A stretch of DNA of 64,000 bases from Eledone cirrhosa (lineage: Eukaryota). Below, in pieces: positions 1-64,000 of this stretch. Position numbers and translations under genes: made by a program. Below the pieces are notes generated by a model that saw only the letters and a program-made list of their open reading frames with translations, did not search any database and had not been told where the DNA came from. The DNA lies in assembly GCA_964016885.1 (NCBI GenBank), contig OZ024744.1, positions 125,612,001-125,676,000 on the forward strand. Reading direction: 5' to 3'. How positions within the stretch are numbered: the first letter of the stretch is position 1; each line of letters opens with the position of its first letter.

Positions 1-295
1 CTCTCTCTTTTTGCCAGTCCCTTCTCTCACTCTCTCTCCCTCTTCCTTTTTTATCTCTTTCTTTCTGTCTCTGTTTCCCTCCTATAGACATTCTCTCTCT
101 CTCTTTCTGCTCTCACTCAGCCTTCTCTCTCTTTCCCCTCTCACACAGTCTTCTCTCTCTCTCTTTCCCCTCTCACACAGCATTCTCTCTCTCTCTCTCT
201 CTCTTTCCCCTCTCACACAGCATTCTCTCTCTCTCTCTCTCTCTTTATTTCCCCTCTCACACAGCCTTCTCTCTCTATCTATCTATCTCTCTCTC
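1..295. repeat. Degenerate (CT)n-rich pyrimidine tract with TTTCCCCTCTCACACAG subrepeats
   Basis: Directly visible; lies outside the duplicated unit. Confidence 0.9.
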
Positions 296-1289
296 TGGAG
301 ATTTTTTAACACAAAGTCACACAAGGATTAGAAAAATGGCGATAATCACTTTGAAAGTAACAATTATGCAATAAATAGTTGTTATTGCCACGTCTCGTAT
401 CCTCCTTTGGCAATGTGTAAAATGTTAGCGAGATCGAGTGAACAATACACAAGTTATAATACTTTACAGACGGGACTTATACAGTAGATGTAGCCAAATG
501 CGTAGATTACGATTCTTGAGACGAGATTAAAATATACGATTAGGGGATACTTTAAGAAGACGAGTAGATGTTTGAGTAGATTTAGCTGCTTTTTCTAGCA
601 TTTTTAGTTATACTTTGAAGCACATTTTTTTTGTTACTATTATATTAAAAGTTATCTGGTTACGTTATTTGACTGGTATTTCTAGCATTTTACAAGGACC
701 ACGTGTGTGTTTTATTTAAGGAAGATCTAGTTGTTATTTCTGATATTTTCTTCATCAAGTTAGTTGCTATTTCCTGCATCCTCTTGAAGACAAGAAATAA
801 TAATGAATTAGCTGCTGTTTCTAGTAGGTTCTATGGTAGTGATGAGCGTGGGAGGGGGGTTTGACTGCTATTTTTAGCAGGTTCTAAGGCATTGAGGTTT
901 ATGTTTTACGAGAGATTTGGCTGTTATTTCTAACATGTTATAATGGAGAGAGAGAGAGAGTATAAGATATACAGAGAGAGGGAGTATAAGATATAGAGAG
1001 AGGGGAAACGGCCGATGTTTACGTTGAGAAAACCTAATAAAATGTTATAAATGGGTTTATAAAGAATAGAATGAGATAAACAAGACAAAGTTAGATAAAA
1101 TAAATCAGCTGTAAGGATATTATACGATATATTTATAATATTTTAATATATTTTTCCTGGTCGTCTGCTGCCATTGATAGAGAGAGGAGTGGTGGGAGGT
1201 AGCCATAACAACCGTGGTAGCAGCACTGAGGTTTGTTTTTAAAGAAGTGAATACAAGAAAAACAAGCAACTAAGAATATTAATCTCTTA

Positions 1290-1900
1290 AACCCTTCAAG
1301 ATGTGTATGACAAGAAAGAAGACGTTTTAGAGTCGTATGACATAGATGATAACTGGAAATTCTTACGTGACAACTTACTGCAGGCTACTGAAGAAACTTG
1401 TGGCTGGAGCAGAGCTCCGACCAGACAGAGAGTGACCTGGTGGTGGGACAACACGGTAGATAAGGCCATTAGAGACAAAAGACTAGCATGGAACACTTGA
1501 AAAAATGGTGGGAGTAGAGACCGATACACAGCTGCTAAGAGAGAAGCTAGACGTCAGATGTACTTAGCACGCACGGAGGCTGAGAGTAGGAGGTTTGCCA
1601 ATGTTCTGTGATGGGAAGATCAGAGGCGTGCGGTGTTCCACATTGCAAGGCATGGTGTCAGTGTAAATCAGGATGTTGTTGGAGATAAGTGTATCCGGAA
1701 TGATGCCAGTGTACTTGGTGTCACGAATGATCAAAAAAAGGAGGCCTGGAAATATCATTATGAGAGGCTGATGAATTGTGGAGAATGAATGGGAGAGAGG
1801 GAAACTATCCCCAGTAGACCCAACAGAGGGACCAGCTATTGAGATTGGGGAATATAGGGTACAAGAGGCAATTAAGGAAATGAAGAATGGCAAGGCTACA
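1290..1900 (+). mobile_element. RTE-clade LINE fragment (EN-RT linker), degenerate
   Basis: Translates as WKFLRDNLLQATEETCGW...TWWWDNTVDKAIRDKR...AWKYHYERL...EWE...AIKEMKNGKA, with stops and a frameshift. Copy 2 at ~35084-35694. Confidence 0.8.
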
Positions 1901-1901
1901 T

Positions 1902-2130
1902 TTAACCCTTTAGCATTTAAACCAGCCATACCTAGCCAGAATACTCTCACATCTTTCTGTTCAAACCAGCCATAACTGGCCACTCATACTGACGTTAAGG
2001 TATTGTTCTCAATATAAATAATATCAAAATCTCATAGATTCGATATTATATGAGATAATTATGTAAGATAAAGCCTTTACCACAAAAATACAATAGTATA
2101 TATAGAGTAATAAAAATGCTAAAGGGTAAA
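1902..2130. mobile_element. piggyBac-type MITE (~220 bp)
   Basis: TTAA + CCCTTTAGCATTT (1906-1918) ... AAATGCTAAAGGG (2114-2126) + TAAA. Perfect 13-bp TIR with CCC/GGG ends and a TTAA-like TSD. Confidence 0.8.
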
Positions 2131-2134
2131 AGTA

Positions 2135-4110
2135 GCTTATTATTTTGTGAGCTCTTGCTACTTATTGCTCTTGTGCATCAAGAACATACACAGCTTACAT
2201 TTTGTTGCTAATCTCACTGAGATCCAACTACATCTCTTGTTTATCCATAGTTTGGAATTTCTACCTACTCCTTTCCTTTAGAATGATCAAGGCCATTTTC
2301 TTGTGGGGATCTAGGCCCTGTTTTCCTTTCTATTTTGCCAAGTTATCTTACATCACTTTCATTCTAGACCATGCTTCCAGGTTTGGAATTTCTCCTCTAA
2401 TTTTACCACAGATTAAGTGACAAGGGTTCAATCATGTGCATACAGGAGTTCCCATGGACAGCCAGTAATATGTAATAGCCTGCAGGATGATAATAAACAG
2501 AAGAGGGTTAATTACAGAGCCCTGATAGAGGGTTAATAACAGAGCCCTGATAGACTTGTTCACTCAACTCCTCACTATAGCCATCATTACTTTTAACCTT
2601 ACTGACTGCTCCTCCATACATGGCTTTTACTGCTCTCACAAGCCACTCATATACCCCTAGTTTTCTAAGTTATACACCAGATTAGGGAAGGGGGAAGTCT
2701 CACAGAAGCTCTCTCTGGGTCAACAAATGCCAAGTAGAGGGGCTTATTTTAGCTAGGTACTACTCTTGCAGTTGCCACACAAGGAAGAGGACATCAGTGG
2801 TACTTTTACCTGGCACAAATCCAAACTTCATCTCATCTAGGTTAACTTGGTCCCTAATCAGCTGTGTTATAAATCTAACACCTTCATGAAGTGGTCCATC
2901 TAATATCTCTATAGTTTTCTAGCTCTAGTACATCTCCTTTGCCCTTGTAGCAGTTGATGATGATGATACTACACCATTTATTTGGTATGACACCATTTTG
3001 TATTACATGCTGTACGATACCAGTGGTTAAGATGTGACCCACCATCCCAGATACTTTCAGTATCTCAGCAACTATCACCAATGGACAAGATACTTTCTCT
3101 GTCTTCATATCCTTAATTACCTTACTTCATATCCTTAATTACCTTACTGCTTACTTGTATGGCTGGACCCTCTGTTGGGCCCACTTTCCGTAGACTATCT
3201 TCCTCCCATGCATTCTCCTCATTCAGTAATCTTTCATAAAGGCATTTCCATGTTACAAAGGTTGGCTGAAAAGTTCATAGACTATCAATGATAGCATGAT
3301 GCTAGAGCTGTGAAATCTTGCCTGCATTAATTTCAACTCTTCTTATTAATAACTGCATTGTTTCCTTCCAGGGACTATGTTGAAAAATAAACCTCATTTG
3401 GTCATTCCATGAGTGTATCTTGGTCTGCCTATGAACTTTTCAGCTGACCCTATTCAGCATCAGTGAGCCCAAATGCCCCATTATCATCCTGGACACACTT
3501 TACCCCAACATCACAATTTGCCCTCACACACTGCCTCACAATCCTGAACATCTCATGTATTTCATCCTCACATCATAAAACCAACTGAAATTATATATTC
3601 TCTGCTTCCCTCCTTGCAAAGAATACTTCTTGCCTAGCTTCCTGTAGTGTACCCTCCAGCTGCCTCCATTCTGCCATTATTCCATGCCTGTCTCTTGGCC
3701 TTAACTGTCTCATCTACCCTAGTGTTTCACCACCAAGATACTCTCCTCTCTGAAGCCCTGCTCCAGCCACAGATCTAGTTTGACACCTTCAGCAAAGGTT
3801 CTTTAAGGAACTCCCACTGTTCCCCTATATTGTATGTTTCTATTTGTTCTTCCTTACTGTTGTAAAGATCAAACAAAATATCTCTAAATTTGGAACTGGC
3901 TGAGGGGTCCTTTAACTTCCATATCCTTCTCCTCCAAGTTGCCCTCAGTCTTCAAGTTCATCTAAGTCTATGAAATCACTAACTACTGGGTTATGTTGGG
4001 AGGTGCATTCTTCCCCAGGGGGTGGGGATTGTGTGTTTACAAATGTCAATATCTCATCTTCTGGTGAGGATAAAAATCTGACTGGCATGCTCCTCTGACC
4101 AATAGGTGTT
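2135..4110 (-). mobile_element. Degenerate RTE-clade LINE (linker plus RT N-terminal half)
   Basis: Minus-strand remnants GPTEGPAI, IVAEILK, INCYKGKGDVLELENYR and FGFVPGKSTTD; many stops; interrupted by a MITE. Copy 2 at ~35929-37882. Confidence 0.75.
3254..3453. mobile_element. Tc1/mariner-type MITE (~200 bp) nested in the RTE fragment
   Basis: Imperfect TIRs: TA-CAAAGGTTGGCTGAAAAGTTCATAGAC ... GCCTATGAACTTTTCAGCTGACCCT. RTE sequence resumes on both sides. Copy 2 at 37026-37225. Confidence 0.7.
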
Positions 4111-4165
4111 GAAGTGGTTGTCGGGTAAACGTTAAGACCCTCTGATATACATATATATATATATA

Positions 4166-4430
4166 CTAGCAGTGGTACCCGGCGTTGCACGGGATAACGT
4201 ATTTCGGAACGCGGGCCGCCATCTTCCACTTCAGCCGGTCGCCCTAAAGTGTTGGCTATTCAGTCTACTTGAGGCCAGTTGGTGAGGGGGGGTAAAGCTT
4301 TCAGTGTGCTACTACCCTCACGGTCAAATAGAAAGGGAGAGGAAGAAAAGTCAGCGTTAATATCGTGCTACACGTTTGAAAGGTTGGATGACCTTAGAGT
4401 TCACCAGGGTGGGGGGTTCTAAAAGTATCT
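4166..4430 (-). mobile_element. Non-autonomous Helitron, 3' end (5' boundary uncertain)
   Basis: Minus strand reads CCCGTGCAACGCCGGG hairpin, 8 nt, CTAG, then T of a (TA)n tract: the canonical Helitron 3' terminus. Copy 2 starts at 37938. Confidence 0.65.
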
Positions 4431-4599
4431 ATCTTGGTATTTTATCTTAGAAGTAATCATTACAGAGTGTACTGGGTGTATTTTAGTGGGCAGTAATTCC
4501 ATAAAGAACACAGTATAATCTGTGGACACAAGCCTTGCAGTGTGATTACAGGCAGGTTAATGGGAAAGATAGATTATATATGTGACATGATGTACATGA

Positions 4600-5290
4600 G
4601 AAGTGAGGACACAGACCACACATGAAATAGATTCCTACAACTGTCAGGGAGGCTCCCTAGAATTACAGATGACATATTTCAATATCTCGGTGATCAAGTT
4701 AGCAGTGGAGGAAGAATCTCTAAAAGTGTAATACCCAGGATAAGGACAGGCTGGAAGAAGTTTAGAGTACTGTTCCATCTGTTGACAACAAAGGGCTTCT
4801 CTCTCAGAATGGAGGCTAGACTGCTTGATACTTATGTGTGGTCTGCAATCTACACCCCAGCCATGCCCCTTCCACTACCACTCCTTAGCTATTTCTCTCC
4901 ATTAATACTCCTCACATTTCAAGCAGTTTTCTCATCTCAATGAAAGAAAAATATTGGGCTCAAGAGAAGTCTTCAGTTATGCCATGGTGTGGCAACCTCC
5001 CTAGGGTTGGGCAGAGTGTAAATGAGAGTGAAATTAGGTATGAGAGGGATCATATGCAGTATACAAGAGAGTAGATTACATTGGTATGGTCATGTGATGG
5101 GTATAAAGGATGACAGCTGTATAAAAATGTGCTGGGCAATCAAAGTTGATGGAAGTTATGAAGGCGGAAGACCCAGGATGACCTGGGATGAGGTGATAAA
5201 AGATGACTTTGCACAATTGCAACTCTCAAAGACAATGACACAGGATAGAGATCTTGAGATGTATGCAGCAATACAGAAGGCCTGCTTTCC
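4600..5290 (+). mobile_element. RTE-clade LINE C-terminal fragments
   Basis: FQYLGDQVSSGG, then RLHWYGHVM...GRPRMTWDEVIKDD (typical RTE C-terminus). Copy 2 at ~38372-39062. Confidence 0.75.
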
Positions 5291-5389
5291 AATGTGCACG
5301 GACTCAAACATACATCTAGTAGGCCCCTCCTAACCACTATACTCCTTTCCAAACTCCCACACTCCCACTTCTGTACACACCACCTTTAG

Positions 5390-5953
5390 ACTGTAAAGTG
5401 GTAGTGTACAAGTCACAACAAAAGCACCCAGTCCACTCTGTAAAGTTGATGTGTTGGTGTCATAACAAAAGGCACTCAGTCCACTCTGTAAAGAGGTTGT
5501 GTAAGTGTCACAACAAAGACATCTAGTCCACACTGTAAAGTGGTCATGTAGGTGTCACAACAAAAAGTACCAGTCATTATTGTAAAGTGGTTGTATAGGT
5601 GTCATAACAAAAAGCACCCAGTCGACACTGTAAAGTGGTTGTGTAGGTGTCAGAACCAAAAGCACCCAGTCCACCCTGTAAAGTGGTTGTGTAGGTGTCA
5701 TGATAAAAAGCACCCAGTCCACACAGTAAAGTGGTCATGTAGGTGTCACTAAAAAAGCACCCAGTCTACTCTGTAAAGTGGTCATGTAGGTGTCATGACA
5801 AATAGCACCCAGTCCACCCTGTAAAGTGTTCATGTAGGTGTCATGATGGAGAGTAACCAGTCCACAATGTAAAGTAGCCATGTAGCTGTCACAACAAAGC
5901 ACCCAGTCCACACTGTAAAGTGGTCATGTAGGTGTCATTTCAAAAAGCACCCA
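5390..5953. repeat. 48-bp minisatellite (~12 units)
   Basis: Unit CAAAAAGCACCCAGTCCACACTGTAAAGTGGTCATGTAGGTGTCATGA; 16-aa periodicity in the ORF track. Confidence 0.92.
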
Positions 5954-5974
5954 GGTCCATGGCTTGGCCTGCTA

Positions 5975-6140
5975 ACCGACGCTATACCCAAGTCGGTCGC
6001 CATGCTTTCCAGCATAGAGTTACGTCTCTTTATGGTCTGAGTTCAAATCACGCCGAGGTTAACTTTGCCTTTCATCCTTACGGGGTCGATAAAATAAAGC
6101 ACCAGTAATGTACTGGGGTCGATTTAATCGACTTTCCCCT
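5975..6140 (+). mobile_element. SINE-like dispersed repeat with Pol III B-box
   Basis: GAGTTCAAATC B-box followed by GCCGAGGTTAACTTTGCCTTTCATCCTTACGGGGTCGATAAAATAAAGCACCAGT...ACTGGGGTCGAT. Relatives at ~17470, ~20800, ~29008 (-) and ~29295. Resembles an abundant octopus SINE (from memory). Copy 2 at ~39891-40056. Confidence 0.75.
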
Positions 6141-6184
6141 CCTCTGCCAAATGACACACACATGCATGGTTCGGGGGAACCTAC

Positions 6185-6234
<50 letters not shown>

Positions 6235-7113
6235 GTAGGTCACTGGTTGAGTCGGTATTAACCACAGTAACTAAGGTACTCAATACATATTAGATATAGG
6301 TGTCTTTCTAATTGCTGGCCTTGTTCATAAGGTATACACAAGTATGATGTGTGTCTGTTTAACTGTACGTGTGAAAACATCGCGAAATTGCGCCTTTTAA
6401 TATTTGAATATAAACAGTTAAAAAATAATTATTTTAGTAATTTTTAAATATCGATAATGTGTATATAAATATTAGAAATCAATTTAATTAGTTCAGTAAC
6501 ATTACTCGGAGTTAAGATAAACCTTCATTTGAAGAAATTCGAGATTTGACCAAATAAATAGATTATGTGATCAATAAAAAAAATATGTATACGCGCTTGA
6601 ACGACGGGTTGCAGACAGTCAGGCATACAGACACATATTTTAAAGCGTGCGACTTTAAAAGTCTTACTCTCTCTCTTTTTAGATAGATAGACTTAATTAA
6701 AGCAGTTTCACTCTCTCTATATTTCATCAGCTCTCTCTCTCTTAAATTGAAAGATTCATTAAGGCTGAAATAATCTAAACAGTAACATCATTTTTCGCCA
6801 GCTCTAGCTTGCGTCCAGAGATATACACACACATATATATATATTTTTTTTGTTATCGAGTTGAGCTTTGCCAAGCATAGAATTCCAAATTTGACCATCT
6901 CCACTGAAAATGTTCGTGAAATAGTCTTTAAGAAGCAATTTAATTTTTTCCAACTGAAACTGTAAGTATTTTAAAATTTATTTCAACATGGTCTTAAAAG
7001 ATTGTTGGCTTTTTTTAAATTCATAACTATTTACTATGAAATATAAATTATTAAATCCAATTTATTTGATAACCATGATTTGATTTTATAATTACCTGAA
7101 TCACGTTAACATG

Positions 7114-7156
<43 letters not shown>

Positions 7157-7409
7157 GTGTGTGTATATATATATATATATAATAATTGTTTCTACGTTAC
7201 GCAGTGTATTACTGGTACTGTATTTTACGATATTAAATATTAAATATTAACTATTAGATATTAAATATTAAATATTAGATATTAGATATTAAATATTAAA
7301 TATGATATCCCTGAAATATATATAATGAAATAAATATGGTTTTATAAATGTAATTTCCATTTGTTTAATATCAAATATATATATATATATATATATGTAT
7401 TTATGTATA

Positions 7410-7453
<44 letters not shown>

Positions 7454-7679
7454 GCAGACACAGACACAGAATATCGTATATATCACACACACACAATTAA
7501 GACTTGACGTGTTGCAGACAGCCAGACATACAGAGAGATATTTTAAAGCGTGCGACCTTAAATTTCTTACTCTTTCTCTTATCAAAAGAGAAAGAGTAAT
7601 GCTAACACTTACGTCTACTTCACGCTCTCTTGAACCGTTACAGAAATTGCATCACATCTAATTATAACTTTGTACGTTT

Positions 7680-7680
7680 G

Positions 7681-7717
<37 letters not shown>

Positions 7718-7747
7718 GTGTGTGTGTATATATATATATATATACAC

Positions 7748-7786
<39 letters not shown>

Positions 7787-7820
7787 CGTGTGTGTGTGTA
7801 TATATATACACACACACGTG

Positions 7821-7882
<62 letters not shown>

Positions 7883-7933
7883 AATACACACACACGTGTG
7901 TGTGTATATATATATATATATACACACACACAC

Positions 7934-8016
<83 letters not shown>

Positions 8017-8141
8017 CACACACACGTGTGTGTGTATATATATATATACACACACACACGTGTGTGTGTATATATTTATATATATATATATACACACGTG
8101 TGTGTGTATTTATATATATATATATATATATACACACGTGA

Positions 8142-8172
<31 letters not shown>

Positions 8173-8267
8173 CACGTGTGTGTGTGTATATATATATATA
8201 TACACACACACGTGTGTATATATATATATATACATATATATATATACACACACACGTGTGTGTGTAT
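7680..8267. repeat. Compound palindromic microsatellite (TA)n(CA)nCG(TG)n
   Basis: Directly visible; continues at 11394-11665 on the other side of the LINE. Copy 2 at 41596-42183. Confidence 0.95.
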
Positions 8268-11200
8268 ATAATAATAATAATAATAATGAAATGATTGTGT
8301 ACAGTGCTCAGGTGCACTACAACTCATCAAAGGTGCATGTATAGTACATAGAATAATGTACAAACATCAGTAAAATGAACAGTGCACACATGTGTGCATG
8401 TGTATGGAAGGGGCACATCAGGTGTAGTTTTGGCGTATTTCGGGAAGCATGAGTGTCTTAAAGGATGCAGTGTCTCGGCAGCTAACAATTGACGCAGGCA
8501 GTTTGTTCCATGTTTCAGCAACTCTGAGCGTGAAAAAATGTCTGCGAAAGTCATGGGAGCTGTGCTGTTTTCTTATCTTGTAGGCATGTCCACGTGTGTT
8601 AGACACATGGAGATCAAAGAGGCGCTCAGGGTTGCAGTTGGCGAGATGGTTAAAAACTTTGTGGGTATTCACCAAGTCCACTGCCAGATGTCGGAGCTTC
8701 AATGAATCCATGCCCAGGGAAGCAAGGCGTTCAGAGTATGGTAGGTGTCTGATGGAGGGTATGCGCTTGGTTGCACGTCTCTGAACAGCTTCCAGGAGGT
8801 CAATGTTCCGAGCAAGATAGGGGTTCCAGACTGATGATGCGAATTCCAAGTGTGGTCGCACCATAGCTGTATACAGTTTTAAATAGATGGCTGGAGAGCG
8901 GCTAACAAAGGTCTTGCTGAGTGATGCCAAGACACCCTCGGCCTTCTTGACAATCTTAGAGACATGCTTTGTCCAACGCAAATCGTTGCCGACAGTAATG
9001 CCCAGGTCACGTTCACAAGAGGACTTTTTGATGTCAGTGTTGTGGAGGGAGTATGTGGACGCTGGATTTTTCCTTCCAAAATGCATGGTGGTACACTTGT
9101 CCACAGCCAGCTTCAGTTGCCAGTCTGTGATCCATTGCTGCATTGTGTCTAGGTCTGATTTTAGGAAAGAGTTGTAAATTTCAGGATCAGTCCTTTTGAT
9201 TTCAAGGTACAGCTTGATGTCATCTGCATATTTTAGTACCGTGGCATTCTGTAAGTTGGCATCTATGTCATTAATATATGCCACAAACAAAAGAGGACCA
9301 AGAACAGATCCCTGTGGTACACCAGATGACATCTCATATGGTGAAGAATGCTGTCCTAGAACCGTGACTACTTTCCTTCGGCTGAGAATGAAGGATTTCA
9401 GCCAGTCGAAAAGATCATCCCTCACACCCATTGCAGAGAGTTTTGCCATAAGTCTTTTGTGTGGCACAGAATTAAAAGCCTTAGCAAAGTCAAGGTAAAC
9501 AACATCCACCCATGAGCCGCTGTCAGTGATCCGGGTGATGTCCTCAAGGAACTCGATAAGCTGATCACAGCAGCTGGAGTTAGGGATAAATCCAAACTGT
9601 GAGGGCCGGATGAGGCTGTGAGAGCTCCAGAAGTTCCAAAGTGTTTCTCTGACACAGGATTCCATCAGTTTGGCCATACAGCTAGTAAGACTGACTGGAC
9701 GATAGTTGACAGGTGACATGCGGTTGCCCTTTTTGAACAGGGGAATGACACTGGCAGTTTTCCACTGCTCCGGAGTAGCACCATTGCTGAGACAGTATTG
9801 AAAGAAAAAAGAAAGCTGGCGCAAAAGGAAATCCCCGCCACGTTTGAGAAGCAGGTATGTCACACCATCAAGACCAGGGGAGGCATAGTTGCGCTTATTC
9901 TTAAGGTGACGTCGCAACATTGCAGGTGTAAATTCCATAGTTGTTATGGAATTTGATGTTAGAGATGGTGGAGATGGTACATTCTGGTTTTCAACAGTAA
10001 AAATACTTGCATAGCACTCAGCAATGAGTTCTGCGCATTCCTTGGGATCGTCAGTGATCTGGCTTGTGTGGGGATTGCGAAGAGGACCAACTGGAGAGTG
10101 AGGTCTCTGCTTTGAATGAACATATTTCCAGAACACCTTACTGTCAGGATTGGTTGCGATGCACTGTTCAAATTCAAGCACTGCCTTCTTTGTCACTTGC
10201 TTGAGATGGTTAGAAGATTTATTCCGCTTTTTTCTGTTGGCATCTGATCTATGCAGTTTATATTCCCGTTCAGCGTTCCGACGTTCTTTCCTGGCAAGTC
10301 GGACTGCTGAAGTTTCCCAGATTGCACTTTTGGGGTGGTTATTTTTCCGCTTCCGTGGCACTGATGCTGCACACGCTATCCATATTGAGTCCAGGATGCT
10401 CTGGAGTATAGAGTTCACATCTCCAGAGTTATACATCTCATGCCAGTTTGGGCGCTGTAGCTCAGTGCAGTACAAGTTCCAATCCGCCCTCTTCCAATCA
10501 AAGCAAGCAGATTGGAGATGGCTCTGGTTTTTGTTGCTGCCCTCAAGTGCCAGATTGGCAATGATCATAGCATGATCAGAGTCGCCTAGAGGTTCCTCAG
10601 TAGTACAACTGATAACCACTTCAGGAGTAGTGGTGAAGATCAGGTCCAAAGTGTTGTCACCTCTTGTTGGAGAGGTGACTACTTGTGACCAGTTTGAGTC
10701 CAGCACTAGTTCAAGGAAATCGTTTGCACCCTGTGGCCAACGAAAGGTTTCCCAATCGATCTCAGGATGATTGAAGTCACCTGCAATAAACACATAAGTG
10801 GCTGTTTTCTTGGCAGCAACTCTGAGGATATCGCAAAGCTGTGTGTCCTGATGGTAGTTTGGGGGGCGATAAACAACACCAAGCAGAAGTGTTGACATGG
10901 TCATACGTATGTCACAGAAAAAAACTTCTTCCTGTGATTCGTTCAAATCAACGCAAGGAATTACCGAAAAGTTTGAACGAACGTAGACCATCACACCACC
11001 ACCACGGCGGTTAATGCGGTCCTTGCGGAAAAGGTTGTACCCAGTAATGGTGAAAACCCCATCACAGAGTAAGGAATGTGCCCATGTTTCCGTGACTGTG
11101 ATGAAGTCAGGGTCGATGCTTCTGACGTAGGATTCGAACAGATGTATCTTGTTGCATAAACTGCGAGCATTTAAGGACAACAATTTGTACCCTGCTCGCA

Positions 11201-11393
11201 GTCTATGATGGTGTGTAGAGGGTGGCAGGTTGTTCTGGTTTAGTTTCCCAGAGTTGTAGCAGTTTTTACATTGCCAGTTATTGTGGGTAGATCACACTCA
11301 GACCAGCTGGTATCTCTCTTCCACGTTTCACCCGCCTTGACAAACCTCCAGATCTGCCCATCATCACGCAGACTGAAACTTTCATCTTGTGCT
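8268..11393 (-). mobile_element. CR1-group LINE, 5'-truncated within ORF1, with (ATT)n 3' tail
   Basis: Intact ORF2, ~130-nt 3' UTR ending CATTTC(ATT)n at 8268-8290, and ~50 codons of putative ORF1 C-terminus (11240-11393). Embedded in a microsatellite. Confidence 0.92.
8418..11183 (-). CDS. LINE ORF2: apurinic-type endonuclease + reverse transcriptase (921 aa from a TTG; frame open from 11291, no upstream ATG)
   Basis: APE motifs NARS, TETW, GGGV, YRPP, GDFN, LDL and SDH. RT motifs SPGLDG, YRPVSLTS, QFGF, DFAKAF, GVPQGSVLGPLLF and YADD. CR1-type C-terminus TRGH...FFTLRV...WNKLP. Confidence 0.95.
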   Translation of the reverse strand: MLSLNARSLCNKIHLFESYVRSIDPDFITVTETWAHSLLCDGVFTITGYNLFRKDRINRRGGGVMVYVRSNFSVIPCVDLNESQEEVFFCDIRMTMSTLLLGVVYRPPNYHQDTQLCDILRVAAKKTATYVFIAGDFNHPEIDWETFRWPQGANDFLELVLDSNWSQVVTSPTRGDNTLDLIFTTTPEVVISCTTEEPLGDSDHAMIIANLALEGSNKNQSHLQSACFDWKRADWNLYCTELQRPNWHEMYNSGDVNSILQSILDSIWIACAASVPRKRKNNHPKSAIWETSAVRLARKERRNAEREYKLHRSDANRKKRNKSSNHLKQVTKKAVLEFEQCIATNPDSKVFWKYVHSKQRPHSPVGPLRNPHTSQITDDPKECAELIAECYASIFTVENQNVPSPPSLTSNSITTMEFTPAMLRRHLKNKRNYASPGLDGVTYLLLKRGGDFLLRQLSFFFQYCLSNGATPEQWKTASVIPLFKKGNRMSPVNYRPVSLTSCMAKLMESCVRETLWNFWSSHSLIRPSQFGFIPNSSCCDQLIEFLEDITRITDSGSWVDVVYLDFAKAFNSVPHKRLMAKLSAMGVRDDLFDWLKSFILSRRKVVTVLGQHSSPYEMSSGVPQGSVLGPLLFVAYINDIDANLQNATVLKYADDIKLYLEIKRTDPEIYNSFLKSDLDTMQQWITDWQLKLAVDKCTTMHFGRKNPASTYSLHNTDIKKSSCERDLGITVGNDLRWTKHVSKIVKKAEGVLASLSKTFVSRSPAIYLKLYTAMVRPHLEFASSVWNPYLARNIDLLEAVQRRATKRIPSIRHLPYSERLASLGMDSLKLRHLAVDLVNTHKVFNHLANCNPERLFDLHVSNTRGHAYKIRKQHSSHDFRRHFFTLRVAETWNKLPASIVSCRDTASFKTLMLPEIRQNYT

Positions 11394-11457
11394 GTATATA
11401 TATATATATACACACGTGTGTGTGTATTTATGTATATATATATATATACACACACAC

Positions 11458-11499
<42 letters not shown>

Positions 11500-11614
11500 G
11501 TGTGTGTGTGTATATATATTTATATATATATACACACACGTGTGTGTATATATATATATATATATACACGTGTGTGTGTATTTATATATATATATATATA
11601 CACACACACGTGTG

Positions 11615-11645
<31 letters not shown>

Positions 11646-12034
11646 GTGTGTGTATATATATATATCTGTCTCTCTCCCTGTCTCTCACTCTCCCTCTATC
11701 CCCCCTCTCTCTCTCTGTCTCTCTCTCCCCCCCCCTCTCTCTCTCTAGTAGTAGAGAGAGACAAAGAGAGAGAGATATAAACGTATAACCCTAACCAAAC
11801 CCTAACCCAACCCTAACCCCAACCCTAACCCTAACCTAACCCTAACCCATCTCTCTCTCTCTCTCACCCCCTCTCTCTCTCTCTAGTAGTAGAGAGAGAG
11901 ACAAAGAGAGAGAGAGATATAAACGTATAACCCTAACCCAACCCTAACCTCTCTCTCTCTTCTCTCTCTCTCTCTCCCCTCTCTCTCTCTATTCCCCCCT
12001 CTCTATTTCCCCCCCCCCCTCTCTCTCTAGTAGT

Positions 12035-12065
<31 letters not shown>

Positions 12066-12102
12066 TATAAACGTCTAACCCTAACCCAACCCCAACCCTA
12101 AC

Positions 12103-12136
<34 letters not shown>
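11394..12136. repeat. Compound microsatellite plus three (CT)n-AGTAGT-(AG)n-(CCCTAA)n-like units
   Basis: Directly visible; degenerate interstitial telomere-type repeats at ~11787, ~11929 and ~12076. Copy 2 at 45310-46052. Confidence 0.88.
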
Positions 12137-12139
<3 letters not shown>

Positions 12140-12269
12140 TTTTTAACATTGTTTTGTTTTTCTTTTCTTTTCTTATTCAGATGACAAACGGCAGAGGATA
12201 CAACAGAAGAAAAGAACAAAGATAATTATTATTATTATTACTATTATTATTTGTTTTATTATAATCAAA

Positions 12270-13330
12270 ATATGCTGTTAGTTAGATCTGCATTGCGTAC
12301 ATTTTATATAATTTATGCCAGTTCCTTTTCTGCATATCGAACATGGCCATTTCCCTGACGGAATAGAGTTTTGTCCTCTTTCGTGACACAAAGTACAGCC
12401 AGCGGCATCATTGCGGACAGACTTAATCCCGAATTGCACTGACACACTGCCTCGCAATACGGAACACCGCACGTCTTTGATCTTCTTCCCGTCGATCAGC
12501 CTCCTTGCCATGCTAAGTACACCTGACGTCTAGCTTCTCTCTTAGCGGCGGCTTTATATTCTTCTCTACTCCCACTAATTTTCCAAGCATTCCATGCTAG
12601 CCTTTAGTCTCCAATGGCCCGATCTACCGTGCTGTCCCACCACCATGTCACTCTCTGTCTGGTTGGAACTCTGATCCAGCCACAAGTTTAATCAGTAGCC
12701 TGCAATAAGTTGTCACATAAGAAAATCGAGTTCTCATGTATGTCATACGACTGTGAATTGTCTTCTTTTTCGTCATACACATATTGAAGGGCTTTCCTAA
12801 ATTTCTATTTTAGTGAAATCTCTTTTAGCTTCCAGACCTTTCTTTTTTCCACATCTTCCTGTATGTCTCAATCATACCTGGAGCTGTCCAACATGACCAT
12901 TGAAATCCCCTGCTAGCATAACGATGTCTCCGTCCTGTCATTGTGGCTGTTTGTAAAAATTGCTTGTAAATGAAGTCTTTCTTTTCTTTACCTAGCAGAA
13001 GCAATTAACACTAACCCAACTGTAACACTAACCCTAACACTAACTTATGCAGGCCTAGGTAAAGACAAGAAAGATAAAACAAGGAGTGATGCTTCTTGAA
13101 TTTTGTGATGCAAGTGTTTTAACCATTTGCAAAACCAACTTCCACAAACCTGCCTCACTGCCGCCTAATAACCTACAAATCAGGCAAGCACAGAAGCCGG
13201 ATTTCTCGGTAGTTAGGCAGCGAGACAGACAGATGGGGTGTGAAGTACCAGGGTGTGCCCCGGGGAGGAATGTTTCCCACAGCGTGGGTTGGTTGTTGGT
13301 GATGTCTCGGTTATCTTGAGACGGAGTGAG
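12270..13330. mobile_element. Mosaic of RTE fragments on both strands
   Basis: Minus: SGKWPCSICRKG...KCTQC, a linker homologous to 1300-1700, and AGDFNGHVG. Plus: LLEFCDA...NFHKP. Copy 2 at ~46186-47246. Confidence 0.7.
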
Positions 13331-13706
13331 ACGTGCAGGAATACTCTCACGGAATCGCCAAATGAGGTTTATTTTTCAACATAGTCCCTGGAATGAAACA
13401 ATGTGGTTATTAAGAAGAATTGAAATTAATGTAAGATTTCACAGATCTATGATCAATCCTTCACAGTCAGCTTACAAAGTTTTCAGCCAAACCTTGTGTA
13501 TTTCCAACATTTCAAACCCTATCTAGGACTACATTATCTAATGTACAGTACAGTAGTTAGTATTAGTGGCTATCAGACATAGTGTATCTAAATGCAACAT
13601 TTTTAACATTGTTTTTTTTTTCTTTTCTTTTCTTTTCTTATTCAGATGACAGACGGCAGAGGATACAATAGAAGAAAAGAACAATGATAATTATTATTAT
13701 TATTAT

Positions 13707-14110
13707 TGTTGTTATTCCTTGAATCTCAGTCATTGATGTTGGTTAACTGGAAAGTCCGTTGGAATGAATATCAAGCCACTACCTGCAGCCTCAGATATTC
13801 AGGACGTATCGGAGGGTTCTTGCTGTTCCAAGCAAGCATGCCTTTTGAAGCGTTCCAAAAAGCGTGAAGGGGCCGATTTTCTTTAACCATCCCTGGAAAC
13901 TTTTGGAGATGGACAAAAAACTGGAACACAATAGACCTGACCTGGTGGTTGTGGACAAAGAAAAAAGATCGTGTCTGATTGTGGATGTGGCCTGCCCGTT
14001 CAACACGAGAGTGCAAGAGAAGGAGAGGGAGAAAATTAACCGATACCAGGACCTAAAGTGGGAGGTGAAAAGGATTTGGAACTTCCATGAAGTCAAAGTG
14101 ATCCCGATTG
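13707..14110 (-). mobile_element. R4/Dong-like (RLE) non-LTR retrotransposon 3' fragment with 5' inversion, inserted in (ATT)n
   Basis: Plus 13912-14110: HNRPDLVVVDK...LIVDVACP...EKINRYQDL...VIPI (PD-(D/E)xK RLE). Minus 13910-13791: ISKSFQGWLKKIG...LQKACLLGTARTLRYVLNI*, then 3' UTR and a TAA-type tail. Confidence 0.82.
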
Positions 14111-14151
<41 letters not shown>

Positions 14152-14184
14152 TATTATTTGTTTTATTATAATCAAAATATGCTG

Positions 14185-14705
14185 TTAGTTAGATCTGCAT
14201 TGTGTACATTTTATATAATTTATGCCAGTTCCTTTTCTACATATCGAACATGGCCATTTCCCTGACGGAATAGAGTTTTGTCCTCTTTTCTACTCATCAA
14301 CACTCATTCGTGACACAAAGTACAGCCAGCGGCATCATTGCGGACAGACTTAATCCTGATTTGCACTGACACACTGCCTCGCAATACGGAACACCGCACG
14401 TCTTTGATCTTCTTCCCGTCGATCAGCCTCCTTGCCATGCAAAGTACACCTGACGTCTAGCTTCTCTCTTAGCGGCGGCGGCTGTATATTCTTCTCTACT
14501 CCCACTAATTTTCCAAGCATTCCATGCTAGTCTTTAGTCTCCAATGGCCCGATCTACAGTTTCTGTCTCAACTCGTCTATGCTTGGTCGTTCCCGCACAT
14601 TGACATTGCACATCCAACGGAGCATGCTTGCTTCATTTCTCTCCAGCCGTCGCATGTCCTCTGCAGTTGCTGCCCGTGTCTCACTACCATGCAGCATCGC
14701 GCATC
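14185..14705 (-). mobile_element. RTE fragments (duplicate of ~12270-12620 plus a C-terminal piece)
   Basis: AMLHGSET...MRRLERNEASMLRWMCNV...ELRQKL. Copy 2 at ~48096-48613. Confidence 0.7.
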
Positions 14706-14715
14706 TAAACCTGGC

Positions 14716-15585
14716 CCTTACCCTAACCCCAACCTCTTTGGTTTTCGTTTTCTCGACGGCTAGCCGCATTTCGTGATCCGCCTTTCGATTGCGCTTCCGT
14801 CGCGGCAAAAGAATTGCCTTTCCAGACCGCCGTCGCCCGACCGGACCCATGATAGAAGACGTTCGTTACCGTTGGAGCAACGCAAATTACTCCTCGGTTG
14901 ACGCCAAAAACGAACGCCTTCCCGCCTCGCGCCGCCTTCTCCTCGCCGACCCTCGGCCTCGACGATTAGCCACTTTCCGTCACAGCAGTAGATACGCGTC
15001 CGTCGTAATAGCCGTCATTTTAACGCAGGAGAAACGCCTAATTGCCCTGCACCGCGTTTGACGGCGATCTACGACGGCGACGATGCGCGCACTCTTCCTT
15101 GCTGCGACGAAGGTTTCGGCTTTTCGTCGTGGACCCGGTCAGGTCATGCCGCTGACCTCGCGTTACGGCGACGCGAGAAGACGTTCGTTACCGCTGGAGC
15201 AACGCAAATTACTCCTCGGTTGACGCCAAAAACGAACGCCTCGCGCCGCCGCTTCCTCCTCGGCCTCGACGATTAGCCGCTTTCCGTCACAGCAGTAGAT
15301 ACGCGTCCATCGTAATAGCCGTCATTTTAACGCAGGAGAAACGCCTTGACGACGATATACGACGGGTCGACGACGCGCGCACTCTTTCTGCTGCGACGAA
15401 GGTTTTGGCTTTTCGTTGTGGACCCGGTCGGGTCATGCCTCTGACCTCGCGTTGCGTCGCCACCGCCGCGGCGGGCTTGGGTTTAGCCGTAGCTACCCTC
15501 GTTTTGCCAACGGCGACGCGAGAAGACGTTCGTTACCGCTGGAGCAACGCAAATTACTCCTCGGATGAGGCCAAAAACGAACGCT
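14716..15585 (+). repeat. Diverged dispersed copy of the rDNA spacer/ETS-like sequence (partial 172-bp unit + two ~320-350-bp units)
   Basis: Homologous to 21760-21930 and 22550-22920; shares the core GAAGACGTTCGTTACCGCTGGAGCAACGCAAATTACTCCTCGG; preceded by CCCTTACCCTAACCCCAACC. Copy 2 at 48624-49493. Confidence 0.8.
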
Positions 15586-15663
15586 GAAGAGATATTGTCC
15601 ATGGATATCGGGAATTTTACCCGCCCTAGATAGATAGATAGATAGGGATGTATGTATGTATGT

Positions 15664-15703
<40 letters not shown>

Positions 15704-16082
15704 GTATGTATCTTTCTCATTCTCTCTGTATGTATGTATGTATGTATATATATATAATTATATATTTATAGACATCCTGAAAGCTTTTTAAATGTCTGAG
15801 AGATTGGCTAAATATGTTTTGCAGGTATGACCAGTAAGAGAGAGGTAAGTTATTTCAAAACAATTCTTTGACCATTATTTTAAGGTACTATCTCAGTGTA
15901 TTTTTAAATTGACCTCTTGATAGGATGAAATGACCTGTATAATTTTTTTCATATTTAGATGGAATAGAAGAAAAACAAGAAAAATGAAATGAATTCAAAC
16001 AGAAAATATACACCAATGCCAATGGAGGTATGATTTCAGTTTAATCTTAACCTAATGACCACTTTACAGAGTGTACTGGATA

Positions 16083-16119
<37 letters not shown>

Positions 16120-16121
16120 CT

Positions 16122-16163
<42 letters not shown>

Positions 16164-16389
16164 AGGAAGCTCCAACCGTTAAGGTTGTCTTTCCATTTAT
16201 TAATATATTGTGTATTTACTCCACTAAACTGTTGAGTGCTTTATATCGGTTATAAAAAAATTTCAGCTTGTTGAATCCCAAAATAGTTGTTGAAACAGCC
16301 ACAGCTCAGCCGTCGGGGTCCTGAATATTTATCATATATATATACGTATGAGTGTGTGTGTTTTGAGAATTAATAATTATATAAACAAG

Positions 16390-17110
16390 TTTGTAATGAA
16401 CAATTTATTTCTTATCAAAACTGTATAAACATGATATTATTTACAGTAAGAATAACAATAATAATGATGGTTTCTAGTAAAGGTGGAAGGCCAGTAATTT
16501 GGGGGAGGGGAAAGTTGATTAAATCGAAGAGAGAAAGAAAGAAAAAACAGAACGGGAAGGAGAGGGGATGGCAAGAGGTCCGGTGTCGCAGGAGAGAGGG
16601 GAGGGTGGTTGAGCTTTGAGTCTAGGGCAAGAGGGCAGAAATGCTGCGCCCCACGGATAAGACGGCAAAAATATTCTCGCGGACGATGGCCAGAGATACC
16701 CAATGCAACAACCACCCAACCTCGCGGTGTTCCCTCCTCAGATGGGCTGCTGACTCTCCGATCTTTTGGAGGAGCTCGGCAGTACAAGGTCCAAGTACTC
16801 CTGGGGTCTCGACGTTGACTGGTGCAGAGAGGAAGTGGCCGGACAATCCTCGGTATTTGTTTATTTTACGTTCTTCTGCGAGGTGGGCTGCGATGCCGGG
16901 GTTTGTGACCGAAACGACTTGGAAACGAAGTTGTAGGCGGAGATTGTGTCGTAGCTGGTGGTGTCCCAGATGAGGGACCTACGTCCTTCGAATGGGAAGA
17001 GAGTGATTCCGTCGGGGCGCTTGCCATCTCCGGGACCTGTTGGCCCCAGTTGTGATGGGAAGCCAGCTGCGTCCAGGCTTCTTCTCAATATGTCGTTGAC
17101 AACGACGTGT
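16390..17110 (-). mobile_element. CRE-like (RLE) non-LTR retrotransposon 3' fragment
   Basis: VNDILRRSL...DGKRPDGITLFPF..RSLIWDTT...VETPGVLGP...VSLAIVREN, frameshifted, followed by 3' UTR-like sequence. Copy 2 at ~50256-50976. Confidence 0.72.
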
Positions 17111-17655
17111 ATCTATTCAATAATTATTTGAATATTGAAATTTTAGGTTTAACTACCTTTTAAACCAAATACATTAAGAAAGGCATGACCAACACCACAT
17201 CATTTTTATTTCTATTTTGAAAGTAGGTTTATAAGTATTAAATTTCAGTAGATTCTTATATCCTTCATGGTGGTCTGGTGGGAGATACGAGAGATGGTGG
17301 AGGTTCTGGTCTGGGGTTCAATCCTGCTCAGGAGATACTCTAAGGGGGTTCATACTAAACTTCTTCAGTGTTTCTTATCTCTAGAGACAAATATATATAC
17401 ATAAGGTAATCTGGTAAAGTTGTTAGAACATCACATAGAATTCTTTGTAGTATTTTTTCCAGTTCTTCAATCTGAGTTCAACTTTACTTTTCTTCCATTC
17501 GGGGTTGATAATAACGTACCAGTCAAATACTAGGGGTTAATTCTTCCTCTATATCTCTTTCTCACTCTCTGTCTGTTTTATTAAGACCTGGAGAGGTGAT
17601 GTACTCTACCAGGTTTTATAATGAGTGATGGGGTCATACCTGCCTGCTACACCTC

Positions 17656-17975
17656 TGTGTACTAAGTGTAGCATATTATATCCTTGTTCAGGGCCTTCCT
17701 GACATTACTGTGTACTAAGGGTAGCATTTTATATCCTTGTTCAGGGCCATCTTAACATTGCTGTGTACTAAGTGTAGCATATTATATCCTTGTTCGGGGC
17801 CTTCCTGACATTAGTGTGTACTGAGTGTAGATTTTAACATCCTTGTTCTGGGCCTTCCTAACATTACTGTGTACTGAGTGTAGATTTTAACATCTTTGTT
17901 CAGAGCCTTCCTTACATTACTGTGTACTAAGTGTAGCATTTCATATACTTGTTCTGGGCCTTCCTAACGTTACTG
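17656..17975. repeat. 52-53-bp minisatellite (6 units)
   Basis: Unit TGTGTACTAAGTGTAGCATATTATATCCTTGTTCAGGGCCTTCCTGACATTAC. Copy 2 starts at 51522. Confidence 0.9.
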
Positions 17976-18760
17976 TGGAAATAGTAGTTTATATCCAATA
18001 TGTAATATAGATATGGATTCTACAGGACTAAAACTCATTAATATGAGGGGTATTAGTAGATTATATGCCATATTTAATAGAGAAATGGCTTCTACAAGAC
18101 TAAAACTCATTAATATGAGGGGTATTACAGTTTATATGCCATATTTAATACAGAAATGGCTTCTAAAGGACTAGAACTCTTTAAATTGAATAAAATAGTA
18201 GTATATATCCTATGTTTAATACAGAAATGCCTTCTAAAGGACTAAAACTCATTAATATGAGGGTATTAGTAGATTATATAACATATTTAATACAGAAATG
18301 GCTTTTAAATTCAGGGACTCGTTAATTTGATGGAAATAGTAGTGTCTATGCAATATTTAATACAGAAATAGCTTCTACAGGACTAAAACTAATTAATATG
18401 AGGGGTATTAGTAGTATATGTGCCATATTTAATACAGAGATGGCTTCTAAATGGAGGGATCTCATTAATTCGATTGAAATGGTAGTGTATATGCAATATT
18501 TAATACAGAAATAGCTTCTACAAGAATAAAACTCATTAATATGAAGGTTATTATTACATTATATGCCATATTTAATACAGAAATCGGTTCTAAAGGACTA
18601 GAACTCTTTAATTCAAATCAAATAGTAGTATAAAGCAATATTTACTACAGAAATGGCTTCTACAAGACTAAAAATCCTTAATATGAGGGGTATTGTTAGA
18701 TTATATACCATATTTAATACAGAAATGGCTTCTAAATGAAGAAATCTCTTTAATTCGATA
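17976..18760. repeat. AT-rich ~71-bp minisatellite with two alternating subtypes (~11 units)
   Basis: Recurring ATATTTAATACAGAAATGGCTTCTA. Copy 2 at ~51842-52620. Confidence 0.88.
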
Positions 18761-19784
18761 GTAATAGTAATAATAATAATAGTAATAGTAATAATACAGC
18801 CAATTTTCCACGCAATACTTTTAGTTAGCACCCCGAACGCATAATTGGGAATATAATCACTTATTTCCTAATGTTTGTTGAGTGAGTTGGGAAAAAAACT
18901 TGGGAAATATATTTTCAGGGTCTCAAAATCTTAAAGAGAAAAAAAAGTCCTGTGGAAGGTAGCAAAACAATTAGGAAGAAAATGGTTTGAAGTTGGTTGG
19001 TGAGTATAAGATTACAGTATCTTGTTGATTTCTATAAAGTTTACTTTTAACTGAATTGGTAAAAATGGATAAATTAGAAGACACAATATAATAACTAATA
19101 TTGTCTTCTAAAACAGGGAATAAAAATATGTTGGTGTATTGGGGGGGGGGGGGGGGGTAAACATGTGAGTTAATGGGAATGTTTTTGTTTGTTTTTATTG
19201 AAACATATTCAATCTACAGATAGGTTGTTATAGTTATTTAGTCTCGGGTCTGCCATTATCTGCAGATTTATAATTGAGGGGTGTTCCAGGTGTGACCACC
19301 CTACATTATTCCTAGAGATTGTTACTCCTTCATTCTTCAGTCATCTTGGTCTTCTTATGAGATGGTGGTGTAGTCTTATTTATTGTTAAGGTTATGGTCT
19401 TCCTTTGTCCACACTCTCTATCTATCTATCTATCTATCAAAGGCTTCCTTCTCTGGAAAAAGATGATTTAATATTCACAACCATCTGTCTAATTGTTTTC
19501 TGATGAGAATAAAGTTAATCTTGCTTGTATGTCTACCTGATCAAATGACTGGCTGATATCTTGAAGTCATTTACACCACAGAACTGTAGGAGTCTTGATC
19601 CCTCAAGCCATACCTCTAGCCATCATGTACTCCAAAAGAGTCTCACCTTGGTGCTACTCAACATGTCCATTAAATTTAGCAGCAAGGATGCCCTCTTCTT
19701 AGTGAGAGACAACTACAAGAGAGGTTCTTAGAGAAGAATAAGCCACTATAGTTAACTTTTGTTGACATAGAGAACCCCGATCTG

Positions 19785-20465
19785 TCATCTGGTGGTCCTT
19801 AAGGAAACTAGGTGTAGGGGAATGGCTTGTGAGGACAGTGCAAGCTATGTACAAGGGTGCTGTCAGTAAAGTGAGAGGAGGAATTCCAGAAACAAAGTAG
19901 GTGTACATCAGGGTTCGGTCCTCAGTCCGCTCTTGTTCATTATAGTCCTCCCTCCCTCCCTCCCTCCCTCCCTCCAAGCCATAACAGAGGAGGAGTAGTT
20001 TAAGACTGGATGCCCATGGGAACTTCTCTATGCTGACGATCTGGTTCTTATAGCAGAATCAGTAGAGGAGCTAGCTAGAGAATAAATTCTGGCTATGGAA
20101 ACAGCAGTAGTTGGAATCAAGAAGACTGAGAGTGAACCTAGCTAAGACAAAAGTGTTTATAAGTAGAAGAGAGGACAAAACTCTGATTCTGTCAGGGAAA
20201 TGGCCATGTTCGATATGTAGGAAAGGAGTTGGCATAAATTCTATGAAATGTAGTACGCAATGCAGATCTTGGCTACACAAGAGATGTAGTGGGATAGCAG
20301 GAAAACTGACTGACAGGTAGGGAGAAATACGTATGCAGTAGATGTACAGGGAAATTTGACAGAGATTGCAGTGATAGACACATTTTTCAAATGCAGGTGG
20401 GATCTATAGAGGGAGTTGATAGCTTCTGATACCTAGGTGATCAGATTAGTAAGGGAGGAGGGTGA
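19785..20465 (+). mobile_element. RTE-clade RT core fragment with Cys/His-rich segment, degenerate
   Basis: GVHQGSVLSPLLFIIVL, GCPWELLYADDLVLIAES, LRVNLAKTKV and GKWPCSICRKGVG...C..C..WLHKRC. Copy 2 at ~53661-54341. Confidence 0.82.
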
Positions 20466-20799
20466 TATAAAATATATTGTTATCATGACTGTCTTTATTA
20501 TTTAAATTACCTCTGTCTATTTACAGATTTTACAGAGTGTACTGGGTGCTTTTATGATGGGAGCAGCAACTCTATACGATTTTACAGAGTGTACTTGGTG
20601 CTTTTATCATGGCACATGGCAGCAGCAGCAGCAGCAACTACGATTTTACAGAGTGTACTTGGTGCTTTTTACTCTGACATCAGCACTGAGGAAGTTGTCA
20701 TATTTTCAGCTAAATTAATGAGTAGAAAAACCAAGTTTCTGCTACAAAAAATTCTCAGATTCAAGGGAGACATTCAGTTTAAGTATGGTATACTGTCAC

Positions 20800-20965
20800 T
20801 AAGGCAGCAAATTGGCAGAGTCGCTAGAATATCAGATAGCATTCTTTACATTATTTGTTTCAGCTCTCTGTTCTCTCAATTCAAATCCTGCTCAGGTCAA
20901 CTTTGCCTTTCATCCATACAAAATAGATTAATAAAAGTACCAGTGTATTACTGGGGTCAATTCTT
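20800..20965 (+). mobile_element. Diverged SINE-like copy
   Basis: TTCAAATCCTGCTCAGGTCAACTTTGCCTTTCATCC...AAAGTACCAGT...ACTGGGGTCAAT. Copy 2 at ~54676-54841. Confidence 0.65.
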
Positions 20966-20993
20966 CTTCTAACTCTTCTGCACTTCCATTCTC

Positions 20994-21034
<41 letters not shown>

Positions 21035-21269
21035 GCTTCTTTAGAACACATCTGCTGTATTCAGACCTGGAGCGGAGATGGGCTCCACCAAGTTTTAAAA
21101 ATTGCCCTTTAAGCGCTGTATGTCAATATGGTGCCCCTATGATTCCCTCCCTCAGGAGTTATGGGACCATAGATACTGTCAATTGTAAAGAATAACAGAG
21201 ATATTCAGTGCTAGTGTGGTGTTCTGTCAGTTGTGGAGATTGATGAATCTAAACAGAAATATCAACAGC

Positions 21270-21455
21270 ACTTTTCATTTCTGAGTAACACATTTGTTAC
21301 CAAGTGCTGCATGGCTGGAATGAAAATCAGTGCTGTGAAAACCAAGACATTCATCCTCTCAAGGAAGCTTGTGCAGTGCACTCTACATGTAAATGGAGTC
21401 CCACTGAAGCAGGTAGAAAAGTTCATGTATCTCGAAGCTGTGTTCACGAGTGATG
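21270..21455 (+). mobile_element. LINE RT C-terminal fragment (RTE-like)
   Basis: GMKISAVKTK...NGVPLKQVEKFMYL..VFTSD. Copy 2 at ~55132-55317. Confidence 0.6.
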
Positions 21456-21593
21456 ACAGAGACGGCAAAGGCACAACACACAACAGAAGAAAAGAACAAT
21501 GACAATTATTATTATTATTATTATTATTATTTGTTTTATTAGTTTTATTATAATAAAAATTGTGCTGTTAGTTTGCTTGCTATACCATCATGT

Positions 21594-21687
21594 ACCCTAA
21601 CCCTAAACCTAACCCCAACTCCAACTCTGACCCTAAACCTAACCCCAACCCCAACCCCAACCCTAACCCTAACCCTAACCCTAACCC
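21594..21687. repeat. Interstitial telomere-type repeat (CCCTAA)n/(CCCCAA)n
   Basis: Perfect CCCTAA units abut the first 172-bp repeat; units become degenerate further left. Confidence 0.9.
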
Positions 21688-22616
21688 ACGATAGAAGACG
21701 TTCGTTACCGCTGGAGCAACGCAAATTACTCCTCGGTTGACGCCAAAAACGAACGCCTTCTCGACGGCTAGCCGCATTTCGTGATCCGCCTTTCGATTGC
21801 GCTTCCGTCGCGGAAAAAGAATTGCCTTTATAGGCCGCCGCCGCCGCCCGACCGGACCCACGATAGAAGACGTTCGTTACCGCTGGAGCAACGCAAATTA
21901 CTCCTCGGTTGACGCCAAAAACGAACGCCTTCTCGACGGCTAGCCGCATTTCGTGATCCGCCTTTCGATTGCGCTTCCGTCGCGGAAAAAGAATTGCCTT
22001 TATAGGCCGCCGCCGCCGCCCGACCGGACCCACGATAGAAGACGTTCGTTACCGCTGGAGCAACGCAAATTACTCCTCGGTTGACGCCAAAAACGAACGC
22101 CTTCTCGACGGCTAGCCGCATTTCGTGATCCGCCTTTCGATTGCGCTTCCGTCGCGGAAAAAGAATTGCCTTTATAGGCCGCCGCCGCCCGACCGGACCC
22201 ACGATAGAAGACGTTCGTTACCGCTGGAGCAACGCAAATTACTCCTCGGTTGACGCCAAAAACGAACGCCTTCTCGACGGCTAGCCGCATTTCGTGATCC
22301 GCCTTTCGATTGCGCTTCCGTCGCGGAAAAAGAATTGCCTTTATAGGCCGCCGCCGCCGCCCGACCGGACCCACGATAGAAGACGTTCGTTACCGCTGGA
22401 GCAACGCAAATTACTCCTCGGTTGACGCCAAAAACGAACGCCTTCTCGACGGCTAGCCGCATTTCGTGATCCGCCTTTCGATTGCGCTTCCGTCGCGGAA
22501 AAAGAATTGCCTTTATAGGCCGCCGCCGCCGCCCGACCGGACCCACGATAGAAGACGTTCGTTACCGCTGGAGCAACGCAAATTACTCCTCGGTTGACGC
22601 CAAAAACGAACGCCTT
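21685..22616 (+). repeat. 169/172-bp CpG-rich tandem repeats, putative rDNA IGS/spacer-promoter subrepeats (5.4 units)
   Basis: Unit starts at 21685, 21857, 22029, 22198, 22370 and 22542; units differ in (GCC)n count. Each full unit carries CTTTATAGGCC. The array ends ~360 bp upstream of the 18S 5' end. Confidence 0.85.
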
Positions 22617-22974
22617 CCGGTTCGGGCGACGTAAAAGTCTGTAGCCTTTTCGCCGATCCTCGACGATTATCCGCCTTCCGAACAACCGCCTTTCCGCCGT
22701 CACAGCAGTAGGTACTCGTCCGTCGTAATAGCCGTCATTTTAATGCAGGAGAAACGCCTAAATGCACTGCGATTGACGACGATCTACGACGCGCTTACTC
22801 TTCCTTGCTGCGACGAAGGTTTCGTTCGGCTTTTCGTCGTGGACCCGGTCAGGTCATGCCGCTGATCTCGCGTTGCGTCGTTACCGCTGGAGCAACGCAA
22901 ATTACTCCTCGTTTAACGCCAACATCGAACGCGCTTCGGTTCTCGGTCGTCGTTGTTTTGTTTCGTGCGGAAGA
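22617..22974 (+). other. 5' ETS-like segment
   Basis: CpG-rich sequence directly upstream of the 18S start; assignment is positional. Copy 2 at 56304-56661. Confidence 0.55.
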
Positions 22975-23160
22975 TACCTGGGTGATCCTGCCAGTAGTCA
23001 TATGCTTGTCTCAAAGCTTAAGCCATGCAAGTGGAAGTTCATGCCGTAAACGAAAATGGTGAAACCGCGAATGGCTCAGGAACCGGATCTAATCCTCGGG
23101 ACCGTATTCCTCACCGCGAGGAGAGGATAACTGTGGCAATTCTAGAGCTAATACATGCAA
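22975..23160 (+). pseudogene. 18S rRNA: 18S rRNA 5'-end fragment (~185 nt, diverged)
   Basis: TACCTGGGTGATCCTGCCAGTAGTCATATGCTTGTCTCAAAG.TTAAGCCATGCA...GGTGAAACCGCGAATGGCTCA...GGATAACTGTGGCAATTCTAGAGCTAATACATGC. Confidence 0.93.
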
Positions 23161-23166
23161 TTGAGA

Positions 23167-26100
23167 TCGGAGAGGGAGCGATCCGTCTGCTTGATTCCGA
23201 TAACGAACGAGACATTCGTATCCGAAAGAACGTTTGTCTGGAAACTGGTGAGTCAGTGAGTCGAAAAAAAAATATCTCGGTGGTAGTAGCAAATATTCGT
23301 ATGCGAAAGAAAAGATCTCGGTGGTAGTAGCAAATATTCGAACGAGACATTCGTATGCGAAAGAACGTTTGTCGGTGGTAGTAGCAAATATTCGAACGAG
23401 ACATTAGTATGCGAAAGAACGTTTGTCGGTGGTAGTAGCAAATATTCGAACGAGACATTCGTATGCGAAAGAACGTTTGTCTGGAAGTGGCGATCCATGC
23501 CCGGTGGATAGTTGGTTCCGGGTTTTACTATGATTGTTGCAAAACAAAAACTTAAAGGGATTGACAGAATTTGCGATTCCGGAGAGAGGGCGATCCGTCT
23601 GCTTGATTCCGATAACGAACGAGACATTCGTATCCGAAAGAACGTTTGTCTGGAAACTGGTGAGTCAGTGAGTCGAAAAAAAAATATCTCGGTGGTAGTA
23701 GCAAATATTCGAACGAGACATTCGTATGCGAAAGAACGTTTGTCGGTGGTAGTAGCAAATATTCGAACGAGACATTCGTATGCGAAAGAACGTTTGTCTG
23801 GAAGTGGCGATCCATGCCCGGTGGATAGTTGGTTCCGGGTTTTACTATGATTGTTGCAAAACAGAAACTTAAAGGGATTGACAGAATTTGCGATTACGGA
23901 GAGGGGGCGATCCGTCTGCTTGATTCCGATAACGAACGAGACATTCGTATCCGAAAGAACGTTTGTCTGGAAACTGGTGAGTCAGTGAGTCGAAAAAAAA
24001 ATATCTCGGTGGTAGTGGCAAATATTCGAACGAGACATTCGTATGCGAAAGAACGTTTGTCGGTGGTAGTAGCAAATATTCGAACGAGACATTCGTATGC
24101 GAAAGAACGTTTGTCTGGAAGTGGCGATCCATGCCCGGTGGATAGTTGGTTCCGGGTTTTACTATGATTGTTGCAAAACAGAAACTTAAAGGGATTGACA
24201 GAATTTGCGATTCCGGAGAGGGGGCGATCCGTCTGCTTGAATCCGATAACGAACGAGACATTCGTATCCGAAAGAACGTTTGTCTGGAAACTGGTGAGTC
24301 AGTGAGTCGAAAAAAAAATATCTCGGTGGTAGTAGCAAATATTCGTATGCGAAAGAAAAGATCTCGGTGGTAGTAGCAAATATTCGAACGAGACATTCGT
24401 AGGCGAAAGAAAAATATCTCGGTGGTAGTAGCAAATATTCGAACGAGACATTCGTATTCGAAAGAACGTTTGTCTGGAAGTTGCGATCCATGCCCGGTGG
24501 ATAGTTGGTTCCGGGTTTTACTATGATTGTTGCAAAACAGAAACTTAAAGGGATTGACAGAATTTGCGATTCCGGAGAGGGGGCGATCCGTCTGCTTGAT
24601 TCCGATAACGAACGAGACATTCGTATCCGAAAGAACGTTTGTCTGGAAACTGGTGAGTCAGTGAGTCGAAAAAAAAAATATCTCGGTGGTAGTAGCAACT
24701 ATTCGAACGAGACATTCGTATGCGAAAGAACGTTTGTCGGTGGTAGTAGCAAATATTCGAACGAGACATTCGTATGCGAAAGAACGTTTGTCTGGAAGTG
24801 GCGATCCATGCCCGGTGGATAGTTGGTTCCGGGTTTTACTATGATTGTTGCAAAACAGAAACTTAAAGGGATTGACAGAATTTGCCATTCCGGAGAGGGG
24901 GCGATCCGTCTGCTTGATTCCGATAACGAACGAGACATTCGTATCCGAAAGAACGTTTGTCTGGAAACTGGTGAGTCAGTGAGTCGAAAAAAAAAATATC
25001 TCGGTGGTAGTAGCAAATATTCGTATGCGAAAGAAAAGATCTCGGTGGTAGTAGCAAATATTCGAACGAGACATTCGTAGGCGAAAGAAAAATATCTCGG
25101 TGGTAGTAGCAAATATTCGAACGAGACATTCGTATGCGAAAGAACGTTTGTCGGTGGTAGTAGCAAATATTCGAACGAGACATTCGTATGCGAAAGAACG
25201 TTTGTCGGTGGTAGTAGCAAATATTCGAACGAGACATTCGTATGCGAAAGAACGTTTGTCGGTGGTAGTAGCAAATATTCGAACGAGACATTCGTATGCG
25301 AAAGAACGTTTGTCGGTGGTAGTAGCAAATATTCGAACGAGACATTCGTATGCGAAAGAACGTTTGTCTGGAAGTGGCGATCCATGCCCGGTGGATAGTT
25401 GGTTCCGGGTTTTACTATGATTGTTGCAAAACAGAAACTTAAAGGGATTGACAGAATTTGCGATTCCGGAGAGGGGGCGATCCGTCTGCTTGATTCCGAT
25501 AACGAACGAGACATTCGTATCCGAAAGAACGTTTGTCTGGAAACTGGTGAGTCAGTGAGTCGAAAAAAAAATATCTCGGTGGTAGTAGCAAATATTCGAA
25601 CGAGACATTCGTATGCGAAAGAACGTTTGTCTGGAAGTGGCGATCCATGCCCGGTGGATAGTTGGTTCCGGGTTTTACTATGATTGTTGCAAAACAGAAA
25701 CTTAAAGGGATTGACAGAATTTGCGATTCCGGAGAGGGGGCGATCCGTCTGCTTGATTCCGATAACGAACGAGACATTCGTATCCGAAAGAACGTTTGTC
25801 TGGAAACTGGTGAGTCAGTGAGTCGAAAAAAAAAATATCTCGGTGGTAGTAGCAAATATTCGAACGAGACATTCGTATGCGAAAGAACGTTTGTCGGTGG
25901 TAGTAGCAAATATTCGAACGAGACATTCGTATGCGAAAGAACGTTTGTCGGTGGTAGTAGCAAATATTCGAACGAGACATTCGTATGCGAAAGAACGTTT
26001 GTCTGGAAGTGGCGATCCATGCCCGGTGGATAGTTGGTTCCGGGTTTTACTATGATTGTTGCAAAACAGAAACTTAAAGGGATTGACAGAATTTGCGATT

Positions 26101-27765
26101 CCGGAGAGAGGGCGATCCGTCTGCTTGATTCCGATAACGAACGAGACATTCGTATCCGAGAGAACGTTTGTCTGGAAACTGGTGAGTCAGTGAGTCGAAA
26201 AAAAAATATCTCGGTGGTAGTAGCAAATATTCGAACGAGACATTCGTATGCGAAAGAACGTTTGTCTGGAAGTGGCGATCCATGCTCGGTGGATAGTTGG
26301 TTCCGGGTTTTACTATGATTGTTGCAAAACAGAAACTTAAAGGGATTGACAGAATTTGCGATTCCGGAGAGGGGGCGATCCGTCTGCTTGATTCCGATAA
26401 CGAACGAGACATTCGTATCCGAAAGAACGTTTGTCTGGAAACTGGTGAGTCAGTGAGTCGAAAAAAAAATATCTCGGTGGTAGTAGCAAATATTCGTATG
26501 CGAAAGAAAAGATCTCGGTGGTAGTAGCAAATATTCGAACGAGACATTCGTAGGCGAAAGAAAAATATCTCGGTGGTAGTAGCAAATATTCGAACGAGAC
26601 ATTCGTATTCGAAAGAACGTTTGTCTGGAAGTTGCGATCCATGCCCGGTGGATAGTTGGTTCCGGGCTTTACTATGATTGTTGCAAAACAGAAACTTAAA
26701 GGGATTGACAGAATTTGCGATTCCGGAGAGGGGGCGATCCGTCTGCTTGATTTCGATAACGAACGAGACATTCGTATCCGAAAGAACGTTTGTCTGGAAA
26801 CTGGTGAGTCAGTGAGTCGAAAAAAAAAATATCTCGGTGGTAGTAGCAAATATTCGAACGAGACATTCGTATGCGAAAGAACGTTTGTCGGTGGTAGTAG
26901 CAAATATTCGAACGAGACATTCGTATGCGAAAGAACGTTTGTCGGTGGTAGTAGCAAATATTCGAACGAGACATTCGTATGCGAAAGAACGTTTGTCTGG
27001 AAGTGGCGATCCATGCCCGGTGGATAGTTGGTTCCGGGTTTTACTATGATTGTTGCAAAACAGAAACTTAAAGGGATTGACAGAATTTGCGATTCCAGAG
27101 AGAGGGCGATCCGTCTGCTTGATTCCGATAACGAACGAGACATTCGTATCCGAAAGAACGTTTGTCTGGAAACTGGTGAGTCAGTGAGTCGAAAAAAAAA
27201 TATCTCGGTGGTAGTAGCAAATATTCGAACGAGACATTCGTATGCGAAAGAACGTTTGTCTGGAAGTGGCGATCCATGCTCGGTGGATAGTTGGTTCCGG
27301 GTTTTACTATGATTGTTGCAAAACAGAAACTTAAAGGGATTGACAGAATTTGCGATTCCGGAGAGGGGGCGATCCGTCTGCTTGATTCCGATAACGAACG
27401 AGACATTCGTATCCGAAAGAACGTTTGTCTGGAAACTGGTGAGTCAGTGAGTCGAAAAAAAAATATCTCGGTGGTAGTAGCAAATATTCGTATGCGAAAG
27501 AAAAGATCTCGGTGGTAGTAGCAAATATTCGAACGAGACATTCGTATGCGAAAGAAAAATATCTCGGTGGTAGTAGCAAATATTCGAACGAGACATTCGT
27601 ATTCGAAAGAACGTTTGTCGGTGGTAGTAGCAAATATTCGAACGAGACATTCGTATTCGAAAGAACGTTTGTCTGGAAGTTGCGATCCATGCCCGGTGGA
27701 TAGTTGGTTCCGGGCTTTACTATGATTGTTGCAAAACAGAAACTTAAAGGAATTGACAGAATTTT
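23167..27765 (+). repeat. rRNA-derived chimeric satellite: 13 units of ~209 bp + n x 54 bp
   Basis: Unit lengths include 263, 317, 359, 372 and 576 bp, with a 994-bp higher-order repeat (26034 to 27028). Contains SSU motifs CGATTCCGGAGAGGG, GATAACGAACGAGAC and GAAACTTAAAGG.ATTGAC, and LSU motif GATCTCGGTGGTAGTAGCAAATATTC. Confidence 0.92.
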
Positions 27766-27789
27766 CGAATCGACATCAACTCGGCTACG

Positions 27790-28150
27790 GCTATCCCGTC
27801 GAGTACGAGAGTATCGCGGGATCAGAGCAACGGTTTGCTAGGCTGCCTCTGAGCGATAACGGCTGAACGCCTCCTCTAAGCCGGAACCCTAGCCGGACCC
27901 GAGTTGTTTTTCGACAAGCGTCTCGACCTTCTTAAGGCCCATGCCTTAGTTTGGCGATTGCCGTCCGTTCGCCGGCAGCGTCAGCGGAAATGCCATTCTG
28001 TGACGACTACGACGATTCGTCGTCGTCGTCGTCCATTCGATTTCCTGAAAGAGATAGAGACTAAAGTGATCAAATTGTTCGGAGTTACGTGCTTAGTAGA
28101 GCAGCTACCACACTGCAATCTATTGAGAGTTTTCTGACGAACGATACAAT
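27790..28150 (+). pseudogene. 28S rRNA: 28S rRNA 3'-terminal fragment (diverged, internally deleted)
   Basis: AGTACGAGAG (sarcin-ricin loop region, truncated), GCTGAACGCCTC(CTC)TAAG, and GTAGAGCAGCTACCACACTGCAATCTATTGAGAG matching the terminal GCAGAGCAGCT...CTGCGATCTATTGAAAG of metazoan 28S. Confidence 0.82.
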
Positions 28151-28566
28151 CCGCCCACGTGGCGCCAGAAAGGGAGAAGAAAAGAAAAGTTAGACGCCGC
28201 CGATCGATCGGTTCGTTGTTTTACGTGTACACAGCTTGTGTGTGTGTCTGTATGTGATACAAGCCGCCTATCCGTCTTCCAAGTAAGTTTTGTGTGTAGA
28301 CTGCGGAAAGAAATCCAATCCGCCGTCTAGGCGGTTCTGCCGCCGACCCATACTTTTGCGAGTCGCTCCCGGGAAAGACAGGCGGCAAGACGGCGTGTAT
28401 ACACGACGCCTTCCGTCTTCCGCCTCGAACCCGGGCAAACGTTCCTTTATTCGTCCACGCCTTCCCGCTTCGATCGCGAGAAAGTAATCAATCTGTTTTG
28501 TGTGTGTGTCTGTGTGTGATACAAATTTGTTTTCTTAATTTGATAACCATGAATTGTTTCAACACC

Positions 28567-28582
28567 GGCCCTTTTAAGGGCC
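28567..28582 (+). promoter_or_regulatory. Histone-mRNA-type 3' stem-loop, orphan
   Basis: AACACC-GGCCCT-TTTA-AGGGCC-ACTTA: 6-bp stem, 4-nt loop and flanks fit the SLBP-site consensus. No histone ORF upstream. Confidence 0.55.
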
Positions 28583-29007
28583 ACTTATATTTTCAATAAT
28601 CAGTTTAAATGGGTTGCACCGTAGCCACTTGGTAATACACTGCAAATCTCCCGTCAATCTATGAAGGTTTTGTAGTAGATTAGATCAAAACACAATCAGC
28701 AAGACAGTAATGGAATGAATAATATAAACATTTGTTTATAATTAAAGCCTTAAGATGTCCCTCCCTCCCTCCCTTCCTCCCTTCCTTCCTTCCTTCCTTC
28801 CTTCCTTACGATATACACTTTAATAACATTGAAACTTATTTAATAAGTTTAAATTTTAAACACTTTTTATTCAGACGTACCGCGATAAGTAACTAGATAT
28901 GTTCTAACGAATAATCCGCGATGTGGCGAGGATTACCGCGATAGGAAATTAGATACGTTCCAAAGAAATATCCGCGAAAAGTGAACCGCGATATAGCGGG
29001 TTCACCA

Positions 29008-29353
29008 GCCAGTGTATTACTGGTACTTTATTTTATCGACCCCCATAAGGATGAAAGGCAAAGTTAACTGTGCAATAACAAAGGGAGATAACCTCGTCTT
29101 TTTTTTTTTACGGAGTTATTTCCCTTTAAATTTTATCTATTACTTATGATGATACAATTTAATCAGTTCTTAGCTGTCGAGACACTGCATCCTTTAAAAC
29201 CTCCATGGAACAAGCTACCTGCAACAGTTGTTAGCTGTCGAGACACTGCATCTTTTAAAACCTCCATGGAACAAACTACCTGCATCAGTTGTTAGGGTCT
29301 GAGTTCAAATCACGCCGAGGAGGTTAACTTTGCCTTTCATCCTTACGGGGTCG
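29008..29353. mobile_element. Inverted pair of SINE fragments flanking a 61-bp CR1-derived tandem dimer
   Basis: 29008-29068 is the reverse complement of the SINE core, 29295-29353 is the forward core, and 29162-29294 matches the CR1 ORF2 C-terminus. Copy 2 at ~61125-61470. Confidence 0.75.
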
Positions 29354-29562
29354 GTCGGAAAACGAACCATTCCCGGTTCGCTTTCGAAGCGGGTTTCCGA
29401 AAACAGCGCTTCTCTCGACCGGGCCCGTCGTCCGCTCGGCGGTGGTTTTCATCGTCCCAGGCACGGCTAACAGGCGGAGACGGGACAAACGCGCGTGTTC
29501 CTTTTTTTATCAGCCGCAGCGCCGTTCGTATATATGCTTAGGTTGTTTTTTTTTTAAATATC

Positions 29563-29778
29563 CTAAGTTAAGTTGGGGCTAAGTTAAGTTGGGGCTAAGT
29601 TAAGTTGAGGTTAAGTTGAGTTGGGGTTAAGTTAAGTGGGGGTTAAGTTAAGCTGGGGTTAAGTTAAGTTGGGGTTAAGTCAAGTTGGGGTTAAGTTAAG
29701 TTGGGGTTAAGTTAGGTTGGGGTTAAGTTAGGTTGGGGTTAAGTTAAGTTGGGGTTAAGTTAGGTTGCGGTTAAGTTA
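29563..29778 (+). repeat. 16-bp G-rich repeat (GGGGTTAAGTTAAGTT)n, ~13 units
   Basis: Directly visible; spaced G4 runs. Confidence 0.93.
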
Positions 29779-32700
29779 CATTCGCCGCCGGACTTCAGCT
29801 TCCTCATTTAGCATGGGCAGTTTTTCTTGAAAATCACACCACACACAGCAAATGTGTGTCCGCACATGTACCAGTAATTACAGATCGATTCCGGTGAAAA
29901 TTCACTGTAAACGGGCCATCCGGCCCTGTGCGTCGATCGTGGGCCGGCCGGATGTTGACGGATCGATGTGTAATTAGAAGTACATGTGCGGACACTCATT
30001 GGCTGTGCGTGGTATGCATTTCAGCAAGATATCTCCGTAACATCAAGAGTTATGGCTGTGGAGGCACACCTAGTCAAACGTAAACAAGGTCTGGAGCGTT
30101 TACGCTTCGCGATTTTGTTTACGTTTGACTAGGTGTGCCTCCACAGCCATAACTCTTGATGTTACGGAGATATCTTGCTGAAATGCATACCGCGCACAGC
30201 CAATGAGTGTCCGCACATGTACTTCTAATTACACATCGATCCGTCAACATCCGGCCGGCCCACGATCGACGCACAGGGCCGGATGGCCCGTTTTCAGTGA
30301 ATTTTCACCGGAATCGATCTGTAATTACTGGTACATGTGCGGAGACACATTTGCTGTGTGTGGTGTGATTTTCAAGAAAAACTGCCCATGCTAAATGAGG
30401 AAGCTGAAGTCCGGCGGCGAATGGTGTGCTTCGAAGAAAACTAATTCGAAAATGACCGTTTGCAGGCGGAGTAACCTTTTCGATCGTGGGCCAGCCGCCC
30501 GTGGTGGGATCCATCTGTAATTACTGGTACATGTGCGGACATACATTTGCTGTGTGTGGTGTGATTTTCAAGAAGAACTGCCCATGCTAAATGAGGAAGC
30601 TGAAGTCCGCCGGCGAATGGTGTGCTTCGAAGAAAACTAATTCGAAAATGACCGTTTGCAGGCGGGGTAACCTTTTCGATCGTGGGCCAGCCGCCCGTGG
30701 TGGGATCCATCTGTAATTACTGGTACATGTGCGGACACACATTTGCTGTGTGTGGTGTGATTTTCGAGAAAGACTGCCCATGCTAAATGAGGAAGCTGAA
30801 GTCCGCCGGCGAATGGTGTGCTTCGAAGAAAACTAATTCGAAAATGACTATTTGCCGGCGGAATCACCTTTTCGGTCCTGGTCCGGCCGGATCTTGCCGG
30901 ATCGATCGGAAATTTGTGGACCATGTTCGGAAGGCCATTGTGCATGTGTGGTGAAAAAAATTTGTGTCGAAATCTTCTCGGAAAATAACGGATCGCCGGC
31001 GGAGATTGCCATTTCGATCGTGGGCCGGCCGGATCTTGTCGGATCGATTCGGACATATGTGCATCGTGTTCGCAAGGCCCTTGTCTATGTGTGGTGTGAT
31101 TTTCATAAAGAAATTCCGAAAAACCCAGTTTTAAATCTGATTTCGCCAAAGAATTTTGGCTATCAGATCGGGTTGAAAGGTATGGTTTCAGGTCGATCTG
31201 AAAGTCTAAAATGGAATTCACTCGGTTAGCTAACTATTGATATATCGGAGATATCTTTCTGAAAATCACACCACACACTCCCAATGAGTGTCTGCACATG
31301 TACCAGTAATTACAGATGGATCCCACCACGGGCGGCCGGCCCACGATCGAAAAGGTTACTCCGAAGCACACCATTCGCCGGCGGAATTCATTTAGCATGG
31401 GCAGTTTTTCTCGAAAATCACACCACACACAGCCAATGAGTGTCCGCACATGTACCAGTAATTACAGATGGATCCCACCACGGGCGGCTGGCCCACGATC
31501 GAAAAGGTTACTCCGCCTGCAAACGGTCATTTTCGAATTCGTTTTCTTCGAAGCACACGATTCGCCGGCGGACTTCAGCTGCCTCATTTAGCATGGGCAG
31601 TTTTTCTCGAAAATCACACCACACACAGCAAATGTGTGTCCGCACATGTACCAGTAATTACAGATCGATTCCGGTGAAAATTCACTGAAAACGGGCCATT
31701 CGGCCCTGTGCGTCGATCGTGGGCCGGCCGGATGTTGACGGATCGATGTGTAATTAGAAGTACATGTGCGGACACTCATTGGCTGTGCGTGGTATGCATT
31801 TCAGCAAGATATCTCCGTAACATCAAGAGTTATGGCTGTGGAGGCACACCTAGTCAAACGTAAACAAGCTCTGGAGCGTATACGCTTCGCGATTTTGTTT
31901 ACGTTTGACTAGGTGTGCCTCCACAGCCACAACTCTTGATGTTACGGAGATATCTTGCTGAAATGCATACCACGCAAAGCCAATGAGTGTCCGCACATGT
32001 ACTTCTAATTACACATCGATCCGTCAACATCCGGCCGGCCCACGATCGACGCACAGGGCCGGATGGCCCGTTTGCAGTGAATTTTCACCGGAATCGATTT
32101 GTAATTACTGGTACATGTGCGGACACACATTTGCTGTGTGTGGTGTGATTTTCGAGAAAAACTGCCCATGCTAAATGAGGAAGCTGAAGTCCGCCGGCGA
32201 ATGGTGTGCTTCGAAGAAAACTAATTCGAAAATGACCGTTTGCAGGCGGAGTAACCTTTTCGATCGTGGGCCAGCCGCCCGTGGTGGGATACATCTGTAA
32301 TTACTGGTACATGTGCGGACACACATTTGCTGTGTGTGGTGTGATTTTCGAGAAAGACTGCCCATGCTAAATGAGGAAGCTGAAGTCCGCCGGCGAATGG
32401 TGTGCTTCGAAGAAAACTAATTCGAAAATGACTATTTGCCGGCGGAATCACCTTTTCGGTCCTGGTCCGGCCGGATCTTGCCGGATCGATCGGAAATTTG
32501 TGGACCATGTTCGGAAGGCCATTGTGCATGTGTGGTGAAAAAAATTTGTGTCGAAATCTTCTCGGAAAATAACGGATCGCCGGCGGAGATTGCCATTTCG
32601 ATCGTGGGCCGGCCGGATCTTGTCGGATCGATTCGGACATATGTGCATCGTGTTCGCAAGGCCCTTGTCTATGTGTGGTGTGATTTTCATAAAGAAATTC

Positions 32701-34389
32701 CGAAAAACCCAGTTTTAAATCTGATTTCGCCAAAGAATTTTGGCTATCAGATCGGGTTGAAAGGTATGGTTTCAGGTCGATCTGAAAGTCTAAAATGGAA
32801 TTCACTCGGTTAGCTAACTTTTGATATATCGGAGATATCTTTCTGAAAATCACACCACACACTCCCAATGAGTGTCTGCACATGTACCAGTAATTACAGA
32901 TGGATCCCACCACGGGCGGCCGGCCCACGATCGAAAAGGTTACTCCGAAGCACACCATTCGCCAGCGGAATTCATTTAGCATGGGCAGTTTTTCTCGAAA
33001 ATCACACCACACACAGCCAATGAGTGTTCGCACATGTACCAGTAATTACAGATGGATCCCATCACGGGCGGCTGGCCCACGATCGAAAAGGTTACTCCGC
33101 CTGCAAACGGTCATTTTCGAATTCGTTTTCTTCGAAGCACACGATTCGCCGGCGGACTTCAGCTGCCTCATTTAGCATGGGCAGTTTTTCTCGAAAATCA
33201 CACCACACACAGCAAATGTGTGTCCGCACATGTACCAGTAATTACAGATCGATTCCGGTGAAAATTCACTGAAAACGGGCCATTCGGCCCTGTGCGTCGA
33301 TCGTGGGCCGGCCGGATGTTGACGGATCGATGTGTAATTAGAAGTACATGTGCGGACACTCATTGGCTGTGCGTGGTATGCATTTCAGCAAGATATCTCC
33401 GTAACATCAAGAGTTATGGCTGTGGAGGCACACCTAGTCAAACGTAAACAAGCTCTGGAGCGTATACGCTTCGCGATTTTGTTTACGTTTGACTAGGTGT
33501 GCCTCCACAGCCACAACTCTTGATGTTACGGAGATATCTTGCTGAAATGCATACCACGCACAGCCAATGAGTGTCCGCACATGTACTTCTAATTACACAT
33601 CGATCCGTCAACATCCGGCCGGCCCACGATCGACGCACAGGGCCGGATGGCCCGTTTGCAGTGAATTTTCACCGGAATCGATTTGTAATTACTGGTACAT
33701 GTGCGGACACACATTTGCTGTGTGTGGTGTGATTTTCACGAAAAACTGCCCATGCTAAATGAGGAAGCTGAAGTCCGCCGGCGAATGGTGTGCTTCGAAG
33801 AAAACTAATTCGAAAATGACCGTTTGCAGGCGGAGTAACCTTTTCGATCGTGGGCCAGCCGCCCGTGGTGGGATACATCTGTAATTACTGGTACATGTGC
33901 GGACACACATTTGCTGTGTGTGGTGTGATTTTCGAGAAAGACTGCCCATGCTAAATGAGGAAGCTGAAGTCCGCCGGCGAATGGTGTGCTTCGAAGAAAA
34001 CTAATTCGAAAATGACTATTTGCCGGCGGAATCACCTTTTCGGTCCTGGTCCGGCCGGATCTTGCCGGATCGATCGGAAATTTGTGGACCATGTTCGGAA
34101 GGCCATTGTGCATGTGTGGTGAAAAAAATTTGTGTCGAAATCTTCTCGGAAAATAACGGATCGCCGGCGGAGATTGCCATTTCGATCGTGGGCCGGCCGG
34201 ATCTTGTCGGATCGATTCGGACATATGTGCATCGTGTTCGCAAGGCCCTTGTCTATGTGTGGTGTGATTTTCATAAAGAAATTCCGAAAAACCCAGTTTT
34301 AAATCTGATTTCGCCAAAGAATTTTGGCTATCAGATCGGGTTGAAAGGTATGGTTTCAGGTCGATCTGAAAGTCTAAAATGGAATTCAC
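29779..34389. repeat. CpG-rich foldback array: ~196-bp monomers in alternating orientation, 1584-bp higher-order period, three long palindromes
   Basis: Palindrome centres at 30101, 31881 and 33465, each with a 27-bp spacer. Arms are 309 bp (first) and ~480 bp. Mirror-image ORFs appear in the track (e.g. 29808-29999 - and 30203-30394 +). Confidence 0.93.
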
Positions 34390-35695
34390 ACATTTTTAGT
34401 TATACTTTGAAGCACATTTTTTTTGTTACTATTATATTAAAAGTTATCTGGTTACGTTATTTGACTGGTATTTCTAGCATTTTACAAGGACCACGTGTGT
34501 GTTTTATTTAAGGAAGATCTAGTTGTTATTTCTGATATTTTCTTCATCAAGTTAGTTGCTATTTCCTGCATCCTCTTGAAGACAAGAAATAATAATGAAT
34601 TAGCTGCTGTTTCTAGTAGGTTCTATGGTAGTGATGAGCGTGGGAGGGAGGTTTGACTGCTATTTTTAGCAGGTTCTAAGGCATTGAGGTTTATGTTTTA
34701 CGAGAGATTTGGCTGTTATTTCTAACATGTTATAATGGAGAGAGAGAGAGAGTATAAGATATACAGAGAGAGGGAGTATAAGATATAGAGAGAGGGGGAC
34801 AACCGCCGATGTTTACGTTGAGAAAACCTAATAAAATGTTATAAATGGGTTTATAAAGAATAGAATGAGATAAACAAGACAAAGTTAGATAAAATAAATC
34901 AGCTGTAAGGATATTATACGATATATTTATAATATTTTAATATATTTTTCCTGGTCGTCTGCTGCCATTGATAGAGAGAGGAGTGGTGGGAGGTAGCCAT
35001 AACAACCGTGGTAGCAGCACTGAGGTTTGTTTTTAAAGAAGTGAATACAAGAAAAACAAGCAACTAAGAATATTAATCTCTTAAACCCTTCAAGATGTGT
35101 ATGACAAGAAAGAAGACGTTTTAGAGTCGTATGACATAGATGATAACTGGAAATTCTTACGTGACAACTTACTGCAGGCTACTGAAGAAACTTGTGGCTG
35201 GAGCAGAGCTCCGACCAGACAGAGAGTGACCTGGTGGTGGGACAACACGGTAGATAAGGCCATTAGAGACAAAAGACTAGCATGGAACACTTGAAAAAAT
35301 GGTGGGAGTAGAGACCGATACACAGCTGCTAAGAGAGAAGCTAGACGTCAGATGTACTTAGCACGCACGGAGGCTGAGAGTAGGAGGTTTGCCAATGTTC
35401 TGTGATGGGAAGATCAGAGGCGTGCGGTGTTCCACATTGCAAGGCATGGTGTCAGTGTAAATCAGGATGTTGTTGGAGATAAGTGTATCCGGAATGATGC
35501 CAGTGTACTTGGTGTCACGAATGATCAAAAAAAGGAGGCCTGGAAATATCATTATGAGAGGCTGATGAATTGTGGAGAATGAATGGGAGAGAGGGAAACT
35601 ATCCCCAGTAGACTCAACAGAGGGACCAGCTATTGAGATTGGGGAATATAGGGTACAAGAGGCAATTAAGGAAATGAAGAATGGCAAGGCTACAT

Positions 35696-35924
35696 TTAAC
35701 CCTTTAGCATTTAAACCAGCCATACCTAGCCAGAATACTCTCACATCTTTCTGTTCAAACCAGCCATAACTGGCCACTCATACTGACGTTAAGGTATTGT
35801 TCTCAATATAAATAATATCAAAATCTCATAGATTCGATATTATATGAGATAATTATGTAAGATAAAGCCTTTACCACAAAAATACAATAGTATATATAGA
35901 GTAATAAAAATGCTAAAGGGTAAA
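35696..35924. mobile_element. piggyBac-type MITE, copy 2
   Basis: Same TIRs as 1902-2130. Confidence 0.8.
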
Positions 35925-38900
35925 AGTAGCTTATTATTTTGTGAGCTCTTGCTACTTATTGCTCTTGTGCATCAAGAACATACACAGCTTACATTTTGTT
36001 GCTAATCTCACTGAGATCCAACTACATCTCTTGTTTATCCATAGTTTGGAATTTCTACCTACTCCTTTCCTTTAGAATGATCAAGGCCATTTTCTTGTGG
36101 GGATCTAGGCCCTGTTTTCCTTTCTATTTTGCCAAGTTATCTTACATCACTTTCATTCTAGACCATGCTTCCAGGTTTGGAATTTCTCCTCTAATTTTAC
36201 CACAGATTAAGTGACAAGGGTTCAATCATGTGCATACAGGAGTTCCCATGGACAGCCAGTAATATGTAATAGCCTGCAGGATGATAATAAACAGAAGAGG
36301 GTTAATTACAGAGCCCTGATAGAGGGTTAATAACAGAGCCCTGATAGACTTGTTCACTCAACTCCTCACTATAGCCATCATTACTTTTAACCTTACTGAC
36401 TGCTCCTCCATACATGGCTTTTACTGCTCTCACAAGCCACTCATATACCCCTAGTTTTCTAAGTTATACACCAGATTAGGGAAGGGGGAAGTCTCACAGA
36501 AGCTCTCTCTGGGTCAACAAATGCCAAGTAGAGGGGCTTATTTTAGCTAGGTACTACTCTTGCAGTTGCCACACAAGGAAGAGGACATCAGTGGTACTTT
36601 TACCTGGCACAAATCCAAACTTCATCTCATCTAGGTTAACTTGGTCCCTAATCAGCTGTGTTATAAATCTAACACCTTCATGAAGTGGTCCATCTAATAT
36701 CTCTATAGTTTTCTAGCTCTAGTACATCTCCTTTGCCCTTGTAGCAGTTGATGATGATGATACTACACCATTTATTTGGTATGACACCATTTTGTATTAC
36801 ATGCTGTACGATACCAGTGGTTAAGATGTGACCCACCATCCCAGATACTTTCAGTATCTCAGCAACTATCACCAATGGACAAGATACTTTCTCTGTCTTC
36901 ATATCCTTAATTACCTTACTGCTTACTTGTATGGCTGGACCCTCTGTTGGGCCCACTTTCCGTAGACTATCTTCCTCCCATGCATTCTCCTCATTCAGTA
37001 ATCTTTCATAAAGGCATTTCCATGTTACAAAGGTTGGCTGAAAAGTTCATAGACTATCAATGATAGCATGATGCTAGAGCTGTGAAATCTTGCCTGCATT
37101 AATTTCAACTCTTCTTATTAATAACTGCATTGTTTCCTTCCAGGGACTATGTTGAAAAATAAACCTCATTTGGTCATTCCATGAGTGTATCTTGGTCTGC
37201 CTATGAACTTTTCAGCTGACCCTATTCAGCATCAGTGAGCCCAAATGCCCCATTATCATCCTGGACACACTTTACCCCAACATCACAATTTGCCCTCACA
37301 CACTGCCTCACAATCCTGAACATCTCATGTATTTCATCCTCACATCATAAAACCAACTGAAATTATATATTCTCTGCTTCCCTCCTTGCAAAGAATACTT
37401 CTTGCCTAGCTTCCTGTAGTGTACCCTCCAGCTGCCTCCATTCTGCCATTATTCCATGCCTGTCTCTTGGCCTTAACTGTCTCATCTACCCTAGTGTTTC
37501 ACCACCAAGATACTCTCCTCTCTGAAGCCCTGCTCCAGCCACAGATCTAGTTTGACACCTTCAGCAAAGGTTCTTTAAGGAACTCCCACTGTTCCCCTAT
37601 ATTGTATGTTTCTATTTGTTCTTCCTTACTGTTGTAAAGATCAAACAAAATATCTCTAAATTTGGAACTGGCTGAGGGGTCCTTTAACTTCCATATCCTT
37701 CTCCTCCAAGTTGCCCTCAGTCTTCAAGTTCATCTAAGTCTATGAAATCACTAACTACTGGGTTATGTTGGGAGGTGCATTCTTCCCCAGGGGGTGGGGA
37801 TTGTGTGTTTACAAATGTCAATATCTCATCTTCTGGTGAGGATAAAAATCTGACTGGCATGCTCCTCTGACCAATAGGTGTTGAAGTGGTTGTCGGGTAA
37901 ACGTTAAGACCCTCTGATATACATATATATATATATACTAGCAGTGGTACCCGGCGTTGCACGGGATAACGTATTTCGGAACGCGGGCCGCCATCTTCCA
38001 CTTCAGCCGGTCGCCCTAAAGTGTTGGCTATTCAGTCTACTTGAGGCCAGTTGGTGAGGGGGGGTAAAGCTTTCAGTGTGCTACTACCCTCACGGTCAAA
38101 TAGAAAGGGAGAGGAAGAAAAGTCAGCGTTAATATCGTGCTACACGTTTGAAAGGTTGGATGACCTTAGAGTTCACCAGGGTGGGGGGTTCTAAAAGTAT
38201 CTATCTTGGTATTTTATCTTAGAAGTAATCATTACAGAGTGTACTGGGTGTATTTTAGTGGGCAGTAATTCCATAAAGAACACAGTATAATCTGTGGACA
38301 CAAGCCTTGCAGTGTGATTACAGGCAGGTTAATGGGAAAGATAGATTATATATGTGACATGATGTACATGAGAAGTGAGGACACAGACCACACATGAAAT
38401 AGATTCCTACAACTGTCAGGGAGGCTCCCTAGAATTACAGATGACATATTTCAATATCTCGGTGATCAAGTTAGCAGTGGAGGAAGAATCTCTAAAAGTG
38501 TAATACCCAGGATAAGGACAGGCTGGAAGAAGTTTAGAGTACTGTTCCATCTGTTGACAACAAAGGGCTTCTCTCTCAGAATGGAGGCTAGACTGCTTGA
38601 TACTTATGTGTGGTCTGCAATCTACACCCCAGCCATGCCCCTTCCACTACCACTCCTTAGCTATTTCTCTCCATTAATACTCCTCACATTTCAAGCAGTT
38701 TTCTCATCTCAATGAAAGAAAAATATTGGGCTCAAGAGAAGTCTTCAGTTATGCCATGGTGTGGCAACCTCCCTAGGGTTGGGCAGAGTGTAAATGAGAG
38801 TGAAATTAGGTATGAGAGGGATCATATGCAGTATACAAGAGAGTAGATTACATTGGTATGGTCATGTGATGGGTATAAAGGATGACAGCTGTATAAAAAT

Positions 38901-39161
38901 GTGCTGGGCAATCAAAGTTGATGGAAGTTATGAAGGCGGAAGACCCAGGATGACCTGGGATGAGGTGATAAAAGATGACTTTGCACAATTGCAACTCTCA
39001 AAGACAATGACACAGGATAGAGATCTTGAGATGTATGCAGCAATACAGAAGGCCTGCTTTCCAATGTGCACGGACTCAAACATACATCTAGTAGGCCCCT
39101 CCTAACCACTATACTCCTTTCCAAACTCCCACACTCCCACTTCTGTACACACCACCTTTAG

Positions 39162-39869
39162 ACTGTAAAGTGGTAGTGTACAAGTCACAACAAAAGCACC
39201 CAGTCCACTCTGTAAAGTTGATGTGTTGGTGTCATAACAAAAGGCACTCAGTCCACTCTGTAAAGAGGTTGTGTAAGTGTCACAACAAAGACATCTAGTC
39301 CACACTGTAAAGTGGTCATGTAGGTGTCACAACAAAAAGTACCAGTCATTATTGTAAAGTGGTTGTATAGGTGTCATAACAAAAAGCACCCAGTCGACAC
39401 TGTAAAGTGGTTGTGTAGGTGTCAGAACCAAAAGCACCCAGTCCACACTGTAAAGTGGTTGTGTAGGTGTCATGACAAAAAGCACCTAGTCCACACTGTA
39501 AAGTGGTCATGCAGGTGTCATGACAAAAAGCACCCAGTCCTCACTGTAAAGTGGTCATGTAGGTGTCATGTCAAAAAGCACCCAGTCCACCCTGTAAAGT
39601 GGTTGTGTAGGTGTCATGATAAAAAGCACCCAGTCCACACAGTAAAGTGGTCATGTAGGTGTCACTAAAAAAGCACCCAGTCTACTCTGTAAAGTGGTCA
39701 TGTAGGTGTCATGACAAATAGCACCCAGTCCACCCTGTAAAGTGTTCATGTAGGTGTCATGATGGAGAGTAACCAGTCCACAATGTAAAGTAGCCATGTA
39801 GCTGTCACAACAAAGCACCCAGTCCACACTGTAAAGTGGTCATGTAGGTGTCATTTCAAAAAGCACCCA
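39162..39869. repeat. 48-bp minisatellite, copy 2 (3 extra units)
   Basis: The overlapping ORF is 144 nt longer than in copy 1. Confidence 0.92.
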
Positions 39870-40100
39870 GGTCCATGGCTTGGCCTGCTAACCGACGCTA
39901 TACCCAAGTCGGTCGCCATGCTTTCCAGCATAGAGTTACGTCTCTTTATGGTCTGAGTTCAAATCACGCCGAGGTTAACTTTGCCTTTCATCCTTACGGG
40001 GTCGATAAAATAAAGCACCAGTAATGTACTGGGGTCGATTTAATCGACTTTCCCCTCCTCTGCCAAATGACACACACATGCATGGTTCGGGGGAACCTAC

Positions 40101-40146
<46 letters not shown>

Positions 40147-41025
40147 GTAGGTCCCTGGTTGAGTCGGTATTAACCACAGTAACTAAGGTACTCAATACAT
40201 ATTAGATATAGGTGTCTTTCTAATTGCTGGCCTTGTTCATAAGGTATACACAAGTATGATGTGTGTCTGTTTAACTGTACGTGTGAAAACATCGCGAAAT
40301 TGCGCCTTTTAATATTTGAATATAAACAGTTAAAAAATTATTATTTTAGTAATTTTTAAATATCGATAATGTGTATATAAATATTAGAAATCAATTTAAT
40401 TAGTTCAGTAACATTACTCGGAGTTAAGATAAACCTTCATTTGAAGAAATTCGAGATTTGACCAAATAAATAGATTATGTGATCAATAAAAAAAATATGT
40501 ATACGCGCTTGAACGACGGGTTGCAGACAGTCAGGCATACAGACACATATTTTAAAGCGTGCGACTTTAAAAGTCTTACTCTCTCTCTTTTTAGATAGAT
40601 AGACTTAATTAAAGCAGTTTCACTCTCTCTATATTTCATCAGCTCTCTCTCTCTTAAATTGAAAGATTCATTAAGGCTGAAATAATCTAAACAGTAACAT
40701 CATTTTTCGCCAGCTCTAGCTTGCGTCCAGAGATATACACACACATATATATATATTTTTTTTGTTATCGAGTTGAGCTTTGCCAAGCATAGAATTCCAA
40801 ATTTGACCATCTCCACTGAAAATGTTCGTGAAATAGTCTTTAAGAAGCAATTTAATTTTTTCCAACTGAAACTGTAAGTATTTTAAAATTTATTTCAACA
40901 TGGTCTTAAAAGATTGTTGGCTTTTTTTAAATTCATAACTATTTACTATGAAATATAAATTATTAAATCCAATTTATTTGATAACCATGATTTGATTTTA
41001 TAATTACCTGAATCACGTTAACATG

Positions 41026-41068
<43 letters not shown>

Positions 41069-41321
41069 GTGTGTGTATATATATATATATATAATAATTG
41101 TTTCTACGTTACGCAGTGTATTACTGGTACTGTATTTTACGATATTAAATATTAAATATTAACTATTAGATATTAAATATTAAATATTAGATATTAGATA
41201 TTAAATATTAAATATGATATCCCTGAAATATATATAATGAAATAAATATGGTTTTATAAATGTAATTTCCATTTGTTTAATATCAAATATATATATATAT
41301 ATATATATGTATTTATGTATA

Positions 41322-41369
<48 letters not shown>

Positions 41370-41596
41370 GCAGACACAGACACAGAATATCGTATATATC
41401 ACACACACACAATTAAGACTTGACGTGTTGCAGACAGCCAGACATACAGAGAGATATTTTAAAGCGTGCGACCTTAAATTTCTTACTCTTTCTCTTATCA
41501 AAAGAGAAAGAGTAATGCTAACACTTACGTCTACTTCACGCTCTCTTGAACCGTTACAGAAATTGCATCACATCTAATTATAACTTTGTACGTTTG

Positions 41597-41633
<37 letters not shown>

Positions 41634-41663
41634 GTGTGTGTGTATATATATATATATATACAC

Positions 41664-41702
<39 letters not shown>

Positions 41703-41736
41703 CGTGTGTGTGTGTATATATATACACACACACGTG

Positions 41737-41798
<62 letters not shown>

Positions 41799-41849
41799 AA
41801 TACACACACACGTGTGTGTGTATATATATATATATATACACACACACAC

Positions 41850-41932
<83 letters not shown>

Positions 41933-42057
41933 CACACACACGTGTGTGTGTATATATATATATACACACACACACGTGTGTGTGTATATATTTATATATA
42001 TATATATACACACGTGTGTGTGTATTTATATATATATATATATATATACACACGTGA

Positions 42058-42088
<31 letters not shown>

Positions 42089-42183
42089 CACGTGTGTGTG
42101 TGTATATATATATATATACACACACACGTGTGTATATATATATATATACATATATATATATACACACACACGTGTGTGTGTAT

Positions 42184-45100
42184 ATAATAATAATAATAAT
42201 AATGAAATGATTGTGTACAGTGCTCAGGTGCACTACAACTCATCAAAGGTGCATGTATAGTACATAGAATAATGTACAAACATCAGTAAAATGAACAGTG
42301 CACACATGTGTGCATGTGTATGGAAGGGGCACATCAGGTGTAGTTTTGGCGTATTTCGGGAAGCATGAGTGTCTTAAAGGATGCAGTGTCTCGGCAGCTA
42401 ACAATTGACGCAGGCAGTTTGTTCCATGTTTCAGCAACTCTGAGCGTGAAAAAATGTCTGCGAAAGTCATGGGAGCTGTGCTGTTTTCTTATCTTGTAGG
42501 CATGTCCACGTGTGTTAGACACATGGAGATCAAAGAGGCGCTCAGGGTTGCAGTTGGCGAGATGGTTAAAAACTTTGTGGGTATTCACCAAGTCCACTGC
42601 CAGATGTCGGAGCTTCAATGAATCCATGCCCAGGGAAGCAAGGCGTTCAGAGTATGGTAGGTGTCTGATGGAGGGTATGCGCTTGGTTGCACGTCTCTGA
42701 ACAGCTTCCAGGAGGTCAATGTTCCGAGCAAGATAGGGGTTCCAGACTGATGATGCGAATTCCAAGTGTGGTCGCACCATAGCTGTATACAGTTTTAAAT
42801 AGATGGCTGGAGAGCGGCTAACAAAGGTCTTGCTGAGTGATGCCAAGACACCCTCGGCCTTCTTGACAATCTTAGAGACATGCTTTGTCCAACGCAAATC
42901 GTTGCCGACAGTAATGCCCAGGTCACGTTCACAAGAGGACTTTTTGATGTCAGTGTTGTGGAGGGAGTATGTGGACGCTGGATTTTTCCTTCCAAAATGC
43001 ATGGTGGTACACTTGTCCACAGCCAGCTTCAGTTGCCAGTCTGTGATCCATTGCTGCATTGTGTCTAGGTCTGATTTTAGGAAAGAGTTGTAAATTTCAG
43101 GATCAGTCCTTTTGATTTCAAGGTACAGCTTGATGTCATCTGCATATTTTAGTACCGTGGCATTCTGTAAGTTGGCATCTATGTCATTAATATATGCCAC
43201 AAACAAAAGAGGACCAAGAACAGATCCCTGTGGTACACCAGATGACATCTCATATGGTGAAGAATGCTGTCCTAGAACCGTGACTACTTTCCTTCGGCTG
43301 AGAATGAAGGATTTCAGCCAGTCGAAAAGATCATCCCTCACACCCATTGCAGAGAGTTTTGCCATAAGTCTTTTGTGTGGCACAGAATTAAAAGCCTTAG
43401 CAAAGTCAAGGTAAACAACATCCACCCATGAGCCGCTGTCAGTGATCCGGGTGATGTCCTCAAGGAACTCGATAAGCTGATCACAGCAGCTGGAGTTAGG
43501 GATAAATCCAAACTGTGAGGGCCGGATGAGGCTGTGAGAGCTCCAGAAGTTCCAAAGTGTTTCTCTGACACAGGATTCCATCAGTTTGGCCATACAGCTA
43601 GTAAGACTGACTGGACGATAGTTGACAGGTGACATGCGGTTGCCCTTTTTGAACAGGGGAATGACACTGGCAGTTTTCCACTGCTCCGGAGTAGCACCAT
43701 TGCTGAGACAGTATTGAAAGAAAAAAGAAAGCTGGCGCAAAAGGAAATCCCCGCCACGTTTGAGAAGCAGGTATGTCACACCATCAAGACCAGGGGAGGC
43801 ATAGTTGCGCTTATTCTTAAGGTGACGTCGCAACATTGCAGGTGTAAATTCCATAGTTGTTATGGAATTTGATGTTAGAGATGGTGGAGATGGTACATTC
43901 TGGTTTTCAACAGTAAAAATACTTGCATAGCACTCAGCAATGAGTTCTGCGCATTCCTTGGGATCGTCAGTGATCTGGCTTGTGTGGGGATTGCGAAGAG
44001 GACCAACTGGAGAGTGAGGTCTCTGCTTTGAATGAACATATTTCCAGAACACCTTACTGTCAGGATTGGTTGCGATGCACTGTTCAAATTCAAGCACTGC
44101 CTTCTTTGTCACTTGCTTGAGATGGTTAGAAGATTTATTCCGCTTTTTTCTGTTGGCATCTGATCTATGCAGTTTATATTCCCGTTCAGCGTTCCGACGT
44201 TCTTTCCTGGCAAGTCGGACTGCTGAAGTTTCCCAGATTGCACTTTTGGGGTGGTTATTTTTCCGCTTCCGTGGCACTGATGCTGCACACGCTATCCATA
44301 TTGAGTCCAGGATGCTCTGGAGTATAGAGTTCACATCTCCAGAGTTATACATCTCATGCCAGTTTGGGCGCTGTAGCTCAGTGCAGTACAAGTTCCAATC
44401 CGCCCTCTTCCAATCAAAGCAAGCAGATTGGAGATGGCTCTGGTTTTTGTTGCTGCCCTCAAGTGCCAGATTGGCAATGATCATAGCATGATCAGAGTCG
44501 CCTAGAGGTTCCTCAGTAGTACAACTGATAACCACTTCAGGAGTAGTGGTGAAGATCAGGTCCAAAGTGTTGTCACCTCTTGTTGGAGAGGTGACTACTT
44601 GTGACCAGTTTGAGTCCAGCACTAGTTCAAGGAAATCGTTTGCACCCTGTGGCCAACGAAAGGTTTCCCAATCGATCTCAGGATGATTGAAGTCACCTGC
44701 AATAAACACATAAGTGGCTGTTTTCTTGGCAGCAACTCTGAGGATATCGCAAAGCTGTGTGTCCTGATGGTAGTTTGGGGGGCGATAAACAACACCAAGC
44801 AGAAGTGTTGACATGGTCATACGTATGTCACAGAAAAAAACTTCTTCCTGTGATTCGTTCAAATCAACGCAAGGAATTACCGAAAAGTTTGAACGAACGT
44901 AGACCATCACACCACCACCACGGCGGTTAATGCGGTCCTTGCGGAAAAGGTTGTACCCAGTAATGGTGAAAACCCCATCACAGAGTAAGGAATGTGCCCA
45001 TGTTTCCGTGACTGTGATGAAGTCAGGGTCGATGCTTCTGACGTAGGATTCGAACAGATGTATCTTGTTGCATAAACTGCGAGCATTTAAGGACAACAAT

Positions 45101-45309
45101 TTGTACCCTGCTCGCAGTCTATGATGGTGTGTAGAGGGTGGCAGGTTGTTCTGGTTTAGTTTCCCAGAGTTGTAGCAGTTTTTACATTGCCAGTTATTGT
45201 GGGTAGATCACACTCAGACCAGCTGGTATCTCTCTTCCACGTTTCACCCGCCTTGACAAACCTCCAGATCTGCCCATCATCACGCAGACTGAAACTTTCA
45301 TCTTGTGCT
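42184..45309 (-). mobile_element. CR1-group LINE, copy 2
   Basis: Same structure as 8268-11393 (offset 33916). Confidence 0.92.
42334..45099 (-). CDS. LINE ORF2 endonuclease + reverse transcriptase, copy 2
   Basis: Translation in the ORF track is identical to copy 1. Confidence 0.95.
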   Translation of the reverse strand: MLSLNARSLCNKIHLFESYVRSIDPDFITVTETWAHSLLCDGVFTITGYNLFRKDRINRRGGGVMVYVRSNFSVIPCVDLNESQEEVFFCDIRMTMSTLLLGVVYRPPNYHQDTQLCDILRVAAKKTATYVFIAGDFNHPEIDWETFRWPQGANDFLELVLDSNWSQVVTSPTRGDNTLDLIFTTTPEVVISCTTEEPLGDSDHAMIIANLALEGSNKNQSHLQSACFDWKRADWNLYCTELQRPNWHEMYNSGDVNSILQSILDSIWIACAASVPRKRKNNHPKSAIWETSAVRLARKERRNAEREYKLHRSDANRKKRNKSSNHLKQVTKKAVLEFEQCIATNPDSKVFWKYVHSKQRPHSPVGPLRNPHTSQITDDPKECAELIAECYASIFTVENQNVPSPPSLTSNSITTMEFTPAMLRRHLKNKRNYASPGLDGVTYLLLKRGGDFLLRQLSFFFQYCLSNGATPEQWKTASVIPLFKKGNRMSPVNYRPVSLTSCMAKLMESCVRETLWNFWSSHSLIRPSQFGFIPNSSCCDQLIEFLEDITRITDSGSWVDVVYLDFAKAFNSVPHKRLMAKLSAMGVRDDLFDWLKSFILSRRKVVTVLGQHSSPYEMSSGVPQGSVLGPLLFVAYINDIDANLQNATVLKYADDIKLYLEIKRTDPEIYNSFLKSDLDTMQQWITDWQLKLAVDKCTTMHFGRKNPASTYSLHNTDIKKSSCERDLGITVGNDLRWTKHVSKIVKKAEGVLASLSKTFVSRSPAIYLKLYTAMVRPHLEFASSVWNPYLARNIDLLEAVQRRATKRIPSIRHLPYSERLASLGMDSLKLRHLAVDLVNTHKVFNHLANCNPERLFDLHVSNTRGHAYKIRKQHSSHDFRRHFFTLRVAETWNKLPASIVSCRDTASFKTLMLPEIRQNYT

Positions 45310-45373
45310 GTATATATATATATATACACACGTGTGTGTGTATTTATGTATATATATATATATACACACACAC

Positions 45374-45415
<42 letters not shown>

Positions 45416-45530
45416 GTGTGTGTGTGTATATATATTTATATATATATACACACACGTGTGTGTATATATATATATATATATACACGTGTGTGTGTATTTA
45501 TATATATATATATATACACACACACGTGTG

Positions 45531-45561
<31 letters not shown>

Positions 45562-45950
45562 GTGTGTGTATATATATATATCTGTCTCTCTCCCTGTCTC
45601 TCACTCTCCCTCTATCCCCCCTCTCTCTCTCTGTCTCTCTCTCCCCCCCCCTCTCTCTCTCTAGTAGTAGAGAGAGACAAAGAGAGAGAGATATAAACGT
45701 ATAACCCTAACCAAACCCTAACCCAACCCTAACCCCAACCCTAACCCTAACCTAACCCTAACCCATCTCTCTCTCTCTCTCACCCCCTCTCTCTCTCTCT
45801 AGTAGTAGAGAGAGAGACAAAGAGAGAGAGAGATATAAACGTATAACCCTAACCCAACCCTAACCTCTCTCTCTCTTCTCTCTCTCTCTCTCCCCTCTCT
45901 CTCTCTATTCCCCCCTCTCTATTTCCCCCCCCCCCTCTCTCTCTAGTAGT

Positions 45951-45981
<31 letters not shown>

Positions 45982-46018
45982 TATAAACGTCTAACCCTAA
46001 CCCAACCCCAACCCTAAC

Positions 46019-46055
<37 letters not shown>

Positions 46056-47617
46056 TTTTTAACATTGTTTTGTTTTTCTTTTCTTTTCTTATTCAGATGA
46101 CAAACGGCAGAGGATACAACAGAAGAAAAGAACAAAGATAATTATTATTATTATTACTATTATTATTTGTTTTATTATAATCAAAATATGCTGTTAGTTA
46201 GATCTGCATTGCGTACATTTTATATAATTTATGCCAGTTCCTTTTCTGCATATCGAACATGGCCATTTCCCTGACGGAATAGAGTTTTGTCCTCTTTCGT
46301 GACACAAAGTACAGCCAGCGGCATCATTGCGGACAGACTTAATCCCGAATTGCACTGACACACTGCCTCGCAATACGGAACACCGCACGTCTTTGATCTT
46401 CTTCCCGTCGATCAGCCTCCTTGCCATGCTAAGTACACCTGACGTCTAGCTTCTCTCTTAGCGGCGGCTTTATATTCTTCTCTACTCCCACTAATTTTCC
46501 AAGCATTCCATGCTAGCCTTTAGTCTCCAATGGCCCGATCTACCGTGCTGTCCCACCACCATGTCACTCTCTGTCTGGTTGGAACTCTGATCCAGCCACA
46601 AGTTTAATCAGTAGCCTGCAATAAGTTGTCACATAAGAAAATCGAGTTCTCATGTATGTCATACGACTGTGAATTGTCTTCTTTTTCGTCATACACATAT
46701 TGAAGGGCTTTCCTAAATTTCTATTTTAGTGAAATCTCTTTTAGCTTCCAGACCTTTCTTTTTTCCACATCTTCCTGTATGTCTCAATCATACCTGGAGC
46801 TGTCCAACATGACCATTGAAATCCCCTGCTAGCATAACGATGTCTCCGTCCTGTCATTGTGGCTGTTTGTAAAAATTGCTTGTAAATGAAGTCTTTCTTT
46901 TCTTTACCTAGCAGAAGCAATTAACACTAACCCAACCGTAACACTAACCCTAACACTAACTTATGCAGGCCTAGGTAAAGACAAGAAAGATAAAACAAGG
47001 AGTGATGCTTCTTGAATTTTGTGATGCAAGTGTTTTAACCATTTGCAAAACCAACTTCCACAAACCTGCCTCACTGCCGCCTAATAACCTACAAATCAGG
47101 CAAGCACAGAAGCCGGATTTCTCGGTAGTTAGGCAGCGAGACAGACAGATGGGGTGTGAAGTACCAGGGTGTGCCCCGGGGAGGAATGTTTCCCACAGCG
47201 TGGGTTGGTTGTTGGTGATGTCTCGGTTATCTTGAGACGGAGTGAGACGTGCAGGAATACTCTCACGGAATCGCCAAATGAGGTTTATTTTTCAACATAG
47301 TCCCTGGAATGAAACAATGTGGTTATTAAGAAGAATTGAAATTAATGTAAGATTTCACAGATCTATGATCAATCCTTCACAGTCAGCTTACAAAGTTTTC
47401 AGCCAAACCTTGTGTATTTCCAACATTTCAAACCCTATCTAGGACTACATTATCTAATGTACAGTACAGTAGTTAGTATTAGTGGCTATCAGACATAGTG
47501 TATCTAAATGCAACATTTTTAACATTGTTTTTTTTTTCTTTTCTTTTCTTATTCAGATGACAGACGGCAGAGGATACAATAGAAGAAAAGAACAATGATA
47601 ATTATTATTATTATTAT

Positions 47618-48021
47618 TGTTGTTATTCCTTGAATCTCAGTCATTGATGTTGGTTAACTGGAAAGTCCGTTGGAATGAATATCAAGCCACTACCTGCAGC
47701 CTCAGATATTCAGGACGTATCGGAGGGTTCTTGCTGTTCCAAGCAAGCATGCCTTTTGAAGCGTTCCAAAAAGCGTGAAGGGGCCGATTTTCTTTAACCA
47801 TCCCTGGAAACTTTTGGAGATGGACAAAAAACTGGAACACAATAGACCTGACCTGGTGGTTGTGGACAAAGAAAAAAGATCGTGTCTGATTGTGGATGTG
47901 GCCTGCCCGTTCAACACGAGAGTGCAAGAGAAGGAGAGGGAGAAAATTAACCGATACCAGGACCTAAAGTGGGAGGTGAAAAGGATTTGGAACTTCCATG
48001 AAGTCAAAGTGATCCCGATTG
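47618..48021 (-). mobile_element. R4/Dong-like fragment with 5' inversion, copy 2
   Basis: Same as 13707-14110. Confidence 0.82.
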
Positions 48022-48062
<41 letters not shown>

Positions 48063-49567
48063 TATTATTTGTTTTATTATAATCAAAATATGCTGTTAGT
48101 TAGATCTGCATTGTGTACATTTTATATAATTTATGCCAGTTCCTTTTCTACATATCGAACATGGCCATTTCCCTGACGGAATAGAGTTTTGTCCTCTTTT
48201 CTACTCATCAACACTCATTCGTGACACAAAGTACAGCCAGCGGCATCATTGCGGACAGACTTAATCCTGATTTGCACTGACACACTGCCTCGCAATACGG
48301 AACACCGCACGTCTTTGATCTTCTTCCCGTCGATCAGCCTCCTTGCCATGCAAAGTACACCTGACGTCTAGCTTCTCTCTTAGCGGCGGCTGTATATTCT
48401 TCTCTACTCCCACTAATTTTCCAAGCATTCCATGCTAGTCTTTAGTCTCCAATGGCCCGATCTACAGTTTCTGTCTCAACTCGTCTATGCTTGGTCGTTC
48501 CCGCACATTGACATTGCACATCCAACGGAGCATGCTTGCTTCATTTCTCTCCAGCCGTCGCATGTCCTCTGCAGTTGCTGCCCGTGTCTCACTACCATGC
48601 AGCATCGCGCATCTAAACCTGGCCCTTACCCTAACCCCAACCTCTTTGGTTTTCGTTTTCTCGACGGCTAGCCGCATTTCGTGATCCGCCTTTCGATTGC
48701 GCTTCCGTCGCGGCAAAAGAATTGCCTTTCCAGACCGCCGTCGCCCGACCGGACCCATGATAGAAGACGTTCGTTACCGTTGGAGCAACGCAAATTACTC
48801 CTCGGTTGACGCCAAAAACGAACGCCTTCCCGCCTCGCGCCGCCTTCTCCTCGCCGACCCTCGGCCTCGACGATTAGCCACTTTCCGTCACAGCAGTAGA
48901 TACGCGTCCGTCGTAATAGCCGTCATTTTAACGCAGAAGAAACGCCTAATTGCCCTGCACCGCGTTTGACGGCGATCTACGACGGCGACGATGCGCGCAC
49001 TCTTCCTTGCTGCGACGAAGGTTTCGGCTTTTCGTCGTGGACCCGGTCAGGTCATGCCGCTGACCTCGCGTTACGGCGACGCGAGAAGACGTTCGTTACC
49101 GCTGGAGCAACGCAAATTACTCCTCGGTTGACGCCAAAAACGAACGCCTCGCGCCGCCGCTTCCTCCTCGGCCTCGACGATTAGCCGCTTTCCGTCACAG
49201 CAGTAGATACGCGTCCGTCGTAATAGCCGTCATTTTAACGCAGGAGAAACGCCTTGACGACGATATACGACGGGTCGACGACGCGCGCACTCTTTCTGCT
49301 GCGACGAAGGTTTTGGCTTTTCGTTGTGGACCCGGTCGGGTCATGCCTCTGACCTCGCGTAGTGTCGCCACCGCCGCGGCGGGCTTGGGTTTAGCCGTAG
49401 CTACCCTCGTTTTGCCAACGGCGACGCGAGAAGACGTTCGTTACCGCTGGAGCAACGCAAATTACTCCTCGGATGAGGCCAAAAACGAACGCTGAAGAGA
49501 TATTGTCCATGGATATCGGGAATTTTACCCGCCCTAGATAGATAGATAGATAGGGATGTATGTATGT

Positions 49568-49607
<40 letters not shown>

Positions 49608-49984
49608 GTATGTATCTTTCTCATTCTCTCTGTATGTATGTATGTATGTATATATATATAATTATATATTTATAGACATCCTGAAAGCTTTTTAAATGTC
49701 TGAGAGATTGGCTAAATATGTTTTGCAGGTATGACCAGTAAGAGAGAGGTAAGTTATTTCAAAACAATTCTTTGACCATTATTTTAAGGTACTATCTCAG
49801 TGTATTTTTAAATTGACCTCTTGATAGGATGAAATGACCTGTATAATTTTTTTCATATTTAGATGGAATAGAAGAAAAACAAGAAAAATGAAATGAATTC
49901 AAACAGAAAATATACACCAATGCCAATGGAGGTATGATTTCAGTTTAATCTTAACCTAATGACCACTTTACAGAGTGTACTGGA

Positions 49985-50030
<46 letters not shown>

Positions 50031-53000
50031 GGAAGCTCCAACCGTTAAGGTTGTCTTTCCATTTATTAATATATTGTGTATTTACTCCACTAAACTGTTG
50101 AGTGCTTTATATCAGTTATAAAAAAATTTCAGCTTGTTGAATCCCAAAATAGTTGTTGAAACAGCCACAGCTCAGCCGTCGGGGTCCTGAATATTTATCA
50201 TATATATATACGTATGAGTGTGTGTGTTTTGAGAATTAATAATTATATAAACAAGTTTGTAATGAACAATTTATTTCTTATCAAAACTGTATAAACATGA
50301 TATTATTTACAGTAAGAATAACAATAATAATGATGGTTTCTAGTAAAGGTGGAAGGCCAGTAATTTGGGGGAGGGGAAAGTTGATTAAATCGAAGAGAGA
50401 AAGAAAGAAGAAACAGAACGGGAAGGAGAGGGGATGGCAAGAGGTCCGGTGTCGCAGGAGAGAGGGGAGGGTGGTTGAGCTTTGAGTCTAGGGCAAGAGG
50501 GCAGAAATGCTGCGCCCCACGGATAAGACGGCAAAAATATTCTCGCGGACGATGGCCAGAGATACCCAATGCAACAACCACCCAACCTCGCGGTGTTCCC
50601 TCCTCAGATGGGCTGCTGACTCTCCGATCTTTTGGAGGAGCTCGGCAGTACAAGGTCCAAGTACTCCTGGGGTCTCGACGTTGACTGGTGCAGAGAGGAA
50701 GTGGCCGGACAATCCTCGGTATTTGTTTATTTTACGTTCTTCTGCGAGGTGGGCTGCGATGCCGGGGTTTGTGACCGAAACGACTTGGAAACGAAGTTGT
50801 AGGCGGAGATTGTGTCGTAGCTGGTGGTGTCCCAGATGAGGGACCTACGTCCTTCGAATGGGAAGAGAGTGATTCCGTCGGGGCGCTTGCCATCTCCGGG
50901 ACCTGTTGGCCCCAGTTGTGATGGGAAGCCAGCTGCGTCCAGGCTTCTTCTCAATATGTCGTTGACAACGACGTGTATCTATTCAATAATTATTTGAATA
51001 TTGAAATTTTAGGTTTAACTACCTTTTAAACCAAATACATTAAGAAAGGCATGACCAACACCACATCATTTTTATTTCTATTTTGAAAGTAGGTTTATAA
51101 GTATTAAATTTCAGTAGATTCTTATATCCTTCATGGTGGTCTGGTGGGAGATACGAGAGATGGTGGAGGTTCTGGTCTGGGGTTCAATCCTGCTCAGGAG
51201 ATACTCTAAGGGGGTTCATACTAAACTTCTTCAGTGTTTCTTATCTCTAGAGACAAATATATATACATAAGGTAATCTGGTAAAGTTGTTAGAACATCAC
51301 ATAGAATTCTTTGTAGTATTTTTTCCAGTTCTTCAATCTGAGTTCAACTTTACTTTTCTTCCATTCGGGGTTGATAATAACGTACCAGTCAAATACTAGG
51401 GGTTAATTCTTCCTCTATATCTCTTTCTCACTCTCTGTCTGTTTTATTAAGACCTGGAGAGGTGATGTACTCTACCAGGTTTTATAATGAGTGATGGGGT
51501 CATACCTGCCTGCTACACCTCTGTGTACTAAGTGTAGCATATTATATCCTTGTTCAGGGCCTTCCTGACATTACTGTGTACTAAGGGTAGCATTTTATAT
51601 CCTTGTTCAGGGCCATCTTAACATTGCTGTGTACTAAGTGTAGCATATTATATCCTTGTTCGGGGCCTTCCTGACATTAGTGTGTACTGAGTGTAGATTT
51701 TAACATCCTTGTTCTGGGCCTTCCTAACATTACTGTGTACTGAGTGTAGATTTTAACATCTTTGTTCAGAGCCTTCCTTACATTACTGTGTACTAAGTGT
51801 AGCATTTCATATACTTGTTCTGGGCCTTCCTAACGTTACTGTGGAAATAGTAGTTTATATCCAATATGTAATATAGATATGGATTCTACAGGACTAAAAC
51901 TCATTAATATGAGGGGTATTAGTAGATTATATGCCATATTTAATAGAGAAATGGCTTCTACAAGACTAAAACTCATTAATATGAGGGGTATTACAGTTTA
52001 TATGCCATATTTAATACAGAAATGGCTTCTAAAGGACTAGAACTCTTTAAATTGAATAAAATAGTAGTATATATCCTATGTTTAATACAGAAATGCCTTC
52101 TAAAGGACTCATTAATATGAGGGTATTAGTAGATTATATAACATATTTAATACAGAAATGGCTTTTAAATTCAGGGACTCGTTAATTTGATGGAAATAGT
52201 AGTGTCTATGCAATATTTAATACAGAAATAGCTTCTACAGGACTAAAACTAATTAATATGAGGGGTATTAGTAGTATATGTGCCATATTTAATACAGAGA
52301 TGGCTTCTAAATGGAGGTATCTCATTAATTCGATTGAAATGGTAGTGTATATGCAATATTTAATACAGAAATAGCTTCTACAAGAATAAAACTCATTAAT
52401 ATGAAGGTTATTATTACATTATATGCCATATTTAATACAGAAATCGGTTCTAAAGGACTAGAACTCTTTAATTCAAATCAAATAGTAGTATAAAGCAATA
52501 TTTACTACAGAAATGGCTTCTACAAGACTAAAAATCCTTAATATGAGGGGTATTGTTAGATTATATACCATATTTAATACAGAAATGGCTTCTAAATGAA
52601 GAAATCTCTTTAATTCGATAGTAATAGTAATAATAATAATAGTAATAGTAATAATACAGCCAATTTTCCACGCAATACTTTTAGTTAGCACCCCGAACGC
52701 ATAATTGGGAATATAATCACTTATTTCCTAATGTTTGTTGAGTGAGTTGGGAAAAAAAACTTGGGAAATATATTTTCAGGGTCTCAAAATCTTAAAGAGA
52801 AAAAAAAGTCCTGTGGAAGGTAGCAAAACAATTAGGAAGAAAATGGTTTGAAGTTGGTTGGTGAGTATAAGATTACAGTATCTTGTTGATTTCTATAAAG
52901 TTTACTTTTAACTGAATTGGTAAAAATGGATAAATTAGAAGACACAATATAATAACTAATATTGTCTTCTAAAACAGGGAATAAAAATATGTTGGTGTAT

Positions 53001-53272
53001 TGGGGGGGGGGGGTAAACATGTGAGTTAATGGGAATGTTTTTGTTTGTTTTTATTGAAACATATTCAATCTACAGATAGGTTGTTATAGTTATTTAGTCT
53101 CGGGTCTGCCATTATCTGCAGATTTATAATTGAGGGGTGTTCCAGGTGTGACCACCCTACATTATTCCTAGAGATTGTTACTCCTTCATTCTTCAGTCAT
53201 CTTGGTCTTCTTATGAGATGGTGGTGTAGTCTTATTTATTGTTAAGGTTATGGTCTTCCTTTGTCCACACTC

Positions 53273-53314
<42 letters not shown>

Positions 53315-54868
53315 AAAGGCTTCCTTCTCTGGAAAAAGATGATTTAATATTCACAACCATCTGTCTAATTGTTTTCTGATGAGAATAAAGTTAATCTTGC
53401 TTGTATGTCTACCTGATCAAATGACTGGCTGATATCTTGAAGTCATTTACACCACAGAACTGTAGGAGTCTTGATCCCTCAAGCCATACCTCTAGCCATC
53501 ATGTACTCCAAAAGAGTCTCACCTTGGTGCTACTCAACATGTCCATTAAATTTAGCAGCAAGGATGCCCTCTTCTTAGTGAGAGACAACTACAAGAGAGG
53601 TTCTTAGAGAAGAATAAGCCACTATAGTTAACTTTTGTTGACATAGAGAACCCCGATCTGTCATCTGGTGGTCCTTAAGGAAACTAGGTGTAGGGGAATG
53701 GCTTGTGAGGACAGTGCAAGCTATGTACAAGGGTGCTGTCAGTAAAGTGAGAGGAGGAATTCCAGAAACAAAGTAGGTGTACATCAGGGTTCGGTCCTCA
53801 GTCCGCTCTTGTTCATTATAGTCCTCCCTCCCTCCCTCCCTCCCTCCCTCCAAGCCATAACAGAGGAGGAGTAGTTTAAGACTGGATGCCCATGGGAACT
53901 TCTCTATGCTGACGATCTGGTTCTTATAGCAGAATCAGTAGAGGAGCTAGCTAGAGAATAAATTCTGGCTATGGAAACAGCAGTAGTTGGAATCAAGAAG
54001 ACTGAGAGTGAACCTAGCTAAGACAAAAGTGTTTATAAGTAGAAGAGAGGACAAAACTCTGATTCTGTCAGGGAAATGGCCATGTTCGATATGTAGGAAA
54101 GGAGTTGGCATAAATTCTATGAAATGTAGTACGCAATGCAGATCTTGGCTACACAAGAGATGTAGTGGGATAGCAGGAAAACTGACTGACAGGTAGGGAG
54201 AAATACGTATGCAGTAGATGTACAGGGAAATTTGACAGAGATTGCAGTGATAGACACATTTTTCAAATGCAGGTGGGATCTATAGAGGGAGTTGATAGCT
54301 TCTGATACCTAGGTGATCAGATTAGTAAGGGAGGAGGGTGATATAAAATATATTGTTATCATGACTGTCTTTATTATTTAAATTACCTCTGTCTATTTAC
54401 AGATTTTACAGAGTGTACTGGGTGCTTTTATGATGGGAGCAGCAACTCTATACGATTTTACAGAGTGTACTTGGTGCTTTTATCATGGCACATGGCAGCA
54501 GCAGAAGCAGCAACTACGATTTTACAGAGTGTACTTGGTGCTTTTTACTCTGACATCAGCACTGAGGAAGTTGTCATATTTTCAGCTAAATTAATGAGTA
54601 GAAAAACCAAGTTTCTGCTACAAAAAATTCTCAGATTCAAGGGAGACATTCAGTTTAAGTATGGTATACTGTCACTAAGGCAGCAAATTGGCAGAGTCGC
54701 TAGAATATCAGATAGCATTCTTTACATTATTTGTTTCAGCTCTCTGTTCTCTCAATTCAAATCCTGCTCAGGTCAACTTTGCCTTTCATCCATACAAAAT
54801 AGATTAATAAAAGTACCAGTGTATTACTGGGGTCAATTCTTCTTCTAACTCTTCTGCACTTCCATTCT

Positions 54869-54899
<31 letters not shown>

Positions 54900-55458
54900 T
54901 CTTTAGAACACATCTGCTGTATTCAGACCTGGAGCGGAGATGGGCTCCACCAAGTTTTAAAAATTGCCCTTTAAGCGCTGTATGTCAATATGGTGCCCCT
55001 ATGATTCCCTCCCTCAGGAGTTATGGGACCATAGATACTGTCAATTGTAAAGAATAACAGAGATATTCAGTGCTAGTGTGGTGTTCTGTCAGTTGTGGAG
55101 ATTGATGAATCTAAACAGAAATATCAACAGCACTTTTCATTTCTGAGTAACACATTTGTTACCAAGTGCTGCATGGCTGGAATGAAAATCAGTGCTGTGA
55201 AAACCAAGACATTCATCCTCTCAAGGAAGCTTGTGCAGTGCACTCTACATGTAAATGGAGTCCCACTGAAGCAGGTAGAAAAGTTCATGTATCTCGAAGC
55301 TGTGTTCACGAGTGATGACAGAGACGGCAAAGGCACAACACACAACAGAAGAAAAGAACAATGACAATTATTATTATTATTATTATTATTATTATTTGTT
55401 TTATTAGTTTTATTATAATAAAAATTGTGCTGTTAGTTTGCTTGCTATACCATCATGT

Positions 55459-55552
55459 ACCCTAACCCTAAACCTAACCCCAACTCCAACTCTGACCCTA
55501 AACCTAACCCCAACCCCAACCCCAACCCTAACCCTAACCCTAACCCTAACCC
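55459..55552. repeat. Interstitial (CCCTAA)n, copy 2
   Basis: Same as 21594-21687. Confidence 0.9.
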
Positions 55553-56303
55553 ACGATAGAAGACGTTCGTTACCGCTGGAGCAACGCAAATTACTCCTCG
55601 GTTGACGCCAAAAACGAACGCCTTCTCGACGGCTAGCCGCATTTCGTGATCCGCCTTTCGATTGCGCTTCCGTCGCGGAAAAAGAATTGCCTTTATAGGC
55701 CGCCGCCGCCCGACCGGACCCACGATAGAAGACGTTCGTTACCGCTGGAGCAACGCAAATTACTCCTCGGTTGACGCCAAAAACGAACGCCTTCTCGACG
55801 GCTAGCCGCATTTCGTGATCCGCCTTTCGATTGCGCTTCCGTCGCGGAAAAAGAATTGCCTTTATAGGCCGCCGCCGCCCGACCGGACCCACGATAGAAG
55901 ACGTTCGTTACCGCTGGAGCAACGCAAATTACTCCTCGGTTGACGCCAAAAACGAACGCCTTCTCGACGGCTAGCCGCATTTCGTGATCCGCCTTTCGAT
56001 TGCGCTTCCGTCGCGGAAAAAGAATTGCCTTTATAGGCCGCCGCCGCCCGACCGGACCCACGATAGAAGACGTTCGTTACCGCTGGAGCAACGCAAATTA
56101 CTCCTCGGTTGACGCCAAAAACGAACGCCTTCTCGACGGCTAGCCGCATTTCGTGATCCGCCTTTCGATTGCGCTTCCGTCGCGGAAAAAGAATTGCCTT
56201 TATAGGCCGCCGCCGCCGCCCGACCGGACCCACGATAGAAGACGTTCGTTACCGCTGGAGCAACGCAAATTACTCCTCGGTTGACGCCAAAAACGAACGC
56301 CTT
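55550..56303 (+). repeat. 169/172-bp spacer-like repeats, copy 2 (4.4 units)
   Basis: Unit starts at 55550, 55719, 55888, 56057 and 56229. Confidence 0.85.
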
Positions 56304-56661
56304 CCGGTTCGGGCGACGTAAAAGTCTGTAGCCTTTTCGCCGATCCTCGACGATTATCCGCCTTCCGAACAACCGCCTTTCCGCCGTCACAGCAGTAGGT
56401 ACTCGTCCGTCGTAATAGCCGTCATTTTAATGCAGGAGAAACGCCTAAATGCACTGCGATTGACGACGATCTACGACGCGCTTACTCTTCCTTGCTGCGA
56501 CGAAGGTTTCGTTCGGCTTTTCGTCGTGGACCCGGTCAGGTCATGCCGCTGATCTCGCGTTGCGTCGTTACCGCTGGAGCAACGCAAATTACTCCTCGTT
56601 TAACGCCAACATCGAACGCGCTTCGGTTCTCGGTCGTCGTTGTTTTGTTTCGTGCGGAAGA

Positions 56662-56847
56662 TACCTGGGTGATCCTGCCAGTAGTCATATGCTTGTCTCA
56701 AAGCTTAAGCCATGCAAGTGGAAGTTCATGCCGTAAACGAAAATGGTGAAACCGCGAATGGCTCAGGAACCGGATCTAATCCTCGGGACCGTATTCCTCA
56801 CCGCGAGGAGAGGATAACTGTGGCAATTCTAGAGCTAATACATGCAA
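56662..56847 (+). pseudogene. 18S rRNA: 18S rRNA 5'-end fragment, copy 2
   Basis: Same as 22975-23160. Confidence 0.93.
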
Positions 56848-56853
56848 TTGAGA

Positions 56854-59800
56854 TCGGAGAGGGAGCGATCCGTCTGCTTGATTCCGATAACGAACGAGAC
56901 ATTCGTATCCGAAAGAACGTTTGTCTGGAAACTGGTGCAGTCAGTGAGTCGAAAAAAAAATATCTCGGTGGTAGTAGCAAATATTCGAACGAGACATTCG
57001 TATGCGAAAGAACGTTTGTCGGTGGTAGTAGCAAATATTCGAACGAGACATTCGTATGCGAAAGAACGTTTGTCTGGAAGTGGCGATCCATGCCCGGTGG
57101 ATAGTTGGTTCCGGGTTTTACTATGATTGTTGCAAAACAGAAACTTAAAGGGATTGACAGAATTTGCGATTCCGGAGAGGGGGCGATCCGTCTGCTTGAT
57201 TCCGATAACGAACGAGACATTCGTATCCGAAAGAACGTTTGTCTGGAAACTGGTGAGTCAGTGAGTCGAAAAAAAAATATCTCGGTGGTAGTAGCAAATA
57301 TTCGTATGCGAAAGAAAAGATCTCGGTGGTAGTAGCAAATATTCGAACGAGACATTCGTAGGCGAAAGAAAAATATCTCGGTGGTAGTAGCAAATATTCG
57401 AACGAGACATTCGTATGCGAAAGAACGTTTGTCGGTGGTAGTAGCAAATATTCGAACGAGACATTCGTATGCGAAAGAACGTTTGTCGGTGGTAGTAGCA
57501 AATATTCGAACGAGACATTCGTATGCGAAAGAACGTTTGTCTGGAAGTGGCGATCCATGCCCGGTGGATAGTTGGTTCCGGGTTTTACTATGATTGTTGC
57601 AAAACAAAAACTTAAAGGGATTGACAGAATTTGCGATTCCGGAGAGAGGGCGATCCGTCTGCTTGATTCCGATAACGAACGAGACATTCGTATCCGAAAG
57701 AACGTTTGTCTGGAAACTGGTGAGTCAGTGAGTCGAAAAAAAAATATCTCGGTGGTAGTAGCAAATATTCGAACGAGACATTCGTATGCGAAAGAACGTT
57801 TGTCGGTGGTAGTAGCAAATATTCGAACGAGACATTCGTATGCGAAAGAACGTTTGTCTGGAAGTGGCGATCCATGCCCGGTGGATAGTTGGTTCCGGGT
57901 TTTACTATGATTGTTGCAAAACAGAAACTTAAAGGGATTGACAGAATTTGCGATTACGGAGAGGGGGCGATCCGTCTGCTTGATTCCGATAACGAACGAG
58001 ACATTCGTATCCGAAAGAACGTTTGTCTGGAAACTGGTGAGTCAGTGAGTCGAAAAAAAAATATCTCGGTGGTAGTGGCAAATATTCGAACGAGACATTC
58101 GTATGCGAAAGAACGTTTGTCGGTGGTAGTAGCAAATATTCGAACGAGACATTCGTATGCGAAAGAACGTTTGTCTGGAAACTGGTGAGTCAGTGAGTCG
58201 AAAAAAAAATATCTCGGTGGTAGTAGCAAATATTCGAACGAGACATTCGTATGCGAAAGAACGTTTGTCGGTGGTAGTAGCAAATATTCGAACGAGACAT
58301 TCGTATGCGAAAGAACGTTTGTCTGGAAGTGGCGATCCATGCCCGGTGGATAGTTGGTTCCGGGTTTTACTATGATTGTTGCAAAACAGAAACTTAAAGG
58401 GATTGACAGAATTTGCGATTACGGAGAGGGGGCGATCCGTCTGCTTGATTCCGATAACGAACGAGACATTCGTATCCGAAAGAACGTTTGTCTGGAAACT
58501 GGTGAGTCAGTGAGTCGAAAAAAAAATATCTCGGTGGTAGTAGCAAATATTCGTATGCGAAAGAAAAGATCTCGGTGGTAGTAGCAAATATTCGAACGAG
58601 ACATTCGTAGGCGAAAGAAAAATATCTCGGTGGTAGTAGCAAATATTCGAACGAGACATTCGTATTCGAAAGAACGTTTGTCTGGAAGTTGCGATCCATG
58701 CCCGGTGGATAGTTGGTTCCGGGTTTTACTATGATTGTTGCAAAACAGAAACTTAAAAGGATTGACAGAATTTGCGATTCCGGAGAGGGGGCGATCCGTC
58801 TGCTTGATTCCGATAACGAACGAGACATTCGTATCCGAAAGAACGTTTGTCTGGAAACTGGTGAGTCAGTGAGTCGAAAAAAAAAATATCTCGGTGGTAG
58901 TAGCAAATATTCGAACGAGACATTCGTATGCGAAAGAACGTTTGTCGGTGGTAGTAGCAAATATTCGAACGAGACATTCGTATGCGAAAGAACGTTTGTC
59001 GGTGGTAGTAGCAAATATTCGAACGAGACATTCGTATTCGAAAGAACGTTTGTCTGGAAGTGGCGATCCATGCCCGGTGGATAGTTGGTTCCGGGCTTTA
59101 CTATGATTGTTGCAAAACAGAAACTTAAAGGGATTGACAGAATTTGCGATTCCGGAGAGGGGGCGATCCGTCTGCTTGATTTCGATAACGAACGAGACAT
59201 TCGTATCCGAAAGAACGTTTGTCTGGAAACTGGTGAGTCAGTGAGTCGAAAAAAAAAATATCTCGGTGGTAGTAGCAAATATTCGAACGAGACATTCGTA
59301 TGCGAAAGAACGTTTGTCGGTGGTAGTAGCAAATATTCGAACGAGACATTCGTATGCGAAAGAACGTTTGTCGGTGGTAGTAGCAAATATTCGAACGAGA
59401 CATTCGTATGCGAAAGAACGTTTGTCTGGAAGTGGCGATCCATGCCCGGTGGATAGTTGGTTCCGGGTTTTACTATGATTGTTGCAAAACAGAAACTTAA
59501 AGGGATTGACAGAATTTGCGATTCCGGAGAGAGGGCGATCCGTCTGCTTGATTCCGATAACGAACGAGACATTCGTATCCGAAAGAACGTTTGTCTGGAA
59601 ACTGGTGAGTCAGTGAGTCGAAAAAAAAATATCTCGGTGGTAGTAGCAAATATTCGTATGCGAAAGAAAAGATCTCGGTGGTAGTAGCAAATATTCGAAC
59701 GAGACATTCGTATGCGAAAGAAAAATATCTCGGTGGTAGTAGCAAATATTCGAACGAGACATTCGTATTCGAAAGAACGTTTGTCTGGAAGTTGCGATCC

Positions 59801-59877
59801 ATGCCCGGTGGATAGTTGGTTCCGGGCTTTACTATGATTGTTGCAAAACAGAAACTTAAAGGAATTGACAGAATTTT
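56854..59877 (+). repeat. rRNA-derived chimeric satellite, copy 2 (8 units, different arrangement)
   Basis: Same modules; ~1.6 kb shorter than copy 1. Confidence 0.92.
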
Positions 59878-59901
59878 CGAATCGACATCAACTCGGCTAC
59901 G

Positions 59902-60268
59902 GCTATCCCGTCGAGTACGAGAGTATCGCGGGATCAGAGCAACGGTTTGCTAGGCTGCCTCTGAGCGATAACGGCTGAACGCCTCCTCTAAGCCGGAACC
60001 CTAGCCGGACCCGAGTTGTTTTTCGACAAGCGTCTCGACCTTCTTAAGGCCCATGCCTTAGTTTGGCGATTGCCGTCCGTTCGCCGACGGCGGCAGCGTC
60101 AGCGGAAATGCCATTCTGTGACGACTACGACGATTCGTCGTCGTCGTCGTCCATTCGATTTCCTGAAAGAGATAGAGACTAAAGTGATCAAATTGTTCGG
60201 AGTTACGTGCTTAGTAGAGCAGCTACCACACTGCAATCTATTGAGAGTTTTCTGACGAACGATACAAT
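59902..60268 (+). pseudogene. 28S rRNA: 28S rRNA 3'-terminal fragment, copy 2
   Basis: Same as copy 1 with a 6-bp insertion. Confidence 0.82.
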
Positions 60269-60683
60269 CCGCCCACGTGGCGCCAGAAAGGGAGAAGAAA
60301 AGAAAAGTTAGACGCCGCCGATCGATCGGTTCGTTGTTTTACGTGTACACAGCTTGTGTGTGTGTCTGTATGTGATACAAGCCGCCTATCCGTCTTCCAA
60401 GTAAGTTTTGTGTGTAGACTGCGGAAAGAAATCCAATCCGCCGTCTAGGCGGTTCTGCCGCCGACCCATACTTTTGCGAGTCGCTCCCGGGAAAGACAGG
60501 CGGCAAGACGGCGTGTATACACGACGCCTTCCGTCTTCCGCCTCGAACCCGGCAAACGTTCCTTTATTCGTCCACGCCTTCCCGCTTCGATCGCGAGAAA
60601 GTAATCAATCTGTTTTGTGTGTGTGTCTGTGTGTGATACAAATTTGTTTTCTTAATTTGATAACCATGAATTGTTTCAACACC

Positions 60684-60699
60684 GGCCCTTTTAAGGGCC
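60684..60699 (+). promoter_or_regulatory. Histone-type stem-loop, copy 2
   Basis: Identical to 28567-28582. Confidence 0.55.
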
Positions 60700-61679
60700 A
60701 CTTATATTTTCAATAATCAGTTTAAATGGGTTGCACCGTAGCCACTTGGTAATACACTGCAAATCTCCCGTCAATCTATGAAGGTTTTGTAGTAGATTAG
60801 ATCAAAACACAATCAGCAAGACAGTAATGGAATGAATAATATAAACATTTGTTTATAATTAAAGCCTTAAGATGTCCCTCCCTCCCTCCCTTCCTTCCTT
60901 CCTTCCTTCCTTCCTTCCTTCCTTACGATATACACTTTAATAACATTGAAACTTATTTAATAAGTTTAAATTTTAAACACTTTTTATTCAGACGTACCGC
61001 GATAAGTAACTAGATATGTTCTAACGAATAATCCGCGATGTGGCGAGGATTACCGCGATAGGAAATTAGATACGTTCCAAAGAAATATCCGCGAAAAGTG
61101 AACCGCGATATAGCGGGTTCACCAGCCAGTGTATTACTGGTACTTTATTTTATCGACCCCCATAAGGATGAAAGGCAAAGTTAACTGTGCAATAACAAAG
61201 GGAGATAACCTCGTCTTTTTTTTTTTACGGAGTTATTTCCCTTTAAATTTTATCTATTACTTATGATGATACAATTTAATCAGTTCTTAGCTGTCGAGAC
61301 ACTGCATCCTTTAAAACCTCCATGGAACAAGCTACCTGCAACAGTTGTTAGCTGTCGAGACACTGCATCTTTTAAAACCTCCATGGAACAAACTACCTGC
61401 ATCAGTTGTTAGGGTCTGAGTTCAAATCACGCCGAGGAGGTTAACTTTGCCTTTCATCCTTACGGGGTCGGTCGGAAAACGAACCATTCCCGGTTCGCTT
61501 TCGAAGCGGGTTTCCGAAAACAGCGCTTCTCTCGACCGGGCCCGTCGTCCGCTCGGCGGTGGTTTTCATCGTCCCAGGCACGGCTAACAGGCGGAGACGG
61601 GACAAACGCGCGTGTTCCTTTTTTTATCAGCCGCAGCGCCGTTCGTATATATGCTTAGGTTGTTTTTTTTTTAAATATC

Positions 61680-61911
61680 CTAAGTTAAGTTGGGGCTAAG
61701 TTAAGTTGGGGCTAAGTTAAGTTGAGGTTAAGTTGAGTTGGGGTTAAGTTAAGTGGGGGTTAAGTTAAGCTGGGGTTAAGTTAAGTTGAGGTTAAGTTAA
61801 GTTGGGGTTAAGTCAAGTTGGGGTTAAGTTAAGTTGGGGTTAAGTTAGGTTGGGGTTAAGTTAGGTTGGGGTTAAGTTAAGTTGGGGTTAAGTTAGGTTG
61901 CGGTTAAGTTA
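61680..61911 (+). repeat. 16-bp G-rich repeat, copy 2 (one extra unit)
   Basis: Offset between copies increases by 16 across it. Confidence 0.93.
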
Positions 61912-64000
61912 CATTCGCCGCCGGACTTCAGCTTCCTCATTTAGCATGGGCAGTTTTTCTTGAAAATCACACCACACACAGCAAATGTGTGTCCGCACAT
62001 GTACCAGTAATTACAGATCGATTCCGGTGAAAATTCACTGAAAACGGGCCATCCGGCCCTGTGCGTCGATCGTGGGCCGGCCGGATGTTGACGGATCGAT
62101 GTGTAATTAGAAGTACATGTGCGGACACTCATTGGCTGTGCGTGGTATGCATTTCAGCAAGATATCTCCGTAACATCAAGAGTTATGGCTGTGGAGGCAC
62201 ACCTAGTCAAACGTAAACAAGGTCTGGAGCGTTTACGCTTCGCGATTTTGTTTACGTTTGACTAGGTGTGCCTCCACAGCCACAACTCTTGATGTTACGG
62301 AGATATCTTGCTGAAATGCATACCGCGCACAGCCAATGAGTGTCCGCACATGTACTTCTAATTACACATCGATCCGTCAACATCCGGCCGGCCCACGATC
62401 GACGCACAGGGCCGGATGGCCCGTTTTCAGTGAATTTTCACCGGAATCGATCTGTAATTACTGGTACATGTGCGGAGACACATTTGCTGTGTGTGGTGTG
62501 ATTTTCAAGAAAAACTGCCCATGCTAAATGAGGAAGCTGAAGTCCGCCGGCGAATGGTGTGCTTCGAAGAAAACTAATTCGAAAATGACCGTTTGCAGGC
62601 GGAGTAACCTTTTCGATCGTGGGCCAGCCGCCCGTGGTGGGATCCATCTGTAATTACTGGTACATGTGCGGACATACATTTGCTGTGTGTGGTGTGATTT
62701 TCAAGAAGAACTGCCCATGCTAAATGAGGAAGCTGAAGTCCGCCGGCGAATGGTGTGCTTCGAAGAAAACTAATTCGAAAATGACCGTTTGCAGGCGGGG
62801 TAACCTTTTCGATCGTGGGCCAGCCGCCCGTGGTGGGATCCATCTGTAATTACTGGTACATGTGCGGACACACATTTGCTGTGTGTGGTGTGATTTTCGA
62901 GAAAGACTGCCCATGCTAAATGAGGAAGCTGAAGTCCGCCGGCGAATGGTGTGCTTCGAAGAAAACTAATTCGAAAATGACTATTTGCCGGCGGAATCAC
63001 CTTTTCGGTCCTGGTCCGGCCGGATCTTGCCGGATCGATCGGAAATTTGTGGACCATGTTCGGAAGGCCATTGTGCATGTGTGGTGAAAAAAATTTGTGT
63101 CGAAATCTTCTCGGAAAATAACGGATCGCCGGCGGAGATTGCCATTTCGATCGTGGGCCGGCCGGATCTTGTCGGATCGATTCGGACATATGTGCATCGT
63201 GTTCGCAAGGCCCTTGTCTATGTGTGGTGTGATTTTCATAAAGAAATTCCGAAAAACCCAGTTTTAAATCTGATTTCGCCAAAGAATTTTGGCTATCAGA
63301 TCGGGTTGAAAGGTATGGTTTCAGGTCGATCTGAAAGTCTAAAATGGAATTCACTCGGTTAGCTAACTATTGATATTTCGGAGATATCTTTCTGAAAATC
63401 ACACCACACACTCCCAATGAGTGTCTGCACATGTACCAGTAATTACAGATGGATCCCACCACGGGCGGCCGGCCCACGATCGAAAAGGTTACTCCGAAGC
63501 ACACCATTCGCCGGCGGAATTCATTTAGCATGGGCAGTTTTTCTCGAAAATCACACCACACACAGCCAATGAGTGTCCGCACATGTACCAGTAATTACAG
63601 ATGGATCCCACCACGGGCGGCTGGCCCACGATCGAAAAGGTTACTCCGCCTGCAAACGGTCATTTTCGAATTCGTTTTCTTCGAAGCACACGATTCGCCG
63701 GCGGACTTCAGCTCCCTCATTTAGCATGGGCAGTTTTTCTCGAAAATCACACCACACACAGCAAATGTGTGTCCGCACATGTACCAGTAATTACAGATCG
63801 ATTCCGGTGAAAATTCACTGAAAACGGGCCATTCGGCCCTGTGCGTCGATCGTGGGCCGGCCGGATGTTGACGGATCGATGTGTAATTAGAAGTACATGT
63901 GCGGACACTCATTGGCTGTGCGTGGTATGCATTTCACCAAGATATCTCCGTAACATCAAGAGTTATGGCTGTGGAGGCACACCTAGTCAAACGTAAACAA
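61912..64000. repeat. Foldback array, copy 2 (truncated by the window end)
   Basis: First palindrome centre at 62234. Confidence 0.93.

Follow-up and report, generated by a model that had tools for sequence, protein, structure and literature searches.

Satellites derived from ribosomal DNA (rDNA) usually consist of one collinear block or of an intergenic spacer (IGS) subrepeat. In plants they comprise IGS families and the Capsicum 'mega-satellite', which, as far as the cited account goes, covers spacers together with parts of the coding regions (PMC13655049). Like these, the satellite of Eledone cirrhosa analyzed here is non-coding tandem DNA from an rDNA monomer and lies outside the active array, whereas the plant families in that account are built of IGS motifs or larger monomer fragments (PMC13655049) and the present one of 15–60-bp pieces that come from 18S, ITS1 and 28S, follow one another in scrambled order and are nested within retained rDNA flanks. 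Displaced copies that gain mutations and rearrangements are also described for human rDNA, with dispersal linked to centromeric regions in the portion of the report that deals with it; those copies are degraded near-full-length units or segments, whereas in Eledone a collapsed unit had its core re-amplified as a homogeneous satellite (PMC5381670). SINE28 and the rDNA fragments carried by transposable elements are likewise multi-copy and made from rRNA-gene pieces, yet SINE28, as characterized in the source passage, is a dispersed retroposon with 28S sequence, while the Eledone element is tandem and part of a segmental macro-repeat (PMC10946416). The element does not qualify as a SINE or processed retrocopy: its copies are tandem macro-repeat copies with identical flanks, and by eye they have no tail or duplication.

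Drosophila X-heterochromatin contains a 60-kb repeat with Stellate, a retroelement and rDNA fragments. The Eledone block is likewise a large tandem heterochromatic unit with LINE debris and rDNA fragments, and we know of no internal mosaic satellite in the Drosophila repeat. Tandem duplication-random loss scrambles mitochondrial gene order and keeps the strand; in that analogy whole genes under selection are rearranged, whereas here the pieces are 15–60 bp and likely non-functional. No report of a scrambled 18S/ITS1/28S satellite was found in the literature searched, which includes only a minority of subscription journals.

A mosaic satellite in the core of a collapsed rDNA unit

The window, that is, the whole 64-kb stretch of DNA analyzed, contains two head-to-tail tandem arrays, of 13 and 8 units (Table 1). 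The first had been placed at 23167..27765 in a preliminary description and is confirmed with slightly wider limits, its units measuring 263–576 bp. The 54-bp D+C subrepeat and the count of one to seven D pieces per unit, both reported earlier, hold across the 13 units. The 994-bp higher-order repeat survives only in part: about two copies share 0.97–1.0 identity (25600 to 26599), but elsewhere identity is 0.22–0.55.

Table 1. Features of the element and its surroundings (window coordinates; native positions are given in the feature or remark column).
Positions	Strand	Feature	Remark
599..34389	+	~34-kb macro-repeat unit carrying the element	98.4–99.3% identity to next unit
21594..21687	+	(CCCTAA)n-type tract	distally degenerate
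21684..22617	+	5.4 copies of 169–172-bp repeat	from native upstream (putative 5'ETS) modules
22618..22974	+	further ETS pieces	native 1964-2002, 2445-2687, 1636-1694, 3523-3566
22975..23165	+	18S rRNA nt 1-191	~95% identity to native
23166..27772	+	mosaic satellite, 13 units, A B C G (D C)n F E	begins within A, finishes in A-like stub
25461..25478	+	piece A, 18S:575-592	example unit
25474..25512	+	piece B, 18S:2042-2080	shared words: 5 nt with A, 10-nt end with D
25514..25532	+	piece C, ITS1:289-307	19/19
25533..25558		26-bp stretch	internal short duplication
25559..25573	-	inverted copy of ITS1 bases immediately 3' of C	A-run lengthened
25573..25611	+	piece D, 28S:2083-2121	
25608..25626	+	second C (ITS1)	reached by backward jump; D+C = 54-bp subrepeat
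25635..25655	+	piece F, 28S:1390-1413	
25658..25719	+	piece E, 18S:1843-1900	reached by backward jump; then backward jump to A
27773..28187	+	28S 3' end and 3'ETS start	RF02543, 62.8 bits, E 3e-13
28238..28492	+	spacer piece	from ~2.1–2.35 kb beyond native 28S end
55459..60723	+	second element copy, 8 mosaic units	in next macro-repeat unit

The 263-bp unit was jump-aligned to the genome's own rDNA, with 40 dinucleotide shuffles as controls. The score of 101 compares with 15.9±3.8 (maximum 26) for the shuffles, and 202 of the 263 bases are assigned to short native pieces; a second native unit with an uninterrupted R2 site gave the same outcome. Each unit contains three backward jumps (D to C, F to E and E to A) and one local inversion of 13–15 bp. 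The alignment gave neither a collinear match to one region nor matches at shuffle level. A collinear origin from a second rDNA type was also considered and dropped, no such type being present in the four mapped native units or the 20 dispersed loci examined. The satellite is a true mosaic of the genome's own rDNA.

The identities proposed earlier were largely accurate: A, B and E match the genome's own 18S and D its 28S, the tail of E fitting 18S:1977-1986 as well. C, thought to be small-subunit sequence, is instead ITS1. Among stretches previously left unassigned, GGCGATCC... is now resolved as piece F, but about 26 bp (25533-25558) stay unassigned, with no match scoring 9 or more. The scrambled order thus stands, but the mosaic is one of 18S, ITS1 and 28S, and the pieces are not all in sense. 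Exact 12-mers shared with native rDNA cover 60 of 263 unit positions in sense and none in antisense; the short piece at 25559-25573 is nevertheless an inverted ITS1 copy, the sole match in 16.5 kb of native rDNA searched on both strands. Its native segment is flanked by two ACGT palindromes.

The array had been taken for a free-standing satellite of conserved motifs. Its flanks retain the native order of ETS, 18S 5' end, 28S 3' end and spacer, with substitutions of 3.9–8.7% relative to native rDNA; between them, the core of the collapsed rDNA unit has been amplified into the satellite. The repeat of 169–172 bp derives from native modules 1618-1697 and 1784-1963 (unit L023; 93–95% identity), about 800 bp of native ETS are missing, and the block with the 28S 3' end and 3'ETS carries deletions of 26, 39 and 15 bp. 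No 5.8S match exists in the window, 18S is retained only at 1-191 and 28S only at its 3' end, and the complete, ordered 18S, 5.8S and 28S of a functional 45S unit are lacking. A TATA-like motif that occurs seven times in the native unit, a putative Pol I start motif, is absent from the window; the element begins ~220 nt after the last such putative start. All parts of the element lie within or near the likely transcribed region, an observation that counts against a collapse of the kind proposed below.

At 21684 the telomere-type tract meets the ETS with a 4-nt overlap (ACCC) that keeps the telomere register, and a degenerate tract of this type precedes a second ETS block, at 14749, by 28 bp. 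Today the joint is interstitial, at 125.6 Mb of the 136.5-Mb contig C28, and the macro-repeat unit contains further tracts of this kind. The 16-bp repeat at 29564, after the 28S fragment, was considered as a trace of telomere healing and rejected, since it belongs to the large satellite flanking the array.

Copies in the genome and in public runs

The collapsed unit occurs dozens of times in the genome. Near-identical copies of its macro-repeat number at least 39 on contig C28, with others besides, and sit between large satellite blocks. Contigs with the element (C28, C18, C178, C760 and C1549) differ from those with native rDNA units (C12, C25 and C4); the satellite is outside functional rDNA arrays. 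Of 15 copies compared, 13 have identical element flanks and two differ by a single base; the array measures 0.7–13.4 kb in 34 of the 39 paired C28 copies. Order variants among the copies (CG, CC, DD and GC) indicate that reordering is ongoing. The 34-kb block is shared with LINE debris and microsatellites and includes an intact reverse transcriptase (RT) ORF; R2-site inserts are present in the genome's rDNA. A histone gene link was rejected, the only sign being an orphan 3' stem-loop and none of the listed ORFs looking histone-like.

Words of the unit were found in 20 of 24 listed public runs, covering 17 organism codes and 17 studies, with shares of 0.38–0.77. None of these runs is recorded as RNA, which speaks neither for nor against expression. 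Eight of the 20 (X11, X1, X5, X9, X17, X2, X6 and X18) were read at contig level, and all eight have contigs with unit sequence. Only X11, which may be the source sample, covers the entire right flank deeply (30 of 30 bins, with element-specific joins); as a rough ratio only, its element-specific contigs have a depth of 3,938–4,030 against 3,571–3,707 for native 28S variants. In X1, X5, X9 and X17 (left stretch) and in X2, X6 and X18 (right), unit pieces appear at contig depths of ~2–70. In X1, native-type ETS and 18S of Eledone cirrhosa also appear, at depth 4–5, far below the depth of that run's own rRNA-like contigs; other high-copy repeats of this species occur in X2, X6 and X18. Horizontal or clade-wide spread was set aside, the low-depth unit pieces being read as trace DNA of Eledone cirrhosa.

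That the array arose from chimeric reads, or from rRNA primer sites concatenated during PCR, is hardly conceivable. Several pieces are presumably conserved rRNA motifs of the primer-site kind, as such an artefact of assembly or library would have it, but the grammar and flanks are the same in every copy read (C28, C18, C760 and C1549), contigs of all eight examined runs hold the unit, and its ITS1, ETS and spacer pieces are species-specific.

Junctions and the origin of the mosaic

Words shared at the junctions span 2–10 nt. Within ±8 nt of the eight testable junctions the longest common words are 4, 5, 8, 5, 5, 6, 5 and 2 nt, against a null mean of 3.57 (P 0.0006; P 0.013 without B-D). The test is post hoc, with junction ends chosen by the analyst, and its signal depends on the ±8-nt slack and presupposes point changes after the joins were made. 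Strict microhomology at the mosaic junctions is 0–1 nt, except at B-D (10). At seven small deletions (9–39 bp) in the rDNA-derived blocks it is 3, 6, 3, 2, 6, 3 and 1 nt (null mean 0.72), and at six large deletions in dispersed rDNA copies 0–2 nt, below the mosaic junctions. The small deletions favour the collapse proposed next; the values at the large deletions and the low strict microhomology of the mosaic itself count against it.

We consider it probable, at about two chances in three, that a displaced rDNA unit was eroded by microhomology-guided deletion and duplication and amplified by unequal exchange, and is non-functional. Observed directly are the map of pieces and its flanks, the constant grammar of the units, the distribution of the copies and the words shared across the junctions; four steps are inferred beyond this. 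An rDNA piece would have left the array and broken in the 5'ETS, losing the putative Pol I start, and the broken end would have been joined to, or capped by, telomere-type repeats. Deletions would then have cut down the ~9.9 kb that separate 18S:191 from the 28S 3' end to a few islands of 15–60 bp. The three backward joins may have arisen as tandem duplication followed by loss, with one hairpin-loop inversion adding to the scrambling; C could then follow B as well as D, as these two pieces end in the same 10 nt. Recent unequal exchange could finally have acted at three levels, multiplying the subrepeat of 54 bp, the mosaic unit and the 34-kb block as a whole. The native-order flanks on both sides support such a DNA-level collapse. 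The antisense ITS1 piece beside C requires both strands or a foldback; for yeast, the cited text reports short inversions produced by foldback at DNA breaks (PMC11724301).

With D left out, four of the five pieces fall within conserved rRNA cores, a weak bias (P ~0.02). Random deletion does not predict this bias, which is a point against the collapse. Survival of low-GC pieces was not significant (P 0.10).

Among the 20 dispersed rDNA-like loci, 14 have more than 1 kb of rDNA, eight of these with internal gaps of at least 350 bp (several in L182). Sequence upstream of the putative start is included in L165, L166 and L176, a 72–87-bp 28S repeat adjoins the R2 site in L167, L176 and L182, and L174 has one 84-bp inverted piece. 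Beyond that repeat and that inversion the 20 loci show no backward joins of short pieces, and no partly collapsed, collinear intermediate with the islands of the mosaic was found among them; both observations count against the collapse, whereas the internal gaps favour it. The missing intermediate would fit one catastrophic repair event, in which serial microhomology-mediated template switching at an rDNA break wrote the whole chain of pieces before amplification; so would the shared words, the local inversion and the very short pieces with tightly packed breakpoints, a rare outcome of many independent kilobase deletions. We regard this event as unlikely: serial switching should use both strands, which the wholly sense 12-mers do not reflect, the flanks carry many separate small deletions, and stepwise loss is seen in the dispersed copies.

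Sense orientation and the conserved-core bias would be accounted for if the RT of a retroelement had copied pre-rRNA and its breakdown pieces with template switching and the chimeric cDNA had been inserted. Nearly all pieces are in sense, the bias leans to conserved, protected rRNA, the element starts just past the last putative Pol I start motif, and the R2-site inserts and intact RT ORF point the same way. In vitro, R2 RT makes serial jumps across at least 10 templates, jumping being defined in the cited text as using 0–2 base pairs, with overhangs above 2 nt inhibitory (10.1101/2021.04.30.442027). By that definition the 4–10 nt shared at our junctions do not suit R2 jumping (10.1101/2021.04.30.442027). 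One piece is antisense, the right flank extends ~2.3 kb beyond the 28S end, and by eye there is neither a poly(A) tail nor a target-site duplication; nor would random capture of RNA pieces be expected to leave long flanks in native order that carry small deletions. We judge reverse transcription of pre-rRNA quite unlikely, and less likely than a DNA-level origin.

The unit was folded as proposed earlier and formed no RNA structure more stable than its shuffles (z -0.17 and 0.04), and no gathering-level Rfam match lies inside the array. These results weigh against selection for the element as a mini-rDNA, a candidate decoy or small-RNA source in which the ETS modules, together with the conserved rRNA motifs, would be bound by rDNA factors or give rise to small RNAs against rRNA or R2-inserted units. 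The near-equal X11 depth of element and native 28S contigs (a rough ratio), the 5-fold amplification of ETS modules and the lean to conserved cores agree with it. However, the putative start motif is absent, the pieces are substituted, array length varies widely, and the element was amplified together with LINE debris and microsatellites as one 34-kb block between large satellite tracts, which explains its copy number without selection; such selection has only a very slight chance of being right. A more far-reaching reading, which we consider highly improbable, is a mini-rDNA that lacks a promoter and is similar to real rDNA in abundance; serial template switches, on pre-rRNA or on rDNA, would have made its core, a concatemer of conserved rRNA pieces, and it would act as a decoy for rDNA-binding factors or as a small-RNA source against rRNA or R2-inserted units.

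With a collapsed and re-amplified unit, the birth of a satellite from an essential gene family can be followed in one genome, where nearly all of its bases can be traced. That genome contains the donor, the junctions, the flanks and amplification at three nested levels (54 bp, ~300 bp and ~34 kb), which makes models of how satellites originate (deletion at microhomologies, duplication followed by loss, unequal exchange) testable at the base level. The array likely cross-reacts with short conserved 18S/28S oligonucleotide probes and inflates rDNA counts based on k-mers or reads, and its high copy number means that trace DNA of Eledone cirrhosa can appear in other datasets. If expressed or associated with the nucleolus, it would be an unrecognized kind of rDNA decoy.

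Mosaic satellite within a collapsed rDNA unit

The satellite lies inside a collapsed rDNA unit, which is itself part of a macro-repeat of about 34 kb. Because the flanking rDNA ends keep their native order, about 9.9 kb of the unit has been replaced by the satellite. Every copy read shares a common grammar, ETS repeats, 18S 5′ end, [A B C G (D C)n F E]m and 28S 3′ end, with minor internal variants. The comparison took in the window, 18 further loci on contigs C28 and C18 (15 of which hold the array), a joined C18 stretch, and six loci on C760 and C1549. The C18 copy (L012:3950–4250) is cut short within its 28S 3′ end and continues with a different part of the macro-repeat.

Coordinates of the element, its satellite arrays and pieces, and the R2-site insert (pieces in native C12 numbering)
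Feature	Location	Remark
(CCCTAA)n tract	window 21594–21687	upstream of satellite
ETS-derived repeats and pieces	window 21684–22974	upstream of satellite
18S nt 1–191	window 22975–23165	upstream of satellite
Mosaic satellite array 1	window 23166–27772	13 units, 263–576 bp each
28S 3′ end	window 27773–28187	downstream of satellite; RF02543, 62.8 bits
Spacer piece	window 28238–28492	downstream of satellite
Mosaic satellite array 2	window ~56850–59885	8 units
Piece A	18S:575–592	match to native rDNA
Piece B	18S:2042–2080	match to native rDNA
Piece C	ITS1:289–307	match to native rDNA
Piece D	28S:2081–2121	match to native rDNA
Piece F	28S:1390–1413	match to native rDNA
Piece E	18S:1843–1900	match to native rDNA
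R2-site insert	L024:1460–2700 (assembly G000, C12)	also on C25, C4 and in dispersed copies

In array 1 we recovered both the one to seven D pieces per unit and the 54-bp D+C subrepeat of the preliminary description. Its 994-bp higher-order repeat is only local, with identity of 0.97–1.0 from start positions 25600–26599 and 0.22–0.55 elsewhere. In another copy of the array, at L053, the period measures about 3.7 kb.

Other fragments occur nearby. A second, independently deleted 5′ETS block lies at window 14749–15584, 28 bp past a degenerate CCCTAA-type tract, and at 29359–29778 a 28S:691–895 fragment is fused directly to a 16-bp repeat, the one whose large tracts border the C28 array. Orphan histone 3′ stem-loops (RF00032, 36.6 bits) lie at 28562–28606 and 60679–60723, 70 bp past the rDNA spacer piece; no histone-like ORF was noticed upstream of them.

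Native rDNA and the origin of the pieces

A 5.8S search of the assembly located tandem native units on C12, C25 and C4, with a GC-rich 18S of 2,872–2,878 nt. An 18S of such length, along with TTAGGG-type repeats, would fit a long-branch animal, for example a coleoid cephalopod. At the 28S R2 site, an insert of 1.2 kb (1.18–1.26 kb) is present in each of the 13 rDNA loci checked, some of which overlap, and no ORF of at least 140 aa was found inside it. It looks like a non-autonomous R2-derived element (compare PMC3414825). Only one exact uninterrupted R2 site was found in the assembly, and the piece map made on that unit is unchanged.

Two-strand jumping alignment to native rDNA assigned 202 of 263 unit bases with a score of 101, against 15.9±3.8 (maximum 26) for 40 shuffles. 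Shuffled units still cover a mean of 142 bases, so the result rests on the score and not on coverage. Within each unit the order runs backward three times, from D to C, from F to E and from E to A, and the non-collinear mosaic stands well above controls. A, B and E are SSU and D is LSU, as had been proposed; C, thought to be probable SSU, is from ITS1. Exact 12-mers place 60 positions in sense and none in antisense, yet the unit is not wholly sense, since the A-rich stretch before D has a single native match, immediately 3′ of C and in minus orientation. The native segment has an ACGT palindrome at each end, and the stretch is a local inversion. Short foldback inversions are known at yeast DNA breaks (PMC11724301). 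About 26 bp of the unit have no native placement.

The motifs had also been called conserved. Among 34 rDNA contigs of at least 3 kb from distant eukaryotes (from 79 loci, L061–L139, listed of 104 matches), this holds for A (0.98), E (0.90) and B (0.83), less for F (0.69), and not for C (0). D was left out because it served as the search motif. The bias over random placement (P 0.021, n=5) is weak, because the hypothesis was pre-supplied, the pieces are few and fast-evolving ones could hide in unassigned bases; the favoured origin, described below, does not explain it.

At the eight junctions with both sides known, whose ends were picked by the analyst, the longest words shared within ±8 nt measure 4, 5, 8, 5, 5, 6, 5 and 2 (null mean 3.57, P 0.0006; P 0.013 without B–D). 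Strict microhomology is 0–1, except 10 at B–D, so the signal presupposes later point changes. Seven deletions of 9–39 bp in rDNA-derived blocks show strict microhomology of 3, 6, 3, 2, 6, 3 and 1 against a null mean of 0.72. Two of them are true losses, since the removed sequence is conserved in distant eukaryotes; the 39-bp difference from native rDNA could have either polarity. Among 20 dispersed rDNA-like loci, 14 hold more than 1 kb of rDNA and eight of these 14 have internal gaps of at least 350 bp, with only 0–2 nt of microhomology at six measured gaps; a scramble like that of the satellite is seen in none of the 20. Taken together, the junction words, small deletions and gapped copies favour an origin in which an rDNA unit would have eroded at the DNA level, with same-strand duplication followed by loss alongside, a reading to which we give roughly two chances in three. 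That one serial-switching event produced the mosaic is unlikely. Reverse transcription is slightly less likely again; R2-type jumping relies on 0–2 base pairs, and longer overhangs inhibit it (10.1101/2021.04.30.442027), a poor fit to these junctions.

The many dispersed copies (L164–L183) vary widely: some are almost complete units that have lost kilobases, while others are isolated inserts of 125–145 bp with 5.8S alone (L177, L179, L180, L183), which may be retrocopies.

Amplification and genomic setting

When 40 of 100 candidates from an 18S 5′ search were scored, 39 fell on C28 at 124.72–126.28 Mb and one on C18; for the 28S 3′ end (40 of 110 scored), 38 fell on C28 and two on C178. Arrays in 34 of 39 pairable copies span 0.7–13.4 kb, with a median of 6.0 kb and 202 kb in all. 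Of 15 copies compared, 13 share the same 546-bp flank to the base (one of them over an alignment of 486 bp) and two depart from it at a single base, and flanks diverge from native rDNA by 3.9–8.7%, which argues for one old origin and recent amplification. Contig depth in sequencing run X11 is 3,938–4,030 for element-specific contigs and 3,571–3,707 for native 28S variants, suggesting a rough ratio near 1:1 in that run, although depth does not equal copy number and the run may derive from the source sample itself.

Long 16-bp satellite tracts border the C28 block (124.60–124.69, 127.0 and 127.5 Mb), large and in mixed orientation on either side, and 196-bp-repeat tracts adjoin the C18 copy; the copies therefore likely lie in heterochromatin. 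The 196-bp repeat, with large tracts on C18 at 6.76–6.80 Mb, forms in window 29779–34389 long inverted arms (palindromes of about 650 and 1,080 bp) and a 1,584-bp period, possibly of centromeric or breakage-fusion origin. The macro-repeat also holds a LINE ORF2 (window 8418–11291, minus strand), an uninterrupted 957-aa frame in which both an endonuclease and a reverse transcriptase domain are recognised (PF03372, PF14529, PF00078).

Known satellites and significance

The mosaic qualifies as an rDNA-derived satellite, of a non-collinear form rather than the usual collinear or IGS one. Among described cases, the nearest are the IGS satellites of plants and the Capsicum mega-satellite (PMC13655049), the degraded rDNA units of the human genome (PMC5381670) and SINE28 (PMC10946416). 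No scrambled 18S/ITS1/28S satellite came up in the limited literature searched.

The unit gives no fold signal on either strand. The native unit has seven occurrences of a TATA-like motif, the putative Pol I start, and the last of them lies about 220 nt upstream of the point where the element begins; the motif is absent across the 64-kb window. The satellite is real and unusual, and is probably junk. Unit words occur in public runs X1–X20 (17 organism codes), and seven of eight runs examined look like trace carry-over of the source organism's high-copy DNA. The satellite unit could act as a contamination marker.
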